A stretch of 64,000 nt of DNA. Source: Methanobacteriota archaeon. GTDB lineage: Archaea; Thermoplasmatota; Thermoplasmata; RBG-16-68-12. The DNA is taken from NCBI GenBank assembly GCA_005878525.1, contig VBMB01000135.1:39-64038 (forward strand), written 5' to 3'. Both the position numbers and the translations under genes were made by a program. Shown here piece after piece: positions 1-64,000 of this stretch; positions within the stretch are counted from its first letter, which is position 1, and every line of letters begins with the position of its first letter. The notes beneath the pieces were generated by a model, which did not search any database, was not told the origin of the DNA, and saw only the letters and a program-made list of their open reading frames with translations.

Positions 1-184
1 CGTTGCGGACGTACGTCTCGTTCACCACCGTCGCCGTCATGAGGCCGCGACCCGCCGCTTCCCAGAAGCTCATCGCGTCCGCCTGGACGTGGGCCGTCGG
101 TCGGCCGAGTTGCAGCGAGCCGACCGCAACGAGTGCCCCAACGAGGAGAATTACGACTGTACCCTTCGGCGAAAAGACTCTCAT
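1..184 (-). CDS. Secreted protein of unknown function; only the N-terminal 61 codons are in the window (MRVFSPKGTVVILLVGALVAVGSLQLG...) and the 3' end lies beyond the window start
   Basis: Reverse-complement reading from ATG at 184..182 gives a positively charged n-region, a hydrophobic h-region and an AxA-like site. Not in the ORF track because it is incomplete. Confidence 0.4.
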   Translation of the reverse strand, partial: MRVFSPKGTVVILLVGALVAVGSLQLGRPTAHVQADAMSFWEAAGRGLMTATVVNETYVRN

Positions 185-354
185 CCCGCCCCGATCCGCT
201 CTGTTAATCGAACACATGAAATCGAGTTTGCTTAAGGGTGCCGGCACAATTCTCAGATGTTTCGCAGCGTGATTTTCAATCGTGATAAGATCGTCTGGAG
301 GGCCCAAAATGGCCGCGACGATGCCTTGAAGTCGCCTCCGGCGCTCCCTCGGCC

Positions 355-1362
355 GTGCTCGTCTACGATCCTCGGTTCCTCGACCACGTATCCTCGCCCC
401 TCCATGTGGAGCGGCCGGATCGCCTCCGGTCCATCGTTTCTCACCTAGAACGAGAGGGCCTCTTCACCGACGTCGAGGGGGCGCTCCCTGCGACGGTCGC
501 GGAAGTGAAGCGGGTCCATCGGGAAACGTATATCGAATACTTCCAGAACCTCGGCGAAGGGCTGCTTGATCCCGAGACGGCCGTGCACCCGGGGACGTTC
601 GACCTCGCGCTCCTCGCGGCGGGGGCGGTCCTTGAGGGGACGCGATCCGCCGTGCGGGACGGCCGACCGGCAGTCGCACTCGTACGACCTCCGGGCCATC
701 ACGCGGGCCCCGACTACGGAGGCGGCTTCTGCTACCTGAACAACATCGCGGTCGCGGCCGCGGACCAGGTGGCCGCGGGAAGGCGCGTCGCCATCCTAGA
801 CTATGACGCCCATCACGGAAACGGAACGCGCGACATCTTCGCCGACAGCGCGTCCGTCTTGTATCTCTCCACGCACGAGTACGGAATCTACCCGGGCACG
901 GGTCCCGCCGAGGACGTCGGGACGGGAGAAGGCCGCGGATTCACGGTAAACATCCCATTCTCGGCGGGGTGTGGAGACGCTTCGTACCTCGCGGCTCATG
1001 ACCGGATCGTCGAGCCGATCGTCGAGCAGTTCCGGCCGGATCTGATTCTCGTGAGCCTCGGGGTCGACGCGCACTACCGCGACCCGCTCACGTCGCTCGT
1101 TGTGTCCTCCCCTGGTTATGTGGAACTCTTGACCCGGAGCGCGGCCCTCGCGACCCGTCTCTGCGGGAGCCGATTCGCCGTGGCTCTGGAAGGCGGATAT
1201 CATCTCGATGCGCTGGGCGAGGTGATCGCCGGCGTCGTCGCCCGCCTCCGCGGACGATCGATTTCGCTGGCGCTTTCCGAGGTCCTCGATGACACGGGTC
1301 GTGGCGGTCCCGCCATCGAGGCGACGATTCGAGCCCATCGTCCATTCTGGAACCTACGTTGA
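355..1362 (+). CDS. Histone deacetylase / acetoin utilization (AcuC) family deacetylase
   Basis: GTG start. HDAC-family motifs are present: RPPGHHA, DYDAHHGNGT, EGGY. Confidence 0.8.
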   Translation: MLVYDPRFLDHVSSPLHVERPDRLRSIVSHLEREGLFTDVEGALPATVAEVKRVHRETYIEYFQNLGEGLLDPETAVHPGTFDLALLAAGAVLEGTRSAVRDGRPAVALVRPPGHHAGPDYGGGFCYLNNIAVAAADQVAAGRRVAILDYDAHHGNGTRDIFADSASVLYLSTHEYGIYPGTGPAEDVGTGEGRGFTVNIPFSAGCGDASYLAAHDRIVEPIVEQFRPDLILVSLGVDAHYRDPLTSLVVSSPGYVELLTRSAALATRLCGSRFAVALEGGYHLDALGEVIAGVVARLRGRSISLALSEVLDDTGRGGPAIEATIRAHRPFWNLR

Positions 1363-2505
1363 CTGGTGGTGCCGCTTCCGCTCCGTGACCTTGCGCTCCT
1401 TCTCTTTGACGATCCGCTTGTAGAGCGTGTCCAGGAGCTTCGTCAGGGCGACCCGGAGGTCCCAGTCGAACTCGTGCGCGTAGTAGATCCGGTGAGCCGT
1501 CGTGAAGCGCGCCCGGATGGAGTACTTCCAGCGGTCGCCCTCCGGCTTGTACTTCTGGAAATGGATCGTGAGGGTTCGAGGCTGTACGAGCGGCGCGATG
1601 CGACGCATCTCCTTCTGGATGACGGCGTAAATCTCGTCGTACGCTTCTTTCGGCTCGTCCTCGAGCCCGCCGATTTCCACGAAGAGCTGCTCTCGCTCCC
1701 GGAGTCCCGCGAGGAACTGCATGAGGTCCTGCGACGTGATGATCCCCACGGGCTCGTCTTTGTCCGTCACGATGATCGAGGAGACGTGGTGCTTGGCCAT
1801 CAGCTCCGCCGCGCGCTGCACGTCGGCGTCGGGCCCGACGATGAGCGGCGGGTAACGCATGACGCTTTTCACTTCGATGACGGCCTTCTCCTCGCGGCCC
1901 GCGCGGTCTCCGTACTGCTCGCGGACTTTCGGGCGGGAGAACAGGTCGACGACATCCTTCAGCCCGACCACGCCCCTCAGATGGCGGTGCTTGTCGACGA
2001 CCGGTACGGAGCGTTCGCCGAGGGACCGCATGATCTGCACCGCGTGCTCGACCGTGTCGTCCTCCGCCACGGCCTGCGGGTTCGGTGTCATGAAGTCCCG
2101 CACGATGACGCCCTCCAGGGCCCGCGTCTCGACGAGGGCGCGGACGATGTCTGATCGGGAGATGATTCCGACGAGCGCCTTCCCCTTGACGACGGGGATC
2201 GCACGGAACCCGGCCGAGATCATCTTCTCCGCGGCTTCGGGAAGCGGGGTCTCCGGACTGATTTGTGGCGGGATTTCAAGGACCGTTGATACTTTCGTGG
2301 CCGGGGGGAGATTGCGTCGCCGCATCAGCTCGCGCATCGTGACGACGCCGACGAGCTTCTTGCGTTCGATGACCGGGAGTTCGTGGATGTCGTTCGATTT
2401 CATCTTGCCGAGGACGTCCCCGAGCGTCTCGTCCGGGCTCGCGGTCACGAGGTCCGAGGACATGAAGTCGAACACCCGGAGGTCCTGGATTTTGTTCCGC
2501 TTCAT
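1354..2505 (-). CDS. CBS-domain protein (tandem CBS pairs plus a C-terminal domain)
   Basis: Repeated CBS signatures (VMT..ELM, GIISRSDIV, VGIITSQDLM). Start trimmed to the MKRNKIQDL ATG at 2505..2503. Confidence 0.75.
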   Translation of the reverse strand: MKRNKIQDLRVFDFMSSDLVTASPDETLGDVLGKMKSNDIHELPVIERKKLVGVVTMRELMRRRNLPPATKVSTVLEIPPQISPETPLPEAAEKMISAGFRAIPVVKGKALVGIISRSDIVRALVETRALEGVIVRDFMTPNPQAVAEDDTVEHAVQIMRSLGERSVPVVDKHRHLRGVVGLKDVVDLFSRPKVREQYGDRAGREEKAVIEVKSVMRYPPLIVGPDADVQRAAELMAKHHVSSIIVTDKDEPVGIITSQDLMQFLAGLREREQLFVEIGGLEDEPKEAYDEIYAVIQKEMRRIAPLVQPRTLTIHFQKYKPEGDRWKYSIRARFTTAHRIYYAHEFDWDLRVALTKLLDTLYKRIVKEKERKVTERKRHHQST

Positions 2506-2637
2506 GGAAGAACCCGCCCGCCGGGAGAGAGCGATAGCGGGCTGGCGTATAAGAAAAGTGCGGCGACCCGTTGCCGAAACCGGCGAAACCAGAACTCGAG
2601 AGAGAGCTGCCGGCAAGACCTAGAACGGCCGCCGCGG

Positions 2638-3411
2638 CTACGGCTTCCGGGCTTCGATGATGAAGCGGCTCTCGGTGAGCGCGACTCCGTCCGGTGTCGT
2701 GAGCCGCTCCTCGACTCGGCGAAGCGGGGCGAGATCTCGCCCTAGTGGATTAAAATCAGGAATCGTCCAAGGCGAGACGCAGAGCAGATAGACGAGCTCG
2801 CCGAGTCCGCGGTACGCCACGCGGATGTCACGCGTTTCGGCTCGAGCGACGATCATTCCCGCTCGCCGGAATCCCCGCGCATATCGATCCAGGAGCGGGC
2901 CGAAGTCTTGCATCCGGGGGAAGAACGGTCGCAGTTCATTCCACTCGTTGCGGCCAATTTGCTGCGTGTAGACCGTTCCTCCCGGTGCGAGGACTCGATG
3001 GACCTCGTCGGGATCCATCTCCTCGTGCCGATCGAGGACGAGATCGAACGCATCATCCTGAAACGGGAGGCGGAGGCTGTGGGCGCGAACCACCTCGATC
3101 CGCAGATCCGACAGCGCTCGTTTGGCAATCGGCGCGTTGACGGCCCACGGCTCCGAGGCGACCGCACGTCCGCGGTACGCGTCGCAAAGTTCTGCCAACA
3201 GTTCGCCGCCACCCGTTCCCACGTCGAGCGCATACGAGGCGCGTGCCAGGAGCTCCTTCGCCCGTCGTTTGTAATCCCACGGCAGCCCGGGTCCGATTCG
3301 TTTCGACGAAACGCGCTCAAGATTCCATCCGACGAACGCCCGGGCGCGTTCGACGTACGGTCGGAGGCGATCGATGGAATCTGAATCCGCCTCTCGAGCG
3401 GCTCCCGGCAT
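2638..3411 (-). CDS. Class I SAM-dependent methyltransferase
   Basis: Motif I LDVGTGGGELL and post-I acidic motif DLVLD. Start set at MPGAARE (ATG 3411..3409); the upstream part of the ORF is low-complexity and overlaps acyP. Confidence 0.7.
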   Translation of the reverse strand: MPGAAREADSDSIDRLRPYVERARAFVGWNLERVSSKRIGPGLPWDYKRRAKELLARASYALDVGTGGGELLAELCDAYRGRAVASEPWAVNAPIAKRALSDLRIEVVRAHSLRLPFQDDAFDLVLDRHEEMDPDEVHRVLAPGGTVYTQQIGRNEWNELRPFFPRMQDFGPLLDRYARGFRRAGMIVARAETRDIRVAYRGLGELVYLLCVSPWTIPDFNPLGRDLAPLRRVEERLTTPDGVALTESRFIIEARKP

Positions 3412-3474
3412 CGTCTGCTCGAATCGCCAGTCGCCACGATAAAGTTCTTTCTCGTCGTCTCGTTTCGCGTCGCG

Positions 3475-3750
3475 GTGAAAGTCCGCGCGGTCGTCGTGTT
3501 TCTCGGACGCGTGCAAGGGGTCAACTTTCGAGCGTATTGTGCGGAGAAGGCGGAGTCGCTGGGACTTGACGGGTACGTCGAGAACCGATGGGATGGAAGT
3601 GTGGAGGCGGTCTTCGAAGGCGATCGGTCCATGATTGAGACGTGCATCGAGTGGAACAAGACGTCCCAACCCTACGCAAGGGTCGAATCGGTCGAGGTGT
3701 CGTGGTCCGATCCGAAGGGAGAATTCCGCGGTTTTCGCGTCCGGCGGTAG
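3475..3750 (+). CDS. acyP: Acylphosphatase
   Basis: 91 aa with the canonical VxGxVQGVNFR and GYVxN..GSVE signatures. Confidence 0.85.
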   Translation: MKVRAVVVFLGRVQGVNFRAYCAEKAESLGLDGYVENRWDGSVEAVFEGDRSMIETCIEWNKTSQPYARVESVEVSWSDPKGEFRGFRVRR

Positions 3751-3798
3751 CGGAGACGAGGAAGTGGAAGCTCGGCATCACAAACTGGCACGATGCGA

Positions 3799-4632
3799 TT
3801 AGTTGATCTGGATGCGGTAGGTCCTTTCCGGCAAATCGTGGTGGATCGACCAAGCCTGCTCGGTTGTGAGCGACCCTCTCTCCAGCCAGGCCTTGGTCTT
3901 CTTCGGTACGGTCGCGGGTCCCAAGACGGCCCCGGGCCGGCGCGGATCGTCGATGTAATCGGTTTCCAGGAGGAATGGGGAGCCGCCTTTCAGAGCCTGC
4001 ACCACGAGCTGTTCCTTGGCCAGAATCGAAGGCACGAGTCCCGAGGTGTCCTCGCGTCGCGTGAAGGGCGTCGAATGATGCTTCACGACGTACTTGGGGT
4101 CGAGCCCCGCCCTCGCGGCCATTCTCGCGAATTCCGCGAACGTCGTCGGGGTCGGATCCTCGGTATGCAAGACGACCGCGCATTCGAGGCTCTTGGCCTG
4201 AGCCATCGCATACACGACAAGGTCGTTACAGGCCCGGATGATGTCCTCGCCGACGGGAAAGTGCGGTCTCCCGATTTCGCCGAAGGCGACGGCCCTCCCC
4301 TGGCGAATGTCGTTCGCGGCAAGGTCGATCGCATGTTTCATCGCATCCGTCGCAGATTCGTGGCCGAGCGTTTCCCGCAACTGGATGAACTCGACCGGAT
4401 ACGGACCCAGCGCGACGAACACTTGGAGGTGAGTGGCGGCCCGGACGGCGTCGGCCATGGCCAGCGTCAAGCCGTACGCCTTTTCGTAATCGGCCGCGCG
4501 GGTAATCGGCACCTCGGCGTATGGGCTGTGAGTGAGCAGGATCGCGGTGCCGCCCGACTTCTCGAATGTCTTCGCGGCCTCGACGCCTTTGAAGCTCGCA
4601 CGCAGATGGATGTGGTTGTCGAAGATGGCCAC
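3799..4632 (-). CDS. TatD-related metal-dependent hydrolase (TIM-barrel)
   Basis: N-terminal IFDNHIHL metal-binding motif; conserved His/Glu/Asp spacing consistent with the TatD/amidohydrolase superfamily. Confidence 0.6.
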   Translation of the reverse strand: MAIFDNHIHLRASFKGVEAAKTFEKSGGTAILLTHSPYAEVPITRAADYEKAYGLTLAMADAVRAATHLQVFVALGPYPVEFIQLRETLGHESATDAMKHAIDLAANDIRQGRAVAFGEIGRPHFPVGEDIIRACNDLVVYAMAQAKSLECAVVLHTEDPTPTTFAEFARMAARAGLDPKYVVKHHSTPFTRREDTSGLVPSILAKEQLVVQALKGGSPFLLETDYIDDPRRPGAVLGPATVPKKTKAWLERGSLTTEQAWSIHHDLPERTYRIQIN

Positions 4633-4656
4633 GCCTCGCCAAACGAGGGCGGTCTC

Positions 4657-5121
4657 TTAGGCTTTCCCGGTTCCGGGCCGAGTCGCGGGAGGGACGTTGA
4701 TGCGTGCTTGGAGCGCGCGGTTCATCTCCTCGAATCCTCGGCGGGCGTCACGATTGAGGCTCCGAGCCAGGAGGGGGACGAGCAGACCGCGGAATTGCTC
4801 CCGCTGAATGAACCGAGTGCGCATCGATCCGAGGGGTTCGATTTGAAAAATGTGTTCGCCGTCGAAGAGTCGAGGAAGGCCGAGGCGGCCCAGCCATCGC
4901 AGCTCGCGGTTCGGGATGACCGCCTTGACGGTGGGTCGAAATCGCATCGGCCGGGTCCCCGTCGCCCCGATGAGCACGTCGAGTCGCGAGCCGACCTGCA
5001 TCTTGCCATGGATCCGCCGGATGAACGGGTTCCACTCCGGGAACCTCTCGAAATCGGTCAGGATTTCCCACACGCGTTCGACTGGCGCGTCGATCTCAAC
5101 CTCGGTTCGAAGATCTAACAT
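4657..5121 (-). CDS. SRPBCC (START / polyketide cyclase-like) family protein
   Basis: 154 aa; the ERVWEILTDFERFPEWNP pattern is typical of SRPBCC proteins. Confidence 0.65.
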   Translation of the reverse strand: MLDLRTEVEIDAPVERVWEILTDFERFPEWNPFIRRIHGKMQVGSRLDVLIGATGTRPMRFRPTVKAVIPNRELRWLGRLGLPRLFDGEHIFQIEPLGSMRTRFIQREQFRGLLVPLLARSLNRDARRGFEEMNRALQARINVPPATRPGTGKA

Positions 5122-5125
5122 CGCG

Positions 5126-5674
5126 CTAGCGGAGCAGCCCGGCGGCCTTCAGCTCCTGCGTAATCTTCTCAACGGCCTCCTCGACATCCGAGGGCTTCCG
5201 GGCGCCCGTGCACACGAGCTTGCCGCTCCCGAACAGGAGGACGACCACCTTTGGCACGTCGATCCGGTACACGAGGCCGGGGAACTGCTCCGGCTCGTAC
5301 TCGACCTTCTCGAGGCCGAGAGAGATCGCGATCGCGTTCAGGTTGATTTCAGTCCCGAGGTCCGACGAGGCGACGATGTTCTGGACCTCGATCACCGGGT
5401 TCTTCTTGATCGGGATGCCGGCCGCCTCGATCTGTTTCGCGACCATGTCGATTGCAATCTTGACGTGCTCGAGGCTCTTTGCGCCCGTGCAGACGACTTT
5501 CCCGCTGCGGAACAGGAGCGTCGCCGTCTTGGGTTCCTTCAATCGGTAGATGAGTCCCGGGAACTGTTCCGGCTCGTACTCCGCCCCTCCGAGGGCGAGG
5601 GCGATCGCCTGGAGGTCGAGTTCCTCTCCCAGGGACGTCGAGGCGACGACGTTCTCAATCTTGATTTTGGCCAA
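5126..5674 (-). CDS. tbp: TATA-box binding protein
   Basis: Two direct repeats (IENVVAS..GAKS / IQNIVAS..GARK), 182 aa, classic archaeal TBP. Confidence 0.95.
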   Translation of the reverse strand: MAKIKIENVVASTSLGEELDLQAIALALGGAEYEPEQFPGLIYRLKEPKTATLLFRSGKVVCTGAKSLEHVKIAIDMVAKQIEAAGIPIKKNPVIEVQNIVASSDLGTEINLNAIAISLGLEKVEYEPEQFPGLVYRIDVPKVVVLLFGSGKLVCTGARKPSDVEEAVEKITQELKAAGLLR

Positions 5675-5747
5675 AGTTACACCACCTCTCGCTGTGGCCT
5701 CGAGAGCCGCAACGGGGTTGAGTACTAGAGGGGAGTCAAAGAGTAGT

Positions 5748-6710
5748 TTATAAGGTTTGGTCGCGAACGTTCGCCCCCGAGACCGCGCGGAAGGCCGCCT
5801 CCTTGCCCCGCACGAGCGCGTACAGCGCCGCGTTCAGGGGAACGGGGATCCGATGGCGTCCTGCGGCCCGTACGATTGATCCGGTGATCGCGTCGATTTC
5901 TGTTCGATGGTGCCGGTCCAAGTCTTGGAGCATACTCGCCCGGTTCGCGGCGGTCCGCTTCGCGACGAGGATCGTGCGATGTCGCAACTCCTGTTCATCG
6001 ACGTGCGCGCCTTCGGCCTTCGCGACCGCGGTCGCCTCGCGGCACACATTCTCGATGAGGCCCACAAGGCGCTTGTCCCGTACGAGCCGCCCGTTCGGGA
6101 CCTCCGCAAGAGCGGCAATCGGATTGATTGATGCGTTCACGACGAGCTTGGACCACAGTTCTGTTTGAATGTCACTCGTCACGCTCGCGACGATTCCAAC
6201 GTCCGCGAGGAGATCCCGCAAGCGGACGAGGTCCGATTCGTCGACGCGAGTCCACGCGCCAAGTACAGTTTCGCCGACGCCGGCATGCCGGATCTCGCCC
6301 GGGCCGACGAACGTGACGCCGTGCGCCGTTGTGCCCGCGACGACGCGCCGTGCGGCCTTCTCGATTGTCTCGGCGTTCCCGAGACCATTTTGAAGCGTCA
6401 CGAAGATCGCGCGGTCGGCGAAGGGACGCAACGCAATCATCGCGTTCGCGGTATCGTACGACTTCGTCGTGATGAACACGAAGTCCGGTTTCGCGTTCTG
6501 CGGCACGCGGGTTGCGGCGCGCGGTTTCGCAATAATCGCCGTCTTTCCACGAACTCGAAGGCCGTGGGATTTGATCGCCGAAATGTGCTCCGCCCTCCCG
6601 ATGAGAGTCACATTGTGCCGTTGAGAAAGAAGGCCTCCGAAGAAGCTTCCCATCGCGCCCGCACCGAACACCAAGATTTCCACGGCGCGTGTGATGCGGA
6701 TGCACTCCAA
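5748..6710 (-). CDS. panE: 2-dehydropantoate 2-reductase (ketopantoate reductase)
   Basis: Rossmann motif ILVFGAGAMG, and the ApbA/PanE C-terminal domain with conserved K and E positions. The true start may be the GTG near 6683. Confidence 0.8.
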   Translation of the reverse strand: MECIRITRAVEILVFGAGAMGSFFGGLLSQRHNVTLIGRAEHISAIKSHGLRVRGKTAIIAKPRAATRVPQNAKPDFVFITTKSYDTANAMIALRPFADRAIFVTLQNGLGNAETIEKAARRVVAGTTAHGVTFVGPGEIRHAGVGETVLGAWTRVDESDLVRLRDLLADVGIVASVTSDIQTELWSKLVVNASINPIAALAEVPNGRLVRDKRLVGLIENVCREATAVAKAEGAHVDEQELRHRTILVAKRTAANRASMLQDLDRHHRTEIDAITGSIVRAAGRHRIPVPLNAALYALVRGKEAAFRAVSGANVRDQTL

Positions 6711-6915
6711 AACGGTTTCGCTGCATGCTTCGCATCTTCTCCTTTTTATATAAATCGTAGAATGGACGAATTTTTGTCGCTTCGCTACTTTTAAGACCCC
6801 TTTTGACTATACAGAAAATAGGGAGGAAAGAAGTGGCCAAGAAAAAGAAGGGCAAGAAAAAGAAGAGATAGGCGCTTGCCCGGCCAGCCCTCGCGATGAT
6901 TTGTCGCTCGGCGAC

Positions 6916-7992
6916 TCATCGCGTCGCACCCTTTTCCCGTTTTTCATTCCTCTTATTCCTTTTCATCTCCCGGCCAATTCGATCTGCGATCTTCAGCGGT
7001 TCGGGATATCTGCGGAGGGTTGACGCGCGAACCACTTCGAGCGCGCGATCCAGAGAGATGCGGTGGCCGACGGAGACAAAGTTCGGCCGCTCGCAGCCCG
7101 GCGGAGTCCACGCGTATCCGCGGACCTGACCTCGGAATTCGATCGCCGTCACACCTGAGGGCGAATGGCCTCTCTTCGTCACACGACCAACCAGCGGGTG
7201 CTTCGCCACGCCGATCGTCGGAAGGTCGAGTCGTACTCCCACGTAGCACGCGATTCCGAAGAGAGCGGGATGCAGACGGCCGTGACCGTCAACGAGGAGG
7301 ACGTCCGGTCGCTGATTGAGGCGACGAACGGCTGCCTCGATTCCCGGAAACTCGCGATAAGCCAGGTATGTCGGGATATACGGAAAATCGACGTGATGCC
7401 TTACCGCGGCAATGTCGATTGGATTGAGATCCTTTAGGTCGACGCATGCGGCCACGACATACATCGCATCTCCGTCATAGCCTGCGTCGACGCCGGCGAT
7501 GCGTTCGAATTGTCGGCCCGTGTCCAGTTCGACGACGCGGTCGCTGAGCTTCCGTTGCTCGTCTCGGAGCGTGGTGAGAAGGCCGACGGGTTGCAACACG
7601 TCAAGGATGCGTCCCGATGAGACACGCCCACGCACTAGCTGGAAACCCTCTCGCTCGAGTTCCGATGATGCGGATACGAGAACCGGACGGCCATCCGCGC
7701 GGACGACGCGGTGGCTCCCCGCCGTGTCCGGATGAGTGTTCAACCATGTGGCCACCGATCGGGCCGCCCGAATGTCGCCCAACGCCCGCGCGATGGCTCC
7801 GCACGTCGCCACGCGGCCGGGTCCGACTTGATCGAGGCATTCTTGAAGAGCCTTCGAGAAATCGACGTCCACGCGCGCACAGGGACTTGCGTCCGCAATA
7901 CTCTTGCCATTTCCAGGATTCGCAACGGCAACCATTCCCGTCTCTCCGATTGCGCGGGAAGCCGCGAAAACCCTTTCTACGGCTCGTCCCAT
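6916..7992 (-). CDS. nfi: Endonuclease V fused to an N-terminal MGMT-like (Ada/Ogt C-terminal) domain; the position equivalent to the catalytic Cys of PCHRV is Ser (GSHRVV)
   Basis: EndoV motifs GVDAGYDGD, HPALFGIACYVG and PTIGVAKH. The N-terminus carries the MGMT HTH region (ATCGAIARALG) followed by SHRVV. Start set at MGRAVERV (ATG 7992..7990); the first about 95 codons of the listed ORF are low-complexity and overlap mtaD. Confidence 0.8.
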   Translation of the reverse strand: MGRAVERVFAASRAIGETGMVAVANPGNGKSIADASPCARVDVDFSKALQECLDQVGPGRVATCGAIARALGDIRAARSVATWLNTHPDTAGSHRVVRADGRPVLVSASSELEREGFQLVRGRVSSGRILDVLQPVGLLTTLRDEQRKLSDRVVELDTGRQFERIAGVDAGYDGDAMYVVAACVDLKDLNPIDIAAVRHHVDFPYIPTYLAYREFPGIEAAVRRLNQRPDVLLVDGHGRLHPALFGIACYVGVRLDLPTIGVAKHPLVGRVTKRGHSPSGVTAIEFRGQVRGYAWTPPGCERPNFVSVGHRISLDRALEVVRASTLRRYPEPLKIADRIGREMKRNKRNEKREKGATR

Positions 7993-8005
7993 CGACGGGC
8001 CACCG

Positions 8006-9292
8006 ATGTCCCTCCTGCTTCGCGGTGGCCTCATTATCACCCAGGACGAAAAGCGTCGGCTCGTGTCCGGTGACCTTCTCGTGGAAGACGGGCGAATTGT
8101 CGCGGTGGGCGAGGCGGATCGCACCGCGGACGAGGTCATCGATTGCTCCGGGTGCGCCGTCCTTCCCGGTTTCATCAACCTCCACCACCACGTCGCGAAC
8201 ACGCTCCTCCGCGGCATTGCGGACGACATGCCGCTCGAAGAGATGCTTCCAAAAGCCTCCGCGATCGACGCGAAGCTCACGCGGCGCGACGTGCAAATCG
8301 GTGCGCTCCTCGGATGCGTCGAGATGATCCGTTCGGGGACGACGAGCTTTCACGACCTGTTTTACTGGGAAGACGAGATCGCGCGGGCCGTGCGCGAATC
8401 GGGGATGCGTGGGTTTCTGTCGTGGGTCACGCTCGATGAGGCCTTCACGACGCAGCACGGCAGCCCGGTGAAGAACGCCGACGCATTCGTCGCGAAGCAG
8501 AAGGGCGATCCTCTCGTCACGCCCTCCGTCGGCGTGCAGGGCGTCTACTCGGCCTCGGAGGAAACCTACACGAAGGCGAAAGAAATCGGCGAGCGACGCG
8601 ATGTCCGACTCCACACGCACCTCTCCGAGACGCGCGGGGAGGTGGAAGCCCATCGCGAGAAGACCGGCCTTCGACCGGTCGAGTGGCTCGAGAAGATCGG
8701 GTTCCTCGGGGAGCGGGTCACCGCGGCGCATTGCGTTTGGGTCACGATGAACGAAGTCCGCGCCCTCGCCCGTTGCGGCACGAGCGTCGCTCATTGCCCG
8801 GTTTCCAACATGAAGCTCGCGGGTGGCGGCGTCGCGCCGGTGCCCGAAATGATCGAAGAAGGCGTCGTCGTCGGCCTCGGGACCGACTCGCCGATCTCGA
8901 ACAACGGGATGGACGTCTTTGCGGACATGAAGGTCGCCGCGCTCCTGCACAAAGCGACCCGGTGGGACGCGCGGGTGATGTCGGCGCAGACCGTCCTCGA
9001 CCTCGCGACGATCCAGGCAGCCCGCGCGTTACACGTCGAACAGGAAATCGGTTCGATCGAGCTCGGGAAGCGTGCGGATCTCGCGGTCGTCTCTCTGAAA
9101 GGCGCCCACACAACTCCTTTTTATCCGGAAACCGTCATCCGGCACCTCGTCTACAGCGGCCGGGGGAGCGATGTGCAAGCGACGATCGTCGATGGCCAGA
9201 TTCTAATGTCGGGGGGCGTCGTGCGAACCGTCGACGAGGCGGACGTCATCGCTCGAGCGCAAGAGACGGCCCGCGAGCTGTTCGAGGCGTGA
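8006..9292 (+). CDS. mtaD: Amidohydrolase, 5-methylthioadenosine/S-adenosylhomocysteine deaminase family
   Basis: Metal-binding HHH motif (INLHHHVANT), HTHLSE and GTDS motifs; 428 aa from the MSLLLRGG ATG at 8006. Confidence 0.8.
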   Translation: MSLLLRGGLIITQDEKRRLVSGDLLVEDGRIVAVGEADRTADEVIDCSGCAVLPGFINLHHHVANTLLRGIADDMPLEEMLPKASAIDAKLTRRDVQIGALLGCVEMIRSGTTSFHDLFYWEDEIARAVRESGMRGFLSWVTLDEAFTTQHGSPVKNADAFVAKQKGDPLVTPSVGVQGVYSASEETYTKAKEIGERRDVRLHTHLSETRGEVEAHREKTGLRPVEWLEKIGFLGERVTAAHCVWVTMNEVRALARCGTSVAHCPVSNMKLAGGGVAPVPEMIEEGVVVGLGTDSPISNNGMDVFADMKVAALLHKATRWDARVMSAQTVLDLATIQAARALHVEQEIGSIELGKRADLAVVSLKGAHTTPFYPETVIRHLVYSGRGSDVQATIVDGQILMSGGVVRTVDEADVIARAQETARELFEA

Positions 9293-9295
9293 GCC

Positions 9296-9946
9296 GTGAT
9301 CGTCGGCGTCGACGAGGCGGGGAGAGGTCCCGTCCTCGGTCCGCTCGTCGTGGCCGGCGTCGCGGTCGAGTCCGACGTCGCGTTGCGCCACATGAACGTC
9401 CGAGATTCGAAGAAACTCTCGCCGGAGAAGCGGGAGGCGCTGGCGCCCGAGATCGAGAAGGTCGCGACCTGGGAGCTCCTCGTGATTCCCGCCGAGGAGA
9501 TCGATATGATGCGCGCGGAGATGTCCCTGAACGACTTCGAGGCGAAGCTCTTCGCTCAGCTCATCGAGCGGCTTCATCCGGAGACTGCCTACGTCGACGC
9601 CGCGGACGTGGACGAGATCGAATTCAAGCGCCGTGTGCAGCGGGAACTGCGTTTCGCCGTCGAGGTCGTCTCCCAGCACAACGCGGACGAGCTCTTCCCG
9701 GTCGTGAGCGCGGCGTCGATCTTGGCGAAAGTCCGCCGAGACCGAGAGATGCGTGCGATCGAGGCCGAAATCGGCGATACGATCGGCTCGGGTTATTCGT
9801 CCGATCCGGACACGATCACGTTCCTGGAAAAGTGGATTAAGAAAAACGGGACGCTGCCGCCGCACACGCGGACCTCGTGGGACACCGCCCGGCGGTTGCT
9901 CGCGGAGTCGCGGAACCGAAAGCTCGATGAATTCGGCGGTCGGTAG
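9296..9946 (+). CDS. rnhB: Ribonuclease HII
   Basis: GVDEAGRGPVLGPLVVAGV N-terminal active-site motif and the DSK motif. Confidence 0.9.
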   Translation: MIVGVDEAGRGPVLGPLVVAGVAVESDVALRHMNVRDSKKLSPEKREALAPEIEKVATWELLVIPAEEIDMMRAEMSLNDFEAKLFAQLIERLHPETAYVDAADVDEIEFKRRVQRELRFAVEVVSQHNADELFPVVSAASILAKVRRDREMRAIEAEIGDTIGSGYSSDPDTITFLEKWIKKNGTLPPHTRTSWDTARRLLAESRNRKLDEFGGR

Positions 9947-9948
9947 CG

Positions 9949-10278
9949 ATGAGGGAGATGCTCGAGGACCTGATTCGCAAGTTCAACGCGAAGGTCGCGT
10001 CCGATCCCGCGCTCGGAGCGGAGCTCGTCGGCCTCCGGAAGACCGTCCTGATCGAACTGAAGGACGGCACGAAGTATCACTTCACTCTCGCGGATCGGAA
10101 GGTGGCCGGTCTGATCGACGGTGGCGTCGATCCTGCAGACATCACGATTTCCACCGATGCGGACACACTGCGCGGACTCATCCTCCGGGAGATTGGTCCG
10201 TTCAAGGCGTACGCCACCGGCAAGATCAAACTGAAGGGAACTCTCGAGGACCTCGCGCGCTTCCGAAAGTTTTTCTGA
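9949..10278 (+). CDS. SCP2 sterol-carrier-like domain protein
   Basis: 109 aa; matches the SCP-2 family pattern (FTL.D..GLIDGG...DADITISTDADTL..L..G...P..A...GKIKLKG). Confidence 0.65.
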   Translation: MREMLEDLIRKFNAKVASDPALGAELVGLRKTVLIELKDGTKYHFTLADRKVAGLIDGGVDPADITISTDADTLRGLILREIGPFKAYATGKIKLKGTLEDLARFRKFF

Positions 10279-10361
10279 GCTGGCGCCCGCGATAGGTTTA
10301 TCCGACACGTTCCAATGCGGACGGACGACCGCCGGCGCGCCGTGGCTCGATGTGCTGAGGT

Positions 10362-10498
10362 AGCGGGGTGGGGTAGCCAGGATATCCCGTCGGGCTCATA
10401 CCCCGGGACTCCCAGGTCCCCGGTGAGACACCCGGAGATCGATGGTTCAAAAGGGCGGTGAGGAACGGCCTCAGGCCCGGAAAGTCCATCCCCCGCTA
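10362..10498 (+). tRNA. Initiator tRNA-Met (anticodon CAT) with two predicted introns: a canonical one at 37/38 (10401..10429) and a T-loop one at 59/60 (10452..10484)
   Basis: Spliced sequence is AGCGGGG-U-G-GGGU-AGCCAGGAUA-UCCC-G-UCGGG-CUCAUAA-CCCGG-AGAUC-GAUGG-UUCAAAU-CCAUC-CCCCGCU-A. It has an A1:U72 pair, three G:C pairs in the anticodon stem and a near-consensus archaeal initiator 5' half; all stems pair. CCA is not encoded. Confidence 0.6.
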
Positions 10499-10563
10499 TC
10501 GAGTTCCGACGTCGGCGGCGGTCTCTTCGTTGTGGCCATCGTGTCGATTTCGCAAAGTCCGAG

Positions 10564-10591
10564 AAAGTTAACCTCGTTTAAGGTTAACTTT
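10564..10591. promoter_or_regulatory. Perfect 11-bp inverted repeat AAAGTTAACCT-N6-AGGTTAACTTT about 95 bp upstream of KaiC-like gene 1; a near-identical copy sits upstream of the KaiC-like gene at 62186
   Basis: Read directly from the sequence. It is an AT-rich palindrome in a 65% GC background and recurs at 62288..62309. Confidence 0.5.
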
Positions 10592-10636
10592 CGGCTCTCT
10601 CCTGTGACTCATCTTGTGGCCTGATTCTCACGACGG

Positions 10637-10644
10637 AGCTTTTA
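10637..10644 (+). promoter_or_regulatory. Putative TATA box (TTTTATGC) for KaiC-like gene 1
   Basis: AT-rich octamer about 45 bp upstream of ATG 10686; the spacing fits an archaeal BRE/TATA element. Confidence 0.3.
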
Positions 10645-10685
10645 TGCATTATGGGCCGGGTGGTCCGGCGCTCGGCAGGCTTTCA

Positions 10686-11771
10686 ATGGATCGCGTCAAG
10701 ACGGGCGTCGTAGGTCTCGACACGATGCTGACCGGCGGCCTGCTGCCTGCGCGACCGTACGTCGTCTCGGGCCCGACCGGGAGCGGCAAGACGATTCTGG
10801 CCCTCCACTTCCTCCTCGAAGGGCTCCGACAGCAGGAACCGTGTCTTCTGGTCACCCTCGATGAGCCGCCGATCGAGGTCAAGGCGAACATGGCCACGTT
10901 CGGGTGGAACCTGGACCGTCTCAAGATCCTCGATGCGACCCCGGACATCCGCGCGCACAAACGCCAGCGGTCCGTGATCGACGTCGGCACGTCCCTCGAC
11001 GTGCGGGACATGGAGGACGTCACGGAGATCCGCCAGTCCTCCCAGATCCGCGCCCTCGAGGTCACCGTGCACAGCGTACAGAAGATGATCAAACAGGAAT
11101 TCTTGCATCACCTCGAGCGGACGAAGCAGCGATACAAGCGCGTCGTCATCGATTCGATGACCGCGCTGAAGATGTTCGCGATGCAAGGCCAGGACAGCCG
11201 AATCCTGATCCAATCGTTCGTCCGGTTCCTCGCGGAACTGGAGGCGACGACCCTCATCATCTCGGAACGCCTCAACAAGAAGATCCTCGAGACGGAGTTC
11301 TTCCTCGCACGCGGCGAGGTACGGCTCCACAAGTGGATCGACGGAAGTGTGATCCGCCGCGCGATTTCGATCGACAAGTTCCGCGGTTCCTCGTTCGACG
11401 ATCGGATGCATCCAATCTCGATCGGGGACAACGGAATGGTCGTCTACCTGGACGCCCCCGCGCAGACGCGGGTGTCGAGCCCCGCTCCGAAGCCGGGTGA
11501 ATCGCTCCTCGAGACCCGGCTCATCGACGAGGTCTCGAACGTGATTGAGTCGATCATGCGTCACATCGAAGACGCCCATCGACGCCAGGTCCCGATCCGG
11601 GACATCGAGGTGTCGTTGTCTCGAGCAATGCTCGCCTTCCAACGCCGGAACTATCAGAAGGCGATGAAGCTCGCCCTCGCGTGCGACGCGGAAGTCCGAG
11701 AGCGCCTCGCGCAGGCTCCGCCTCCGCCGCCGACCTCGCAGCTGCCGCGTCCGCCCCAGGTGATCCGCTGA
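10686..11771 (+). CDS. KaiC-like RecA-superfamily ATPase (single domain with C-terminal extension)
   Basis: N-terminal IKTG..GLD..L.GG motif (VKTGVVGLDTMLTGG) and Walker A GPTGSGKT. Start set at MDRVKTG; the ATG at 10644 is an alternative. Confidence 0.85.
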   Translation: MDRVKTGVVGLDTMLTGGLLPARPYVVSGPTGSGKTILALHFLLEGLRQQEPCLLVTLDEPPIEVKANMATFGWNLDRLKILDATPDIRAHKRQRSVIDVGTSLDVRDMEDVTEIRQSSQIRALEVTVHSVQKMIKQEFLHHLERTKQRYKRVVIDSMTALKMFAMQGQDSRILIQSFVRFLAELEATTLIISERLNKKILETEFFLARGEVRLHKWIDGSVIRRAISIDKFRGSSFDDRMHPISIGDNGMVVYLDAPAQTRVSSPAPKPGESLLETRLIDEVSNVIESIMRHIEDAHRRQVPIRDIEVSLSRAMLAFQRRNYQKAMKLALACDAEVRERLAQAPPPPPTSQLPRPPQVIR

Positions 11772-12550
11772 CCGCCGCGGCCAAGATCCGGACCGGCATC
11801 CCGGGTCTCGACAAGATGCTGCACGGCGGCTACGTCCCGGGACGGCCGTACATCGTCTCGGGTCCTCCGGGCGCCGGCAAGACGATCCTCGCGATGCAGT
11901 TCCTGCGGGAGGGCCTGGAAGGCGGGGAGCGATGCCTGTTCGTGGCCCTCGAAGAGCCCCCGAACGAGCTGAAGATCAACATGCGCGGATTCCGCTGGAA
12001 CCTGGACGACCTCGACGTCCTCGACGCGAACTCCGATATCCGACGGTTCGAGCCCACGCCGATCCTCGAGATCTCCACGGAGGAAGAGCCCGCGAAGATG
12101 CGAGCGATCGGGGAGCGGATCCGGAAGACACCGGACTTCGAGAGCAAAGAAGTCACGGTCCACTCGTTGCAGCAACTGCTGAAGAACCTGTTCCTGAAGA
12201 GAAACTACGAGCGCGTCGTGATCGATTCGATGACGGCCCTCAAATATTTCTGCATGCGCGAGTTCGAGGAGACCGTCACGACGCAGTCGTTCATGCGATA
12301 CCTCGCGGAGTCGAAGGTCACTTCGCTGCTCACCCTCGAGCTCCCGGAGGAAGGCGAAGTCCCTCCGGAGGCGTTCCTGGCGCGCGGGGAGCTCCGCCTC
12401 CACAAACTCCGGGACGAGACGGGCATCAAGCGCTTCCTGTCCGTCGAGAAGTACAAAGGCTCGTCCCACGACGAGTCCGTGTATCCGTTCGAGATCACGA
12501 ACGCCGGGATCGTGATCAACATGGCCCCGATGGCCGCGACGGCCCACTGA
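11681..12550 (+). CDS. KaiC-like RecA-superfamily ATPase, tandem paralog
   Basis: IRTGIPGLDKMLHGG, Walker A GPPGAGKT, Walker B VVIDS. Only a GTG at 11681 is available upstream of the conserved N-terminal motif, which gives a 91-bp overlap with the upstream paralog; the start is uncertain. Confidence 0.8.
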   Translation: MRRGSPRAPRAGSASAADLAAAASAPGDPLTAAAKIRTGIPGLDKMLHGGYVPGRPYIVSGPPGAGKTILAMQFLREGLEGGERCLFVALEEPPNELKINMRGFRWNLDDLDVLDANSDIRRFEPTPILEISTEEEPAKMRAIGERIRKTPDFESKEVTVHSLQQLLKNLFLKRNYERVVIDSMTALKYFCMREFEETVTTQSFMRYLAESKVTSLLTLELPEEGEVPPEAFLARGELRLHKLRDETGIKRFLSVEKYKGSSHDESVYPFEITNAGIVINMAPMAATAH

Positions 12551-12618
12551 AGCCCCTTTTCCGTGGCAGCCCTTCGGCGGATGTCAACGCGGCGTTTGTC
12601 AGACAGATGTATGACTAC

Positions 12619-12627
12619 TTTTAAATA
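12619..12627 (+). promoter_or_regulatory. TATA box TTTTAAATA upstream of ftsZ
   Basis: Canonical archaeal TATA about 55 bp upstream of the MKSLL ATG. Confidence 0.45.
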
Positions 12628-12679
12628 GGGCAAGATGGATTCGTCCGCCCGTCAGTCTCCATCGGGATGGGATGGCACA

Positions 12680-13816
12680 ATGAAATCACTTCTCAACGAA
12701 GCCCTGGCCCGGCACCAGGAAGCCGAGGCGAAGGAAGAGCGCGAGTCCGAGAAAGCCAAGGCCGTGGAAAAGAAGAAGAACGGCGACGACGAAGAGATCG
12801 AAAAGATTGTGGAGTCGATCAATGTCTCGATCAAGATCGTCGGCTGCGGCGGGGGCGGATCGAACACGATCAACCGATGCAGCGAGGCCGGGATCACGGG
12901 CGCGCAGCTGGCCGCCGTGAACACGGACGCCAAGCACCTGCTCTCCGTCCACGCGCCGAAGAAGATCCTCATCGGCAAGCGCCTCACGAAAGGCCTCGGT
13001 GCCGGAGCCCTCCCGGAGGTCGGCGAACAGGCCGCCCACGAGAACGAGGAAGAGATTCGAGACTTCCTCCGCGGTTCTCACGTCGTGTTCATCACCGCGG
13101 GCATGGGCGGCGGGACCGGGACCGGCTCCGCACAGTACGTCGCCCGCGTCGCGAAGGAGGAAGGCGCCCTCACGATGGGCGTCGTCACGATGCCCTTCAA
13201 GTCCGAAGGCCGCATCCGGATGGAGAACGCGGAGGCCGGCCTGGACAAGCTCCGCAAGTTCAGCGACACGACGATCGTCATCTACAACGACAAGCTCCTC
13301 GAGCTCGTGCCCCGACTGCCGATCAACGCCGCGTTCAAGGTCGCGGACGAAATCCTGATGCAGTCGATCAAAGGCATGACGGAGATCATCACGAAGCCCG
13401 GCCTCGTGAACCTCGACTACGCGGACCTCATGACGATCATGAAGGGCGGCGGGGTCGCGATGATCGGAATCGGCGAGAGCGAGGAAGAGCGGGACCGGAT
13501 CGACTACGCGATCAACGAGGCCCTGGAATCCCCGTTGCTCGGCGAGGTCGACCTGACCCACGCCCGCGGCGCCCTCGTGCGCGTCGTCGGCGGACCCGAC
13601 TTGACCGTGTCCGAGGCGGAGAAGGCCGCGGAGATTGTGGGCCAGAAGATCAACCCGCAGGCGCGGATCATCTGGGGTTGTTCCGTCGAGGACGACCTGC
13701 AGAACACGGTTCGCGTGCTCCTGGTGATCACGGGCGTCAAGTCGAAGTCGCTCCTCGGCAAGGACGTGTACACGGGCCTCGTCAAGACGTCCGCCGAAGT
13801 GGACGAAGTACACTGA
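12680..13816 (+). CDS. ftsZ: Cell division GTPase FtsZ
   Basis: Tubulin/FtsZ signature GGGTGTG and [11 protein letters not shown]. Start chosen at MKSLL (12680) because the in-frame ATG at 12635 lies only 8 bp downstream of the TATA box. Confidence 0.9.
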
Positions 13817-13868
13817 CCTCCTCCTCTTTTTACCCGAACCTTTTTCCATTTCTCCCCCATCGCCGAGC

Positions 13869-14198
13869 GTGAGCACGCACCGCCCGCGGTATCGATACAT
13901 CGCGTTCCGGGTTGACGGGTCACGGCCGTTCCGACGCGAAGAGGTGCTGGAGGCCCTGCGGACGACGTCGCCGCGACTCTGGCTCGTCGACTTCGCGGGG
14001 ACGTTGGGCCTCGTCCGGACCACCCATCTCGAGAAAGACGCCGCGATTCATGCGCTGAACGACATCGGTGCCATCGGCGGAGAAACGGTCCGCGTGACGA
14101 CGGTCGGCACATCGGGAACGATTCGCGCGGCGACTCGCAAATACTTGGACCGCGCGGACAGCGCTCGCCGAGAACACAAAAAGAACCCTTATAAGTGA
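13869..14198 (+). CDS. RNase P protein component Pop5 (Rnp2)
   Basis: 109 aa; RYRYIAFRV N-terminal motif typical of archaeal Pop5; conserved position at the head of the exosome/proteasome superoperon. Confidence 0.6.
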   Translation: MSTHRPRYRYIAFRVDGSRPFRREEVLEALRTTSPRLWLVDFAGTLGLVRTTHLEKDAAIHALNDIGAIGGETVRVTTVGTSGTIRAATRKYLDRADSARREHKKNPYK

Positions 14199-14228
14199 CC
14201 GCTTGATTAGCGGCCCGAGGTTTATCAT

Positions 14229-14954
14229 ATGCAGCCGGGCCAGATGGCGTACGACCGCGCGATTACGGTCTTCAGCCCAGACGGCCGCCTGTTCCAGGTG
14301 GAATACGCTCGCGTGGCGGTCACGCGGGGCAACACCACCGTGGGTCTGAAGTTCAAGAACGGCATCGTGCTGATGGCCGACAAGAAGATCGGATCGCGGC
14401 TCGTCGAAACGTCGTCGATCGAGAAGATCTTCCAGATCGACGAACACGTCGGGGCGGCGACATCCGGCCTCGTAGCCGATGCGCGGGTCCTCGTGGACTA
14501 TGCCCGGCTCGTCGCGCAGATCAACAAGGTCACGTACAGCGAGAAGATCGGGGTCGACCTCCTCGTGAAGCGGATTTGCGACTACAAACAGAACTACACC
14601 CAGTACGGCGGCGTGCGTCCGTTCGGGACGGCGCTCCTCGTCGCGGGCGTGGACGACCTCGGAACCCATCTGTTCGAGACGGACCCGAGCGGCGCCCTCG
14701 TGTCGTACAAGGCCGGGAGCATCGGTCAGGGACGCCAGGCGGTCATGGAACTCCTCGAGGAGAAGTACAAGGAGAACATGGCCCAGGACGACGCGATGAT
14801 CCTCGGCCTGCAGGGCCTCCAAAAGGCCGCGGAAGGCGAGAAGCTCGACGCCCGCGCGATCGAGGTCGGCCTGATCGTCGAGGGGGAGAAGTTCCGACGG
14901 CTCTCGGAGACCGAAGTCGGTCAGTATCTCACCCGGATCCCGACGGCGTCTTAG
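14229..14954 (+). CDS. psmA: Proteasome alpha subunit
   Basis: YDRAITVFSPDGRLFQVEYA N-terminal signature. Confidence 0.95.
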   Translation: MQPGQMAYDRAITVFSPDGRLFQVEYARVAVTRGNTTVGLKFKNGIVLMADKKIGSRLVETSSIEKIFQIDEHVGAATSGLVADARVLVDYARLVAQINKVTYSEKIGVDLLVKRICDYKQNYTQYGGVRPFGTALLVAGVDDLGTHLFETDPSGALVSYKAGSIGQGRQAVMELLEEKYKENMAQDDAMILGLQGLQKAAEGEKLDARAIEVGLIVEGEKFRRLSETEVGQYLTRIPTAS

Positions 14955-14966
14955 GCGAGCGAGGTC

Positions 14967-15707
14967 ATGCCTAAAGAGCTCCGATCGGACCGTCGCGACG
15001 ATATCTTCAAGGAATATGTGATTGCCCGCATCGAGAAGGCGGGCGAGAAGTTCGAGGTCCTCGTGAAGCCGGACGCGGTCCAGCGGATCCGGGACGGCAA
15101 AGAGGTCGATCTCCTTCGGGAGCTCGCGATCGACGAGATTTTCAAGGATGCGCACAAGGGCTCGAAAGCGTCCGAGGAGAAGATGATGGAATTCTTCGGG
15201 ACCACGGAGCCCCTCGCGGTCGCCAAGCAGATCGTCCAACGCGGCGAGATTCAGCTGACGACCGAGCAGCGGCGCCAGATGTTGGAGGCGAAGCACAAAC
15301 AGATTGTGCAGTACATCGCCGCGAATGCGATCAACCCCCAGACGGGGGCGCCCCATCCTCCGCAGCGGATCGAGAACGCGATGGAGGAGGCGAAGGTCCA
15401 CGTCGACCCGTTCAAGAGCATCGAGGAGCAGGTGAAGGAGGTCCTCGACGCCCTCCGGCCTCTCATCCCAATTCGCTTCGAGAAGGTTCGGATCGCGGTG
15501 AAGCTCAGCGCCGAGGACAGCGCGAAGGCCTACGGGGACATCAAGTCGTTCGGCACGATCGTCAAGGAAGAATGGTCTCCCACCGGAGCCTGGATCGGCG
15601 TGGTCGAGATGCCGGCCGGCTTGCAGACCGAGTTCCTGGAAAGGCTGAACGCGAAGACGAAAGGAAACGTCGAGACTCGGATCCTCAAGGCCGAGCAGCG
15701 CATTTGA
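14967..15707 (+). CDS. Ribosome maturation protein SBDS/Sdo1
   Basis: SBDS family N-terminal FYSH domain ([10 protein letters not shown]...) and the C-terminal domain. Confidence 0.9.
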
Positions 15708-15782
15708 GATTTGCAGACCGGCCATCCGATCCGGATCGCCGATTAACCGGAAGCCTCAAGTAGCCGCCTCGGTTTCGACGCG

Positions 15783-16502
15783 TTGCGTGAGAGAGAGATA
15801 CCAATGCAGAGCAGTGGGGCGCTCCGCCCGATTGTCATTCCGGGCGAAGCCGTCGGCGGCCCTGGGCTGAAACCCGGGCCTGGCACATACAGCGAAGGCG
15901 GACGTGTTTTCGCGGCACAACTGGGCATTCGGAACGAGCACGAGGGCCTCGTCAGCGTGATCCCGCTCAACGGGCGGTACATCCCGCAACGGGGCGACGC
16001 CGTCATCGGCGAGGTGGTCGACCAAGGCCCATCCCATTGGCTCGTCGATATCAACTCTCCGTATCCCGCTCCCCTCCACGCGACGGAATCGCCCTGGCGG
16101 GTCGAATTCGGCGACACCGCGCGGTACCTGAAGGTCGGCGACGTGATCATGTGTCATGTCCTGAGCGTCGACGAGATCAAGCGCGTCCAACTGACGATGC
16201 AGGAGCGCGAGGCCCGACGCCTGACCGGTGGCATGGTGATCGAGATCTCGCCCACCAAGGTCCCGCGGGTGATCGGCAAGCAAGGGAGCATGGTGTCTCT
16301 GATCATGGACCTGACCGGGTGTCGCATCTACGTGGGGCAGAACGGGCGGATCTGGCTGGACGGGGATGACCGCAGCGCCGCGATCGCGACGATGGCGATC
16401 CGCCTGATCGAGGAGCGGGCCCAGGCGGTCGGCCTGACGGAAGCCGTGCGCGAACTAATCGAGCGGGAGAAAGGACGAGGGCGAGGGCCGAGGCCCTCCT
16501 AA
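15783..16502 (+). CDS. rrp4: Exosome complex RNA-binding subunit Rrp4 (S1 + KH)
   Basis: S1 domain (GDAVIGEVVD...W.VDI) and KH domain (VIGKQGSMVSLIMDLTGCRIYVG). GTG start; the ATG at 15804 is an alternative. Confidence 0.9.
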   Translation: MREREIPMQSSGALRPIVIPGEAVGGPGLKPGPGTYSEGGRVFAAQLGIRNEHEGLVSVIPLNGRYIPQRGDAVIGEVVDQGPSHWLVDINSPYPAPLHATESPWRVEFGDTARYLKVGDVIMCHVLSVDEIKRVQLTMQEREARRLTGGMVIEISPTKVPRVIGKQGSMVSLIMDLTGCRIYVGQNGRIWLDGDDRSAAIATMAIRLIEERAQAVGLTEAVRELIEREKGRGRGPRPS

Positions 16503-16514
16503 GGAAGGTTTTCC

Positions 16515-17345
16515 ATGGAAGACATCGAGCACATCGAAAAAGAGATGAAACTGATTAACTCCGACGGACGCCGACTGGATGGCCGGTCGTTCGATGAGTT
16601 GCGACCGATTCGGATCGAAGCGGGCGTCTTGCGGCGGGCGGACGGTTCCGCGTACATCGAATGGGGCGGGAACAAGGTCCTCGCGGCGGTGTACGGTCCG
16701 CGCGAAGCGCACCCGAGGCACCTCCAGGATCCCGCGCGGGCCCTCGTCCAGTGCCGGTACAACATGGCGCCCTTCAGCGTGTCCGACCGAAAGCGGCCCG
16801 GACCCGATCGGCGGTCCGTGGAGATTTCGAAGGTCATTTCCGAGGCGTTCAGCTCGGTCGTCTTCAAGGAACAGTTCCCGCGCACGTCGGTCGACATCTT
16901 CATCGAGGTCCTCCAAGCGGACGCAGGGACGCGATGTGCCGGTCTGACGGCGGCCAGTGTTGCCCTCGCCGACGCGGGGGTCCCGATGCGCGACCTCGTC
17001 ACCTCGTGCGCCTCAGGGAAGATCGACGACGTCGTCTGCCTCGACCTCAACAAAGACGAAGACAACTTCGGGGATGCGGACTGCCCCATGGCCATCGTGC
17101 CCCGGACCGGGGATGTCGTCCTCTTGCAGATGGACGGCCACCTCACGTACGACGAGTTCCAGAAGGCGATGGGCCTGTCCATCGACGCGACGAAGCGGAT
17201 CTACGAGATGCAGCGCGATGCGCTCCGACGTCGCTATTCCGTCACCCTCGAAGACATCCTGAAGGAGGCGCCTCCCGCGGCGGCACCGGTCGAGCCGGAG
17301 CCCGAACAGCCGCGCGAAGACGACTTCGGCCCGGAGGGGATCTGA
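16515..17345 (+). CDS. rrp41: Exosome complex exonuclease Rrp41 (RNase PH domain)
   Basis: RLDGR phosphate-binding motif and RNase PH fold signatures. Confidence 0.9.
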
Positions 17346-18124
17346 TGAGCGAAGAGATCGTCTCCGAGCTGATGCGGGCCCACGTCTATCGTCTCGCATC
17401 GACGGGACAGCGGGTCGACGGACGTCGCCTCGACGAGCCTCGGAAGGTGAGCGTCGCCCGGTCGTTCGTCAAGACGGCCGAAGGAAGCGCCCGCGTGAAG
17501 CTCGGGAACACCGACGTACTGGTCGGCATCAAGATGTCCGTCGGCGAACCGTATCCCGACACCCCGAACACCGGGGTCCTTTCGACGAGCGTCGAATTGA
17601 TCCCGATGGCGAGTCCCACCTTCGAAGCCGGCCCACCGCGGCCCGATGCGATCGAGCTCGCCCGGGTCGTCGACCGCGGGATCCGCGAGTCGAAGATGGT
17701 GAACATGGAGCGGCTGTGTATCACACCGAAAGAGAAGGTCTGGATCCTGTTCATCGACATCCACGTCCTCGATTACGACGGGAATCTGTTCGATGCCTGC
17801 TCGTACGGCGCGGTCGCGGCCCTCTCCTCGACGATTGCGCCGGCGAAGGGCCAAGGCCTTGGCGACGACTTCCCGCTCCCGGTGGAGCACTGGCCCGTCA
17901 GCGTGACGACCGCGAAGATCAAGGACCTCTTGCTCGTCGATCCGAGCCTCGACGAGGAGCGCATGGCCGATGCTCGACTCACCGTCACGACGGATGAGAA
18001 CGGCGACATCCGCGCGATGCAAAAAGGCTTAAGTGGAAGCTTTACTTACGAAGAGGTGAAGCGGATTATCGAGACGGCCCAGCGCGTCGGCCGCGACATC
18101 CGCCCGCTCCTTCAATCCTCCTGA
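17346..18124 (+). CDS. rrp42: Exosome complex subunit Rrp42
   Basis: ATG overlaps the rrp41 stop (TGATG); inactive RNase PH-like domain; position and length match Rrp42. Confidence 0.9.
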
Positions 18125-18132
18125 GATCCTCC

Positions 18133-18420
18133 ATGGCCCGTCGCACGCGAAAGGCAGGCATCGTCGCCCGTTTCGGCCCCCGCTACGGGGTGCGAATCCG
18201 CCGCCGCGTCCAAGAAATCGAGGAGGGCCTGAAAGGGCGGCACACGTGTCCACGGTGCGCCGCGATCTCGGTCCGTCGGAAATCGACGGGCGTCTGGGCG
18301 TGCCGCCGATGCGGCTACGTCTTCGCCGGCGGGGCCTACCGGCCGATCGTGACGACCTCGTTCAAGCGGGAGGTCACGGAGACCGCGCCGAAGCCGGAAG
18401 CGAAGGCGGAGGAGGCCTGA
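18133..18420 (+). CDS. rpl37ae: 50S ribosomal protein L37Ae
   Basis: C4 zinc ribbon CPRC...CRRC and the KYG.R N-terminus. Confidence 0.9.
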   Translation: MARRTRKAGIVARFGPRYGVRIRRRVQEIEEGLKGRHTCPRCAAISVRRKSTGVWACRRCGYVFAGGAYRPIVTTSFKREVTETAPKPEAKAEEA

Positions 18421-18421
18421 C

Positions 18422-18556
18422 ATGTACAAGTGCGCGAAGTGCCTGGAGCCGATCCGGGCGAACATCAACACGGTCGGGATTCAGTGCGAGCGCTGCGGCT
18501 CCAAGATGTTCTACAAAGAGCGTCCGAACGTGAAGAAGGTCGTCAAGGCGCGATGA
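18422..18556 (+). CDS. rpoP: DNA-directed RNA polymerase subunit P (RpoP/Rpc10), 44 aa
   Basis: MYKCAKCLEPIRANINTVGIQCERCGSKMFYKERP has CxxC..CxxC. Not in the ORF track because it is under 60 aa. It occupies the conserved superoperon position. Confidence 0.75.
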   Translation: MYKCAKCLEPIRANINTVGIQCERCGSKMFYKERPNVKKVVKAR

Positions 18557-18792
18557 CCATGCGGCGCGCGACGATCGTGCTTTCCGGTCCTGAGGCCGGC
18601 GTGGTGTACGAGGCGTTGCGGCCGGAGACCGGACGCGACGTCCCGAAGGCACGCGTCGCGATGCGCTCGGCCCCCGGTCGCCTCACCCTCACGATCGACG
18701 CGGACGACACGGGTGCGCTGCGAGCCGCCGTGAACTCGTACCTGCGCTGGGCCGATGTCGCGGCCCGCGTTCGCCACGAGGTGAAGGCGTGA
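18553..18792 (+). CDS. KEOPS complex subunit Pcc1-like protein
   Basis: 79 aa starting at the ATGACCATG overlap with the rpoP stop. The C-terminal GALRAAVNSYLRW resembles the Pcc1 dimerisation helix. The listed ORF 18430..18792 has a spurious 5' extension. Confidence 0.55.
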   Translation: MTMRRATIVLSGPEAGVVYEALRPETGRDVPKARVAMRSAPGRLTLTIDADDTGALRAAVNSYLRWADVAARVRHEVKA

Positions 18793-19157
18793 AGGACATT
18801 TCCCCGCAGCTTCAGAACCAGATCGCCCAGTACCAACAGCTGCAGAACCAGCTCCAGGTCCTCGGCAGCCAACGCGTCCAACTCGAGGCGAAGCTGCGCG
18901 AGATCGAAGGGACCTTGGAGGAACTGAGCAAGATTAAGGACGATACGCCGGTGTACAAGAGCATCGGGATGCTGCTCGTCCGGCAGGACGATCGCGAGGC
19001 ACTGAAGAAAGAGCTCGAGGAGCACAAGGAGACCCTCACGATCCGGGTGAAGTCCCTCCAGAAGCAGGAGAAGGCCCTCACGCAGCGATACGAGGACCTC
19101 GCGACGAAAATCCAGTCGGCTCTCGGCACCGCGCCGACGCCGGCGGACAACGGCTGA
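18789..19157 (+). CDS. pfdB: Prefoldin beta subunit
   Basis: Coiled-coil protein (QQLQNQLQ...) of 122 aa; GTG start overlaps the Pcc1 stop. Confidence 0.85.
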   Translation: MKDISPQLQNQIAQYQQLQNQLQVLGSQRVQLEAKLREIEGTLEELSKIKDDTPVYKSIGMLLVRQDDREALKKELEEHKETLTIRVKSLQKQEKALTQRYEDLATKIQSALGTAPTPADNG

Positions 19158-19213
19158 TTCCCTCCTGATGCGACGCTGCAAATCCTTATATCGGCACGTC
19201 CATTGGCACACCC

Positions 19214-19990
19214 GTGGCCGATGATTCCGGCTCTTCGGATGCCCAAGAGGTAACGGAGGAAGAGGCCGAGGAAGCGACGGACGAGGCGACGGACGACGCG
19301 ACCGAGGAGACGGCCCCGGCGGTCCGGCCGCCATCGCCGTTCAGCCGCGCGAGCCTGTCCCGGTTCCTCATGATTTTCCTGTTCCTCCTCGCGCTGTACG
19401 CGATCATCGACCAGCAAGTGGGGCTCGGGTTCGCGCGCGGGGCGGACGCGATCCTGTTCCCGCTCTTCGGCTTCGGTGGGACCCTTCCGGTCCTGACGAT
19501 TCTCCTCGCGGGCATCTTGACGACGACGATCGGCTCGATCATCCGGGACCACTACACGAACTGGGTGAAGATGGCCCGCACGCAGAAGGTCATGTCGGCG
19601 TGGCGGAAAGAGAATATGGAAGCCATGCGAAAGGGCCAGCAAACGAGGCTCGCGCAGCTCAAGGAAGTCCAGAAGGGGTTCGCGAAGGACCAGATGGACA
19701 TGATGTCGACGCCGTACAAGTCAACGGCGTGGACGATCTTCCTGTTCATCGTGATCTTCACGTGGCTCCGGCTCTTTGTCGACGTCGTGCTGCAGGCCCG
19801 CGGGAACCAGTGGATCGCGGTGCCGTGGTCGAACCACGTGTTCCTGAATAACCCGGGCTACGTGTTCCCGGCCTGGGTCCTGCTGTACTCTCTGCTCGCC
19901 ATCCCGTTCGGGCAGATCGTTGTCCGCGTCCTGAAGTACATCCGGTTCCGACGGCGTCTCCAGGCGATGGGCGTTCCGCTCCGGGAGTGA
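19214..19990 (+). CDS. DUF106 family membrane protein (archaeal Oxa1/YidC/EMC3-like insertase homolog)
   Basis: Acidic N-terminus, three predicted TM helices with a coiled-coil loop; conserved superoperon member. Confidence 0.7.
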   Translation: MADDSGSSDAQEVTEEEAEEATDEATDDATEETAPAVRPPSPFSRASLSRFLMIFLFLLALYAIIDQQVGLGFARGADAILFPLFGFGGTLPVLTILLAGILTTTIGSIIRDHYTNWVKMARTQKVMSAWRKENMEAMRKGQQTRLAQLKEVQKGFAKDQMDMMSTPYKSTAWTIFLFIVIFTWLRLFVDVVLQARGNQWIAVPWSNHVFLNNPGYVFPAWVLLYSLLAIPFGQIVVRVLKYIRFRRRLQAMGVPLRE

Positions 19991-20017
19991 GTGGACGAGA
20001 CCGCCTGAGGGACGTCG

Positions 20018-20557
20018 ATGATCCTCGTCATCGGAGGGCCGCCCGGCAGTGGCAAGACGACGGTCGCGGAGCGGTGGGCCGCGGCGCGCGGATCGGTCCT
20101 CGTGTCCGCGGGCATGCGGTTCCGGGCGATGGCGAAGGAACGGGGCCTGAGCCTCGAAGCGTTCGGCCGCGCCGCGGAGGGCGATCCGAGCATCGACCGC
20201 GCGCTGGATGCCGCCGTCCTCTCGGAGATCCGGACCCACGTGGCCGAGGGCCGGGACGTCGTGGTCGATGGACGGATTCAGGCGTACCTGCTCGTGAAGG
20301 AGCAGATCCCGTGTCTCAAGGTGCTCATCGATGCGCCGCTCGCGGTTCGCGCGAAACGAATCGCCGGCCGAGAGGGGACGACCGTGGAGGAGGCGAAACG
20401 CGAGATCCTCTCGCGCGAGCGGTCGGAACGGATCCGGTACAAATCGATTTACGGAATCGACGTCGGGGACACCCGAATCTTCGATCTCGTGATCGACTCG
20501 CGGGCGCGGACCCCGGACGAAGTCATCGCGAAGATCGCCGCGCGGGTGGGGGGATGA
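20018..20557 (+). CDS. cmk: Cytidylate kinase (archaeal type)
   Basis: P-loop GGPPGSGKTT; archaeal CMP kinase size of 179 aa. Confidence 0.8.
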   Translation: MILVIGGPPGSGKTTVAERWAAARGSVLVSAGMRFRAMAKERGLSLEAFGRAAEGDPSIDRALDAAVLSEIRTHVAEGRDVVVDGRIQAYLLVKEQIPCLKVLIDAPLAVRAKRIAGREGTTVEEAKREILSRERSERIRYKSIYGIDVGDTRIFDLVIDSRARTPDEVIAKIAARVGG

Positions 20558-21510
20558 GCGACCTCGTCGTCCTCCACGAGGTGCCCGACTCGAAGTACGG
20601 AACGAGACCCGAGGACCGGTCGATCGAGGAACGGATCCGACTCGGCGTGGCGATCGCGGACAAGCCGGCGGGCCCGACGTCCCACCAGGTCAGCGCCTGG
20701 GTGCGGGACATGTTCGGCGTCCCGAAGGCGGGCCACTCCGGCACCCTCGATCCGCGCGTGACCGGCGTCCTCCCGGTCGCTCTCGCCGACGCGACGCGAG
20801 CGCTCGAGGCCGTCCTCGAAGGGGACAAGGAATACGTTGGCGTGATGCAACTCCACCAGGACGTCGACGAGCGGCGCGTCCGGTCCATGATGGGCCGGTT
20901 CGTCGGGGAGATCTATCAGATCCCTCCGATCCGGTCGGCCGTCAAGAGGGAGCAGCGAACACGGCACGTCTACGAGCTCGAGCCGCTCGAGGTCGATGGC
21001 CGGAACGTCCTCTTCCGGGTGCGGTGTGAATCCGGCACCTACATTCGCACCTTGTGCGCGGACATCGGCGATGCGCTCGGCGTCGGCGCGAACCTGGTCG
21101 ACCTGCGCCGGACGCGCGCCGCGACGTTCGGCGAAGCGGACGCCCATCCGCTGAACGCGTTCCGGGACGCGCTCGCCTACTGGAAGGAAGACGGCGACGA
21201 CACGTCCGTCCGCGCGATCCTCCGGCCGGTGGAGGACCTCCTGCGGCATCTGCCGCGGATCGTCGTGAAGGATACCGCCGTGGATGCGATCTGCCATGGC
21301 GCGAACCTCGCGGTCCCGGGCGTCGCGAAGCTGTCCGACCACATCCGGGCCGGCGACCTCGTCGGCGTGTACACGGGGAAGGGCGAGGCGGTCGCGATCG
21401 CGAAGGCGCTCATGACGTCGGATCGGATCATCATCGCGAAGTCCGGTGCCGCCGCGGACACCGCCCGCGTGCTGATGTCCCCGGGGACGTACCCGCGACT
21501 CTGGAAGTGA
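20554..21510 (+). CDS. cbf5: tRNA/rRNA pseudouridine synthase Cbf5 (TruB family with PUA domain)
   Basis: Catalytic GTLD motif (HSGTLDPRVTG) and a C-terminal PUA domain. ATG overlaps the cmk stop (ATGA); the listed 507-aa ORF has a spurious N-terminal extension. Confidence 0.9.
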   Translation: MSDLVVLHEVPDSKYGTRPEDRSIEERIRLGVAIADKPAGPTSHQVSAWVRDMFGVPKAGHSGTLDPRVTGVLPVALADATRALEAVLEGDKEYVGVMQLHQDVDERRVRSMMGRFVGEIYQIPPIRSAVKREQRTRHVYELEPLEVDGRNVLFRVRCESGTYIRTLCADIGDALGVGANLVDLRRTRAATFGEADAHPLNAFRDALAYWKEDGDDTSVRAILRPVEDLLRHLPRIVVKDTAVDAICHGANLAVPGVAKLSDHIRAGDLVGVYTGKGEAVAIAKALMTSDRIIIAKSGAAADTARVLMSPGTYPRLWK

Positions 21511-21514
21511 GCGC

Positions 21515-22651
21515 GTGTCGGTCGACGCCTGGGGCTTCGACGTCGAACGTCAGGCGACCGCACGTCGGCTACGGTCGCTGCGCATCCGATTGTCGGCGAT
21601 CCGTTCGGCCGTCGCGGCGGCCCTCACGCTAACCCTCGTGTTCGGCGGGGCGGGTGCGTTGCGCGATTGGGTGCTTTCTTTGCACGTGCCCTCGTGGGCG
21701 GCCAAGGTTACGTTTCTGGCCGCCTTGTTCGCGTTCGTGACCGCGATCGATCTCCCGTTTCGCTACGTCGCTGGATATCGGTGGGACCGGGCGTTTGGAC
21801 TGTCCTCTCAACCCTTCGCCGGATGGCTGAAAGATCTTGCGAAGTCACTCGGCCTCGGACTCGCCGCGACGGTCGCAGTGGGCTACGTCTTGCTCTGGCT
21901 GCTCGCCATCTGGCCGACGTGGTGGTGGCTCGCCGCCTGGATGATGAGCCTCGTCGTCTCTATTGTCCTCGCGTTTCTCGCGCCCATCGTACTCGTGCCC
22001 CTGTTCTATCGCTTCCGACCCCTCGGAGATCCGGACCTCCGGGCCCGTTTCGAATCGCTCGCCGCCCAGGCGAAGGTCCCGATCGTGGGCGTGTTCGAGC
22101 TTCGCGCCTCCGAGAAAACACGGCGTTCGAATGCCGCGGTCATGGGCCTGGGGCGGACGCGGCGCGTCGTGGTCACGGACACGCTCCTTCGCGAGTTCCG
22201 GCCGGAGGAAGTGGAGACCGTCCTCGCGCACGAGCTCGCCCATCAGAAGTTCCTCGATCCGCTCCGCGGCTTCGTGTTGGGTTCCGCGACGTCTCTCGTC
22301 GTCCTGGCGGTCGCCGCGTGGATCTATGGGATTCTGTATTCGTCGTTCGGAATTCGCTCGATCGGCGACATAGCCGGGCTGCCGCTCTTGGCGGCGGTGC
22401 TCGGCCTCGTCTCTCTCCCTCTTCGGCCGCTCGAGCTGTGGTGGTCCCGCGCGCGGGAGGCGCGGGCGGATCGATTCTCCCTCGAGCTCACACATGACCC
22501 GGCGAACTTCGCAACGGCGATGGCGAAGCTCCACGACCAGAACCTCGGCGTGGCGGACCCGAAGCCATGGGAGAAGTGGCTGTTTTACAGCCATCCTCCG
22601 GGCCGCGAGCGCGTCGAACTCGCTCGTTCCATTCGCGCATCGCCCGCGTAA
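21515..22651 (+). CDS. M48 family zinc metallopeptidase (HtpX/Ste24-like), membrane-bound
   Basis: HELAHQ zinc motif plus multiple TM helices. Confidence 0.8.
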   Translation: MSVDAWGFDVERQATARRLRSLRIRLSAIRSAVAAALTLTLVFGGAGALRDWVLSLHVPSWAAKVTFLAALFAFVTAIDLPFRYVAGYRWDRAFGLSSQPFAGWLKDLAKSLGLGLAATVAVGYVLLWLLAIWPTWWWLAAWMMSLVVSIVLAFLAPIVLVPLFYRFRPLGDPDLRARFESLAAQAKVPIVGVFELRASEKTRRSNAAVMGLGRTRRVVVTDTLLREFRPEEVETVLAHELAHQKFLDPLRGFVLGSATSLVVLAVAAWIYGILYSSFGIRSIGDIAGLPLLAAVLGLVSLPLRPLELWWSRAREARADRFSLELTHDPANFATAMAKLHDQNLGVADPKPWEKWLFYSHPPGRERVELARSIRASPA

Positions 22652-22763
22652 GAACCGAGGAATCTTTATTACGACGCAGCCGATGGTCACGGCACTGGGT
22701 GCTGAGGTCGCCTAGTCCGGTGGAGTCCACGCCGACAGTCCCGGAACGGGCTGTTGGCAAAAT

Positions 22764-22872
22764 GCCCGGGTCGCCTAGACCGGTAGGGCGCGGCGCTGGA
22801 GTCGGCCTGAACTACCGCTGCCAGCGACGCCGTGGCTGCAAGGCCTCGGGAGTTCAAATCTCCCCCCGGGCG
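22764..22872 (+). tRNA. tRNA-Ser (anticodon GGA) with a 25-nt intron at the canonical 37/38 position (22802..22826)
   Basis: Acceptor GCCCGGG/CCCGGGC, D-arm GCCU/GGGC, anticodon stem CGGCG/CGCCG found only after removal of the intron, a 15-nt variable arm, T-arm GGGAG-UUCAAAU-CUCCC, discriminator G. Confidence 0.7.
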
Positions 22873-22873
22873 T

Positions 22874-23920
22874 TCAGCTTTTTCGACGAGCGGCGGCGAG
22901 TTTCTGCTTCAGCGCAACAATCGGCTTGAGCACCATCGGATCGACGCGACGCAGGACCGCCAGATACAAGCTCACGTAATCCCCGAGAAACAACGTGCCG
23001 AGCATCCGGCTCACGAGGGTCGGCCCGTCGTCCCGGATCTCCTCGACTTTCGTCTTCCTGGCGATGAGGGAAACGGTGATGTCGAGCTGTCGTCGCATCG
23101 CCGTGCTTTCGTCGCGGTCACGGAGCAGGATAGGGCGATGCGATCGCGCACGCGGATCCTCGACCCATCCGACGAGTTCGTTATGGTCGGCCTCAGGAAA
23201 CGTGGACGAAAATGCGAGGACCTTCGAGTTCTCGTTCAGCTGCGTCTGCCACCGTCTCGCGACGGCCGAGAAGGGAGGCGCCGCATAGATGATCGGCACG
23301 GTGGCTCGAATGCGGACGGCGAGGGCTTTCGCGCGGTTGGAGCGCATGCCGCTCTCCGGACGCAGTTTCGTGCGGATGGATCTCAAGTGCGCAACGGCCT
23401 CATCGAGCTCGCCTCTCGGATCCGAGTACGTCCAATCCCGACTGATCGCCGCGAGGATCCCGAAGAGATGGCCGAATGCGCCTCGCGGCGGGAGTCCCGT
23501 CGGGACATCGAACACAGAGAAGTCGCTCTTCCTCGCGAGGTCTGCCAGCATTCCACCGGATGTGATCGCGATCACGCGGCACTCGAGCTTGATTCCCTGG
23601 GCCGTCGCGGCCAAGGTTTCTTCCGTGTTTCCGGAATACGACAGCGCCACGAGGATGTCCTCGGACCGCGCGTAGGACGGGAGGTGGTAATCTCGGACGA
23701 CCTGGATCGGGACCTTCGAGCGGTCCGCGACCCACGCCGCGAACACGTCGCCGGCGATCGCCGAGCCACCCATCCCGACCAAGAAAATGCGCTGGGCCTC
23801 GTCGACCGCGAAATGGGTCGCCCTCGCCCGGGTCGCCGCGGCGATTTGGTCGGGGAGAGACGCGATGATGTCTCTCATTCTGCCGGGATCGAGCTGTGCG
23901 ACGGCCCGCGGCTCCAACAT
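22874..23920 (-). CDS. Bifunctional phosphoglucose/phosphomannose isomerase (archaeal SIS-domain PGI/PMI)
   Basis: SIS-domain motifs (GMGGSAIAGD, SYSGNTEET); 348 aa. Confidence 0.75.
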   Translation of the reverse strand: MLEPRAVAQLDPGRMRDIIASLPDQIAAATRARATHFAVDEAQRIFLVGMGGSAIAGDVFAAWVADRSKVPIQVVRDYHLPSYARSEDILVALSYSGNTEETLAATAQGIKLECRVIAITSGGMLADLARKSDFSVFDVPTGLPPRGAFGHLFGILAAISRDWTYSDPRGELDEAVAHLRSIRTKLRPESGMRSNRAKALAVRIRATVPIIYAAPPFSAVARRWQTQLNENSKVLAFSSTFPEADHNELVGWVEDPRARSHRPILLRDRDESTAMRRQLDITVSLIARKTKVEEIRDDGPTLVSRMLGTLFLGDYVSLYLAVLRRVDPMVLKPIVALKQKLAAARRKS

Positions 23921-24031
23921 CGGGGGGCCCCATGGGACCGCCCAAAATAAGGCCTCCGCCCCTCCGAGTGAAAACCAATAAAGTGGTTCCTACAACAATC
24001 TTGATATACGCCCCCCAGCTGCTCAGATTTC

Positions 24032-24727
24032 GTGGACCTCGCACGCGCGTTGGCCGCCCTGCAGCGAGGCGAATTCATCCTCGTGTACGACGGCGACGGC
24101 CGCGAAGAAGAGACGGACCTGACGATCGCCAGCGAGTTTGTGAAGCCCGAATCCGTCCGCGCGCTCCGCAAAGAAGCGGGCGGTCTGATCTGCACGACCC
24201 TCTCAGGCGAAGTCCGAGCGCGAATCGGCCTCCCGTTCATGGCGGAGGTCTTGCGGCGATCCGGAGTCGCGTATCCGGTCCTCGATGCGATCTCGAAGGA
24301 GGACATGAAATACGATCGGCACAGCGCGTTCTCGATTTCCGTCAATCACCGCGAGACTTTCACCGGCGTGACGGATGTGGACCGGGCCAAGACGATCTCG
24401 CGCTTCGCGGCCATCGCGAAGGAAGCGACAAAACGGGAGAACGGATGGGCGGCCCATAGGTTCGCCGAAGAATTCCGGTCCCCCGGCCACGTGCCCCTCC
24501 TGAACGCCGTGGATCCGCTCCTCGTCGAACGACGGGGTCACACGGAACTCACAACGGCCCTCATGCTCATGGCAGGACTCGCGCCCACCGCGACCATCTG
24601 CGAAATGATGGCGGACGACGGACGAGCTCTCTCGAAGCAAGATGCAAAGGCATATGCTCGGGCGAGGAATCTCGTCTTCCTGGAAGGGCAGGACATCGTT
24701 CGAGCGTGGCGTTCGTGGTCCGTGTAA
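24032..24727 (+). CDS. ribB: 3,4-dihydroxy-2-butanone 4-phosphate synthase
   Basis: DHBP synthase signatures (REEETDL, RSPGHV). GTG start. Confidence 0.85.
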   Translation: MDLARALAALQRGEFILVYDGDGREEETDLTIASEFVKPESVRALRKEAGGLICTTLSGEVRARIGLPFMAEVLRRSGVAYPVLDAISKEDMKYDRHSAFSISVNHRETFTGVTDVDRAKTISRFAAIAKEATKRENGWAAHRFAEEFRSPGHVPLLNAVDPLLVERRGHTELTTALMLMAGLAPTATICEMMADDGRALSKQDAKAYARARNLVFLEGQDIVRAWRSWSV

Positions 24728-25239
24728 TGGCGACGGGGGTCTTCGATCTCCTCCATCCCGGTCATGTGTATTTCCTCCGCGAGGCCCGAGCGCTCGGCGA
24801 CGAACTCTGGGTCGTCGTCGCCAGGGACAGCACGGCTCGGAAGTTCAAGCACGAACCGATCATGCCGGAGGCGGCCCGGTTCCAGATGGTCGAGGCGCTC
24901 AAGCCGGTCGACCGGGCCGTCCTGGGCCACGAAGGCAATATCTACGACATCCTCGATGAGATCCGCCCGGACATCATCGCGATCGGGTACGACCAGGTCC
25001 ACAGCGAGGAACGGATCCTCGCGGAGTGCCGCAAGCGCGGGCTCACAACAAAAGTCCTCCGGCTCCCGAAGTTCGAAGGGGATCTCGTCGGCACGAGAAA
25101 GATCGTGAGGAAGGTGGCGGAATGGCTCGCGCTCCAAGAACGACTCGACAAAGTCGAACGCGGAAACACGCGTCACGCCGCGGACCCGCCGCCACGGCCT
25201 CGCCGGCGAAAACCGGCGGGCCGAAAGCGAAACGCCTGA
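24727..25239 (+). CDS. ribL: FAD synthase (archaeal RibL, CTP-dependent nucleotidyltransferase)
   Basis: GVFDLLHPGH nucleotidyltransferase motif; TAATG overlap with the ribB stop; Arg/Pro-rich C-terminal tail. Confidence 0.75.
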   Translation: MATGVFDLLHPGHVYFLREARALGDELWVVVARDSTARKFKHEPIMPEAARFQMVEALKPVDRAVLGHEGNIYDILDEIRPDIIAIGYDQVHSEERILAECRKRGLTTKVLRLPKFEGDLVGTRKIVRKVAEWLALQERLDKVERGNTRHAADPPPRPRRRKPAGRKRNA

Positions 25240-25709
25240 AACGGATCGGGATCGTCGACACGTCCTTCTCGCGGTACGACATGGCTTCCGCCGCGATCAA
25301 CGAACTGCGAAAGCAGGGGGAGGGCTTCACGGTCGAGCGGTACACGGTTCCCGGCATCAAGGACCTCGCCGCGGGCGCACGAATCCTGTTCGACCGAGGG
25401 TGCGATCTCGTGTTGGCGCTCGGGATGGTCGGACGCCAGCCCGTGGACAAGGACTGCGCCCTCGCGGCGGACTTCGGCCTCCAAGCGGTGCAGGCCCAGA
25501 TCGGCAGGCACATCCTCGGCGTCATGGTGCACGAAGAAGAGGCCGCGGACGAGGCCGAGCTCGCCGGGCTGTTCGACCGACGGACTCGCGAGCACGCGGC
25601 GAACGCGTACGATCTTCTCTTCCGGCCGGCCGCGATCCGGGCGCGGGCGGGGACGGGTCAGCGGGAGGGATTCGCCGACGCAGGGCCACTCCAGGTGACG
25701 CGGACGTGA
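25122..25709 (+). CDS. ribC: Riboflavin synthase, archaeal type
   Basis: IGIVDTSFSRYDMA and VPGIKDL motifs of archaeal riboflavin synthase (MJ1184 family). The only in-frame ATG is at 25122, which overlaps the ribL 3' end by 118 nt; the start is uncertain. Confidence 0.65.
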   Translation: MARAPRTTRQSRTRKHASRRGPAATASPAKTGGPKAKRLKRIGIVDTSFSRYDMASAAINELRKQGEGFTVERYTVPGIKDLAAGARILFDRGCDLVLALGMVGRQPVDKDCALAADFGLQAVQAQIGRHILGVMVHEEEAADEAELAGLFDRRTREHAANAYDLLFRPAAIRARAGTGQREGFADAGPLQVTRT

Positions 25710-26113
25710 GGCTCGTCATCGTCGCCGCGGAGTTCAACCGCGAGGTCGCCGACCTCATGGTGAAGAGAGCTCTTGCGCGGGCGGAAGAACGCGACATCCG
25801 AGTCACGTCCGTTGTCCGCGTGCCGGGCGTATTCGAGATTCCCCTTGCGGTCCAGCGGCTCCTGGAGCGTGCGGATGTCGATGCGGCGGTCGCAATCGGC
25901 GCGGTGATCAAAGGCGAGACCCTGCACGACGAGGCGCTTATGGCCGCGGTGCCGAAGGCCCTGCTTGACATCGAACGGGCGACACACAAGCCGATCGGTC
26001 TCGGGATTACGGGTCCGGGGATGACCGACGAACAGGCGATGGCCCGCGTCGACAAGGGCGCGGAGGCCGTCGACGTGGCCCTCGCGATGCACGAGCTGCT
26101 CCGAGGGATCTGA
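25706..26113 (+). CDS. ribH: 6,7-dimethyl-8-ribityllumazine synthase
   Basis: GTG start overlaps the ribC stop; lumazine synthase fold motifs (VPGVFEIPLA, AIGAVIKGET). Confidence 0.85.
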   Translation: MRLVIVAAEFNREVADLMVKRALARAEERDIRVTSVVRVPGVFEIPLAVQRLLERADVDAAVAIGAVIKGETLHDEALMAAVPKALLDIERATHKPIGLGITGPGMTDEQAMARVDKGAEAVDVALAMHELLRGI

Positions 26114-26191
26114 CGATTTTCCCCTTGAGATTCAAGCCGGAAAGGTTTAATCCCGCACCCGTTCCATGTCGGCCGGCCTGGAGCACACGCC

Positions 26192-26551
26192 ATGGTCGAC
26201 ACGACCGCCCTCGAGTCCCTTCTCCACGAAGTCGAGCAGAACGAGGGTGTGCAGGAGGCGATGCTTGTTTCCCGGGCGGGAACGTATCTCGGGGGGAGCT
26301 TTCCCCGCGGCGTCCACGTGGATACCTTCGGGTCGATGTTCGCCGTCCTGGTCGGCTCCGCGATGACCATCACCGATGAAGCGAAGGATTCGCTCGAGTC
26401 CGTCGTGATCCATTCCAAGTCGAACAAGTACCTCATCGTCCACGCGGGCCGCAAGGCACTGCTCGTGATGCGCCTTCCCCCTTCCGCCGATCCACAAAAG
26501 ACGAAGACCGCGGTCGAGAAGTACATCCCGCGGATCGAGGAACATCTGTGA
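26192..26551 (+). CDS. Roadblock/LC7 (MglB-like) domain protein
   Basis: 119 aa with the typical Roadblock/LC7 secondary-structure pattern (A.LVSR.G...G). Confidence 0.7.
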   Translation: MVDTTALESLLHEVEQNEGVQEAMLVSRAGTYLGGSFPRGVHVDTFGSMFAVLVGSAMTITDEAKDSLESVVIHSKSNKYLIVHAGRKALLVMRLPPSADPQKTKTAVEKYIPRIEEHL

Positions 26552-26552
26552 C

Positions 26553-27215
26553 CTAGATCCTTCGCATCCCGCGGAGGATCCACTCGCTCACGGCCTTCGA
26601 CACGTATCGGCCGGTCGCGGCGGCTCCGCGATCCGTCCCCTGCCCCGATGTCCGGCCCTGCGAGAGGAGCTGAAGTACGTCGTCCAAGCGCAACGCGCCG
26701 GCGTCGACGGCGGTCACCCCCTCCGCGACTTCATCGAGAAAGTGACTGTCGCTGCCTCCCGTTTCACCGAGCTTCCGTTCGCGGGCCAATGCTCGCGCGC
26801 GGACGTTCCCCCGTCGAAGCGTCCGGGCGTTGCACGTCTCGTATGCCGGGAACTGGGCCTCTGCAACCGCGGTGGGGCCGAGCCCGGACCAGAACCGGAA
26901 CGGGTGGGCCGCGACGGGGACGCCGCCCAATGCGACGATCCGTTCCGCGGTCTCCGCCACCGAGAGATTCCGGGGGATGACCTCGCGGATTCCATACCCG
27001 AGGACATGGCCGGATCTCGTCGAGACCTCGATTGCCGGGATCACGAGGAAGTCGTGGCCTGCCGCGGCCTCCGCGACCGCGATCCCGCCCACGGAATTGT
27101 GGTCTGTGATCGCGACTCCTGCAAGACGCATCTTTCGGGCGACACCCACAAGCGCCGCCGGATCGACGCGGGAATCGGGAGAGTACTTCGTGTGGTTGTG
27201 GAGGTCGAGGAGCAT
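26553..27215 (-). CDS. PHP-domain metal-dependent phosphoesterase
   Basis: LDLHNHTKYSPD N-terminal His motif, ITDHN and GGSDSH motifs. Confidence 0.75.
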   Translation of the reverse strand: MLLDLHNHTKYSPDSRVDPAALVGVARKMRLAGVAITDHNSVGGIAVAEAAAGHDFLVIPAIEVSTRSGHVLGYGIREVIPRNLSVAETAERIVALGGVPVAAHPFRFWSGLGPTAVAEAQFPAYETCNARTLRRGNVRARALARERKLGETGGSDSHFLDEVAEGVTAVDAGALRLDDVLQLLSQGRTSGQGTDRGAAATGRYVSKAVSEWILRGMRRI

Positions 27216-27280
27216 GAAGGGGGCCGCACCGTGGCCCTTTCGCTTAAAGGCTTGCGCACCGGGATTCCCCGCGAGCTCTT

Positions 27281-27748
27281 ATGCGGCCGGGCCTCGATGT
27301 CGAGACCGTGATCGTCGAGTCGAAGCTCGGCATCCTGCGAGACCGAGTGCTTGTCGGCGGCCGAGAAATCGCGGTTCGCCGGGGTCGGCATGGGTGGCGT
27401 CTCGTCGTCGGAGCTCGCGGCGGGGTCGGCCGCGTCCAGTACGATGGCTGGTGGGACCGACTCACGATTCAGTCCCCGTCCGGCTCGTTGGAGATTCGAT
27501 TCCAGTGGCGCAACACGACGTTTCCTTGGCGGGGGCGCATCTACCGCGTCGGCTCGATGCTCGGCAATCGAGTGACCCTCTTCCGGGGCAGCGAACCGGT
27601 TGCCGTCGGTAAGATCACCTGGGGCGGTGTCCGGTTCGAGATGATGGACCCGGAGTTCATGACATCGAACGGGAGCTCGCACTCGGATTCGGCCTCCGCG
27701 CACAGGCGATTGCCGTGGCGGTCATCGCGGGCGTCCACTGATGCCTAG
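27281..27748 (+). CDS. Hypothetical protein (Trp-rich, 155 aa)
   Basis: The only ORF with protein-like composition in the 530-bp gap between the PHP gene and metG; no recognisable domain. Confidence 0.3.
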   Translation: MRPGLDVETVIVESKLGILRDRVLVGGREIAVRRGRHGWRLVVGARGGVGRVQYDGWWDRLTIQSPSGSLEIRFQWRNTTFPWRGRIYRVGSMLGNRVTLFRGSEPVAVGKITWGGVRFEMMDPEFMTSNGSSHSDSASAHRRLPWRSSRASTDA

Positions 27749-29880
27749 TGCACCCACGTCCCTTCTTTCATGCCCTTGTCGACTTTGAGAGGAGTGCCGT
27801 CCACCGCGAGGGTGGTTCGTGCTTCCCCCTCCGGACTGAGGAAGAGGACGGTTCCATCCGGGCCGACCTGGAGCTTGTACTTCTGAAATTCGGAGAATGC
27901 CAGGATCGGCGCCCCTCGCACCCCGAGGACCTGCGATCCGGCCGGTGCGGCGTCCGGTGGTCGCACGAGGCCGACGTCCGCTTTGTCTTCCCCCGCCAAT
28001 AGCATTCCCCGGCTCTCGATTCCCCGGAGCTTGGCCGGCTCCAAGTTCACGAGGACGACGATTTTCCGACCGCGAAGTTGGTCCTTGGGGTAATTCTTTC
28101 GGATGCCGGCGACGATTTGTCGTCTCTCCCCTCCGATGTCCACTTGGAGGACGTACAGGTTGTCGGCGTTCGGAAGCTCCTGGACATCCGCGATTTGAGC
28201 GACCCGGAGATCGAGGCGGTCCGCGGATGTCTCCTTCGCCTCGCTGAGATCGATCTTGGTGAACAGCGGCTTGCCGACGCGCAGCGCTTGGCCGGCGGGC
28301 ACGTCCTCGAGGGCCCCCTCCCACGTCTGCGAATGGACGTCCGTGTCATATCCGAGCGCCTGCCAGAGACGTGACGAGCTGAAGGGAAGGAACGGGGCCA
28401 TGATGATGGCCAGGGATCGGCTGACCCGCAAGGCGACGTGGAGCACGGTCCCGCAGGCCACGCGATCCTTCTTGACGAGTTCCCACGGCGCCTTCTGGTC
28501 GAAGTACTGATTTCCGAGGCGCGCGAGCTGGATCGCCTCCTTCATCGCGTCCTTCAGGTGAACGTACTCCAGGTTCTGGCCCACCTTGTTCCACTCCTGC
28601 TCGATCGCGCGGATCATCTTCTTGTCCGCGGCATCGAGGAAGTCCGCCGGCGGGACGGCATGGTCGAAGTTCTTGTCCGCGAAGGTCATCGCGCGGTGGA
28701 CGAAGTTCCCGTACACGGCGAGGAGCTCGCTGTTGTTCCGCTGCGCGAAGTCCTCCCACTCGAAGTCCGTGTCCTTGGTCTCCGGCATCGTCGCGACGCC
28801 GTAGTAGCGAAGCTGATCCGGATCGAACCGCTCGAGGAGGTCGGAGAGCCAGACGCCCTTCCCGCGGCCCGCGCTCATCTTCTCCCCGGAGAAGTTCAGG
28901 TATTGCGTGGCCGTCACGTCGTACGGCAGGTCGAGTTTGGCGTCGTATCCGAGGAGGATTGCGGGCCAGATGATCGTGTGGAACACGATATTGTCTTTCC
29001 CGACGAAGTAGTAGTGGCGCGCCTCGGGATCGTGCCAGAAGTCTTTCCATCCATCCGGCTGGTTGCGGCGGCGGTACCATTCTCTCGTCGCGGTCAGATA
29101 TCCCATCACGGCCTCGAACCAGACATAGATCCGCTTCGTCTCGTAGCCGGGAACGGGGACCTCGATGCCCCAGTCCAGGTCGCGGGTGATCGGCCGGTCC
29201 TTCAAGCCCTCCCGGAGCCAGCTCCGCATGAAGGTGAGCACGTGGTGCCGCCAATGTTCTTTGTCTTTCGCGGCCCATTTGGTGAGCGGCGTTTCGAACG
29301 CGCTGAGCCGGAAGAAGAAGTGCTTCGTCTCCTTCGGGATGGGCGTCGTCCCGTGGATCTTGCACTTCGGATCCTTCAGCTCGAACGGATCCAGGAGATT
29401 GCCGCAGTTCTCGCACTGGTCGCCGCGGGCGCGGGGGAAGCCGCAGTGAGGGCACGTTCCCTCGACGTAGCGATCCGGGAGGAACCGCTGGTCCGTCGTG
29501 CAAAAGGGGGAGACCATCACCGCCTCGTAGACGTGGCCTTTCTCCTTCAGCGCAAGGAAGATTTCTTGCACCCACGCCTTATGGTGCGGGTCCGCCGTGT
29601 TCCAGTAGAGATCATAGCGGACGCCGAGCTGCTCGATGTTCTTCAGGTGCAGCGCGTGGTACCGCTCCGCGATGACGTTCGGGGGCACCCCTTCCTCGTC
29701 GGCTCGGACCGTCACCGGGGTGCCGTGCATGTCGCTTCCGCCGACCATGAGGACCTCGTCCCTTTTCATCCGGTGGTACCGCGCGAAAATATCCGCGGGG
29801 ATGAACGTCGAGACCGCGTGGCCGAGATGCCGCGGACCCGACGCGTACGGCCAAGCGACGCAGACGAGGATCTTCGCCAT
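27745..29880 (-). CDS. metG: Methionine--tRNA ligase with C-terminal EMAP/Trbp111-like tRNA-binding domain
   Basis: HIGH-type motif (PYASGPRHLGHA), zinc knuckle CPHCG...CENCG, KMSKS-like motif, C-terminal OB-fold domain. Start at MAKILV. Confidence 0.95.
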   Translation of the reverse strand: MAKILVCVAWPYASGPRHLGHAVSTFIPADIFARYHRMKRDEVLMVGGSDMHGTPVTVRADEEGVPPNVIAERYHALHLKNIEQLGVRYDLYWNTADPHHKAWVQEIFLALKEKGHVYEAVMVSPFCTTDQRFLPDRYVEGTCPHCGFPRARGDQCENCGNLLDPFELKDPKCKIHGTTPIPKETKHFFFRLSAFETPLTKWAAKDKEHWRHHVLTFMRSWLREGLKDRPITRDLDWGIEVPVPGYETKRIYVWFEAVMGYLTATREWYRRRNQPDGWKDFWHDPEARHYYFVGKDNIVFHTIIWPAILLGYDAKLDLPYDVTATQYLNFSGEKMSAGRGKGVWLSDLLERFDPDQLRYYGVATMPETKDTDFEWEDFAQRNNSELLAVYGNFVHRAMTFADKNFDHAVPPADFLDAADKKMIRAIEQEWNKVGQNLEYVHLKDAMKEAIQLARLGNQYFDQKAPWELVKKDRVACGTVLHVALRVSRSLAIIMAPFLPFSSSRLWQALGYDTDVHSQTWEGALEDVPAGQALRVGKPLFTKIDLSEAKETSADRLDLRVAQIADVQELPNADNLYVLQVDIGGERRQIVAGIRKNYPKDQLRGRKIVVLVNLEPAKLRGIESRGMLLAGEDKADVGLVRPPDAAPAGSQVLGVRGAPILAFSEFQKYKLQVGPDGTVLFLSPEGEARTTLAVDGTPLKVDKGMKEGTWVH

Positions 29881-30016
29881 TCGCGGCGGGTCCAAGAAGA
29901 GAGGCTCATTTAAACCATTCGCGGCCGGGGTCTTCCTCCCGTAGAGTGCGGACGGAACCGGTCCTGATTATCACCGCCTGCAAGTCTTGGCGAATAGGTG
30001 ATGGGAGAACACCGCG

Positions 30017-30664
30017 ATGCGCCGGCGACCGATGGGACGTGGTCCAACGGTGTTGCAGCAGCGCGCGTATCAAGACCCGAACTCGCCTCGAGACTTCGAC
30101 AAGCTCATCTCGAATCTGGGGACGATGCCGCGGATCCTCTGTTGGAAGTGCCGCAAGCTCACGCCGTTCGAACTCGATCGATGCGAGCACTGCGGCTCCC
30201 CGTTCGCCGGGAGCACCGGCGGCGTCTACGGAGGCGACCGCAAATCGCGGCCTCGCGCGACGTCGACGCCGAAGCCGTCGTCCGCGCCGCGGAAGCGCAC
30301 GCTCCTCGAGATCGTGGAAGATCTCCGCCACGTCAACGAAGGGACGACGTCCGTCCGCGGACGTCCGCGGGAGAAAGAGCTCTCCGTCCGGTTGTATCAA
30401 TGCCCCACCTGCGGCCGGTTCGTCTCGGAGCAGTCGACCGAGTGCGTCTGCGGTGTCCGATTCGCCCCGATGTCCGCCGTCACGTTCTCGTGTCCGGAGT
30501 GCGGGTCCCGCGTCCCGTCGGATGTCGGTGCATGCCCGGTCTGCGCCCGAGGCTTCGGCCCCTCGGGCGGAGCCAGTGATTACGTGTATGCATGCCCGCG
30601 GTGCGGGGTCCACGTGACCTCCGAGGCGGTCCGCTGCTCCTGCGGAGCCTGGTTCGAGGACTGA
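30017..30664 (+). CDS. Multi-zinc-ribbon protein (five CxxC...CxxC pairs)
   Basis: Repeated C-P-x-C-G motifs; the start may be further downstream (MPRILCWKC). Confidence 0.5.
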   Translation: MRRRPMGRGPTVLQQRAYQDPNSPRDFDKLISNLGTMPRILCWKCRKLTPFELDRCEHCGSPFAGSTGGVYGGDRKSRPRATSTPKPSSAPRKRTLLEIVEDLRHVNEGTTSVRGRPREKELSVRLYQCPTCGRFVSEQSTECVCGVRFAPMSAVTFSCPECGSRVPSDVGACPVCARGFGPSGGASDYVYACPRCGVHVTSEAVRCSCGAWFED

Positions 30665-30772
30665 TTCCTCAGAGTATCAGTTTCGAGAACCGTCCAACAA
30701 GCCCTTTATCGTTCGACCGCGTCGATTCTTCTGACGACGGACCCACCCCCGTCGGAAGGAACCCAACCCACG

Positions 30773-31063
30773 ATGAAACCGAAACGCCCCCGGATGTCCG
30801 GCCGGAAGACGTACTATCTCGTCCTCTGGTGGATGTCCCAGACGCCGTACGCGGCGATTTTCGAGAACCAAGTCGCCGCGGAGGCCGCGGCGAACGTGCG
30901 CAACGCCCTCATGGTCACGATGTCGGGCCGCGACGTCAAGGTGGACCAGGTCCAAGACTGGTACCGCCGCGACGAATCCGGCGCGCCGATGCCCGCGGAA
31001 TGGCGGGACCTCGTCGGGCAGATCCACGTCCCTTGGCTCGCGAAGCCGAAACCGTCCCTCTGA
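30773..31063 (+). CDS. Hypothetical protein
   Basis: 96-aa ORF with balanced composition; no recognisable domain. Confidence 0.3.
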   Translation: MKPKRPRMSGRKTYYLVLWWMSQTPYAAIFENQVAAEAAANVRNALMVTMSGRDVKVDQVQDWYRRDESGAPMPAEWRDLVGQIHVPWLAKPKPSL

Positions 31064-31189
31064 CCGCGGACCGCAGCGGGCCGCACCGCCCCGCGTCCCG
31101 GCAACCGAGCGAGTTCGGATCCGTCTCTATCAATTCGGATAGAGGGGAAGAAACGACTATAGGCTCGTAGCACAGGAACCGGCTCATCC

Positions 31190-31648
31190 ATGGCGTCTTC
31201 GCAAGGCCTCGTCGCGGAGTGCCCGACGTGCAAGTCCATCGTGCCCATCGACGCCCCGGAGTGCCCTCAATGCGGGGAACTGTTCGAAACGGAAGAGTCG
31301 GCCGGGACCACCGCCGCGCCGCCCTCCGCGAGCGCCGAGGGTTCGGCCAACGACGATGACGAGGTCAAAGAGAAGACGGGCTTCCGCGAGAAGTTCCTGT
31401 TCTACGCCGGCATTTTCCTAATCCTGCTCGGCGGCCCGGGGATCGCCCTGGGATCTTGGCTCCACGACGAGCTTCGGATCAGCGTCGGCGAATTCACCGC
31501 GTTCGATGCCTTCGGTCCGTGGAACCGGCTCGTCACCGCGATCGGGCTCATCGTTCTGATTGTCGGCATCGTCTGCTTGATCCTGAGCCTCCGATTCTCT
31601 CGTCCCTCCGACGTCGAAAAGGACCTGAACGCGCTGCGCCAATCGTGA
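31190..31648 (+). CDS. Zinc-ribbon membrane protein
   Basis: N-terminal CPTC...CPQC ribbon, an acidic linker and two TM helices. Confidence 0.5.
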   Translation: MASSQGLVAECPTCKSIVPIDAPECPQCGELFETEESAGTTAAPPSASAEGSANDDDEVKEKTGFREKFLFYAGIFLILLGGPGIALGSWLHDELRISVGEFTAFDAFGPWNRLVTAIGLIVLIVGIVCLILSLRFSRPSDVEKDLNALRQS

Positions 31649-31683
31649 GTTTCGCGCGCCCTCGGTGGGCTCGACCCCTATAT

Positions 31684-31694
31684 CATTATATACC
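31684..31694 (+). promoter_or_regulatory. TATA box (CATTATATACC) for the TRAM-domain gene
   Basis: Strong TATA element about 45 bp upstream of ATG 31738. Confidence 0.45.
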
Positions 31695-31737
31695 GTACAG
31701 CGGATGCGAAACGCGGCGGTGGCAGAGGGGCCACCAC

Positions 31738-31971
31738 ATGGAGTCGTGGATGGCGTATTCGGGGTCTGGCTTCCGACCTTCGAACCTCCCGGTGGAGGAG
31801 GGGAAGGTGTACGAAGCCAAGATCGAAGACATCGGACGGGAAGGCGACGGACTCGCGCGGATCCAGAACTTCGTGGTCTTCGTCCCGGGGACGAAGATCG
31901 GGGACGAGGTCAAGATCCGCATCACGAAGGTCCACCGACGCATGGCGTTCGGAGAAGTCGTCCGCGAATGA
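31738..31971 (+). CDS. TRAM-domain protein (77 aa)
   Basis: EGKVYEAKIEDIGREGDGLARIQNFVVFVPGTKIGDEVKIRITKV is a canonical TRAM OB-fold. The upstream part of ORF 31456..31971 is low-complexity. Confidence 0.75.
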   Translation: MESWMAYSGSGFRPSNLPVEEGKVYEAKIEDIGREGDGLARIQNFVVFVPGTKIGDEVKIRITKVHRRMAFGEVVRE

Positions 31972-32095
31972 TGGCGCGCCGGTGCGGGGAGTCGGGGGAG
32001 GCCGAGCGTGAGCCCGGGCGCGCTCCCGGAGCTTCGAAAACCGTAGAATAAGCTCCTTATAGGCGCCGGCCCCCATCGAGTCCAAGGACGGTTCT

Positions 32096-33169
32096 GTGCT
32101 CCGCTCACGGCAGGTTGTCCTTGCGGCCGCCGCGGCCGGCGCCGCCGCGCTCCTCATCGGTTCCACGCTGGCGGTGCTGACGCTCCGGCCCGCCGAGAGC
32201 GACTCGGACGGAGATGGCATCCCGGATTCGGTCGAGGCGGCGACCCAGCGCAACGTCGTCGCGGCATCGGCCGGGAATGAGTTCTCGATCGTGAGCCGTC
32301 TGGCGAGCGCCCCGTTCTCGGATCAGTTCCAGGTGTCGTACGAAGCCGGCACGTTCTTCGTCTCCTATCAGCGGGCCCGAGGAAGCGACAGCTCGTACCA
32401 GCTCGAGCTGAGGAACCTCGTCGAATGGATGGACAGCAACGGGAACAACCGGATCGATCCGGGCGAGACCGTCGGCGTCGGGACGACGTTGGGGACGACC
32501 GCGTTCGCCAACGCCCCCGTCACGAAGACCCAGCTGGAGAGCGCGGATGGCGGGCTCGTCACCGAGTTGTCGATCCGAAGCACCACCGTGAACATGACCT
32601 TGAACGTCACGGTGGCGGAACGGTTCATTCGCCTGTCCAACCATCGAGTCCTGACTCCCATGGAGGTCAAGCTCGACCTGACAGTCGATGGGGTGACCGT
32701 CTCGCCCGGGGCGAGCCTGGGCCTCGACGTGCGCATCAACACGACGAAGAGCCTCGAGTACGGCAACCGGAGCTGGGATGACGTGAACGAGTTCGCGGAC
32801 GGCGAGGCTGGCATCAACGTGACCGGAGGCCCGGAGGCGAGCCCGGCGACCGTGTTCTTCTCCTGGTCCAAATCGGCGATCGCGGACGGTCTCGAGATCC
32901 CCGTGAGCTACTCGAACTTCTCGACCGGGGTTCCGAATTCCTACGAACTGTACCTGGCCTACTCCCTGACCAAGGCCCGGTCCCCAGTGAGGCTCGTCCA
33001 CGATCCGGTCCTCGGCGTCGATAGCGCCGCGTACAAGGGGGTCGTGACACGTCCGCCCGAGCTCCAGGGGGACCTGGTCCTCTACGCGGGGTCGCTCGCC
33101 GCCGCGGTGATCCTCATCGCGCTCACCGTCATCGTTGCGGATCGCCGCCGCAAGAAACGCGAAGAATAA
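32096..33169 (+). CDS. Cell-surface protein with signal peptide and C-terminal TM anchor plus basic tail
   Basis: N-terminal hydrophobic signal, many NxS/T sequons, C-terminal LAAAVILIALTVIV-ADRRRKKREE anchor. Confidence 0.6.
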   Translation: MLRSRQVVLAAAAAGAAALLIGSTLAVLTLRPAESDSDGDGIPDSVEAATQRNVVAASAGNEFSIVSRLASAPFSDQFQVSYEAGTFFVSYQRARGSDSSYQLELRNLVEWMDSNGNNRIDPGETVGVGTTLGTTAFANAPVTKTQLESADGGLVTELSIRSTTVNMTLNVTVAERFIRLSNHRVLTPMEVKLDLTVDGVTVSPGASLGLDVRINTTKSLEYGNRSWDDVNEFADGEAGINVTGGPEASPATVFFSWSKSAIADGLEIPVSYSNFSTGVPNSYELYLAYSLTKARSPVRLVHDPVLGVDSAAYKGVVTRPPELQGDLVLYAGSLAAAVILIALTVIVADRRRKKREE

Positions 33170-33215
33170 GGCCGGAATCCTTAACACCCGGGCCCTTTAC
33201 GGTGGGGGGCGGTCC

Positions 33216-33485
33216 CCAATGGTGGCCATCGAGAACGTTCTCCTCGCGGCCGAATCGGTCTTCGCGCTCGTGCTCACGGTGATTGCGGTCCTTGCCCTCC
33301 GGAGGGCGAAGGACATGCATCTCGCGTACCTGGCCGCGGCGTTCGGCATCTTTTTCTTGAAGGCCCTCGTGTTGACGATTTCCTTGTTCGCCCTCTCGCT
33401 CCCCTCGGGACAGATCTTCCTGCTGTCCGGATCGCTCGACCTCGTGATCCTCGCTCTGTTCTACGGCTTCACTCTGCGGCGCTGA
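33216..33485 (+). CDS. Small membrane protein
   Basis: Three hydrophobic segments; start taken at MVAIENV; sits immediately upstream of the wHTH regulator. Confidence 0.4.
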   Translation, partial: PMVAIENVLLAAESVFALVLTVIAVLALRRAKDMHLAYLAAAFGIFFLKALVLTISLFALSLPSGQIFLLSGSLDLVILALFYGFTLRR

Positions 33486-33500
33486 GCGCCGCGTGGTCTC

Positions 33501-34049
33501 ATGGACCGGGAGATCCTGTCCGTCAAGACCCGGAAGGACCTGTATGACTTCGTCCGCAAGAATCCGGGTTTCCATCTTCGTGAGCTATCGCGAGCCCTGA
33601 ACCTGTCGATCACCCTCGCGGATTACCATCTCCGGTTCCTCGAGAAGCACGAGCTAATCACGTCCGCGATGGATGGGGAGTACAAACGATTCTATCCGCG
33701 ATCGACGCCGGGTCAGGCGGAGGTCCGCGCCGCCCTCACGGAGGCGGAGAAGCAGATCCTCGCGTTCCTGCGGCAGCCGGTGCCCCTGAAGGTGATCGAC
33801 TTCCTTATGGAACGGGAGGGGGCGACCCACAAGGAGATCCTCGAGCAGGTGCCCGTCTCGCCGTCGACCCTCTCGCATCACCTGAAGAAGATGCAGGCCG
33901 CGGGGATCGTCGAACATGCCGACCGGACCGAGCGCCAGTACCGCGTCGTCGACCCGAAGTCGGTCGCGCGCCTCATGACCGCGTACGAACTGGCGACGCC
34001 GGACCAGGTTGACACGTTCATTCGCGTGTGGGGCGAGTTCCGCTTGTGA
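33501..34049 (+). CDS. Winged-helix (ArsR/TrmB-like) transcriptional regulator with two wHTH domains
   Basis: Two HTH segments (LRELSRALNLSITLADYHLRFL and HKEILEQVPVSPSTLSHHLKKM). Confidence 0.7.
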   Translation: MDREILSVKTRKDLYDFVRKNPGFHLRELSRALNLSITLADYHLRFLEKHELITSAMDGEYKRFYPRSTPGQAEVRAALTEAEKQILAFLRQPVPLKVIDFLMEREGATHKEILEQVPVSPSTLSHHLKKMQAAGIVEHADRTERQYRVVDPKSVARLMTAYELATPDQVDTFIRVWGEFRL

Positions 34050-34056
34050 CGCGATC

Positions 34057-34554
34057 TCAGAGGATCCGCAGGAGTTCCACCGCGACCCACTCGACGAACT
34101 CCTTGTCCGTTGGCGTGAACGCGTTCAGCTGGTCCGAGTCGATGTCGATCTCCGCGATCGCGGCGCCGTCTCGGAGGATTGGCACGACCATTTCCGCCCG
34201 TGTGTTGATGAAGCACTGGAGGTACCGCGGGTCGTCGTTCACGTCCGGCACGATGACCGTCGCCTTGTCCATCACGGCGGCCCCGCAGATGCCTTCGCCG
34301 ATCGGGATGCGCAGGTGCAGGGTCGCGCTGGGCCCGGACCAGGAGGCGAGGACCAGCTCCGATCCGTCCACGTTGTAGATTCCGACCCACGTGTAGTGCG
34401 GGATCTTCCGCAGCTCCCGGCAGACGAAGTCCGTGATCGGCTTGCGTTGGCTTCCGGAGTGGATGATCTTCTCGAGGCGAGCGGCGACCTCGTCGTAACT
34501 GACCTTGCCCTTCTCGCCGGCCATGACTTCGCCGAACTTCCCGACTCCTTTCAT
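34057..34554 (-). CDS. GAF-domain protein (free methionine-R-sulfoxide reductase-like)
   Basis: The W.GIY...L.L....G.....IP.G.GICG.A pattern resembles the fRMsr/GAF family. Start set at MKGVGKF (34554); the upstream part of the ORF is low-complexity. Confidence 0.65.
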   Translation of the reverse strand: MKGVGKFGEVMAGEKGKVSYDEVAARLEKIIHSGSQRKPITDFVCRELRKIPHYTWVGIYNVDGSELVLASWSGPSATLHLRIPIGEGICGAAVMDKATVIVPDVNDDPRYLQCFINTRAEMVVPILRDGAAIAEIDIDSDQLNAFTPTDKEFVEWVAVELLRIL

Positions 34555-34729
34555 CGTGGCGCGCCGCTCCGTCGAACGGCCGAGGTCGCCATAAGGCTTG
34601 CGGAATTTCGTGACAAGGGATTCGCGACCGGCCGTCGCTCCGTTGGAGCAACGACTCAGGACTAGGTTCCGAGCCTCGTTCGAACCGGATGATGAAATGT
34701 TCAAATATCACTGGCCTCTAGGAACGGTT

Positions 34730-34798
34730 ACAAGCATCCCTCCACAACGAGGCCGTTCCCCGGTTTTCTTGAAACGGCGAACGGCCTACCCTTTTTTT
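34730..34798 (+). ncRNA. Candidate small RNA gene A: conserved 29-nt 5' block ACAAGCAUCCCUCCACAACGAGGCCGUUC, hairpin (GGCCGUUC...GAACGGCC), U7 tract
   Basis: A TATA-like AAATATCA lies about 25 bp upstream, and a hairpin plus T-tract terminator-like end follows; a paralogous unit lies 158 bp downstream. Confidence 0.4.
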
Positions 34799-34887
34799 CT
34801 TTCGCTTGCCGGATACGTCTTTCCACGGTCCGCCGAGCGACGTCGGAAAACCGTCTTATAGCATTTGTCCATTGTCAGGTCGCTTAG

Positions 34888-34943
34888 ACAAGCATCCCTC
34901 CACAACGAGGCCGTTCAGAATTCCTGGACGGCCCTTTATTTTG
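34888..34943 (+). ncRNA. Candidate small RNA gene B, paralog of unit A (identical 29-nt 5' block, divergent hairpin, T-rich end)
   Basis: A TATA-like TCTTATAGC lies about 28 bp upstream; the identical 29-mer is followed by the GGCCGTTCAGAATTCCTGGACGGCC hairpin and CTTTATTTTG. Confidence 0.4.
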
Positions 34944-34960
34944 TGGCCCATCTCGGTGGG

Positions 34961-35602
34961 CTAGGCCATCGGCGGGATCTTGATTCCGCGGGTGTCGATC
35001 CACACGCGTCGGCCGTCCACGTTCAGGCGGCCCTCCGCGAAGAGCCGTACCGCGAGCGGCAGGAAGACATGCTCCTGCTCGAGGATGCGGGCGGCGAGGG
35101 TCTCCTCCGTGTCGTCCTCGTGGACCGGCACCGCTTTCTGCAAGATGATGGGCCCCCCGTCCACGGACGCATCGACGAAATGGATCGTGCAGCCGGAGAC
35201 CTTGACGCCGGCGGCGATCGCGTCGCGCTGCGCGCGAGCTCCGGGGAACGCCGGGAGGAGCGATGGATGGATGTTGATGATTCGGTTCGGGAACTCGCGG
35301 ATGAAAGACGCCGAGACCAGGCGCATGAAGCCGGCAAAGACGACCAGCCCGACCTCTTTTGCCCGAAGGACTTTCACGACCTCCCGTTCGAAGCCTTCGC
35401 GGTCCTTGCCGAACGGGCGGTGATCCACGACGACCGCAGGGACTTTCGCGGCTTTCGCGCGTTCGAGCACGGGCGCCCCCGGGACGTTGCAGACGAGGAC
35501 CGCGAGGTCGACGTCCAAGTCTCCGTGCTTGCGCGCGTCCACGAGGCTTTGGAAATCCGTGCCCCGCCCCGAGGCGAGTACTCCGACCTTGGTTCGGCCC
35601 AT
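34961..35602 (-). CDS. purN: Phosphoribosylglycinamide formyltransferase
   Basis: Formyltransferase motifs ([16 protein letters not shown], conserved D). Confidence 0.9.
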
Positions 35603-35611
35603 CGCGGTCCC

Positions 35612-37147
35612 TCAATGTTTGAACAACCGGATTCCCGTGAACACCATGCCGATTCCGTGCTCGTCGGCGGCTGCGATGACCTCGTCGTCGCGGATTGATC
35701 CGCCCGGCTGAGCCACCGTCGCGACGCCGCCTTTCGCGAGTTCGTCGACGCCGTCGCGGAACGGGAAGTACGCGTCGCTGACCGCGACGCTCCCGCGGGC
35801 CGCGGCTTTCGCCTTGTAGCATGCGAGCATGCACGCATCGACGCGGCTCATCTGTCCGGCGCCGACCCCGACCGTTCGCTCCCCCTTGACGAGGACGATC
35901 GAGTTCGATTTCACGTAGCGGCTCACGAGGATCCCGAACAGGATGTCGCGCATCTGGGCCGCGTTCGGCGACACTTTCGTCACGACCTTGAAGGTCTCGG
36001 GACGCGGGGTTGGAAAGTCCGTCGTCTGGAGCAGGACCCCGCCCAGGACGCGGACCATGTCGATCCCGTGGTCTTTCCGGAACGGTCCGCGAGTCCGCAG
36101 GATCAGGAAGGTCCCCTTCTTCTTTGATTTCAGGAGGTCGAGGGCTTGCGGCTCGTACTCCGGCGCGATGACGGCATCGAGGACGTCCTTCCTCATCGCC
36201 TTCGCGGTGGCGAGATCGACGGGACGATTCAATCCGACCACGCCGCCATAGGCGGAGACCGGGTCCGCGGCATGCGCGAGTGGATAGGCTTCGGCGAGTG
36301 TCGACGCCAGGGCCACCCCAGACGGATTCGTGTGTTTGATCACGACGGCCGCCGGTCGATCAAATTCCGTCGCGAGGCGCAACGCCGCATCGAGGTCGAT
36401 CAGGTTGTTGTACGACAGCTCCTTCCCCTGCAACTTCTCCGCGGTCGCCGTCGCGGCGAACGGGAAGGGCTCATGGTACAGAGCCGCCTTCTGATACGGG
36501 TTCTCCCCATAGCGGAGGTCACCGACTTTGTCGTACGCCAGGCGCAGCGCAGGCGGGAGCGCGGTCCCTTGTCGCTTCGCGAGGTAATTGAAAATCGCGG
36601 CGTCGTAGCGGGACGTGTACTCGAACGCCTCTATGGCGAGTTCGTTTCGGAGCTTCTCCGGGATTGATCGGTGTTCCCGGAGCGCGTGGAGGACGTCCGA
36701 GTACCGCTCGGGCCGGACGATGACAGTGACCCGCGCGGCGTTTTTCGCGGCGGCCCGGATCAGCGACACGCCGCCGATGTCGATGTTCTCGACGGCCTCC
36801 TCAAACCCGACGTCCGGCTTCGCCACCGTGGCTTCGAACGGATACAGGTTCACGACGACCATGTCGATCGGGACGGCACCCAGGTCCGCGAGGTCCTTCT
36901 CATCGCCGCGGGGAGCGAGGATGCCGGCGAAGATTTTTGGGTGGAGCGTCTTCACGCGGCCACCCAAGCCCTCGTGGAGCCCGGTGTAGTCCGCGACGGT
37001 CATCACCGGGAGACCCGCATCCTTCAGGGTCTTCGCCGTCCCTTCCGTGCCAATCAATTCGAAACCGATCCCGCGCAAGTCCCGAGCGAACTCGACGAGG
37101 CCCTCCTTGTCCGACACGCTGAAGAGAGCCCGGCGGGGGGAAACCAT
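35612..37147 (-). CDS. purH: Bifunctional AICAR transformylase / IMP cyclohydrolase
   Basis: MGS-like N-terminal domain ([15 protein letters not shown]) and the AICARFT domain. Start at MVSPRRA. Confidence 0.9.
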
Positions 37148-37224
37148 CCCTATTACCGGGTGGCAATGGGGAGAATGCAATTAAGTCTTCGGTGAGTCCA
37201 GATGACCGCGCGCGGGAAATGCCC

Positions 37225-38172
37225 TCACGGCGTCGGATCGGGCCGAGGAAGGAGCCCGGCCTCCCTCACGAGATCGGGCACGATTTCCTCCCATCCGATC
37301 GGCATGATGTGGACCCCGCGGACGCCCTCGATTTTCTTGAGTGCCTTGATCGTCCGCACCGCGATGCTCACACCTTCCGCCTTCGGATTCGGAGCGCGTT
37401 CCATTCGGTCCAAGATGTGTTTCGGGACGACCGCGCCCAGCTTCTCGACCATGAACCGGGCCATTTTCGCGGACTTTAGCGGGATGACGCCCGCGAGGAT
37501 GTACACCTTGTCGTGGAGCCATTCCTTCCGCACCAAGCGCATCCATTCCTCGAACGCGTCCACATCGTAGACGCCTTGGGTCTGGACGAAGTCCGCGCCC
37601 GCGGTGACCTTTGCTCGAAGCTTCCCAAATGATTCCTCCTTCGAACCGCGGAACGGGTCCGCAGCCGCGCCGATGAACACCTTGGGCGCCTGCTCGACTT
37701 TGTCGCCGCCCCGCAGGATCCCAGTGTCCCGCAGCGCTCGGAACGTCGCAATCATCTCCTCCGTGCTGAGGTCGAAGACGGCTTTCGCGTCTTTCTCGTT
37801 TCCTGCGGTCGGAGGGTCGCCCCACAGGCAGAGGACATTGTGGATTCCGAGGGCCGAGGCCCCGAGGAGATCCGATTGGAGGCCGATGCGGTTTCGGTCT
37901 CGCGAGACCATCTGCATAATCGGCTCGACGCCTTCTTGCAGGGCGATCGTCGCGGCAGCAAGGGAGGAAATGCGGACGAGCGCGCGCTGGCCATCGGTCA
38001 TGTTGCACGCATCCACAGTCCCCCGATAGACGGCCGCATGGCCTCGAATCTCCGACGCGTCGGCGGACGCCGGCGGGGCGATCTCCGCGGTCACCGCGAA
38101 CACCCCCGAGGCGAGGATCCGCTCGAGACGACTGCCCGCGCGGATCGCACGGCTCGCGACCTCCGCGGGCAT
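37225..38172 (-). CDS. metF: 5,10-methylenetetrahydrofolate reductase
   Basis: MTHFR TIM-barrel signatures (NVLCLWGDPP, FVQTQ). Confidence 0.75.
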   Translation of the reverse strand: MPAEVASRAIRAGSRLERILASGVFAVTAEIAPPASADASEIRGHAAVYRGTVDACNMTDGQRALVRISSLAAATIALQEGVEPIMQMVSRDRNRIGLQSDLLGASALGIHNVLCLWGDPPTAGNEKDAKAVFDLSTEEMIATFRALRDTGILRGGDKVEQAPKVFIGAAADPFRGSKEESFGKLRAKVTAGADFVQTQGVYDVDAFEEWMRLVRKEWLHDKVYILAGVIPLKSAKMARFMVEKLGAVVPKHILDRMERAPNPKAEGVSIAVRTIKALKKIEGVRGVHIMPIGWEEIVPDLVREAGLLPRPDPTP

Positions 38173-38233
38173 CGCGCGCGGGAATGCCGGAGGAGCTATC
38201 TAAGCTTCGGTCGATGGTACGAAGAAATCTCGA

Positions 38234-39385
38234 TTACCATCCGTATCGGTCGCACAGCTCGAGGGCGAGGATCATCCGATAGAATTCGCGCGCGTGGATT
38301 CCCAGCCACGGCTTTCGGAGGAGTACGGACAAGATCATTCGTGGGTTGACGGCCCGCCAATCGAGTCCGTCCAATTCCTCGCCGACGGAATTCATCAGGC
38401 GATCACCCCATCGACGGATGCGCTCGATCATCCAGAACAGGAGAGGGTCGAGGAACGGGGACGCTTTCATCGCCCGGTCATAGGTCATCATGGACGTCGG
38501 ATCCTCCCGCTCCAATGCGGTCACCGCGAACTCGCCCGCGATTCGCCCGCTGAAGATTCCGGGGTGGATCCCCGCCCCATTGAGCGGGTTCGTGATGCCC
38601 GCGGCATCTCCCGCGATTGCCAAGCCGGGAGCCGCGAGCGCGGTCAGGTCGTACCGCGACGGAATCGAACCGGCGATGGTCTGCGTCTTCCGGTCGACGT
38701 CGATGCCGAACTTGCGGCAGAAGTCCACCGTGGCGGCGTGCGCGTCGATGTGACCTCCGGCGCCGACATTGACTGAATCGCCTTTCGGGAAGATCCACGC
38801 GTAACCGCCCTTGTACGCTTCGCCGATGTAGAGGAGGAAGAACTGCGGATCCAGGAGGGGGACGTCTTCGCGGCGGAACCGGTACTCGTATGCGCCGATT
38901 CGTTCGAGGCTCCTCACGAGGCCCGCCTGGCGCGCAACGAAGCTCGCCGGTCCGTCCGCACCGATCACGATGTGCGTATCAATCGTCTGGCCGTTCGCCT
39001 CGACCCGCCATCCGCCGTCGTGACGGGTAATCCCGGTGACCTTGGTCGATGTGCGCAGCTCGGCGCCATCGTCCACCGCGCCGTCGACGAGCCAGCGATC
39101 GAACATCGGGCGGTTGATCGCGTAGCCCGGAAGGCGGGTGATGTAGAACCAGGTCCCGTTCGGCACGATGCATTTCGCGCCGGAGACGCGCTGGGCGACC
39201 CACTCATCCCGAGGTCGGAGGCCGTTCGACGCGAGTCCGAACTCGCTCACGCCTTCCGCGCACTGGACGGGCTCTCCGACGACTTTCTTCTTCTCAAGGA
39301 TCGCGGTCCGGAAGCCCGCGGCGGCGAGGGCCCGTGCGGCCATTCCGCCGGCCGGTCCGGCGCCCACCACGACCGCGTCGTACAT
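38234..39385 (-). CDS. Geranylgeranyl reductase family FAD-dependent oxidoreductase
   Basis: YDAVVVGAGPAGG FAD-binding motif; GDAAG motif. Confidence 0.8.
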   Translation of the reverse strand: MYDAVVVGAGPAGGMAARALAAAGFRTAILEKKKVVGEPVQCAEGVSEFGLASNGLRPRDEWVAQRVSGAKCIVPNGTWFYITRLPGYAINRPMFDRWLVDGAVDDGAELRTSTKVTGITRHDGGWRVEANGQTIDTHIVIGADGPASFVARQAGLVRSLERIGAYEYRFRREDVPLLDPQFFLLYIGEAYKGGYAWIFPKGDSVNVGAGGHIDAHAATVDFCRKFGIDVDRKTQTIAGSIPSRYDLTALAAPGLAIAGDAAGITNPLNGAGIHPGIFSGRIAGEFAVTALEREDPTSMMTYDRAMKASPFLDPLLFWMIERIRRWGDRLMNSVGEELDGLDWRAVNPRMILSVLLRKPWLGIHAREFYRMILALELCDRYGW

Positions 39386-39420
39386 TCGGAGATGGTGAGG
39401 GAATCGGGGCTATTTCGGCC

Positions 39421-39948
39421 TTACGCGGTCGCCTCTGCCGGGAACCGCATCGCGAGGTCTTCGCCATGGGCCGTCGGGCGGTACACATACGGAGGCACGC
39501 CTCGTCGGACCGCCGGGCCGCGCTGCTTGGTGATCAGCTGCACGGCCATCAGGACCCGCAGGCTGTTGACCGTCGTGTACTCGGAGAGACCGAGCTCCTC
39601 GGTAACCTCGGTCACGCTCGCGTCCGGGTGGAGGTGCAGAAAGCGAAGGATCGTGACCGTGTTCCGGTCCAGGACCTCCGCGGTCTGCTTCTGTTCCGGC
39701 CGCGGCTCGAGCTCGAGCCGCTCGTAGACGCGCTTGCCTTGTTCGGAAGGTGAGACGACAACGTTCAGGAGCGCGGTCTTCTCGATCTCCAGCAAATGCT
39801 TCGCGACGGCCGCGGGAGCGATGCCCATCTGGGCCGCCAGCTCGGGGATCTTCGAATCCCGATTGCGGTACACCTTGTTCTCCACGACGATCGTGAGGAC
39901 CTCGCGCTGACGTTCCGTGAGGAGGCGAGACCAGTCGCTAGAGTGCAT
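39421..39948 (-). CDS. HTH-type transcriptional regulator
   Basis: wHTH segments; start set at MHSSDWS. Diverges from folD. Confidence 0.55.
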   Translation of the reverse strand: MHSSDWSRLLTERQREVLTIVVENKVYRNRDSKIPELAAQMGIAPAAVAKHLLEIEKTALLNVVVSPSEQGKRVYERLELEPRPEQKQTAEVLDRNTVTILRFLHLHPDASVTEVTEELGLSEYTTVNSLRVLMAVQLITKQRGPAVRRGVPPYVYRPTAHGEDLAMRFPAEATA

Positions 39949-40124
39949 CCGGCCGCCGAACGTCGCGACCGGACTTAAGCGTTTTCGTGGAACGCCGCCG
40001 GAGGGTCGTTGTCTGACGACATCGGCGTACGATTCTGTGGCACCCGTCGGTGTGTCGGACGCACGCCGCATGTCTCGCGCTCAAGGCTATATCGAGCGAA
40101 CCGATTCCGCCTTGAGGTGCCCAC

Positions 40125-41027
40125 GTGCCCGGCAACGTCATCGATGGTAAGCGGATTGCGGACGACGTTCGGACCGAGCTGAAGCCGCGGACCTCGAAGC
40201 TCGCGGATGAGGGCGTGGTCCCCGGACTCGCGGCGGTCCTCGTCGGGGAAAATCCCGCGTCGCAACTCTACGTCAAGATGAAAGGGAAAGCCTCCGAGGA
40301 GATGGGCATGGCCCACTGGACGATTGAGCTCCCTGGCGATGTACCCGAGGTTCGTCTCCTCCAGGAAATCGGACGATTGAACAGCGATCCGAAGGTCCAC
40401 GGGATCCTCGTCCAGCAGCCGTTGCCCGACCAGATCTCGGTAGACAAGGCGGTCTCCGCGGTGAGCCCGCTCAAGGACGTGGACTGCTTCCACCCCGTGA
40501 ACGTCGGCCTCGTGCTGATTGGCCGCCCGCGGTTCGCGCCCGCCACGCCCTCCGGCGTCGTCGAGCTCCTCACGCGGAGCGGGTACGATCCGAGCGGGCG
40601 GGACGTCGTGATCGTGGGCCGAAGCAACATCGTTGGGAAACCGCTCGCCGCCCTCCTGATGCAGAAGGGTCCCAAGGCGAATGCGACGGTCACGGTCGTC
40701 CATAGCGGGACGCACGAACTCGCGGCGCACACGAGACGGGCCGAGATCCTTATCGCGGCGATGGGCTCCCCGCGATTCATCAAGGCGGACATGGTCAACA
40801 AGGGCGCCGTCGTCATCGACGTCGGGATCAATCGAGTCCGCGATGAGAGCGTGAAGAGCGGCTATCGCACAGTCGGCGACGTGGACTTTGATGCCGTGCG
40901 TCCAAAGGTGGAGGCGATCTCGCCCGTCCCCGGAGGCGTGGGACCGATGACGATCGCGATGCTCCTCTCGAATACGGTGTATGCGGCGGAGCTCGCCTTG
41001 AGAGCCGCCGGCCCCGCCCCAACGTAA
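40125..41027 (+). CDS. folD: Bifunctional methylenetetrahydrofolate dehydrogenase / methenyltetrahydrofolate cyclohydrolase
   Basis: FolD signatures (HGILVQ.PLP, VVIVGRSNIVGKP). GTG start; a TATA-like GCTATATC lies 35 bp upstream. Confidence 0.9.
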   Translation: MPGNVIDGKRIADDVRTELKPRTSKLADEGVVPGLAAVLVGENPASQLYVKMKGKASEEMGMAHWTIELPGDVPEVRLLQEIGRLNSDPKVHGILVQQPLPDQISVDKAVSAVSPLKDVDCFHPVNVGLVLIGRPRFAPATPSGVVELLTRSGYDPSGRDVVIVGRSNIVGKPLAALLMQKGPKANATVTVVHSGTHELAAHTRRAEILIAAMGSPRFIKADMVNKGAVVIDVGINRVRDESVKSGYRTVGDVDFDAVRPKVEAISPVPGGVGPMTIAMLLSNTVYAAELALRAAGPAPT

Positions 41028-41072
41028 CGGCTATCCTTCGCTACACCGATTCCTCCCGCCTCGGAGGGTGGT

Positions 41073-41419
41073 CCGACGATCACGGGCGTTCAAGACGTCT
41101 ACTACGAAGTCCAGGACATGAAACGCGCGATCGCGTTCTACCGAAATGTGCTGAATCTGGCGGTAACGGAGGAGAGCGCCGACTGGAGCGCCATGAACGT
41201 GGCAGGTCTCCGCGTCGGGCTCGATTCGACCGACGGCAAGCCGACCCCGAAGCGCGCCATCTTGACGTTCAAGACGACGGATATCCGAGCCACGTCAAGC
41301 GACTCCGAAACAAAGGCGTGAAGTTCGTCGGGGAAATCGGGGACTATCCGTGGGGCAGTGTCGTGACGTTCGAGGATTCCGAAGGGTCTTTCCTCAAGCT
41401 CATGCAGCCGCCGAAGTGA
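41073..41419 (+). pseudogene. VOC (glyoxalase/bleomycin-resistance) family gene disrupted by a frameshift and lacking a canonical start codon
   Basis: The N-terminal half (VQDVYYEVQDMKRAIAFYRNVLNL...FKTTDI) and the C-terminal half (VKRLRNKGVKFVGEIGDYPWGSVVTFEDSEGSFLKLMQPPK) are in different frames, with the switch near 41290. Confidence 0.5.
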
Positions 41420-41484
41420 TCCGGATGTTGGGCGCGCGTGCGCGAAACTAGAAATCCCGACAGCCACTTTCTCCGCGTCGGATC

Positions 41485-42810
41485 ATGAAGGTCCTGGTGG
41501 TTGGGGGCGGCGGCCGCGAGCATGCGATCGTCGAAGCGCTCCATCGAAGTCAGGCGGACGTCTACGCCGCCATGTCGAACCAGAATCCCGGCATCCGTCG
41601 GCGCTCGAAAGACGTCGTCCTTGGGGACGTGACCGACGTCGAGCGCATCGTCTCCTGGGGGAAGGGGCACGGGATCGAACTCGCGGTGATCGGACCGGAG
41701 GCGCCGCTCGAGAAAGGCATCACGGATGCCCTCGAGGCCGCCGCGATTCCGACGGTCGGCCCATCCCGGGAAGCGGCTCAGCTCGAGACGAACAAGGAAT
41801 TCACACGGACTCTGATGCGGGAGCATCAGATTCCCGGGGTCCCGCCATTCTGGGCGTTCGACAATCTCGCGGGCTTCGAAGAGTTCGTGAACGACTCGGA
41901 CTTCGAGTTCGTGATTAAGCCCCTCGGCCTGACGGGCGGCAAAGGCGTGCGCGTCTGGGGCGATCACTTCTCGAGCAAGGCGGAGGCGCTGGCGTACGGC
42001 CGCGAGATCCTCGATAAGAAGATCGGCGGCGTGGCGCGATTCCTCATCGAGGAAAAACTCGTCGGGGAGGAGTTCTCCCTCCAGGCGTTCTGCGACGGCC
42101 GGGCGCTCGTCCCGATGCCGCTGGCCCAGGATCACAAGCGCGCGTATGAGGGGGACAAGGGACCGAACACGGGGGGCATGGGCTCGTACAGCGACGCGGA
42201 CCACCGGTTGCCCTTCCTCACGAAGGAGGACTTCGACCACGCCCTCGAGACGATGACGAAGACCGTGGAGGCGATGGCCGCGCGCGGCACCCCGTTCAAA
42301 GGCATCCTGTACGGCGGCTTCATGGCGACGAAAGACGGTCCCATGCTGTTGGAGTACAACGTCCGGTTCGCGGATCCGGAATCGATGAACGTCCTCCCAA
42401 TCCTCGAGACGGACTTCCTCGAAGTCTGTTCGCGCCTCACCGCAGGAAACCTCCCGTCCGGCGTCTCGTTCGCCCGCAAGGCCACGGTATGCAAGTACAT
42501 CGTCCCGATGGGGTACGGCTCGCATCCGAAGGCGGGGGAGCAGCTCAAGGTCGACGAAGAGAGCATTCGCCGCACCGGGGCGAAACTCAATTACGCGAGC
42601 GTCGACGAGAGAGGCGGACACCTGTACACGACGTCCTCTCGGTCCCTCGCGATCGTCGGGATCGCGTCGAATCTCGCGGACGCCGAGTCGATCTCCGAGG
42701 AGGCCCTGGCCTTCGTCTCGGGGAGCTTCTACGCGCGGCGGGACATCGGCAAGCCCGAGGTCATTCAGCGCAAGGTCGAACGGATGCGCAAGATCCGCGA
42801 AGGCCACTGA
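41485..42810 (+). CDS. purD: Phosphoribosylamine--glycine ligase
   Basis: MKVLVVGGGGREHA N-terminus and ATP-grasp motifs. Confidence 0.95.
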   Translation: MKVLVVGGGGREHAIVEALHRSQADVYAAMSNQNPGIRRRSKDVVLGDVTDVERIVSWGKGHGIELAVIGPEAPLEKGITDALEAAAIPTVGPSREAAQLETNKEFTRTLMREHQIPGVPPFWAFDNLAGFEEFVNDSDFEFVIKPLGLTGGKGVRVWGDHFSSKAEALAYGREILDKKIGGVARFLIEEKLVGEEFSLQAFCDGRALVPMPLAQDHKRAYEGDKGPNTGGMGSYSDADHRLPFLTKEDFDHALETMTKTVEAMAARGTPFKGILYGGFMATKDGPMLLEYNVRFADPESMNVLPILETDFLEVCSRLTAGNLPSGVSFARKATVCKYIVPMGYGSHPKAGEQLKVDEESIRRTGAKLNYASVDERGGHLYTTSSRSLAIVGIASNLADAESISEEALAFVSGSFYARRDIGKPEVIQRKVERMRKIREGH

Positions 42811-42966
42811 GTCCGACGGCGGAGAAACGGCGCCATCTTCGCACGACCGGACGCCAACGGAGACTGAGGCGCTCCTCGCACATCTCGATAGTTCTCGTAC
42901 TTTCCGCGACCCCTCCCGAACATCGTTAAATACCCCCGCCGCTTCGACCGGCCCAAAGGTGTCATC

Positions 42967-43350
42967 ATGGCAGACCGACCAAAACCCGGAGCGATTGTGC
43001 ACGTCGAGTTCCACGTCAAGGAACCGAAGAAGGTGGAGAAGTTCTATGAGAGCCTGTTCGGTTGGAAATTCCAAGAGGTGCCGGGGATGAACTACTCGTT
43101 GTTCCAAGCGCCGAGCGGCCCGGCGGGAGGCATCGGTGGCCTGCAGCCCGGGAACTGGCAACCGGGCGTCATCAACTACATTTTGGTGAACTCGGTCGAC
43201 GAGCACGTCGAGAAGATCAAGAAGGCGGGCGGCAAGATCGTCGCGCCGAAGAACGAGGTGCCGGGCCAGGGATGGTTCGCCATCTTCGAGGATCCTTCGG
43301 GGACTCGCTTGGCTCTCTGGCAACAGAATCCCAACGCCCCGCAAATGTAG
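42967..43350 (+). CDS. VOC family protein (glyoxalase-like)
   Basis: 127 aa; the HVEFHV N-terminal strand and a GG..GG loop typical of the VOC fold. Confidence 0.7.
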   Translation: MADRPKPGAIVHVEFHVKEPKKVEKFYESLFGWKFQEVPGMNYSLFQAPSGPAGGIGGLQPGNWQPGVINYILVNSVDEHVEKIKKAGGKIVAPKNEVPGQGWFAIFEDPSGTRLALWQQNPNAPQM

Positions 43351-43436
43351 CCGCCAGGCGACCAAGCCACCCCGTCCGTCGACTTGAGTTCCGGCGCCAG
43401 ACGAAACCTTAAGACGCGCGGGGCACGTCCCTCCTC

Positions 43437-43838
43437 GTGGAGAAGTTCGACAAGTCGAAGCTTCGGCAACAGCTCTCGCCGTTGCAGTACGACGTCTGCA
43501 TCAACAAAGGGACCGAGCGGCCCTTCACCGGAGAATACTGGAACAACCACGACCCGGGTGTGTACATCTGCGTCGTCTGTGGGCGAGACCTATTCGCCTC
43601 GGACACGAAGTACGACTCCGGGACGGGCTGGCCGAGTTTCTGGGCGCCGGTCCGGAAGGAAAGCATCGATGAAAAGGCGGATCGCAGTTTGTTCATGCGG
43701 CGGACCGAGGTCGAGTGCGCCAACTGCGGGGCCCACTTGGGGCATGTGTTCGACGACGGTCCGAGGCCGACGGGTCTCCGGTATTGCATCAATTCAGCTT
43801 CGCTCAAGTTCCGTCGCGGAGGAAAGGGCCCGGGCTAA
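43437..43838 (+). CDS. msrB: Peptide methionine sulfoxide reductase MsrB
   Basis: CxxC...CxxC zinc site and RYCINSA catalytic motif. GTG start. Confidence 0.9.
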
Positions 43839-43853
43839 TCCTCAAATAACGGG

Positions 43854-44489
43854 ATGGGCCATCCTCGCGGCGTGAAGAATCTCGATGACGTCATCTCCGA
43901 GATCGAGGGCCGGTTGGACGAGAAAGACGAGGTCCGAGAGCTGACGATCAAGTCGTCCCGCACGATCGCTCGGCTGAGCGGGAGCGCGATCCAAGCGATG
44001 CACCGGGGCCAGGATGTTGGCACGGCGCTCCAGGAGACGCGCGAGGAGATCCTAAAGCTCCGGAGCCTTCTGAAGGACCATCCGGACCTGTACCACACGG
44101 GGATCGTCGAGAACGCGATGCAGGAAGCGGGCGAGGCGTTCCTCGTCCATGCGATCCTGGAACAGGATCCCCTTCCCAGTCCGAGGGACCTGGGCCTCAC
44201 CGACACCGCGTACCTCCTCGGCCTCGGAGACGTCGTCGGGGAGCTCCGCCGATTCGCACTCGAGCACCTGCGTCGCGGGGATGTGAAACTGGCGTCCGCC
44301 TTCTTGGAGAAGATGGAACGGATTCTGGACTCCCTCATGCGCTTCGACTATCCGACGGCTTTGGTCGCCCTCAAGCGCAAGCAGGACGTCGCGCGCAGCC
44401 TGATCGAGAAGACCCGCGGCGAGGTCGCTGTCGCGTCGCGGAGCCAGGAGCTCGCCGACAAACTCGACTCGGTCCGCGAGAAACTCTGA
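43854..44489 (+). CDS. Translin family protein
   Basis: All-helical 211-aa protein whose conserved helix pattern matches archaeal translin/TRAX-like proteins. Confidence 0.6.
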   Translation: MGHPRGVKNLDDVISEIEGRLDEKDEVRELTIKSSRTIARLSGSAIQAMHRGQDVGTALQETREEILKLRSLLKDHPDLYHTGIVENAMQEAGEAFLVHAILEQDPLPSPRDLGLTDTAYLLGLGDVVGELRRFALEHLRRGDVKLASAFLEKMERILDSLMRFDYPTALVALKRKQDVARSLIEKTRGEVAVASRSQELADKLDSVREKL

Positions 44490-44711
44490 AGCGCACCGGG
44501 GATGCCCGCCAGGAGGTGAAACCCGCATAATGGGTTCACTCTCGATCCGGTGACGATCGGACAGCGGATTGTCGGCGGCATTGGACCTTGCAGGACGTGC
44601 GGAGATCCATCGACATTCGGGTCTAGGCAGCCTACGACTCGAGGATCGGATGGAAATCCGAGTGTCTTCGCTTCGTGCTCAGGTCGGCGAAGAAGTCGAG
44701 TCGGCTGCTCG

Positions 44712-44756
44712 ACAAGTACCATCCACAACCGGTTGCAGAAAACGAGGCGTTCCCCG
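44712..44756 (+). repeat. Diverged third copy of the 29-nt block found in the 34730 and 34888 units
   Basis: ACAAGTACCATCCACAAC then a 12-nt insertion then ACGAGGCGTTCCCCGG, compared with ACAAGCATCCCTCCACAACGAGGCCGTTCCCCGG. Confidence 0.35.
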
Positions 44757-44823
44757 GAGACGGGAAGCAAGGCATCGTGTGCGGGCGTCGCTAAATGCGC
44801 GTCTCGCGGGCTGCAAAAAGGGT

Positions 44824-45708
44824 ATGGTTCTGATCGTGATTACGTCGAACGTGGTATCATCCGTCTTCGCCAGCCGGGAGTGCGGGCTTTTGCTTGGAGA
44901 CGCCCGAGAAGTGCTCCGAACCCTGGCTGATGATTCCGTGGACTGCACCGTCACGAGCCCGCCGTACTACAGCGGACGTCGGCACGTCGGCGACACTGTC
45001 CTCGAAATCGGAAGCGAAAAGACCGTGGAGGAATACGTTGAAGCCCTCGCGTCCGTCGGGAAAGAGTTGTACCGTGTTACAAGGCCCACGGGAAGTTACT
45101 GGCTCAATCTCGACGACAAGTGCGAACGGAAGGAATGGCTGGGAATCCCATGGCGCGTCGCATTCGCGATGCGAGAAATTGGATGGAAAATCAGAAGCGA
45201 GGTGATCTGGCACAAGCCAACGCATGTCCGTAACGCGGCCAAGGACCGACTGACTCCTGCCCACGAGCTGCTCTTCTACTTTGTGAAAAGCAAAGACGCG
45301 TACTACGACATGGATGCGATCAGAAGACCCTCATCGCCACCGATTTGGGGGAAGAATGGTGTCGTGAAAACTCGGAGGGGCAGCGTGCCGACGGATGTCT
45401 GGACCCTTCAAATCGAGGACTCCACTTCTCCTGAGAATCCCTATGCGGCGTTTCCTGAAGCATTGGTTGAACTTCCAATCCGAGCCACATGCCCCCGAGG
45501 CGGAACCGTGCTCGATCCTTTTGTCGGGAGCGGCACGACGGCAGTGGTCGCACTGAGACTCGGGAGGAAGGCCATCGGGATCGACGCCTCAGCCGATTGC
45601 CTCGAGTTCACCAAGAAACGAATCCTGGAGGTCAGGGGACAGCCCGCAACTCCTCGACAAACCCCGTTCAATCACGCCGTGAAGGTGAGCCATGGGTGCA
45701 TGCGCTGA
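44824..45708 (+). CDS. Beta-class N4-cytosine or N6-adenine DNA methyltransferase; no cognate restriction enzyme is recognisable
   Basis: Motif IV SPPY precedes motif I DPFVGSGTT. Start at MVLIVITSN. GC content and third-position usage are clearly lower than in surrounding genes. Confidence 0.8.
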   Translation: MVLIVITSNVVSSVFASRECGLLLGDAREVLRTLADDSVDCTVTSPPYYSGRRHVGDTVLEIGSEKTVEEYVEALASVGKELYRVTRPTGSYWLNLDDKCERKEWLGIPWRVAFAMREIGWKIRSEVIWHKPTHVRNAAKDRLTPAHELLFYFVKSKDAYYDMDAIRRPSSPPIWGKNGVVKTRRGSVPTDVWTLQIEDSTSPENPYAAFPEALVELPIRATCPRGGTVLDPFVGSGTTAVVALRLGRKAIGIDASADCLEFTKKRILEVRGQPATPRQTPFNHAVKVSHGCMR

Positions 45709-45832
45709 GTGCGGAGCGGAAACACGGTTCGAATGGGTCCGGCCGGATGTTTGGAAGCAGAAGATCGAACAGGTCGGACTCGAGGACATCCTCTGCTTGC
45801 GCTGTTACACCCGCCTCCATTGGTCGTAGGGC
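45692..45832 (+). CDS. Small zinc-ribbon protein (46 aa, CAECG...CLRC)
   Basis: Overlaps the methyltransferase 3' end by 17 nt. Below the ORF-track size cut-off; same low-GC islet. Confidence 0.35.
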
Positions 45833-46095
45833 GAATGGCGTGAACAATCCCGTATGGTCGCATGAGCGCGTATTTCAGAACTGCAGGCGACGGTGAAGTC
45901 ATTTGAGAGCTTTGAACTCATTCGTTGAAGCCTATGCTCTCTGCCTTGGGCTACCGCGTGCGTCTCGGTACGGTATACGTTATCAGCCTCGATTCCGGGG
46001 TCGGAATTCATTTAAAAAGCCGCAGGCATCGAATCGCGCATTCTACCCAGCGAGGGCCCGCCCTCCCGACAGAGGGACCGGCACCCAGGGGGAAC

Positions 46096-46992
46096 ATGAC
46101 CATGGCGGACATCGAGAAAGTGGCGAGCGGGATTCCCGGACTCGACGATCTCATCGAAGGCGGATTCTGGCCGAAGTCGACTGTCGTCATCCTGGGCTCG
46201 AGCGGGACGGGTAAGTCCACATTCGCGATCCAATTCCTGATGGAAGGCATCGAGCAAGGCGAGCAGGCGCTGTACGTCACCCTGGAGGAACCTCCGGAAC
46301 AGATCATGCGCGAGGCCGACCTGATGGGCTTCGACATGCGCAAGTACTACGAGAAGAGCCTCTTTTTCATCCATCTCAAAGGCCGCAATTTCAAGAAGAT
46401 GATCGAGGAGCAGCTGCCGCAACTCGTCAAGGCGCGCGCGGACTACAACATCAAGACGCGCGTCGTGATCGACCCAATGACGCCGGTCATTTGGGCGACC
46501 GCGGAGAAGCTCGAGCAACGCGAGTTGATCGGCAAGTTGTTCTACACGCTCAAGGAGCTCGGCGTCGTCCTGTGCACCGTCGAGGAGCACGCGAAGCCCG
46601 GGGAGACAATCGGCGAGGACGTGCTCCTGCCGATCTACCTGTCCGACGGCGCGATCCAGCTCGAGTACTATCCGATCGGCGGGGCGTTCAACCGGACCGT
46701 GAAACTCCTGAAGATGCGCGGCGTCCACCACGGCGAAGGCGTGTACCCGTACCTGTTCGCGCGCGGCGTGGGCATCGTGGTCCGCTCGAGTCCGACTCAG
46801 ATCCCCGAGGAGCAGAGCCGGAGCCACGTCAAGACGTTCGACGAGGCGATCAAGACCGCCGAGGCGATGAAGGCCCCTGCCCGCGTGATCGAACGGATCA
46901 AGCGGATGCAGAAGCACTGGGACTACGACTACTCGCCGGAAGAGGCCCTGCAGATCCTGTTCAGTTCGTACGGGTTGAAGCGGGGCGGATAG
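46096..46992 (+). CDS. KaiC-like RecA-superfamily ATPase with C-terminal extension
   Basis: SGIPGLDDLIEGG, Walker A GSSGTGKST, Walker B VVIDP. Start at the MTMADIEK ATG. Confidence 0.8.
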   Translation: MTMADIEKVASGIPGLDDLIEGGFWPKSTVVILGSSGTGKSTFAIQFLMEGIEQGEQALYVTLEEPPEQIMREADLMGFDMRKYYEKSLFFIHLKGRNFKKMIEEQLPQLVKARADYNIKTRVVIDPMTPVIWATAEKLEQRELIGKLFYTLKELGVVLCTVEEHAKPGETIGEDVLLPIYLSDGAIQLEYYPIGGAFNRTVKLLKMRGVHHGEGVYPYLFARGVGIVVRSSPTQIPEEQSRSHVKTFDEAIKTAEAMKAPARVIERIKRMQKHWDYDYSPEEALQILFSSYGLKRGG

Positions 46993-47781
46993 ATGCCCTA
47001 CGCGGGCCAAGTCGACAAGACGATGGGGGCCGACACGGTCGGCCACCTGAAGCATCTCTTGGAGACGGAGCTCAAGCGGGCGCGGGAGGAAAGCCACCTG
47101 GACATCGCGATGTTCCTCGGGGTGGATGGCCGGATTTTCTCCTCCTCAATCCCGAACCAGCTCGATCCCCGCGAGTACCGGCTGTTGAATCTCCTGAAGG
47201 GCAGCCTGGCGCACATCTGCAGCCAACTCAGTGGGCAGAACATGATGATGTCCGTCCAGCAGTTCGAGGCGGGCACGATCATCATCTCGGGCGTCGGAGA
47301 CCGGGCCTTCCTGGTCTTTCTCACCTCGAAACCGGTCGAGATCACGAAAATGCAAACGATCCTCGCGAACGTCATGAAGACCTCGATCGTCGTCCGCCAT
47401 CTGTTCGAATCGAAGCCGATCACCCCGGAGGTCCTCGCTTCATACGACGAAGCCGTTGCCGGAGAACTGAAGCGACTCACGCGAATCCTGTTCGTCGAGA
47501 AATTCGGGGAGACGAAGGAGTTCAAGAAGAACAAGGAGATCGCGCAATACCTTCAGTCCAAGCTTGCCGCCCTCGTGGGTCCCGGCCTGCTCCAGGAGAT
47601 CGTCACGATGGCGTACAACGAGGTCGGGACAACCGCGCCGTACATGACGTCCGCGCACTGGGAACGGTTCCTGACGATGCTGCTCGATCGTCTCCGGGAG
47701 ATCGAAGGGGACGCGGTCGCTGCGAAAGCGGAGAAGGAATGGCGCGCGCACCTGAAGCAGGTGCTCAGCTCGTTCGTGTGA
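46993..47781 (+). CDS. Roadblock/LC7-like N-terminal domain protein with alpha-helical C-terminal domain
   Basis: The DIAMFLGVDGRIFSS and AGTIIISGVGDRAFLVFLTSKP segments resemble the Roadblock/LC7 fold. Start abuts the KaiC-like stop. Confidence 0.55.
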   Translation: MPYAGQVDKTMGADTVGHLKHLLETELKRAREESHLDIAMFLGVDGRIFSSSIPNQLDPREYRLLNLLKGSLAHICSQLSGQNMMMSVQQFEAGTIIISGVGDRAFLVFLTSKPVEITKMQTILANVMKTSIVVRHLFESKPITPEVLASYDEAVAGELKRLTRILFVEKFGETKEFKKNKEIAQYLQSKLAALVGPGLLQEIVTMAYNEVGTTAPYMTSAHWERFLTMLLDRLREIEGDAVAAKAEKEWRAHLKQVLSSFV

Positions 47782-47803
47782 TGTCCATGGACGGAGGTCA
47801 CCT

Positions 47804-48424
47804 TTGATCGACGTCGCGCTCGCCTCTCTCATCGAGGACATGATCGAGAAGGCCGGGGCCGACGGCGTCGTCGAGTTCTGGCAGCGGGTCGGGGACAACC
47901 TCGCGAGCCGCATGGGGAAGGAGGCATACCTCGGGTGGACGTCGTTCAACGTCGCCGTGCGCGAGGCCCGGACGGCCTTCAGCATCGAAGGCGAGGTGAC
48001 GCCGCTCACGGACATGGCCATCACGGATGTCGACGGGGACGTGGTCGGCTACTTGTACGCGATGCGGCAGTGCTGCTACGTCCCGACGATCTTCCGCACC
48101 CGGTTCGCGGTCGGCCGGATGAGCCCGGCGGACCAGGCCGTGACGGACGAGTACAACGAGAACGTCCACAACATCGCGGTCTGCAACTTCTGCGTGTTCC
48201 ACGAGCGGTTCCGGGAGGAGATCGCGAAGAACATCTCGGTGGCCGGCAACTCGCTCGCGTGCTTCCTGCTCGCCACGCGCGGCTGGAGCGGGGAGACGAA
48301 GATCTCCTCGAAGAACGTGGCCCAGGTGAACATCAACGAGGACCACATGCGCGCCCTCCTGCGGAACTACGAATGCGTGTACGCGCTCGTCATGCGCGGG
48401 GCGCGGATCAAGGGAGAGCGCTGA
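47804..48424 (+). CDS. Conserved hypothetical Cys/His-containing protein, paralog A (possibly V4R-like)
   Basis: TTG start. Shares the LIEDMIEK.G..G.......NLASRM.KE.YL.W.SF and C.F..H.RFRE patterns with the downstream paralog. Confidence 0.5.
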   Translation: MIDVALASLIEDMIEKAGADGVVEFWQRVGDNLASRMGKEAYLGWTSFNVAVREARTAFSIEGEVTPLTDMAITDVDGDVVGYLYAMRQCCYVPTIFRTRFAVGRMSPADQAVTDEYNENVHNIAVCNFCVFHERFREEIAKNISVAGNSLACFLLATRGWSGETKISSKNVAQVNINEDHMRALLRNYECVYALVMRGARIKGER

Positions 48425-48425
48425 G

Positions 48426-49037
48426 ATGGCGTTCGAATCTCGGATCCCGGAGAGCAATCCGTTCGTCGAGATCGCGACGCACCTGTTCCTGGAGGACATC
48501 GCGACGAAGGTCGGCATCGCGGGGCTCAACAACTACCTCGTGTCCCTAGCGAAGAACCTCGCGGCCTCGATGCCGAAGGAGGAGTATGCGAGCTGGTCGG
48601 AGTTCCTCTCCGCCCTGTCGACGGGCCAGTCGATCCTCTCGACCTTCGAGGAAGTCCGTCCGATCACGGAGCACTGCATGTCCACGTTTCGGTCCCCGTT
48701 CGAGCGCGGTTGGCGGGAGTACGCGAAGCGCGTCGGGGCGTTCGCGCCGGTCCACCGGGAGGTGGCGCGATACTACAATCACAAGGTCCGGCCCACGGCC
48801 GTCACGTCGATGCACGTCGTCCTGCATACGTTCCGGGAGGCGGCAGCGGCCCGCGTCCACGTGGGCCACGACGGCGTCCGCTACGAGCCGGTCGCCTCGG
48901 CCTGGGTCGACGGGGAGGTCCAGCTCCCGGAGGGTCCAAACCTCGAGTCGCTGTTGAAGCGCGCCGGCATCTCCCGCACGAAACTCGGGATGTTGATGCG
49001 GAACCACTCGGACGTCTGGCTCATCGAGCCCGCGTGA
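48426..49037 (+). CDS. Conserved hypothetical Cys/His-containing protein, paralog B
   Basis: FLEDIATKVG..G.......NLAASMPKEEYASWSEF and VVLHTFREA match paralog A; ATG 2 bp after the paralog A stop. Confidence 0.5.
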   Translation: MAFESRIPESNPFVEIATHLFLEDIATKVGIAGLNNYLVSLAKNLAASMPKEEYASWSEFLSALSTGQSILSTFEEVRPITEHCMSTFRSPFERGWREYAKRVGAFAPVHREVARYYNHKVRPTAVTSMHVVLHTFREAAAARVHVGHDGVRYEPVASAWVDGEVQLPEGPNLESLLKRAGISRTKLGMLMRNHSDVWLIEPA

Positions 49038-49760
49038 CTAGGCGCGCTTCCTCCGTCGGAGAGCGATGGTCAGGAACATGACGGGCACGAAGACGCCGAT
49101 CCCGATCAGGACCGTCCAGGCCGTACTCAGCGGCGCCGTGCCGCGGTAGAACAGGCTCGTGACGACCGTCTCGCCTTTCGCAGGGTCGATGATGCCGTTC
49201 CCATCCAGGTCGGCTTCCACGCGGATCTGATGGGTCCCCGGTTGGAGTCCGGAAGGCAGGTAGTTGAACGTCTCCGTGACTTGGGCTCCAGGATTGAGTC
49301 GCGCGATCTTCCGGGTGCCGGCCAGCGCGCCGTCGACGTAGAACCGTACGGTTACGTTCACCGCCGCAGTAGTCCCGTCGTTGCGGAACGTGGCGCTCAG
49401 GACGATGGGCGTGATGATGCTGATCGGCTTCTCCGCGGTCGTATTCTCGTACGTCGAGCCGGCTAGGGACGCGATCTGGACCACGAGGCTCACCGTCCCC
49501 TCGGCAGACGGCGCGGTGACGTTCAAGGTGAAGCTGGTCCGGTTGCCGGTCGTCGTGCTCGGATTCGCGGCGTTCGGTAGGCCGCCCGCGATGTTGGCCC
49601 CGGTAAGGTGCCATCGGACCGTGTACGTGACCGCCACGGTCGGCCCGCCGTTGATTGTGAGGTTGTACGCGCTCACCTGACTCGGTGCCAAGGCGTTCGG
49701 TCCCGTGATCGTCCCGAAGATGGGCCCCTGGGCGGCCGCGGGCGCGAGGACGAGGGCGAA
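49038..49760 (-). CDS. CARDB-like cell-surface protein with C-terminal TM anchor plus RRRKRA; a frameshift disrupts the 5' end
   Basis: A signal peptide (AGPIALAILAAVFALVLAPAAAQG) is encoded in frame upstream of the listed TTG but has no canonical start. ATG 49754..49752 (MNDAK) is offset by +1. Confidence 0.5.
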   Translation of the reverse strand, partial: FALVLAPAAAQGPIFGTITGPNALAPSQVSAYNLTINGGPTVAVTYTVRWHLTGANIAGGLPNAANPSTTTGNRTSFTLNVTAPSAEGTVSLVVQIASLAGSTYENTTAEKPISIITPIVLSATFRNDGTTAAVNVTVRFYVDGALAGTRKIARLNPGAQVTETFNYLPSGLQPGTHQIRVEADLDGNGIIDPAKGETVVTSLFYRGTAPLSTAWTVLIGIGVFVPVMFLTIALRRRKRA

Positions 49761-49808
49761 GACCGCCGCGAGGATCGCCAGGGCGATCGGTCCAGCGTTT
49801 CGCGTCGT

Positions 49809-52800
49809 TCATCGCCTCCGACGCGCGAGGACGAGCCCGACCCCGACGGCCGCGATCGCGCCGACGACGACGGCGATGAGCGGCAGGTTCAGCGGCGCCG
49901 ACGGCGTGATGTCGGGCCCGCTCACGGTCGCGCCAGGGGAAGCCAGGACCGGGAGTTGAAGGGTGAACGTCTTCGACGCCGAGACAGACATCGAGTCCTG
50001 CACCGTCACCGCGAGGGCGACAGACGCCCCGCTCGGCCCGCCGGTGGACTGGGCCCGTAGGCCCACCTTGACCGTGCTCGTGGCCTCGACGGTGAGGTTC
50101 GCGAGAGTCGCTCCGACCGCAGATCCTCCGCTGCGGACGAGGCTCACGGACCAGCCGAACGCCGCGAGGTCGTCGGGATTCGTGATCGCCAAGGTGACTG
50201 TCTCGCGCGCATTGCCGGAGTTCGTCACGAGGAGTGTGTAGTTCAGGATTCGCCCGTCGAAGACAGGCGCCGCGGTGTCGAGGGCGAGGCTCAGGCCGCG
50301 CACGCGCAGGATGTCCACCTGGACGTCGACGCTCCCGAGGTTCGTGCCGTCCGTCTCCGACGTCGCGACGATTTTGATGGTGCCGTGATCGACGAGCGCG
50401 TTCGCCGGGCTCTGGATCGTGACCTGGACGGAGGCGCTGCTCGCGGCGTTGCCGAAGCTCAGGGAGACCGAGCCCGGCGCGAACGTGAACTGCCAATCCC
50501 CCGGCTGCCCCGCGAAGGCGAAATTCTCGGCGACGTTCCCCGTGTTGCGTGCGACGATCGCATAGGACACGGAGTCGCCGGCCACGATCGTCCGGCGCTG
50601 GGCCGGATCCCACGTCAGCGTAGCGGACCGGCTGACGACCTTGGTGAGCGCGACGTTCGCAATCGTGTCGGCGCTGAGGACGACGGACAGCGTCGCGCGG
50701 TAGACGACCGGAAGGCCGTTCTCCGTCGCCGACGTCGACGCCGAGATCGTGTACACCCCCGCGGGGAGGAGCACTTGGAACGCCCCGCTCGCGTCCGAAG
50801 TCGTGTCGAGTTCCGCCCCGGACTGGATCGTGACGGGGATCGACACCGGTGCACCCGAGGGATTCCGGACGGTGCCGGACAAGAGGAATCCTTGCGCCAG
50901 GGGCAGGTCCCGCGCGAACGACGCCGCGTGGGGCACCGTGATGCGCGCGAGGAAGACGGAGCTTCCGAACGACCGCGTCACGTAGACGTCGTACGTTCCC
51001 GGTGCCAGGGGGACGGTATAGGAACCGCTCGAGTCCGAGGTCGCTTGGGCCGAGATCGCGCCGCCCCCGCGACCGGTGAGCGTGATGATTGCGGAGATCC
51101 CCGTGCCGGCGAGGGTCGCCATGCCCGAGACCGTCGTGTTGTCGAAGGTCCGCGTGACCGCCAGGTCCAGGCTCAACGACGTTTGGCCTGGGGTGACGGT
51201 CGCGGTGCCGGCGAAGGAATATCGATAGAAACGGGACACGCCGCCTTCCGTGGCGTTGTTCGTCCCCGTCAACGTCACAGTGTAGTTCCCCGGGACGAGG
51301 AACGAGGTGTATGCGCCGAAGGCATCCGTCGACACGGATAGCGAACCGCCCTCGTTGCGGACGAACGACACGGGCATGGGTCCGGGGACCGCGACGCCGT
51401 TGACGAGGGCCCTCCCGGAGACCGTCGTCGCCTTCGTGAGCGGGAAGCTGAGGTTCGTCGCGGACGGAATCGCCGCCATCGACATGAACGCATACTCATC
51501 GGCTCCGATCATCTCGCTTCCTGTGACGGCGTACGACCCGGGGATCAGGTAGACCTCGAATCCAGTCGCCGTCGCGTTCACCGCCCGGCGGTCCGGGCCA
51601 TCGAACGTGAGGGCCGCGGCCCGGGCCGTCCTGTTCAGCGTCAAGTTCCCGACGACGAGGTTCCGCACGACGATGTTGATGTCGTACGGCAGCGTGCCTT
51701 CGCCGACCGCCGCGACGATCCGGTCCGTGCCTTGGTTCTGGTACCGCATGGCCCGCGTCGACGAGACGTTCTCGTCCACGACGAGCGCGTACGTCCCCGG
51801 GACGAGGCCGAAACCGTAGCCGCCGTTCGAATCCGTCTGGGTCGCGCTGCCGACCGCGCCGTTCCCGAGGGGAACCGCGGTGACGGTCACCGGGTGGCTG
51901 AGGACCGCCGATCCGTTCACGAGGACGCTCCCTTGGACTTGGACGGGGACCGGGGTGAGGGCGATCGGCATCAGCGTACGGAGTTGAATCGGGGACGAGG
52001 ATCCGATGGGTCGGTCGGCAAACCCGGCCGCCGTCACGAGTCCTGAGTACGTCCGGTTGGCAAACAGCGGGATCCGGAACTCGCCGGTCCCGTTCGTCGT
52101 GAAGACGATGTGTGCGGCGCGGTCGTCCGTCAGGCCGACGCGAGCCCCGGCGATCGCCTCGCCCGGATTGACCCCGCTATTCCGGTTCACGTCGCGGTAG
52201 ACCGTCCATCCGACCGTTTCCGATGTGGCGAGGAGCGCGATGTTGAGGCGAGTCGTCCCCGCGAAGGTGACGCTCGCGAAGTAGGCGCCTGCCTGGTTGA
52301 ACGCCTCGAGGTCGTACGTCCCGACCGGGAGGAATGTGAAGTACCCTCCGGCCGTGTCGGTCTGGAGCCACACCTGGCCGGCCGCGTTCGCGAGGGCCAC
52401 CGTCGCCCGCGGATTCCGGACCGCGGGGTTCGCATCGCTCACGGTGCCGCTCAGCCGGACGCCTTGCACGAACATCGCGTCGAACGATGTCGTGCTCCCA
52501 CGAGCCACGACGACCCGACCCAACGCCGCGTACAAGAGATTCGACGCATAGAAGCGTCCGCTGACGAACCACTCCCCCGCCGGGAGTCGGATTGAGTACC
52601 GCGCGTTCGCATCGGACGTCGTCTGGCGGACCGTCCGCGGCTCCGATGCGGACTGGAAGCTCAGGGTCGCGAACGGCTGCGCCGTGCCGAACAACGTTGT
52701 GGTGCCGGAGACCGTCCCCACGGGCAGAAGCGTGATGTTCAGCGACTGGTCCGCATTCGCGGCGCGGATGCGCGTCGGGATCGACGCGAGGTCTCCATCC

Positions 52801-55800
52801 GTCGCCGTGAGCGTGTAGTTCCCCGCAAGGAGCGGACGCACTAGGAACGAGCCGTCTGCTGCCGAAGTGACCGGGATGATCGTGGAGTTCGTTTCATCGA
52901 GGAATTCCATCTGAGCCAACGGCTCGATCCCGCCAAGACTCGAGACGGTGAATCCGCGGACCGCTGTATACGGCACGGCGATCCCTTGGGTCGCGTCGGT
53001 CTGCGTGATCGTCAGGGTCGCGGCGGTCAACGTGCGTCCGTTCAACCCGATCGACACGCGATACGAGCCTTCGGGCAGACCCGCGACCGTGTAGGTCCCG
53101 TCGGTCGCCGACGTCGCGGAGCGGCTGTAGCCGAACAATGCATGCGTGAGCGTGATGGTGGCGCCGGGCGCGGAGATGTCCGCCGCCCCGAACGAGCCGT
53201 CTCGGTTCAGGTCGAAGAAGACGGTGCCTTGGGCGGTGTGTGACGCCACGTGGAAGTCCCGCGTGATCATCCAGTCGGGAACCCCGTCCCCGTTTGCGTC
53301 GGCGGGGGCACGGTTTGCTTGGTCGATCGTCACCGGGAGGGTCACGGACGCCAGGGACCGCGCGCCGACCAGGGTCGTCCGGGTCAAGTTGCCGATCGAC
53401 GCGGTGATCGTCACGTTCCCGAAGGGGACGATCGCGGTGTAATGGCCTTGCGCGTCGCTCTGCGTGACGTAGTGCGGCGTGCCGAGTTCGTCCGTCACCG
53501 TGACCCAGACGTGGGGGAGCGGCGTCGAGCCAGCATAGACGGTCCCGCTCACGACCGCGCCGTCGTAGTATCGCAGGAACACGACCCCGTTCGCGACCGT
53601 GGACTGCGTGCTCAGGTCGACGACTCCTTTGAGGGTCCCGGCCTGGATGGCGGACTGCATCCGCTGCGCTTGGTCGAAGTTCATCGCCCGCCACGCGGTC
53701 GTGTGGTTCGCCGGATCGGGGAACGGATTGTAGTACGCGGTCCGGTACACGACCCGCCAGTGGGTAAGGTTCCATGCGGGGACCGGCGGGTTGGCCTGAA
53801 GGGCCTGGCTGAAGCCCGGGACGCCGGTGTCGGTCGAATTGAGGTCCTTCGGCGAATAGCCGATGTAGGCCCGGTAGAACATCGAGTTGTAGAACGCGGC
53901 TTGGTACTGGATCGTCTGGCTCTGGATCTGGTCTCCTGGGGCCACGAACTGGATCGGGATGTTCGAGCCGCGGTTCGTCGTCGCGAGGATCTGGAAGAAT
54001 TCGAACGGCAGGACGCGGCCGTCCGGAAGGTTCAGGACGCGGTGGTCCGACAGCTTCGCGGGCGCATAGAAGATCCCCGTGTTCGAGGCGCTGATCGGGA
54101 ACAGCCGCGCGTCGACCGCGAAGTAGCCGATGTCCCAGCCCGTCGCGGCTCGGACGTCGTGGTACAACGAGACGATGCGGTCCTCGCTCATCCGGCGGGT
54201 GAGGAGGCTCGTCAGGAAAATGAACTGGGCGTTGAGCGGTTGGAGATCCGGCGCCCACAATCCGAACGTGACCGGGTCGGCGAGGACGACCGAGATGTAA
54301 TCCGGGGGTCGCGCGAAGACGCTCCGGATCGTCTCGACAGGAAGGCCCGCGTCCAGGAGGACCGCCTTCACCGCGGGCCGGAAGTCCCGATGGTGCGTGA
54401 CGAAGTCCCCTTCCAAGAGTCGAATCGTGAGGAGGGCGATCCCGGCCGTTTCGTTCTGCGCCGTGATGAACTGGCCGGCGATCGCCACGCCGTCCTGGAA
54501 GTTGTCTGCCACGGTCGGGTGGGCTCCGCGGTCGACGGCTTCGAAGCCATAGTCCCACCACGAGAGGTACGCCGGGCGGAGCTCCGGAGGCGTATTCGAA
54601 TCCTGGGTCGCGAACCACTGCCAAGCTGCCGGATAGTAGTCGGTCGGCTTGGGGACGCTGTAGCCAAACGCCCCGAAATAGAACGGCGACCCGCTGCTCG
54701 GACTATAGCCCGGGGACCGCAGGAACGAGGGCAGGAGATTCGCGACCTGCTGATCGTACTGGGTCTTGAGCTCGAAGGGGATCGAGGCGTCGACGGCCCA
54801 CCAGACGTTGGGGAGGACGACCAGGAACACGATTCCGAGGACCACGAGGACGTGACGCGGCTTGAGCGATTTTCGGACCGCATTCCGCCAGCTGCCGGCC
54901 GCGAGCGAACGGTAGGTGCGCCGCATCGTCGTGAAGTCTGCGCGGACGAGGACCTGATCGATCGCGTACCCCGCGCTGATCGCGAACGCGGGCGAGGCGT
55001 TGAAGATGAACCGCGCGGCCGTGATCGCCATGAAGATCGCGGCGAAGGCCCAGACGACGACGAGGCTGTACGCGGGCTCCCGGCGCCGCGGGATCTGCCA
55101 GAGCAGGTACGCGACCGCGAGGAGGCTCATGCCGAACGTGAACAGGCCGAAGGACAGGATCATCTGCGACATGCCGGGGGACTGGTCCTCCGCGATGGTC
55201 GTGACGACCTTCGTCTGGACAAAGTATCCCGCGCCGGTGAAGAACGCGCTCGCCAGCGTCGGGTTGACGAGGACGCCGATCCCGAGGCCGACGGCTCCGG
55301 CGACCAGGGTGCTCGGGATCACGAGCGTCCACGGGTAGTCCCGGGTGACCGTGAAGGCGAGGCCGAGCACGAACGCCGCGAAGAACAGGTAGGCTGGCAC
55401 GTCGAACCACACGCGGATCTGCGCGCGGACGAAGTACCACTGAAAGGCAAGGGCGAGGGGGGTCGCGAGGGCGAGGGTGAACAGGATCCACGTCCCCATC
55501 GTGTCGTCGTTCCGGAAGCGGGCGAGGAACAGCTCGACCGCGAACCAGACGATCAGGATCACGCTGACATAGGCCCAGCCTTGCCAAGCGAGGGCGATGA
55601 CCGCGACGCACAGCCCGGCGAGGAGTGCGTACAGGACGCTGTTCCGGTTCTCCCGGAAAAAGCCGCGCAGGCCCGACGTGATCGAATCCCGTCGAAACCA
55701 ATTCTCGACCCATCGCTTGCGGTTCATCGTCTTCAGCGCGCGGAGGAAGAAATAGAACGTCGAGACGACGAAGAACAGCGTGAAGGCGTCGTGGTCCGCA

Positions 55801-56312
55801 TCCGTCGAGGCGCTCCGCTGGAGATGCCCGACACTGATCGCGAGCAACAGCGCGGCGACGAGCCCGGCCCGCCGGCCGAACGCCTCCTTGGCGAGGGCGT
55901 ACGTCGGGAAGACCGTCAGGGCGCCGAAGAGGCCCGTGCTCAGCAAGAACGTGAACATGACCGCCTTCCAGGCGTCCCCGAACAACGGCGCGAAGAGCCG
56001 ACCGACGAGGAGGGAGAACCACGGGAAGAGCGGCGGTCGCGGATTCGGCAGGGTGAACGGATAGCTCAGCATCGGGTCCGTGCCCAGGTCCTTGCCGGTC
56101 TGGAAGGAATAGCATAAGGCGCGGTGCCAGTAGTACGAGTCCGAGCCGCCGGACACGGGCAGCGTGTAGATCGTGTCGCAGTTCACGTTCGGTTGGTTGA
56201 AGGCGAGGCCGGCGACGAAGTAGACGCGGAGGAACAGGGCGACGCCGAAGATCAACACGAGGACCGCGGCGGTCCGCCAGTGCGTGCGGAGCCAGCCTTT
56301 CCCATCGTCCAA
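49809..56312 (-). CDS. aglB: Oligosaccharyltransferase AglB/STT3 fused to an approximately 1300-aa sequon-rich beta-repeat surface region with C-terminal TM anchor plus RRRR
   Basis: 13 TM N-terminal domain; the WWDYG motif is present; this is followed by a long Thr/Ser/Gly/Val-rich repeat region with dozens of N-x-S/T sites; it ends with IAVVVGAIAAVGVGLVLARRRR. Confidence 0.8.
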   Translation of the reverse strand: MDDGKGWLRTHWRTAAVLVLIFGVALFLRVYFVAGLAFNQPNVNCDTIYTLPVSGGSDSYYWHRALCYSFQTGKDLGTDPMLSYPFTLPNPRPPLFPWFSLLVGRLFAPLFGDAWKAVMFTFLLSTGLFGALTVFPTYALAKEAFGRRAGLVAALLLAISVGHLQRSASTDADHDAFTLFFVVSTFYFFLRALKTMNRKRWVENWFRRDSITSGLRGFFRENRNSVLYALLAGLCVAVIALAWQGWAYVSVILIVWFAVELFLARFRNDDTMGTWILFTLALATPLALAFQWYFVRAQIRVWFDVPAYLFFAAFVLGLAFTVTRDYPWTLVIPSTLVAGAVGLGIGVLVNPTLASAFFTGAGYFVQTKVVTTIAEDQSPGMSQMILSFGLFTFGMSLLAVAYLLWQIPRRREPAYSLVVVWAFAAIFMAITAARFIFNASPAFAISAGYAIDQVLVRADFTTMRRTYRSLAAGSWRNAVRKSLKPRHVLVVLGIVFLVVLPNVWWAVDASIPFELKTQYDQQVANLLPSFLRSPGYSPSSGSPFYFGAFGYSVPKPTDYYPAAWQWFATQDSNTPPELRPAYLSWWDYGFEAVDRGAHPTVADNFQDGVAIAGQFITAQNETAGIALLTIRLLEGDFVTHHRDFRPAVKAVLLDAGLPVETIRSVFARPPDYISVVLADPVTFGLWAPDLQPLNAQFIFLTSLLTRRMSEDRIVSLYHDVRAATGWDIGYFAVDARLFPISASNTGIFYAPAKLSDHRVLNLPDGRVLPFEFFQILATTNRGSNIPIQFVAPGDQIQSQTIQYQAAFYNSMFYRAYIGYSPKDLNSTDTGVPGFSQALQANPPVPAWNLTHWRVVYRTAYYNPFPDPANHTTAWRAMNFDQAQRMQSAIQAGTLKGVVDLSTQSTVANGVVFLRYYDGAVVSGTVYAGSTPLPHVWVTVTDELGTPHYVTQSDAQGHYTAIVPFGNVTITASIGNLTRTTLVGARSLASVTLPVTIDQANRAPADANGDGVPDWMITRDFHVASHTAQGTVFFDLNRDGSFGAADISAPGATITLTHALFGYSRSATSATDGTYTVAGLPEGSYRVSIGLNGRTLTAATLTITQTDATQGIAVPYTAVRGFTVSSLGGIEPLAQMEFLDETNSTIIPVTSAADGSFLVRPLLAGNYTLTATDGDLASIPTRIRAANADQSLNITLLPVGTVSGTTTLFGTAQPFATLSFQSASEPRTVRQTTSDANARYSIRLPAGEWFVSGRFYASNLLYAALGRVVVARGSTTSFDAMFVQGVRLSGTVSDANPAVRNPRATVALANAAGQVWLQTDTAGGYFTFLPVGTYDLEAFNQAGAYFASVTFAGTTRLNIALLATSETVGWTVYRDVNRNSGVNPGEAIAGARVGLTDDRAAHIVFTTNGTGEFRIPLFANRTYSGLVTAAGFADRPIGSSSPIQLRTLMPIALTPVPVQVQGSVLVNGSAVLSHPVTVTAVPLGNGAVGSATQTDSNGGYGFGLVPGTYALVVDENVSSTRAMRYQNQGTDRIVAAVGEGTLPYDINIVVRNLVVGNLTLNRTARAAALTFDGPDRRAVNATATGFEVYLIPGSYAVTGSEMIGADEYAFMSMAAIPSATNLSFPLTKATTVSGRALVNGVAVPGPMPVSFVRNEGGSLSVSTDAFGAYTSFLVPGNYTVTLTGTNNATEGGVSRFYRYSFAGTATVTPGQTSLSLDLAVTRTFDNTTVSGMATLAGTGISAIITLTGRGGGAISAQATSDSSGSYTVPLAPGTYDVYVTRSFGSSVFLARITVPHAASFARDLPLAQGFLLSGTVRNPSGAPVSIPVTIQSGAELDTTSDASGAFQVLLPAGVYTISASTSATENGLPVVYRATLSVVLSADTIANVALTKVVSRSATLTWDPAQRRTIVAGDSVSYAIVARNTGNVAENFAFAGQPGDWQFTFAPGSVSLSFGNAASSASVQVTIQSPANALVDHGTIKIVATSETDGTNLGSVDVQVDILRVRGLSLALDTAAPVFDGRILNYTLLVTNSGNARETVTLAITNPDDLAAFGWSVSLVRSGGSAVGATLANLTVEATSTVKVGLRAQSTGGPSGASVALAVTVQDSMSVSASKTFTLQLPVLASPGATVSGPDITPSAPLNLPLIAVVVGAIAAVGVGLVLARRRR

Positions 56313-56353
56313 GACTCGACAAACCTCCGGGAGGTTGCGCCCATGAGGGAACG

Positions 56354-56363
56354 CCTATATAGG
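56354..56363 (-). promoter_or_regulatory. Palindromic TATA box CCTATATAGG about 45 bp upstream of the aglB ATG
   Basis: Read directly from the sequence. Confidence 0.4.
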
Positions 56364-56489
56364 CATTGTCGGAATTCTCGGAGGGCGCAGTCCTCCCGAT
56401 GGAACGCGCCGACAAGAGGCTTTTGGAACGGCCCTCGGACGTACGGGCGCGCGATGGGCTTAAGTCGGACGCTCACGTTCCCGCGAGGG

Positions 56490-56657
56490 ATGAAGCGAGA
56501 CCTCATGGAGATCCTGTGCTGCCCCGTGTGCAAAGGGCCCCGGACTTCAAATGAGGCGCGGGATGCCCGGTGCACATCAGGGGCGCCAGCACCAATCCGG
56601 GTTTTCGTGAGAGGACGTTCGTCGATTGGTCGAGCAACTGGCCGTGTCCGTTTGTAA
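56490..56657 (+). CDS. Trm112-like small zinc-ribbon protein (55 aa)
   Basis: The N-terminus MKRDLMEILCCPVCKGP matches the Trm112 family; the C-terminal half is diverged. The listed ORF 56124..56657 has a spurious 5' extension. Confidence 0.4.
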   Translation: MKRDLMEILCCPVCKGPRTSNEARDARCTSGAPAPIRVFVRGRSSIGRATGRVRL

Positions 56658-56762
56658 CCCTAACCGTCAAATACGGGAGGCGTTCGTGGGAGCGGACGCT
56701 CATCGCATGACCAAGCCTAGGCCGAGAAAGACGAACGGAGACCAGAGGCCGGGGGTTACGGG

Positions 56763-56978
56763 GTGAACGGGTCGCGACTCATTCTGCGAGCGGCCCTCAT
56801 CACGGCCGCGTTCGCCGCGGTGGACGGCGTGATCCTCTACTTCGGCACACAGCCTTCCTGGACCTTCCTCCACCGATGGGTTCTGATGGTCGCAGGCGTC
56901 GGGTCCGGAATCGGATGGGCGGCCTTCATGATGAGCACGGGCCATTCGATTAGACGCATGTCCAGCGGCTTCAAATGA
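56763..56978 (+). CDS. Small membrane protein (2 TM)
   Basis: 71 aa with two hydrophobic helices. Confidence 0.3.
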   Translation: MNGSRLILRAALITAAFAAVDGVILYFGTQPSWTFLHRWVLMVAGVGSGIGWAAFMMSTGHSIRRMSSGFK

Positions 56979-57474
56979 AATCCGCTTGCGCGCGGACCAC
57001 GCCCGCGCTGTCTTCGGCCTCCGCGTAGGCATCGAGCGGCTCTTGGTTCAGCGCCAAGAACTGTCCACCCCACGTGAACTTCGAGAGGATCGCACGCGCC
57101 TCCTCCGGGCGGCCGAAGATGACGAGCGCCGCGGCCAACGCCTCGACGGAAGACAGGACGAACGGCTTTCCGTAGTTCACCGGGTTCGCGGCCAAGAGAT
57201 AGGGCAGCGCCCGGGCCACGGCTTGAGGGACCATGGGGAACTTCCCGCGCTTCCACGAGACGTCGACGATGGCGAGGCCGCGACGTTCCGCGCGCGGCCC
57301 GTCTGCGGGAGACAGCGCGCGATCCGCCTCGGGCGTCAAGAGGACGGCGCCGTTCGGCAAGGCCGATGGACGGGGGACGAAGGTCATCAGGCCTAACCGT
57401 CCGAGTCGGCGGGACGTGCACTTCTTCGGGTCGCATTGCCCGGCGTGGTATGCGACGAGGCGAATCGGCCGCAT
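56971..57474 (-). CDS. tsr3: 16S rRNA aminocarboxypropyltransferase Tsr3
   Basis: YHAGQCDPKKCT N-terminal motif characteristic of the Tsr3/DUF367 family. Confidence 0.7.
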   Translation of the reverse strand: MRPIRLVAYHAGQCDPKKCTSRRLGRLGLMTFVPRPSALPNGAVLLTPEADRALSPADGPRAERRGLAIVDVSWKRGKFPMVPQAVARALPYLLAANPVNYGKPFVLSSVEALAAALVIFGRPEEARAILSKFTWGGQFLALNQEPLDAYAEAEDSAGVVRAQADFI

Positions 57475-57484
57475 AGAGGCTCTC

Positions 57485-58348
57485 CTAGGTTTTCGTGAAC
57501 TCGGCGTAGAGCTGGAGCCCGAGCGGGAGCGGCCGGGTCCCCAGACGCGCCACGGAGCGCGACAAGGCCCGCGGGGTGATCTTCATCACGCGATCCGGGA
57601 GCGGGATCCGGTACGTGTAGCCCAGGTCCATCCGAAGGCCCGCGCGGGAGCCCAGGACCACGAGTTCGCGAAGCGTGAAGCCTTCTCGGCGGTGGCGGTC
57701 CGGATGGCCCGCAGACCCCGCGGCCGCGTGGTTATGCAGGAGGTCTGGGTGCAACGTCTCCTGCGTCATGGAGGCGGCGAGCCGCGACACCGCGGCGTCC
57801 GGGAGAAACCGCAGGATCCGATACGGCAGGGCCTGCGCATTCGGCGTCGTCATGAAGAATCGTCCTCCGGGTCGCAGGACACGAGTGGCCTCGGATAGCA
57901 TGCGCCCCGGTTCGTCGACGTGCTCCAGGACTTCCGTGGCCGCGACCGCGTCGAACGACTCGTCCCGATACGGCAGGGCTTCGGCGTCCGCGCGGACGAT
58001 CTGCACGCGCGCCGCGGCCGCCGGATCCCGCGCCGCCTTCTTCGCGCGCACGGAGGAGACGCGTGCCTCGAGGATGTCCATCGCCACGACGTCAAAGCCG
58101 GCACTCTCGGACAACGTGAGGGAGAGGGCGCCATGGCCGCAGCCGATGTCGAGCACTCGCGTATGCGCCCGCTGACCCGATGCCACAATGCCGGTCGCGA
58201 GGAGTCGCTGTCGCGAGAAATATTCCCACTTGACATACTCGGACGGCTGGATGAGATCGATGAGGACGCGGTCAATGCGGTCCTCCCCCGGCGTCCGAGG
58301 CTTCACGGATGGCGCGGAAGCGGCGCGTGCGCCATATAGGTGTCGCAA
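57485..58348 (-). CDS. Class I SAM-dependent methyltransferase
   Basis: Motif I VLDIGCGHGALS, and the DAVAATEVLEHV and LRPGGRFF motifs. Confidence 0.75.
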   Translation of the reverse strand: MRHLYGARAASAPSVKPRTPGEDRIDRVLIDLIQPSEYVKWEYFSRQRLLATGIVASGQRAHTRVLDIGCGHGALSLTLSESAGFDVVAMDILEARVSSVRAKKAARDPAAAARVQIVRADAEALPYRDESFDAVAATEVLEHVDEPGRMLSEATRVLRPGGRFFMTTPNAQALPYRILRFLPDAAVSRLAASMTQETLHPDLLHNHAAAGSAGHPDRHRREGFTLRELVVLGSRAGLRMDLGYTYRIPLPDRVMKITPRALSRSVARLGTRPLPLGLQLYAEFTKT

Positions 58349-58528
58349 CCCGTGGCCCCCTCCTGGCCCTTCGGCACAAAACGTATGACCCTAGCCGGCG
58401 TTCCTTCCGATGCCACCGTGATGATTGAACCGACGCTGATCCGTGATGAATGATGGGCGATCTGAGTGGCCTCGATTTGTCAACGCGGCGCGTCGCGTGC
58501 AGGGATGTTTTAATAGCGAGGTACGCCG

Positions 58529-59023
58529 ATGGGATTTCGGGATGCGCTCATGGTGAGCGGTTTCGACCTCCTCGGGCATAACCGCACGTTTCAAGTGCAT
58601 TGGCTGAAGCGAGTCGTCGCGTTCTTCTTGGACCTGATCACGGTCTTCGCCCCGCTCTGGTCGTTCCTCTACCTCGAAGGCGTCCGGGCGCCGTGGGTCT
58701 ACGGCGTCGCCGGTGGCGTCGTGCTGTACGCCTATTCGACCTTCTCGGAGGCGATCACTCGCACGACCGTCGGGAAGTTCATCGTGGGCCTCGAGGTCCG
58801 ATCCCTTCGCGGGCCGATGAGCTTGTCAAAAGCCGCCGTGCGGAACTTCCCGAAGCTGTTCTGGTTCGCCTTCCCTCTCCTCGACACCCTCGCAGGTCTC
58901 GTCGTCGATGGAGATCCGCGACAGCGGTGGTCCGACAAGATCCTCGGGACCACGGTGGCCCAGTCCCACCTGATCCATGTCCGCGTCCACCCGATCGAGG
59001 CGAGCGACGCCGGCGGGAGATAG
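58529..59023 (+). CDS. RDD family membrane protein
   Basis: Three TM helices in the RDD arrangement with the conserved R..A...D pattern. Confidence 0.65.
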   Translation: MGFRDALMVSGFDLLGHNRTFQVHWLKRVVAFFLDLITVFAPLWSFLYLEGVRAPWVYGVAGGVVLYAYSTFSEAITRTTVGKFIVGLEVRSLRGPMSLSKAAVRNFPKLFWFAFPLLDTLAGLVVDGDPRQRWSDKILGTTVAQSHLIHVRVHPIEASDAGGR

Positions 59024-59075
59024 CCGCACCGCACGGTTATATAGCGTCGGCTCCTGATGCGCCTTCAGTGACGCC

Positions 59076-59330
59076 ATGCTCTTTGTGACGCAGCTCAAGG
59101 TCCTCCCCGGACAGTGGGAGGACGCGACCCGCCTGTTCAAGCACCCGAAGATCCCGAACAACGTCATGGTCCACGAGTTCCTCGGACTGCTCGGCAAGCC
59201 CGACGCGCTCGTGATTTTCGAAGCCGTCGACGCCGCGACGGCGGCCGACTTCATGGTCCAGTTCAGCCGCGTGACGGATGCGACCACCTCGCTCGCGCTG
59301 CCGATCGAAGAGTTCAAGTGGACCTGGTAA
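59076..59330 (+). CDS. Hypothetical small protein (84 aa)
   Basis: Balanced composition, no recognisable domain. Confidence 0.3.
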   Translation: MLFVTQLKVLPGQWEDATRLFKHPKIPNNVMVHEFLGLLGKPDALVIFEAVDAATAADFMVQFSRVTDATTSLALPIEEFKWTW

Positions 59331-59580
59331 CCGCGTCCCGGGGCCGGGGATCACCTCGGGTGAGCAAACAGGAAAAGCGCTAGTGTCGCCTTGGAGGGAG
59401 AGGGTTGACGACACCAGCGCAACATCGTAACCGGCGAAATGCCGGGTCCGACGTCCCTTCCAAGGGGCGGGCATATTAACGGGTTATTGTACGCTGGTGA
59501 AAGGAGAGCGGGCCACGAGCCCGCAAGCTCGAGAAGAAAGAAAAGAGAAAGGGGAAGAGGGTTGGGGGTTTGTCGGCCGC

Positions 59581-60045
59581 CTACGTCAGGGCGTGTGCGT
59601 ACAGGATTCCCTGGGAGTCGGCAATCTGCACCGCGTACCCGCTCGGGTACGTGGTCGTGCTGATCAAGACCCGGTCTCCGACGACGATGGTCGTGCCTCC
59701 GGTCCCGACGAACTGGGCCCTGTTGGTGTTCCACGAGGCCGACGTCAGGGATGCGAAGGCGGTGGGGCTGAGCGACGTCAAACCTCCCGAGGTGGTGATC
59801 GTCAGCTTAACGGCCGACGTCGTCAGGCCACTCGGTGTCGTCGTGATCAACAGCGTCCAGTTCGTTCCATCGCCGGATCTCCCGATATTGACACCCATCA
59901 CACGAGGTCCTTGACCCGTGGGCGTCAGCAGGCCGGATACCATCACGTACAGCACCGCGGCCAGCACGACCGTAATCGCGACCATCAGGATGGTCGCAAT
60001 CACGGGCGACACGGCTGCCTCATCCTTTCGGATGATGCTCTTCAT
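59581..60045 (-). CDS. Archaeal type IV pilin-like protein with class III (prepilin) signal peptide, copy A
   Basis: MKSIIRKDEAAVSPVIATILMVAITVVLAAVLYV is a class III signal with a FlaK/PibD-type cleavage context; Thr/Ser/Gly-rich mature part. The listed ORF 59581..60363 has a spurious 5' extension. Confidence 0.7.
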   Translation of the reverse strand: MKSIIRKDEAAVSPVIATILMVAITVVLAAVLYVMVSGLLTPTGQGPRVMGVNIGRSGDGTNWTLLITTTPSGLTTSAVKLTITTSGGLTSLSPTAFASLTSASWNTNRAQFVGTGGTTIVVGDRVLISTTTYPSGYAVQIADSQGILYAHALT

Positions 60046-60768
60046 GGTTCTGTCCTCCTGCGGCTTGCGCCGCCATCTCGGCACGGGGGAACCGACGCTC
60101 TTAAACGTGTCGTGGTTAATATTCGAAGTTGAGAACGAACGGATCGGGTACGCGCGGGAAATGGAAAGGAAAGAGAAAAGGGAAGAAGGTTGGGGGCTGG
60201 ATGCTGAGCCTAGCCCAGGGCGTGTGCGTACAGGATTCCCTGGGAGTCGGCGATCTGCACGCCGTACCCGCTCGGGTACGTGGTCGTGCTGATCAGGAGC
60301 CGGTCTCCGACGACGACGGTCGTGCCTCCGGTCCCGACGAACTGGGCCCTGTTGGCGTTCCACGAGGCCGACGTCAAAGACGAGAGGGCGATCGGGTTGA
60401 GCGCCGTCAGGCCGCCGGTTGTCGTGATCGTCAGCTTAACGGCCGACGTCGTCAGGCCACTCGGTGTCGTCGTGATCAACAGCGTCCAGTTCGTTCCGTC
60501 TCCAGACGTGCCGATATTGACACCCATCACACGAGGTCCTTGACCCGTGGGCGTCAGCAGGCCGGATACCATCACGTACAGCACCGCGGCCAGCACGACC
60601 GTAATCGCGACCATCAGGATGGTCGCAATCACAGGCGACACGGCTGCCTCATCCTTTCGGATGATGCTCTTCATGGTTCTGTCCTCCTGCGGCTTGCGCC
60701 GCCATCTCGGCACGGGGGAACCGACGCTCTTAAACGTGTCGTGGTTAATATTCGAAGTTGAGAACGAG
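59587..60768. repeat. Tandem direct duplication (2 x about 552 bp, 78-bp spacer) covering the pilin gene plus about 95 bp of its upstream region
   Basis: 59587..60138 versus 60216..60768 are about 95% identical, including the non-coding upstream segment. Confidence 0.7.
60210..60674 (-). CDS. Archaeal type IV pilin-like protein, copy B (about 93% identical to copy A)
   Basis: Same class III signal peptide; about 10 substitutions in the mature part. Confidence 0.7.
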   Translation of the reverse strand: MKSIIRKDEAAVSPVIATILMVAITVVLAAVLYVMVSGLLTPTGQGPRVMGVNIGTSGDGTNWTLLITTTPSGLTTSAVKLTITTTGGLTALNPIALSSLTSASWNANRAQFVGTGGTTVVVGDRLLISTTTYPSGYGVQIADSQGILYAHALG

Positions 60769-60850
60769 TTCATAAGAGCTAGCGCCGCCAGAGGAAAGTG
60801 CCTCACTGCGGAGGGCGTCCGACGCGGGCGAGACTGACGCCATCGGCGGC

Positions 60851-61426
60851 TCAGACCCCGAGTTCGAGGGCTTCATCGGACACGAGCACGAGCATGTTCC
60901 GGATCTCCTCCGTCTCGTATTCCTGCATCGAGATGATGACGGTGTAGGCGCCGCGGGCGCGCAGGTTGTTCACCAGGATGTGGAGGAACTCGCTCAGGAT
61001 CTTCGTGTTGTTATGGATCGCGAGGCTGTTGATCGAGTCCAGCACGACGAGGGCGTTCCGGTCCGGGTTCTTGCGGAGGAGGAACTCGACCTTCAGCATG
61101 ATGTTCTCGAGCATCGTCGGACTCTCGACGACGATCGAGTGGGGATGGCGCTTCGCCTGGGACATCATGATCTGCGTGATGCAGTCGACGAACCAGATGT
61201 GCTCCACCGGGATCTCGAGGGCCTCCATCGCGTTCAGGATGCTCTGGCTCGGGATCGTCGACGTCACGTAGACGACCTCGAGGTCCTTCTTCGTCGCGAA
61301 CCGGTCGATCAAGCCTTGGATCGCGTCGAAATATTGATCCGCTTTCAGGTGAAGCGCGACGGCGGACGCGACCGGCAAGGCGGAAAGCTTCTCCGAGACC
61401 TCGGCCGGGATGCTCTGTTCAGCCAC
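60851..61426 (-). CDS. RecA/KaiC-fold protein lacking a P-loop (degenerate ATPase-like partner)
   Basis: VVYVTSTIPSQSI occupies the Walker A position without GxxGxGKT; a Walker B-like ALVVLDSINSLA is retained. Overlaps the upstream KaiC-like gene by 8 nt. Confidence 0.5.
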   Translation of the reverse strand: MAEQSIPAEVSEKLSALPVASAVALHLKADQYFDAIQGLIDRFATKKDLEVVYVTSTIPSQSILNAMEALEIPVEHIWFVDCITQIMMSQAKRHPHSIVVESPTMLENIMLKVEFLLRKNPDRNALVVLDSINSLAIHNNTKILSEFLHILVNNLRARGAYTVIISMQEYETEEIRNMLVLVSDEALELGV

Positions 61427-62201
61427 TTCCGGTCACGCTCCCGCCTTTCAGCAACGGCACGAGCAACACGCCGGACGTCGTGAGGTCGAGGACGTACTTC
61501 GCTCGACTGTGGGTCGTGCCCCGCATCTTGACGACCTGCAACGTCCGGAGGAGATCGCCGCGACGCTCGAGGTTCCCCGTCACGATCACGCCGTCGGCGA
61601 GGGCTTCCTCGACCCCCCAGCGGGAATAGCCTTCCTCCGTGGAACGGATCTCCGACACGAGAAGCGAGGTGCATCCCTTCGCGCTCAGGACCGTCCCGAG
61701 GCGGAGCAGGAAGTCCCGGATCCGCTCCTGGTCCTTGATCCGGTAGCAGACGGACGTGACGGAATCGAGGACGAGCCGGCGGATCTTCTGCTCTTCAACG
61801 ATGGAGGCGATGCGGCTGGCGAGGAGGCGGGCCTCCTTGAAGTCCATGTCTTCCTTATCGATGCCGAGCTCCTCGTAGATCTTCGGCATGTCGACGAACT
61901 GGAGCTTCCCCTGCTTCGCGAGACGGTCGTCGAAGAAGTCGAACGGGATGACGTTCTTGAGGAGCTTGTCGGTCGGCTCCGTGACGCTCAGGTAGAGGCT
62001 GTTCTCGCCCTCGAGCGCGCCGCGGATCAGGAACTCGATACAGATCGAGGTCTTCCCGGTGCCGACGGAACCGGAAATCAGGACGGTGTTCCCGCGCGGG
62101 ATGCCTCCATTCAGAATATGATCGATCGCATCGATGCCGGTGACGCATCGCTCACGCTCGCCGTCGTCGCGCTCCATCGTGGGCATCGATTCAGGCAACA
62201 A
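61419..62201 (-). CDS. KaiC-like RecA-superfamily ATPase
   Basis: VTGIDAIDHILNGG, Walker A GSVGTGKTS, Walker B LVLDS. The start could be any of the three Met in the first nine codons (62201, 62186, 62177). Confidence 0.8.
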   Translation of the reverse strand: MLPESMPTMERDDGERERCVTGIDAIDHILNGGIPRGNTVLISGSVGTGKTSICIEFLIRGALEGENSLYLSVTEPTDKLLKNVIPFDFFDDRLAKQGKLQFVDMPKIYEELGIDKEDMDFKEARLLASRIASIVEEQKIRRLVLDSVTSVCYRIKDQERIRDFLLRLGTVLSAKGCTSLLVSEIRSTEEGYSRWGVEEALADGVIVTGNLERRGDLLRTLQVVKMRGTTHSRAKYVLDLTTSGVLLVPLLKGGSVTGSG

Positions 62202-62287
62202 ACTTGGGGCGCGCTATAAGAGATGAACGCGCTGATTATCAGGTCTGAAAGCAGGGCCGGGCTCACGGATTCGGGAGCGACTGAGTG

Positions 62288-62309
62288 GTCAACCTTGTTT
62301 AAGGTTAAC
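62288..62309. promoter_or_regulatory. Inverted repeat GTCAACCTT-GTTT-AAGGTTAAC about 100 bp upstream of the KaiC-like gene; near-identical to the 10564..10591 palindrome
   Basis: 20 of 22 positions are shared with the site upstream of KaiC-like gene 1. Confidence 0.5.
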
Positions 62310-62311
62310 TC

Positions 62312-62959
62312 TCACCCGTGGACGACCTTGAACGCATGGTCCCATCGATTCGTGGCGGAGCCGACCAGAGCCCAGAGGGGCACGAGCGCTTCGATCCAAC
62401 GAGCCCCTTCGATCCCGCCGACGTCGATGGCCCCGGGCCAGCCGAACTCTTTCAGGATCCCGACGACCTGCTTCTTCGCGGCCGCATCGTTCCCGGCGAT
62501 CAGCATCTCCGGAGCGCCTCCGACGAACTTCGGGTCGACCATCTGCGTGTTGGGGACCGTGTTGAAGGCTTTCACGACCTTCGCTCCGGGCAGCGCCCGC
62601 TGCACTCGCTCGGCGAGAGAGTCGTTGAGCCCGACGAACAGGCCGGGGTTCGGTCCCCCGGAGAACTCGAGCGCATTCTGTACGTCGATGACGACTTTGC
62701 CCACGAAGTTCTTCGGCCCCGCGAGGCGCGCGACCTCGTCGAACGCGAATCCGCGCGTCGCAATCACGATCGTCTCACCATGTCGTGCGGCCTCCTCGAA
62801 CGTGCCGGTGGAGGCTTTCCCTTTCACCTCTTTCAGCCACGTCGTGAGAGCCTCGCTCTTCGGAGTCCGCGAGCCCAATTTCACATCGTGTCCGCGGCCC
62901 GCAAAACCGCGACCCAGTGCCTGACCGACATCGCTGCTTCCCAAAACGCCCACGCGCAT
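62312..62959 (-). CDS. npdG: F420-dependent NADP oxidoreductase (NADPH-dependent F420 reductase, NpdG family)
   Basis: N-terminal Rossmann motif VGVLGSSDVGQALG; 215 aa typical of the family. Confidence 0.7.
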   Translation of the reverse strand: MRVGVLGSSDVGQALGRGFAGRGHDVKLGSRTPKSEALTTWLKEVKGKASTGTFEEAARHGETIVIATRGFAFDEVARLAGPKNFVGKVVIDVQNALEFSGGPNPGLFVGLNDSLAERVQRALPGAKVVKAFNTVPNTQMVDPKFVGGAPEMLIAGNDAAAKKQVVGILKEFGWPGAIDVGGIEGARWIEALVPLWALVGSATNRWDHAFKVVHG

Positions 62960-63070
62960 GGGGGCGCCGAGGGCGAGCGTTCCTTTTCCGCCTTTGGGTG
63001 GAGTGGTCGCTCAGTCAAACGGGTCGCGACGCCGCGGGAGTCGTTACGTTTTTAAGATGAGGGCGAGGTA

Positions 63071-64000
63071 AGCACGGTCCATGGAGCCGGTCCTCCAGGT
63101 CGCTTTGGACCACATGCATCTGAAGCGGGCGCTCCTCGCCGCGAAGGAGGCGGTCGAGGGCGGCGCGGACTGGCTCGAAGCCGGGACGCCACTCGTCAAG
63201 TCCGAAGGCATCGAGGTCGTCCGGCAACTCAAGAAGTCGTTCCCCGGCAAGACGATCGTCGCAGACCTCAAGACGATGGACACGGGTGCGTTTGAGGTGG
63301 AGATTGCGGCGAAGGCCGGTGCCGACGTCATCACGGTCATGGGCGTCACCGACGACGCGACGATCTTGGAGGCCGTCCGCGCGGCCCGGCGGTACGGCTC
63401 GAAGATCATGGTCGATCTGATGCGTGTGGCCGACAAACCGGCCCGGGCGAAGGAACTCGAGAAGCTCGGCGTGGATTATCTGAACATGCACGTGTCGATC
63501 GACGAACAGATGATTGCGCACACGCCGCTCCAGGAATTGAAGGCGGTGGCCGCGGCGACGTCGATCCCCGTCGCCGTCGCGGGCGGCCTGAACTCCGAGA
63601 CCGTGGGCGAAGCGCTGAAGGCGGGTGCCTCGATCGTCATCGTCGGCGGCGCGATCATCAAGGCCGAGAACGTCGCGGAGGCCACGCGGACCATCAAGAA
63701 GGCCATCCACCAGAGAAAATCGATCCCGACGGGCCTTTACAAGAAGTACACGGATGCCGATGTGGGCGAAGCGTTCCGCCAAGTGTCCACGCCGAACCTC
63801 GCGGATGCGATGCAGAAACGCGGCGTGATGACAGGCCTCGTGCCCCGGATCAAGCATGGCACGAAGCTCGTCGGTCGGGCATTGACCGTCAAGACCGCGG
63901 ACGGCGACTGGGCGAAACCCGTCGAGGCGATCGACCGCGCGAAGTCCGGCGACGTGATCGTGATCGACGTCGGCGGTGGGCCGACGGCGGTCTGGGGCGA
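63071..64000 (+). CDS. hps: 3-hexulose-6-phosphate synthase (OMPDC-family) fused to an RraA/MenG-like domain; the 3' end lies beyond the window
   Basis: N-terminal HPS motifs (LQVALD, ADLKTMD, VAGGL), then an RraA-like segment (FRQVSTPNLADAMQKRG...ALTVKT..GDW) from about residue 215. Confidence 0.6.

Follow-up and report, generated by a model that had tools for sequence, protein, structure and literature searches.

A spacer of 1,606 nt separates a translin-like gene from the KaiC operon in the archaeal window (the whole 64,000-nt stretch of DNA that was analysed), and it holds a DNA methyltransferase gene together with a small ORF for a Cys4 protein, here called Zn45. The question that this locus raises is how these two genes arrived there and what kind of system they form. 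FolD, PurD, a glyoxalase, MsrB and the translin-like gene are located upstream, while KaiC and three unknown ORFs are found downstream. The start codon of KaiC is at 46096 and the islet lies directly 5' of it. An earlier reading, made from the letters alone (the sequence-only reading), had placed the islet in front of a KaiC/Roadblock operon. KaiC is indeed there, but none of the three ORFs after it has a Roadblock or any other Pfam match, even at E = 10.

The insert was delimited by comparing synteny in related genomes, as the sequence-only reading had proposed, and the gene is not syntenic in all relatives. Of 61 related metagenome loci anchored on KaiC, 24 have an empty junction of only 113–285 nt, 28 contain unrelated inserts of 600–1000 nt (encoding small membrane proteins where examined), one has a 2-kb insert and eight carry the methyltransferase with Zn45. 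The spacers of the empty sites align solely to 45976–46095, and everything from the translin stop codon to about 45976 is missing there. Because the junction is this short in the empty relatives, the whole of 44490–45975, as bounded by the empty-site alignments, is inserted. No strand is assigned to this segment or to the two fillers described below. Positions 45976–46095 (+ strand) align with the full empty-site spacers and with all insert-bearing loci and form the ancestral KaiC upstream region, outside the islet. This region holds the motif GTTATCAG, an ATTCC-N6-GGAAT element (45992–46007) and a TATA-like TTTAAAAAG (46011–46019). Every insert at the KaiC site abuts the 5' side of the same GTTATCAG motif. 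The translin–KaiC junction is a hypervariable insertion hotspot that extends from the stop codon of the translin-like gene to the KaiC promoter region.

The functional core of the insert is a two-gene cassette at about 44753–45909, flanked by a filler on either side. The left filler (44490–44752) is a lineage-specific, older insert layer of unknown origin that is common only to the closest relatives (L008, L028, L029 and L041); its first ∼50 nt contain a motif found also in L031, L080 and L043. The right filler (45910–45975) is specific to inserts at the KaiC site. It is common to L002/L080, L031 and L043, the last of which bears the different 2-kb insert, and it is missing from L001 and from the empty sites. 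The cassette itself ends in a 3' tail (45830–45909, + strand) that is co-conserved in the unrelated context L001, where the homology ends at 45909.

A stretch at 44712–44757, which falls at the end of the left filler, is marginally similar to a 29-mer of which a perfect pair (ACAAGCATCCCTCCACAACGAGGCCGTTC) is present at 34730 and 34888. The suggestion that 44712 marks a diverged copy of this sRNA-like element does not hold: the alignment succeeds only through a 14-nt gap, and since about 2 of the ∼3,870 non-self tiles in the window reach the same score, the likeness is marginal. Scans for tRNAs and Rfam families over the whole window returned nothing.

The first gene of the cassette (44824–45708, + strand) encodes a solitary β-class N6/N4 amino-DNA-methyltransferase of 294 amino acids, a short allele, identified through PF01555, PDB and fold matches. 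The best start is the ATG at 44824, which is kept in most of more than 100 homologue clusters. The protein matches Pfam PF01555 (N6_N4_Mtase) with E = 2.7e-46 and 158.7 bits (cutoff 26.7), covering positions 1–219 of the 221 of the profile. Motif IV, (T)SPPY at residues 45–48, precedes motif I, FVGSG at residues 233–237 within DPFVGSGTT (residues 231–239), which is the β-class order, and both SPPY and FxGxG are invariant across all aligned homologues. Sequence matches in the PDB are TTHA0409, CcrM, the rotifer N4CMT and M.RsrI (E = 1.6e-19 to 1e-15). A Foldseek search with the predicted model, which is of moderate quality (pLDDT 65) with a well predicted core, gives E = 2e-18 to 1e-13 against CcrM, M.BceJIV, N4CMT, TTHA0409, M.PvuII, M.MboIIA and M.RsrI. 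The β-class assignment, originally made from the order of SPPY and FxGxG, is in this way supported by the profile, the motif positions and the fold matches. A serine in the first position of motif IV (SPPY/F) correlates with m4C enzymes, and the SPPY of the window enzyme predicts N4-methylcytosine as the product. A search of the contig index for the exact sequence of the window methyltransferase returned no record.

Compared with the long alleles, the window allele lacks 82 codons between motifs VIII and X in a clean deletion. This deletion falls where β-class enzymes carry the target-recognition domain, and it could have altered or abolished sequence recognition. Variation among the homologues clusters at residues 131–140, 168–210 and 271–294, that is, in loops of the recognition region and in the C-terminal tail, and the entropy of the catalytic and AdoMet motifs is near 0.1. 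For the methyltransferase, ω is about 0.25 (∼0.15–0.4), these dN/dS values being simple pairwise Nei–Gojobori estimates from metagenome contigs.

The second gene, Zn45 (45692–45829, + strand), encodes a 45-residue zinc-ribbon-like protein with the pattern CxxC-x27-CxxC and is intact beside the methyltransferase in at least five contexts. It had been described as a 46-residue ORF overlapping the 3' end of the methyltransferase gene; the overlap stands (17 nt, in the +1 frame), while the length has to be corrected to 45. With its ATG located 17 nt within the 3' end of the preceding gene, Zn45 is suggested to be translationally coupled to the methyltransferase. Its length is constant and its four cysteines are invariant, and it is intact in at least 12 distinct alleles. 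Homologues form only eight clusters among 5.8 billion proteins, all from the same clade. Zn45 has no match in Pfam, NCBIfam or PADLOC and only a weak one in PHROG (E = 0.05). It is modelled as a small Cys4 ribbon with a helix at its C terminus, and a structure search gave no match at E ≤ 0.001. The methyltransferase is kept in lineages in which Zn45 is lost (L011/12) or broken by a ∼150-nt repeat (L009 and L022), so the small protein is not essential for maintenance of the enzyme. The ∼150-nt repeat that flanks the methyltransferase in other lineages is missing from the window; it matches no Rfam family and has no support from covariation. Zn45 was also considered as a controller (C) protein of a restriction–modification (R-M) system, a role that was rejected because it has neither a helix-turn-helix nor a family match, is predicted to fold as a Cys4 ribbon and is accompanied by no endonuclease gene.

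Upstream of the methyltransferase, positions 44753–44823 (+ strand) are conserved together with cassette copies in unrelated contexts. This conservation reaches −30/−40 in all contexts and −70/−110 in L001, L002, L010, L013 and L022; beyond about −70 from the start codon the homologue clusters show no conservation. The region contains a TATA-like CTAAAT (44791–44796) and a near-invariant GC-rich GCGCGTCTCGCGGG box (44797–44810) about 13 nt before the ATG. With these two elements just before the start codon, the region probably serves as the promoter/operator of an mRNA that has a short leader or none.

The low GC and A/T-rich third codon positions that first drew attention to the islet were confirmed. 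The GC content is 0.58 in 44490–45975 compared with 0.64 for the whole window, and the GC3 of the methyltransferase is 0.668 compared with a mean of 0.832 (sd 0.048) for the 59 other genes (z = −3.4), the lowest among the 60 genes of the window. In all hosts the GC3 of the cassette is 0.63–0.68, compared with ∼0.83 for host genes. At 87–92% nucleotide identity, the cassette is present in at least six unrelated chromosomal contexts in soil Thermoplasmata, which share no neighbours (L001, L009/L013/L022, L010, L011/12, L021 and L024–27) and most of which are housekeeping DNA (ribosomal proteins, eIF2a, TBP and PurD).

Synonymous divergence between cassette copies reaches a plateau near dS = 0.2–0.25 (maximum ∼0.27), compared with 0.6–1.07 for flanking genes in the same genomes. 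In the comparison with L022, for example, dS is 0.68 for TBP and 0.16 for the methyltransferase, and at large host distances the divergence of the cassette is three to four times shallower than that of the flanks. A slow synonymous rate was rejected as the cause of this plateau, since at short host divergence the dS of the cassette equals or exceeds that of the flanks. In a neighbour-joining tree, copies from the KaiC site are interleaved with copies from other sites. The shallow plateau, together with a gene tree that ignores the insertion site, argues for horizontal spread. Horizontal acquisition, as the sequence-only reading had proposed, is thus supported by four independent lines of evidence: the empty sites, the six or more other contexts, the shallow dS and the interleaved tree. 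The copy in L031 was considered as an allele replacement on an identical backbone and rejected as such, because a flank dS of 0.2–0.4 hardly differs from the 0.21 of the cassette, dN alone being raised.

The ancestry of the cassette is indicated by more distant relatives. Long-form homologues at ∼60% identity (P0100 and P0108) are followed by a convergent, overlapping gene of 287–320 codons, the two versions of which are 53% identical to each other. The products match the endonuclease encoded beside a 45%-identical methyltransferase on the Acinetobacter plasmid pBspH9 (E = 5e-11 to 1e-11), and this endonuclease in turn matches Pfam PF12183 (NotI) with E = 8e-9. The archaeal candidates have no direct match to PF12183, so their link to NotI is transitive. 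In the window no endonuclease gene adjoins the methyltransferase, as had been noted before, and tblastn with three NotI-family-related endonucleases finds nothing across the 64 kb. The same search finds none beside the other cassette copies in the sequence at hand, up to 10 kb on each side. The sole trace is an antisense vestige of 17–20 residues within the 3' end of the methyltransferase gene (tblastn E = 0.07–0.3). No copy of the cassette clade that was examined retains the endonuclease gene; a cognate enzyme could be encoded elsewhere in the genome, outside the 64 kb seen. Because the ∼60%-identical homologues pair with a convergent NotI-family-like endonuclease, we favour descent of the cassette, as a solitary survivor, from a type II R-M module with an endonuclease distantly related to the NotI family. 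Among the origins offered by the sequence-only reading, a remnant of restriction–modification is thereby the preferred one.

We consider it quite probable that the islet is a horizontally acquired hotspot insertion in soil Thermoplasmata and carries a self-contained methyltransferase–Zn45 cassette derived from an R-M module. The enzyme would still methylate host DNA at a short specific motif, with no cognate cleavage. Its retention and spread may be due to methylation neutralising related endonucleases still in circulation within the same communities, an effect that would guard against invading R-M modules and shield donor DNA during exchange. Movement from genome to genome would take place via recombination and not through an encoded transposase or integrase. 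Zn45 may assist the methyltransferase by binding DNA or by regulation, which is the weakest link of this scheme. Two bolder possibilities are, as a pair, improbable. Either the cassette would be a minimal self-propagating 'epigenetic passport', which pre-methylates donor DNA so that the cassette and the DNA linked to it survive restriction in recipients where the ancestral R-M system persists, with Zn45 as a new kind of targeting or regulatory subunit, or the translin–KaiC junction would be an integrase-independent archaeal cassette-exchange site at which unrelated single-gene cassettes are swapped at one exact nucleotide position.

A vertically inherited, lineage-wide epigenetic regulator of expression or replication similar to Dam or CcrM, possibly acting on the KaiC operon, is very unlikely. 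Several features would suit such a regulator: the methyltransferase stands alone, purifying selection acts on its core, many members of a single archaeal clade have it at 82–98% identity and its own promoter region contains the near-invariant GC-rich box. However, 53 of the 61 loci are empty or differently filled, and the presence of the cassette is patchy even among genomes with flanking genes that are 94–98% identical. These loci already suggest that cassette-free strains are common and viable. At short divergence the dN of the cassette is 3–10 times that of the flanking genes, and compared with the hosts the cassette has little synonymous depth. Its tree does not agree with the site of insertion, and its atypical GC3 has not been ameliorated. 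Core conservation of the Dam/CcrM type with stable synteny was rejected, as only eight of the 61 loci with the same flanks carry the cassette and it occurs in at least six other contexts. The occurrence in at least six unrelated neighbourhoods means that there is no specific tie to KaiC, and with no fixed neighbour for the cassette the idea of a KaiC-linked regulator is unsupported.

There is similarly little reason to expect that the islet is a decaying fragment of a lost archaeal virus, provirus or plasmid with an anti-restriction methyltransferase. Phages and archaeal viruses commonly carry PF01555 methyltransferases, and the window enzyme matches PHROG families, although only generic methyltransferase ones (best PHROG 67, E = 1e-58), as well as an 'N4-cytosine methyltransferase' of a Halorubrum tailed virus at 35% identity. 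Also, the R-M relatives adjoin ParB-like or IS genes, and of the 12 ORFs that come before the cassette in L001, 11 have no Pfam match. Against a viral remnant, which had been among the earlier suggestions, a scan of 2.9 million IMG/VR contigs gave no relative, ten neighbouring ORFs from contexts L001 and L024 have no PHROG match, most contexts are housekeeping chromosomal DNA and more than 100 clusters show the cassette complete and under selection, with no decay. An autonomous mobile element was rejected as well: the cassette has two genes only, and there is no transposase, integrase or other recombinase, no terminal repeat, no target duplication and no tRNA. Neither a window-wide repeat search nor short-word BLAST with both spacers revealed flanking direct or inverted repeats or a second copy of any spacer sequence. 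The boundaries of the cassette are ragged across contexts.

Most improbable is a complete, undescribed two-component system (for defence, toxin–antitoxin-like or self-mobilising) in which Zn45 provides the second activity (sensing, targeting or inhibition, for example): in at least five contexts the two genes are strictly inherited together and keep their 17-nt overlap, the cysteines and the length of 45 residues are fixed and Zn45 has no relatives beyond the clade, but a 45-residue zinc ribbon has no plausible catalytic capacity, several lineages that keep the methyltransferase do without it, the structure search is uninformative and PADLOC recognizes only a generic type II methyltransferase (MTase_II and orphan-MTase models). 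PADLOC finds nothing in the three ORFs after KaiC. KaiC itself has only a weak match to mad8 (E = 2e-6).

Read as an R-M-derived, horizontally acquired cassette, the islet offers a clean and well bounded case of an R-M module decaying to a solitary methyltransferase that is still spreading in uncultured soil archaea, at a hotspot documented in empty, alternative and filled states. The long and short alleles, with or without the zinc-ribbon partner, form a testable set for relating changes in the recognition domain to methylation specificity. The chief value of the locus is for archaeal population genomics and for reading the methylomes of soil Thermoplasmata.

Among known systems, horizontal-transfer hotspots located between core genes likewise show many unrelated small inserts at an identical junction as well as empty sites. 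At the translin–KaiC junction, by contrast, neither a tRNA or integrase nor an att-like repeat or target duplication was found. In comparison with prokaryotic orphan amino-methyltransferases, the window enzyme is likewise a stand-alone PF01555 protein, with no cognate endonuclease in the 64 kb, and it has the SPPY motif that typifies m4C enzymes. The CTAG m4C orphan of Halobacteria is reported to be conserved across the class (PMC6471742). Set against that report, the window cassette is patchy, occupies many sites and bears signatures of horizontal transfer. The closest solved structures, by sequence as well as by fold, are TTHA0409 of Thermus thermophilus (PDB entry 2zie), CcrM (6pbd), the rotifer N4CMT (8s9m) and M.RsrI (1eg2), at only 22–27% identity. 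The alignment of TTHA0409 with the short allele runs from end to end, and both have TSPPY. These four enzymes differ in specificity and in the base that they modify, and therefore give no prediction of the target.

Like the C proteins of R-M systems and the small zinc-finger micro-proteins of archaea, Zn45 may be a small co-transcribed partner able to bind DNA and control the module. C proteins have a helix-turn-helix fold and act on endonuclease expression, whereas Zn45 is a Cys4 ribbon with no endonuclease and no family match. The type II R-M system on pBspH9 of Acinetobacter sp. NEB 394 contains a methyltransferase with full-length homology to the window enzyme (45% identity) and the same motif order, and the archaeal R-M loci L108–L110 contain one that is ∼60% identical to the cassette enzyme. 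The R-M-linked enzymes share the 82-residue segment with the long alleles of the cassette clade, while the window allele is without it. In contrast to pBspH9 and L108–L110, the window cassette has no endonuclease and instead carries the 45-residue zinc-ribbon gene on the same strand. The kind of islet to which it belongs is well documented and fairly ordinary, and it does not represent a new class of system.

The segment 44490–46095 is the entire spacer that separates a translin-family gene (43854–44489; Pfam Translin, NCBIfam PRK14562) from a single-domain KaiC gene (46096–46992; Pfam KaiC, E = 1.4e-44). Related loci were taken from a metagenome scan anchored on KaiC, of which the best 80 of 218 loci, with 88–100% identity, were examined; all locus comparisons are based on metagenome contigs. 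Translin and KaiC share one contig in 61 of these best 80. The junction, which corresponds to 44489|45976 of the window in loci L035–L107, is empty (113–285 nt) in 24 of the 61, contains an unrelated insert of 600–1000 nt in 28 and a 2 kb insert with a TPR-like ORF in one, and is occupied by a methyltransferase gene (MTase) together with a 45-residue ORF in eight. Where examined, the 600–1000 nt inserts encode small membrane proteins of several unrelated types. The spacers of the empty sites align over their full length to 45976–46095, and all inserts lie between the translin stop codon and GTTATCAG, immediately 5′ of the latter. This confinement identifies 44490–45975, the part missing from empty junctions, as inserted DNA and the junction as an insertion hotspot; the insertion is thus delimited by synteny, a check that the sequence-only reading had suggested. 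Neither a tRNA nor an integrase was found at this junction, and it has no att-like repeat or target duplication.

The KaiC upstream segment (45976–46095) begins with GTTATCAG. Within it, 45979–46019 is kept in all relatives and contains GTTATCAG, an ATTCC-N6-GGAAT palindrome and the TATA-like box TTTAAAAAG, and is thus probably the promoter and operator of the KaiC operon. The islet had been described as abutting a KaiC/Roadblock operon; the adjacency to KaiC (ATG 46096) stands, and the Roadblock label finds no support in Pfam. Three ORFs without a family match (262, 206 and 203 amino acids) follow KaiC at 46993–49037, the last two being distant paralogues (24–28% identity by tblastn), and KaiC and these ORFs are strictly syntenic in the best 80 of 218 related loci. 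Elsewhere in the window, 10614–12633 contains internal direct repeats (spacing 1091 nt, ∼70% identity) that include Walker-type GxGKT-coding segments resembling KaiC at 46453, pointing to a KaiC-like gene pair, either tandem or double-domain.

The long ORF in the spacer is listed with an upstream start at TTG 44569. We place the true start of MTase (44824–45708) at ATG 44824, since most of more than 100 homologous clusters begin at this codon (MGLTVITSD...) and other copies cease to be conserved at the DNA level 30–110 nt 5′ of it. The 294-residue product belongs to the N6/N4 DNA methyltransferases (Pfam PF01555, E = 2.7e-46). SPPY (residues 45–48) precedes FVGSG (residues 233–237), the beta-class permutation that had been recognized from the motif order. 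Among proteins of solved structure, TTHA0409, CcrM, a rotifer N4-cytosine methyltransferase and M.RsrI are the nearest in sequence, and a Foldseek search with the AlphaFold model (overall pLDDT 65, core well predicted) matches these enzymes as well (E = 2e-18 to 1e-13). The literature on amino-methyltransferases links N4-cytosine enzymes to a serine in motif IV and N6-adenine enzymes to an aspartate or asparagine; as a lead, the SPPY serine points to an N4-cytosine enzyme. MTase has ω of ∼0.15–0.4, far under 1 though above the 0.02–0.15 of the flanking genes (dS and ω are simple pairwise Nei–Gojobori estimates throughout). Among 62 sequences with at least 80% identity, the catalytic and AdoMet-binding segments are near-invariant (entropy ∼0.1) and variation clusters at residues 131–140, 168–210 and the tail 271–294, the pattern expected of an active enzyme with a fast-evolving DNA-recognition surface.

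The target-recognition domain of beta-class enzymes is located between motifs VIII and X. Long alleles of 343–390 residues (protein clusters P0016, P0054, P0065 and others) carry 82 extra residues at this position. The same segment is present in the distant homologues P0100 and P0108 (∼60% identity), which makes the short allele of the window a derived in-frame deletion. On the contigs of P0100 and P0108, MTase is followed by a convergent, 3′-overlapping gene of 287–320 amino acids, the two versions of which are 53% identical. These genes resemble a gene of plasmid pBspH9 from Acinetobacter sp. NEB 394 (E = 5e-11 by BLASTP; 1e-11 by tblastn over ∼220 residues) that adjoins a 45%-identical MTase and is annotated as a NotI-family restriction endonuclease (Pfam PF12183 NotI, 35.6 bits versus a cutoff of 22). 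NEB 394 is the producer strain of BspHI (PMC8259958). The archaeal candidates have no match of their own to the Pfam NotI model, and their NotI-family assignment is therefore transitive. No endonuclease remnant was found beside any cassette copy, in line with the earlier remark that the gene is an orphan; the sole trace is a 17–20-residue antisense similarity in the 3′ end of MTase, where the ancestral genes overlapped. Together with the ∼60%-identical restriction–modification (R-M) relatives, this marks the cassette clade as a probably solitary MTase lineage that descends from a type II R-M module, favouring the R-M remnant among the origins that had been proposed. The complete relatives (L109:4373–7560 and L108:6001–9209), each a long MTase with a convergent NotI-family-like endonuclease, adjoin a ParB_N-domain gene and several unannotated ORFs in L109/L110 and an insertion sequence with an rve transposase in L108; mobile DNA thus seems to carry the intact system.

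Loci that have no neighbour genes in common with the window show that only part of the insert is mobile as a unit. Positions 44753–45909 are 88% identical to L001, where MTase and the small ORF lie amid unannotated ORFs and a DUF835 gene. In L024–27 the cassette has DUF835-region genes on one side and a MerA/MerB cluster on the other, in L021 a long allele lies 3′ of a Ras-like GTPase gene, and in L022/23, L009 and L013 FAD-oxidase/BBE genes and TBP are nearby; L010 and L011/12 provide further contexts. A TATA-like CTAAAT and a near-invariant GCGCGTCTCGCGGG box are always conserved just 5′ of the MTase ATG, suggesting that the cassette brings a promoter, and perhaps an operator, of its own. 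Its outer limits are ragged (left −30 to −180, right +850 to +1085), which speaks against a site-specific element, whose ends would be defined. In several further lineages (L022:745–900 and 1934–2090; L009:451–606, 2645–2800 and 2838–2967; L011–L015; L021:6222–6381), MTase is flanked on one side or on both by a dispersed repeat of ∼150 nt, which starts with the hairpin GGGAGGAGGACC...GTCCTCCTC and ends with CCCTCCGGGTCCGC. The window itself has no copy of this repeat, which matches nothing in Rfam and lacks covariation support; it is perhaps a MITE-like element that could help to rearrange the cassette.

The zinc-ribbon-like ORF Zn45 (45692–45829; MGACAECG...CLRCYTRLHWS) starts 17 nt before the MTase stop codon in the +1 frame. 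The CxxC...CxxC motif and the overlap with the MTase 3′ end are as first described; the length is 45 rather than 46 residues. Length and overlap are constant in at least five contexts, whether the adjacent MTase allele is short or long. All four cysteines and their flanks (CAECGAETRFEW...ICLRCY) are kept in 12 distinct alleles with a variable middle, and ω is ∼0.17–0.35 in most pairs, although these estimates are noisy. Among 5.8 billion proteins searched, homologues form eight clusters only, all from this clade. Zn45 has no family match in Pfam, NCBIfam or PADLOC, PHROG yields a single weak match (E = 0.05), and its predicted structure (pLDDT 77.5) retrieves nothing from the PDB at E ≤ 0.001. 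In our view Zn45 is a genuine micro-protein specific to this clade and functionally linked to MTase, most plausibly in a DNA-binding or regulatory role. Less probably, the two form a novel two-component system centred on Zn45, for which the evidence goes as far as their co-inheritance. Zn45 is cut by the ∼150 nt repeat in L009 and L022/23 and missing in L011/12, and is thus dispensable for MTase retention.

Horizontal exchange of the cassette is the best explanation of its shallow divergence, interleaved tree, lasting GC3 anomaly and presence/absence polymorphism. In very close genomes (window/L028 and L080/L002) the cassette dS (0.053) matches that of the flanks (0.013–0.058), which rules out a slow synonymous rate. 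Between the window and L002/L080 lineages flank dS is 0.6–1.07 and cassette dS is 0.20–0.24, and between the window and L022, a different context, the values are 0.68 for TBP and 0.16 for MTase; the cassettes thus share a more recent common ancestor than their hosts do. Joined by the neighbour-joining method, 15 full-length copies give a star-like tree (maximum p-distance 0.13) that mixes copies from the KaiC site and other sites, with L040 (KaiC site) closest to L022 and L010. The right-hand filler 45910–45975 is common to same-site copies in divergent lineages; the simplest explanation of these copies would be homologous recombination across the conserved flanks. L031, with flanking proteins 99% and MTase 88% identical, is no case of cassette replacement, since flank dS (0.2–0.4) equals cassette dS (0.21) and only faster amino-acid change is left. 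The inserted segment has a GC content of 0.58 versus 0.64 for the window, with the deviation concentrated at third codon positions: GC3 of MTase is 0.668, the window minimum, versus 0.832 ± 0.048 for 59 other genes (z = −3.4), and is 0.63–0.68 in every other copy irrespective of host locus. The low-GC islet and its horizontal acquisition, both read from the sequence at first, are thus borne out. A viral remnant, also proposed, lacks any positive evidence, and both the patchy occurrence of the cassette and its incongruent phylogeny contradict a Dam/CcrM-like core epigenetic regulator.

The islet had also been credited with a diverged copy, at 44712, of the 29 nt repeat ACAAGCATCCCTCCACAACGAGGCCGTTC. 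This likeness is marginal: it needs a 14 nt gap, and roughly two further positions in the window score as well. The stretch (44712–44757) is located in lineage-specific filler and extends ∼5 nt into the left edge of the cassette. The perfect pair (34730–34758 and 34888–34916) lies in one intergenic region (34705–34960), each copy within or before a hairpin and T-run; scanning the window against Rfam gave no match to it, and it could represent small RNA genes or regulatory elements. A separate 552 nt direct repeat (59587–60138 and 60216–60767; 94.6% identity, spacing 629 nt) overlaps ORFs 59570–59914 (+) and 60210–60806 (−) and looks like a recent tandem duplication or repeated element.

The feature is real, and its main reading as a horizontally acquired orphan MTase islet was correct: we interpret it as a horizontally mobile solitary MTase cassette of R-M origin, with two genes, a putative promoter and intact catalytic motifs but no endonuclease, horizontally distributed and residing at a hotspot. 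The enzyme would methylate a short motif throughout the host chromosome, probably as m4C. Methylation could shield the host against related endonucleases circulating in the same soil communities (L108–L110), favouring persistence and spread, and donor DNA might likewise be protected during exchange between lineages, with recombination carrying the cassette to new sites. Such a cassette is an already known kind of entity; the conservation of its zinc-ribbon partner, the indel polymorphism in the recognition domain and the well resolved hotspot add useful details rather than a new principle.

Follow-up and report, generated by a model that had tools for sequence, protein, structure and literature searches.

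What does a KaiC-type ATPase do when it is encoded together with a Roadblock-like protein and a pair of paralogs that belong to no curated family? A soil Thermoplasmata archaeon raises this question with four tightly packed plus-strand genes, g1 to g4, at 46096-49037 of a stretch of 64,000 nucleotides; the whole analysed stretch is called the window below. An earlier note, made from the sequence, had proposed a Roadblock/V4R-type module in which the KaiC homolog takes the place of the usual NTPase. We examined this proposal by ORF inspection, profile and fold comparisons and a survey of related loci.

Gene layout and conservation of the operon

All four ORFs of the compact operon described in the earlier note were recovered, together with its junctions 46992/46993 and 48424/48426, and independent gene callers also predicted them on six metagenome contigs. 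The stop codon TAG of g1 lies directly against the ATG of g2. The end of g2 (47781) is separated by a 22-nt spacer, which contains GGAGGT, from the TTG start of g3 at 47804, and a 1-nt spacer lies between the g3 stop (48424) and the g4 ATG (48426). The TTG start of g3 matches the start position of its homologs (MLDVAL). A gap of 390 nt precedes g1 and contains the TATA-box-like ATTTAAAAAG, a candidate archaeal promoter element. The features are listed in Table 1.

Table 1. Features of the operon and related genes in the window
Feature	Position	Strand	Basis
TATA-box-like ATTTAAAAAG, candidate archaeal promoter element	46010-46019	+	read from sequence
g1, single-domain KaiC-family RecA-fold ATPase, 298 aa	46096-46992	+	PF06745
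g2, Roadblock/LC7-fold domain plus C-terminal helical bundle, 262 aa	46993-47781	+	fold
g2 Roadblock/LC7-fold domain, aa 17-139	about 47041-47409	+	fold
g2 C-terminal helical bundle, aa 145-259	about 47425-47769	+	
Shine-Dalgarno-like GGAGGT, 5 nt before the g3 TTG start	47793-47798	+	sequence
g3, V4R/Bet3-fold protein of unnamed family, 206 aa	47804-48424	+	fold
g4, g3 paralog, degenerate partner, 203 aa	48426-49037	+	BLASTP, hhalign
KaiC-family gene	10614-11771		
KaiC-family gene	11681-12550		
Standalone Roadblock gene	26192-26551		PF03259, E=8.5e-8
KaiC-family gene, partial	60851-61426	-	
KaiC-family gene	61419-62201	-	

The neighbourhood comparison suggested in the earlier note revealed a strongly conserved arrangement: the KaiC gene, g2 and g3 were colinear in 54/54 species-level Thermoplasmatota genomes whose upstream sequence extended for 5 kb or more, indicating that the arrangement is not due to chance. 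The order KaiC-g2-g3-g4 is retained in this set, which spans Thermoplasmata, Methanomassiliicoccales, DHVE2/Aciduliprofundum and SG8-5. The cluster is near-universal across the phylum and apparently occupies a single locus; its flanking genes vary by lineage. An Orc1/Cdc6 gene lies upstream in SG8-5, a linkage that is not conserved. No GTPase gene was found in the operon or within 10 kb at the 80 loci searched with the cluster proteins.

In most lineages the cluster comprises ten genes, among them those of a bona fide V4R protein and of several winged-helix proteins. This ten-gene form encodes an HVO_A0114 wHTH protein, a wHTH-PRTase_assc protein, a V4R+wHTH protein and a coiled-coil+wHTH protein (G), which is long and has a Lys-rich N-terminus; hhalign comparison of G with all other cluster families gave weak wHTH-type matches only. 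The four-gene operon of the window lineage is a reduced version of this cluster. None of the six extra genes (A100, HVO_A0114 wHTH, C172, V4R, G and J185) lies within the 64-kb window, and the four-gene form contains no evident output gene and no DNA-binding gene.

Four more KaiC-family genes and a standalone Roadblock gene are present in the window, as had been noticed before. The conclusion drawn from them, that the organism appears to have expanded this system, did not find support. The other KaiC genes have surroundings of their own, with FtsZ or a type IV pilin as neighbour, the latter as reported for archaea (PMC4858521).

Families and folds of the four proteins

The g1 protein matched PF06745 with 152.6 bits (cut-off, 26.6; E=1.4e-44) over profile positions 1-228 of 231. 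With a family HMM score above the gathering cut-off, it is a KaiC family member, as the earlier note had called it. Its Walker A motif (GSSGTGKST), TLEEP segment with the EE pair and Walker B motif (VVIDPMTP) are invariant or nearly so among 70 distinct orthologs, with GSSGTGKST, LEE and VVIDP as the invariant parts; 39% of all g1 positions are invariant in this set, and the C-terminal tail of ~65 residues is also conserved. The protein is not a bona fide circadian KaiC: it has one domain, whereas circadian KaiC is a double-domain protein, and it fell short of the cut-off for every NCBIfam KaiC equivalog (NF006799, 119.5 bits vs 408; TIGR02655, 80.3 bits vs 546). RadA, RadB and DnaB gave weak matches, with the RadA and RadB scores far under cut-off. 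A Pfam match to Ras (E=0.27) was dismissed as noise, and the PADLOC search returned a weak P-loop match to mad8 alone (E=2e-6).

Searches with Pfam, NCBIfam and PADLOC gave nothing usable for g2, g3 and g4, and alignment profiles of g2 and g3 found nothing meaningful among PDB sequences. Thus, of the Pfam families named in the earlier note, PF06745 was found on g1, but PF03259 was not found on g2, nor PF02830 on g3 or g4. The Roadblock call for g2, which the PF03259 Roadblock/LC7 HMM did not return at E<=1, is backed by fold comparison, in which g2 displayed the α-β-β-α-β-β-β-α order of the Roadblock fold, and by a single BLAST link to a PF03259-bearing protein.

As judged by sequence comparison, g3 and g4 are genuine paralogs (BLASTP, 24% identity, E=1e-14; hhalign, probability 99.7%, E=5e-26), in agreement with the earlier reading. 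In g3, residues C90, C127, C130, H133 and C191 are invariant and form a C..CxxCxxH..C pattern, a putative metal site; 40% of its positions are invariant, among them many charged and polar residues. The conserved Cys/His positions had been ascribed to both paralogs, but g4 lacks all of these ligands as well as the β-hairpin insert. The shared block C.F.H.RFRE is likewise only partly shared, reading HVVLHTFRE in g4. The g4 protein is conserved although every ligand is lost.

The paralogs had also been described as matching no nameable family. No curated family, and no well-characterised enzyme family, was indeed matched in the Pfam and NCBIfam searches, nor was there a PADLOC match, but a fold could be assigned. 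In two independent structure searches the g3 model matched the V4R/Bet3(TRAPPC3)/BcsD/H-NOX fold group only, and the two-layer α/β architecture with an N-terminal helical pair, PoxR/Bet3-like, that marks the V4R/Bet3 superfamily was found. On the basis of these models, g3 and g4 belong to the V4R fold superfamily, and they are therefore not of a wholly unknown kind. Membership by sequence was rejected: PF02830 (V4R) matched neither g3, g4 nor six distant members in Pfam searches, and the V4R protein of the ten-gene cluster, compared with the g3 and g4 families in hhalign, gave probabilities below 1%. We therefore claim similarity of fold alone.

An exhaustive profile search revealed distant relatives of g3/g4, which are rare and occur in archaea, including Asgard (Hodarchaeales and Thorarchaeota), and in bacteria. 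The domain is fused to KaiC in P0440, to an Arf-like GTPase in P0466 and to a wHTH domain in P0456, and all three proteins retain a CPF...PFCxxHQ..R...C.Y signature; the ligand pattern of the distant members is CPF..PFCxxHQ..ACK..CxY, with four Cys and a His. Roadblock genes adjoin distant members in four unrelated contigs, with small GTPases alongside twice and KaiC plus V4R once, and one instance is a tandem paralog pair. Pfam searches of the N-terminal and middle regions of the Asgard and Arf fusions found no hidden Roadblock or longin domain. P0465, another product of the search, turned out to be a FIVAR-repeat protein and was dropped as a false positive. The association with Roadblock genes and small GTPases, the fusions to KaiC or an Arf-like GTPase, and the V4R/Bet3 fold of the paralogs all strengthened the idea that KaiC occupies the NTPase slot of such a module.

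A proposed nucleotide-dependent switch and its rivals

With a probability of roughly 45%, we take the operon to be a three-part nucleotide-dependent regulatory module, Roadblock/V4R/small-GTPase-like in plan and built around a KaiC-type ATPase. Gene content, folds, paralogy, conserved gene order, intact ATPase motifs and the fusions and neighbourhoods of distant relatives were observed; the mechanism that we infer, with its physical contacts, heterodimer, metal, signal and output, would run as follows. As the input, g3 and g4 would form a Bet3/V4R-like heterodimer, with a Cys/His metal site in g3 and g4 as the degenerate partner; what the pair senses may be a small ligand, a metal or the redox state. 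V4R/TRAPPC3 proteins dimerise via N-terminal helices, bind Zn by Cys and enclose ligand cavities (PMC10933270), and the redox-sensitive DNA binding of MsvR is mediated by its V4R cysteines (PMC3729527). As the adaptor, g2 would dimerise via its Roadblock domain and bridge the sensor pair to the ATPase; Roadblock proteins are known as regulators or platforms of NTPases (PMC4316618, PMC3747258), and few partners or signals are known for the many KaiC-like ATPases of archaea (PMC4858521). The switch would be g1. By its motifs, this single-domain KaiC homolog appears to be catalytically competent; it is presumably a hexamer, and its state of ATP hydrolysis or autophosphorylation would set the switch. 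In most Thermoplasmatota the output would likely be the winged-helix DNA-binding proteins of the same cluster. Since these genes are absent from the locus of the window lineage, its output is probably encoded elsewhere or lost.

A more specific version is possible, if doubtful: a Roadblock dimer of g2 and a Bet3-like heterodimer of g3 and g4 may together make up a prokaryotic counterpart of the TRAPP/Ragulator platforms and regulate a RecA-fold KaiC ATPase in place of a small GTPase. The g3/g4 family, which is fused to KaiC in one lineage and to Arf-like GTPases in another and occurs in Hodarchaeales and Thorarchaeota, would then be an unnamed V4R/Bet3 branch that partners either NTPase class. 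On this reading Roadblock plus Bet3 would be a regulatory chassis that is not tied to one kind of NTPase and that predates its GTPase role in eukaryotes.

Against the switch stand the negative comparisons with V4R (Pfam, and hhalign with the V4R protein of the cluster itself), a Cys spacing that departs from canonical V4R, and the four-gene form without an evident output gene. The conservation of g3 also goes far beyond that of typical ligand sensors, so that a multi-partner structural role or an enzyme would also fit. In one rival reading, Roadblock and a Bet3-like scaffold would position or time a KaiC motor or hub in housekeeping (division, chromosome handling or envelope biogenesis), in the manner of MglA/MglB or Ragulator/TRAPP, and not in environmental sensing. 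Such a role, which we consider rather unlikely, accords with the near-universal, apparently single-locus presence and the very high conservation of g3 and g1, with the GC3 of g3 (0.97, the top value in the window), which hints at high expression, and with the long coiled-coil protein and its Lys-rich N-terminus in the ten-gene form; moreover, these two folds also occur together in the eukaryotic platforms TRAPP and Ragulator (PMC3747258, PMC10933270). However, the variable flanks provide no consistent link to a cytoskeletal, membrane or division gene, and the domain fusions to HTH regulators fit signalling better. It is improbable that g3 is instead a metal-dependent enzyme, such as an ATC-hydrolase-like C-S bond hydrolase, or an Fe-S protein, with g4 as a non-catalytic partner and KaiC plus Roadblock as regulators or chaperones. 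The invariant Cys/His cluster and polar residues of g3 would suit it, and V4R-type Cys clusters resemble the ATC hydrolase domain (PMC5847659), but PF14196 and all other enzyme families gave no match at E<=1, the fold neighbours of g3 are sensors and scaffolds rather than enzymes, g4 is conserved despite the loss of every ligand, and the domain recurs fused to NTPases/HTH and beside Roadblock genes, as regulatory domains typically do.

Very unlikely, in our estimate, is an accessory role in DNA repair or recombination, in which the ATPase, in the manner of archaeal RadA-paralog/aRadC proteins, would act on DNA jointly with the winged-helix proteins that the larger cluster encodes. KaiC falls within the RecA/RadA superfamily, and the weak RadA/RadB/DnaB matches, the several wHTH proteins of the ten-gene form and the upstream Orc1/Cdc6 gene in SG8-5 point in the same direction. 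Against it, the RadA and RadB scores are far under cut-off, the Cdc6 linkage is not conserved, the operon of the window lineage has no DNA-binding gene, and both the Roadblock/V4R partners and the relatives that include GTPases speak for signalling. An anti-phage defence system was rejected because PADLOC gave no support and the distribution is vertical, near-universal and highly conserved.

The operon thus offers a defined, phylum-wide partner set for a KaiC-like ATPase that is directly testable in vitro. Its g3/g4 proteins represent an unnamed V4R/Bet3-fold domain family that goes undetected by Pfam or NCBIfam models and that, in archaea and bacteria, is consistently associated with Roadblock proteins and with either KaiC ATPases or small GTPases. 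Should the suggested complex exist, the Roadblock and Bet3-like platform known from eukaryotic TRAPP and Ragulator can serve a different NTPase class, which bears on the origin of GTPase-regulating platforms.

Comparison with known systems

The KaiC-family ATPase fold and the catalytic glutamate pair of g1 are shared with the cyanobacterial KaiABC clock, but g1 has one domain, not two, and is accompanied by neither KaiA nor KaiB. Closer in layout are the archaeal KaiC-like hubs ArlH, GvpD and CirA: g1 likewise has a single KaiC domain and shares its operon with putative input/adaptor proteins. Such hubs reportedly have KaiB-like, MEDS or DEATH-like partners, whereas the partners here are Roadblock and twin V4R-like proteins. 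The MglA/MglB and conservon (CvnA-D/Mfp) modules combine a small Ras-like GTPase with a Roadblock/LC7 regulator. Unlike them, the operon encodes neither a GTPase nor a histidine kinase; its NTPase is a RecA-fold KaiC homolog, g2 has an extra helical domain of ~115 residues, and the unit includes two V4R-like proteins.

The g3 protein falls into the same fold group as V4R sensors (the phenol sensors PoxR/DmpR/MopR, MsvR and MJ1460) and eukaryotic/Asgard TRAPPC3 (Bet3), but g3 and g4 show no sequence-level similarity to V4R, the Cys spacing of g3 is not canonical for V4R, and g3 has an extra β-hairpin. In PoxR and Thor-TRAPPC3 a Cys-based metal site tethers the sheet to a helix (PMC10933270), and the putative site of g3 would be expected to do the same. 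In its layout, the HTH fusion P0456 resembles MsvR with its HTH+V4R architecture (PMC3729527), and the paired paralogs g3 and g4 recall the heterodimers of the Bet3 family.

Gene organization and conservation

The region 46096-49037 contains four ORFs on the + strand, and the same four genes were found in independent gene calls (six soil-metagenome contigs with an identical g2 protein). The TTG start of g3 agrees with its homologs, which begin there too (MLDVAL). A DNA methyltransferase gene precedes the 390-nt gap upstream of g1, and the genes downstream of g4, encoding a CARDB protein and a 2167-aa STT3-like protein, are convergent; therefore, the operon ends at 49037.

Features of the operon, its flanks and the other KaiC and Roadblock loci
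Feature	Position	Strand	Remarks
KaiC-family genes, tandem	10614-11771; 11681-12550	+	each PF06745, E ~1e-41 to 1e-43
FtsZ gene	12635-13816	+	directly after the tandem pair
Roadblock/LC7 gene, standalone	26192-26551	+	PF03259, E=8.5e-8
TATA-like candidate ATTTAAAAAG			~80 nt 5' of g1, within the 390-nt gap
g1, KaiC-family ATPase	46096-46992	+	298 codons
g1/g2 junction	46992/46993	+	TAG, ATG; stop abuts start
g2, Roadblock/LC7 fold	46993-47781	+	262 codons
g2-g3 spacer		+	22 nt with GGAGGT, then TTG start at 47804
g3, V4R/Bet3 fold (predicted)	47804-48424	+	206 codons
g3/g4 junction		+	1 base between stop and start
g4, g3 paralog	48426-49037	+	203 codons
STT3/AglB-like oligosaccharyltransferase, many CarboxypepD_reg-like repeats; adjoining 217-aa CARDB-domain protein	49038-56312	-	convergent to operon
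Archaeal type IV pilin	60210-60806	-
KaiC-like gene, short	60851-61426	-	partial PF06745 match
KaiC gene	61419-62201	-

g1 matched PF06745 as one domain (E=1.4e-44) and fell far below the cut-off of every NCBIfam KaiC equivalog, circadian KaiC and ArlH included. Its Walker A, glutamate pair and Walker B were invariant across 70 distinct orthologs, and the C-terminal tail of ~65 residues was likewise conserved.

A locus scan with one genome per species gave 131 loci, 80 of which were retrieved, from Thermoplasmata, Methanomassiliicoccales, DHVE2/Aciduliprofundum and Proteinoplasmatales SG8-5. Among the matches listed, all g3 homologs with a name belonged to Thermoplasmata/Thermoplasmatota, some of them titled 'Methanobacteriota archaeon' at NCBI. 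In all 54 loci for which 5 kb or more of upstream sequence was available, KaiC, g2 and g3 were colinear. Of these loci, 20 had the compact arrangement seen in the window, 34 had an additional gene between g2 and g3, and 32 had a V4R gene upstream. The ten-gene form of other Thermoplasmatota encodes, in order, a 100-aa protein, an HVO_A0114 wHTH protein, a wHTH-PRTase_assc protein, a V4R+wHTH protein, KaiC (g1), g2, a coiled-coil protein of 400-950 aa with a C-terminal wHTH, g3, g4 and a 185-aa protein; the 64-kb window contains none of the six additional genes. The coiled-coil/winged-helix gene that separates g2 from g3 in most Thermoplasmatota (L007 5168-7999 and orthologs; Lys-rich N-terminal tail in SG8-5) is missing from the window lineage.

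Conservation of g3 and g1 is unusually high (40% and 39% invariant positions; g4, 19%; g2, 12%). Third-position GC is extreme in 47804-49037, reaching the window maximum of 0.97 in g3 and 0.92 in g4, versus ~0.8-0.88 in most window genes; high expression or strong selection on codon usage may explain this.

The g3/g4 family

g3 and g4 are paralogs, as judged by their alignment (24% identity, E=1e-14) and by a family-to-family hhalign probability of 99.7%. Neither matched any curated family or any PDB sequence. With the predicted g3 model (pLDDT 73.6; the other four models were worse), the best 50 Foldseek matches fell exclusively in the V4R/Bet3(TRAPPC3)/BcsD/H-NOX group (TM 0.41-0.46), led by PoxR (E=2e-3), and the structural neighbours reported for Thor-TRAPPC3 are the same set (PMC10933270). 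Comparison of g3/g4 with the V4R proteins of the ten-gene cluster gave an hhalign probability <1%, and a sequence-level V4R link is thus absent; therefore, we place g3/g4 in the V4R/Bet3 superfamily at the fold level only. Homolog alignments showed that C90, C127, C130, H133 and C191 of g3 are invariant; g4 has lost all five residues and lacks the β-hairpin insert.

An exhaustive HMM search of 1.84 billion representatives with a combined g3+g4 profile yielded no more than 114 proteins, and many of these were fragments. Distant full-length members carry the signature CPF ... YN ... PFCxxHQxxR ... AC[KR] ... CxY. The family domain is fused to a KaiC domain (P0440), an Arf-like GTPase (P0466) or a wHTH (P0456). 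In Hodarchaeales/Thorarchaeota proteins of 492-510 aa (P0444, P0463), it lies C-terminal to a 300-residue region; this region matched no Pfam family and has LLLLGD, a degenerate P-loop-like motif, at its start. At the one P0463 locus examined (L094, 1443-4827), the gene is convergent to a gene for a TrmB-HTH plus Ras-like GTPase. In L095, a family member directly adjoins a Roadblock gene, and a PATAN-Roadblock gene precedes one in bacterial L091. In L099, two tandem family paralogs (29% identity, E=5e-31) stand between two Roadblock genes, followed by an Arf/Ras-like GTPase. L097 is an array of KaiC, a fusion of inactive KaiC with a Ras GTPase, Roadblock, V4R and a family member. These fusions and neighbourhoods indicated that the family is recurrently linked to Roadblock and an NTPase of either class, and that its members tend to come in pairs. 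The metagenomic L097 operon (1126-5576) holds both NTPase classes in one module, its fusion joining a Walker-A-less KaiC domain to a Ras/Arf-like GTPase; it also encodes a bona fide V4R protein and two small unknown proteins.

Other KaiC and Roadblock genes

A functional link between the tandem KaiC pair and FtsZ (10614-13816) is possible. The short KaiC-like gene on the - strand is probably inactivated; the row of two KaiC-type genes and a pilin (60210-62201) agrees with the published archaeal KaiC-T4P association (PMC4858521). The standalone Roadblock gene has housekeeping neighbours (DHBP synthase, cytidylyltransferase, PHP-domain protein, MetRS), with no NTPase gene among those adjoining.

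A candidate signalling module

The best-supported reading, with a probability of roughly 0.45, is that the operon encodes a sensor-adaptor-NTPase switch. As we infer its contacts, metal, signal and output, g3 and g4 would form a Bet3/V4R-like heterodimer, g2 would serve as a Roadblock platform and g1 as an ATP-driven switch, and the winged-helix proteins of the ten-gene cluster would be the likely outputs. V4R/TRAPPC3 proteins dimerize via N-terminal helices, coordinate Zn by cysteines and have enclosed ligand cavities (PMC10933270); in MsvR, redox-sensitive behaviour arises from the V4R cysteines (PMC3729527); and the Roadblock fold is an established NTPase platform (PMC4316618, PMC3747258). 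That the four proteins instead have a housekeeping scaffold or positioning function seems unlikely; an enzymatic role of g3 is considerably more doubtful, and action of g1, as a RecA-fold ATPase, in DNA repair is more improbable still.

The operon gives an archaeal KaiC a specific set of partners that can be tested, and g3/g4 define an unnamed V4R/Bet3-like family bridging KaiC and small-GTPase systems. The literature searched contained no description of a KaiC-Roadblock-V4R-like neighbourhood in Thermoplasmatota; the supplement of the 2017 KaiC survey might mention one. By analogy, the proposed function would work like MglA/MglB-type, conservon and Ragulator/TRAPP arrangements; however, the operon contains neither a GTPase nor a kinase and therefore belongs to none of them. 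The operon agrees with the signalling-hub role that has been proposed in general for the KaiC-like ATPases of archaea.
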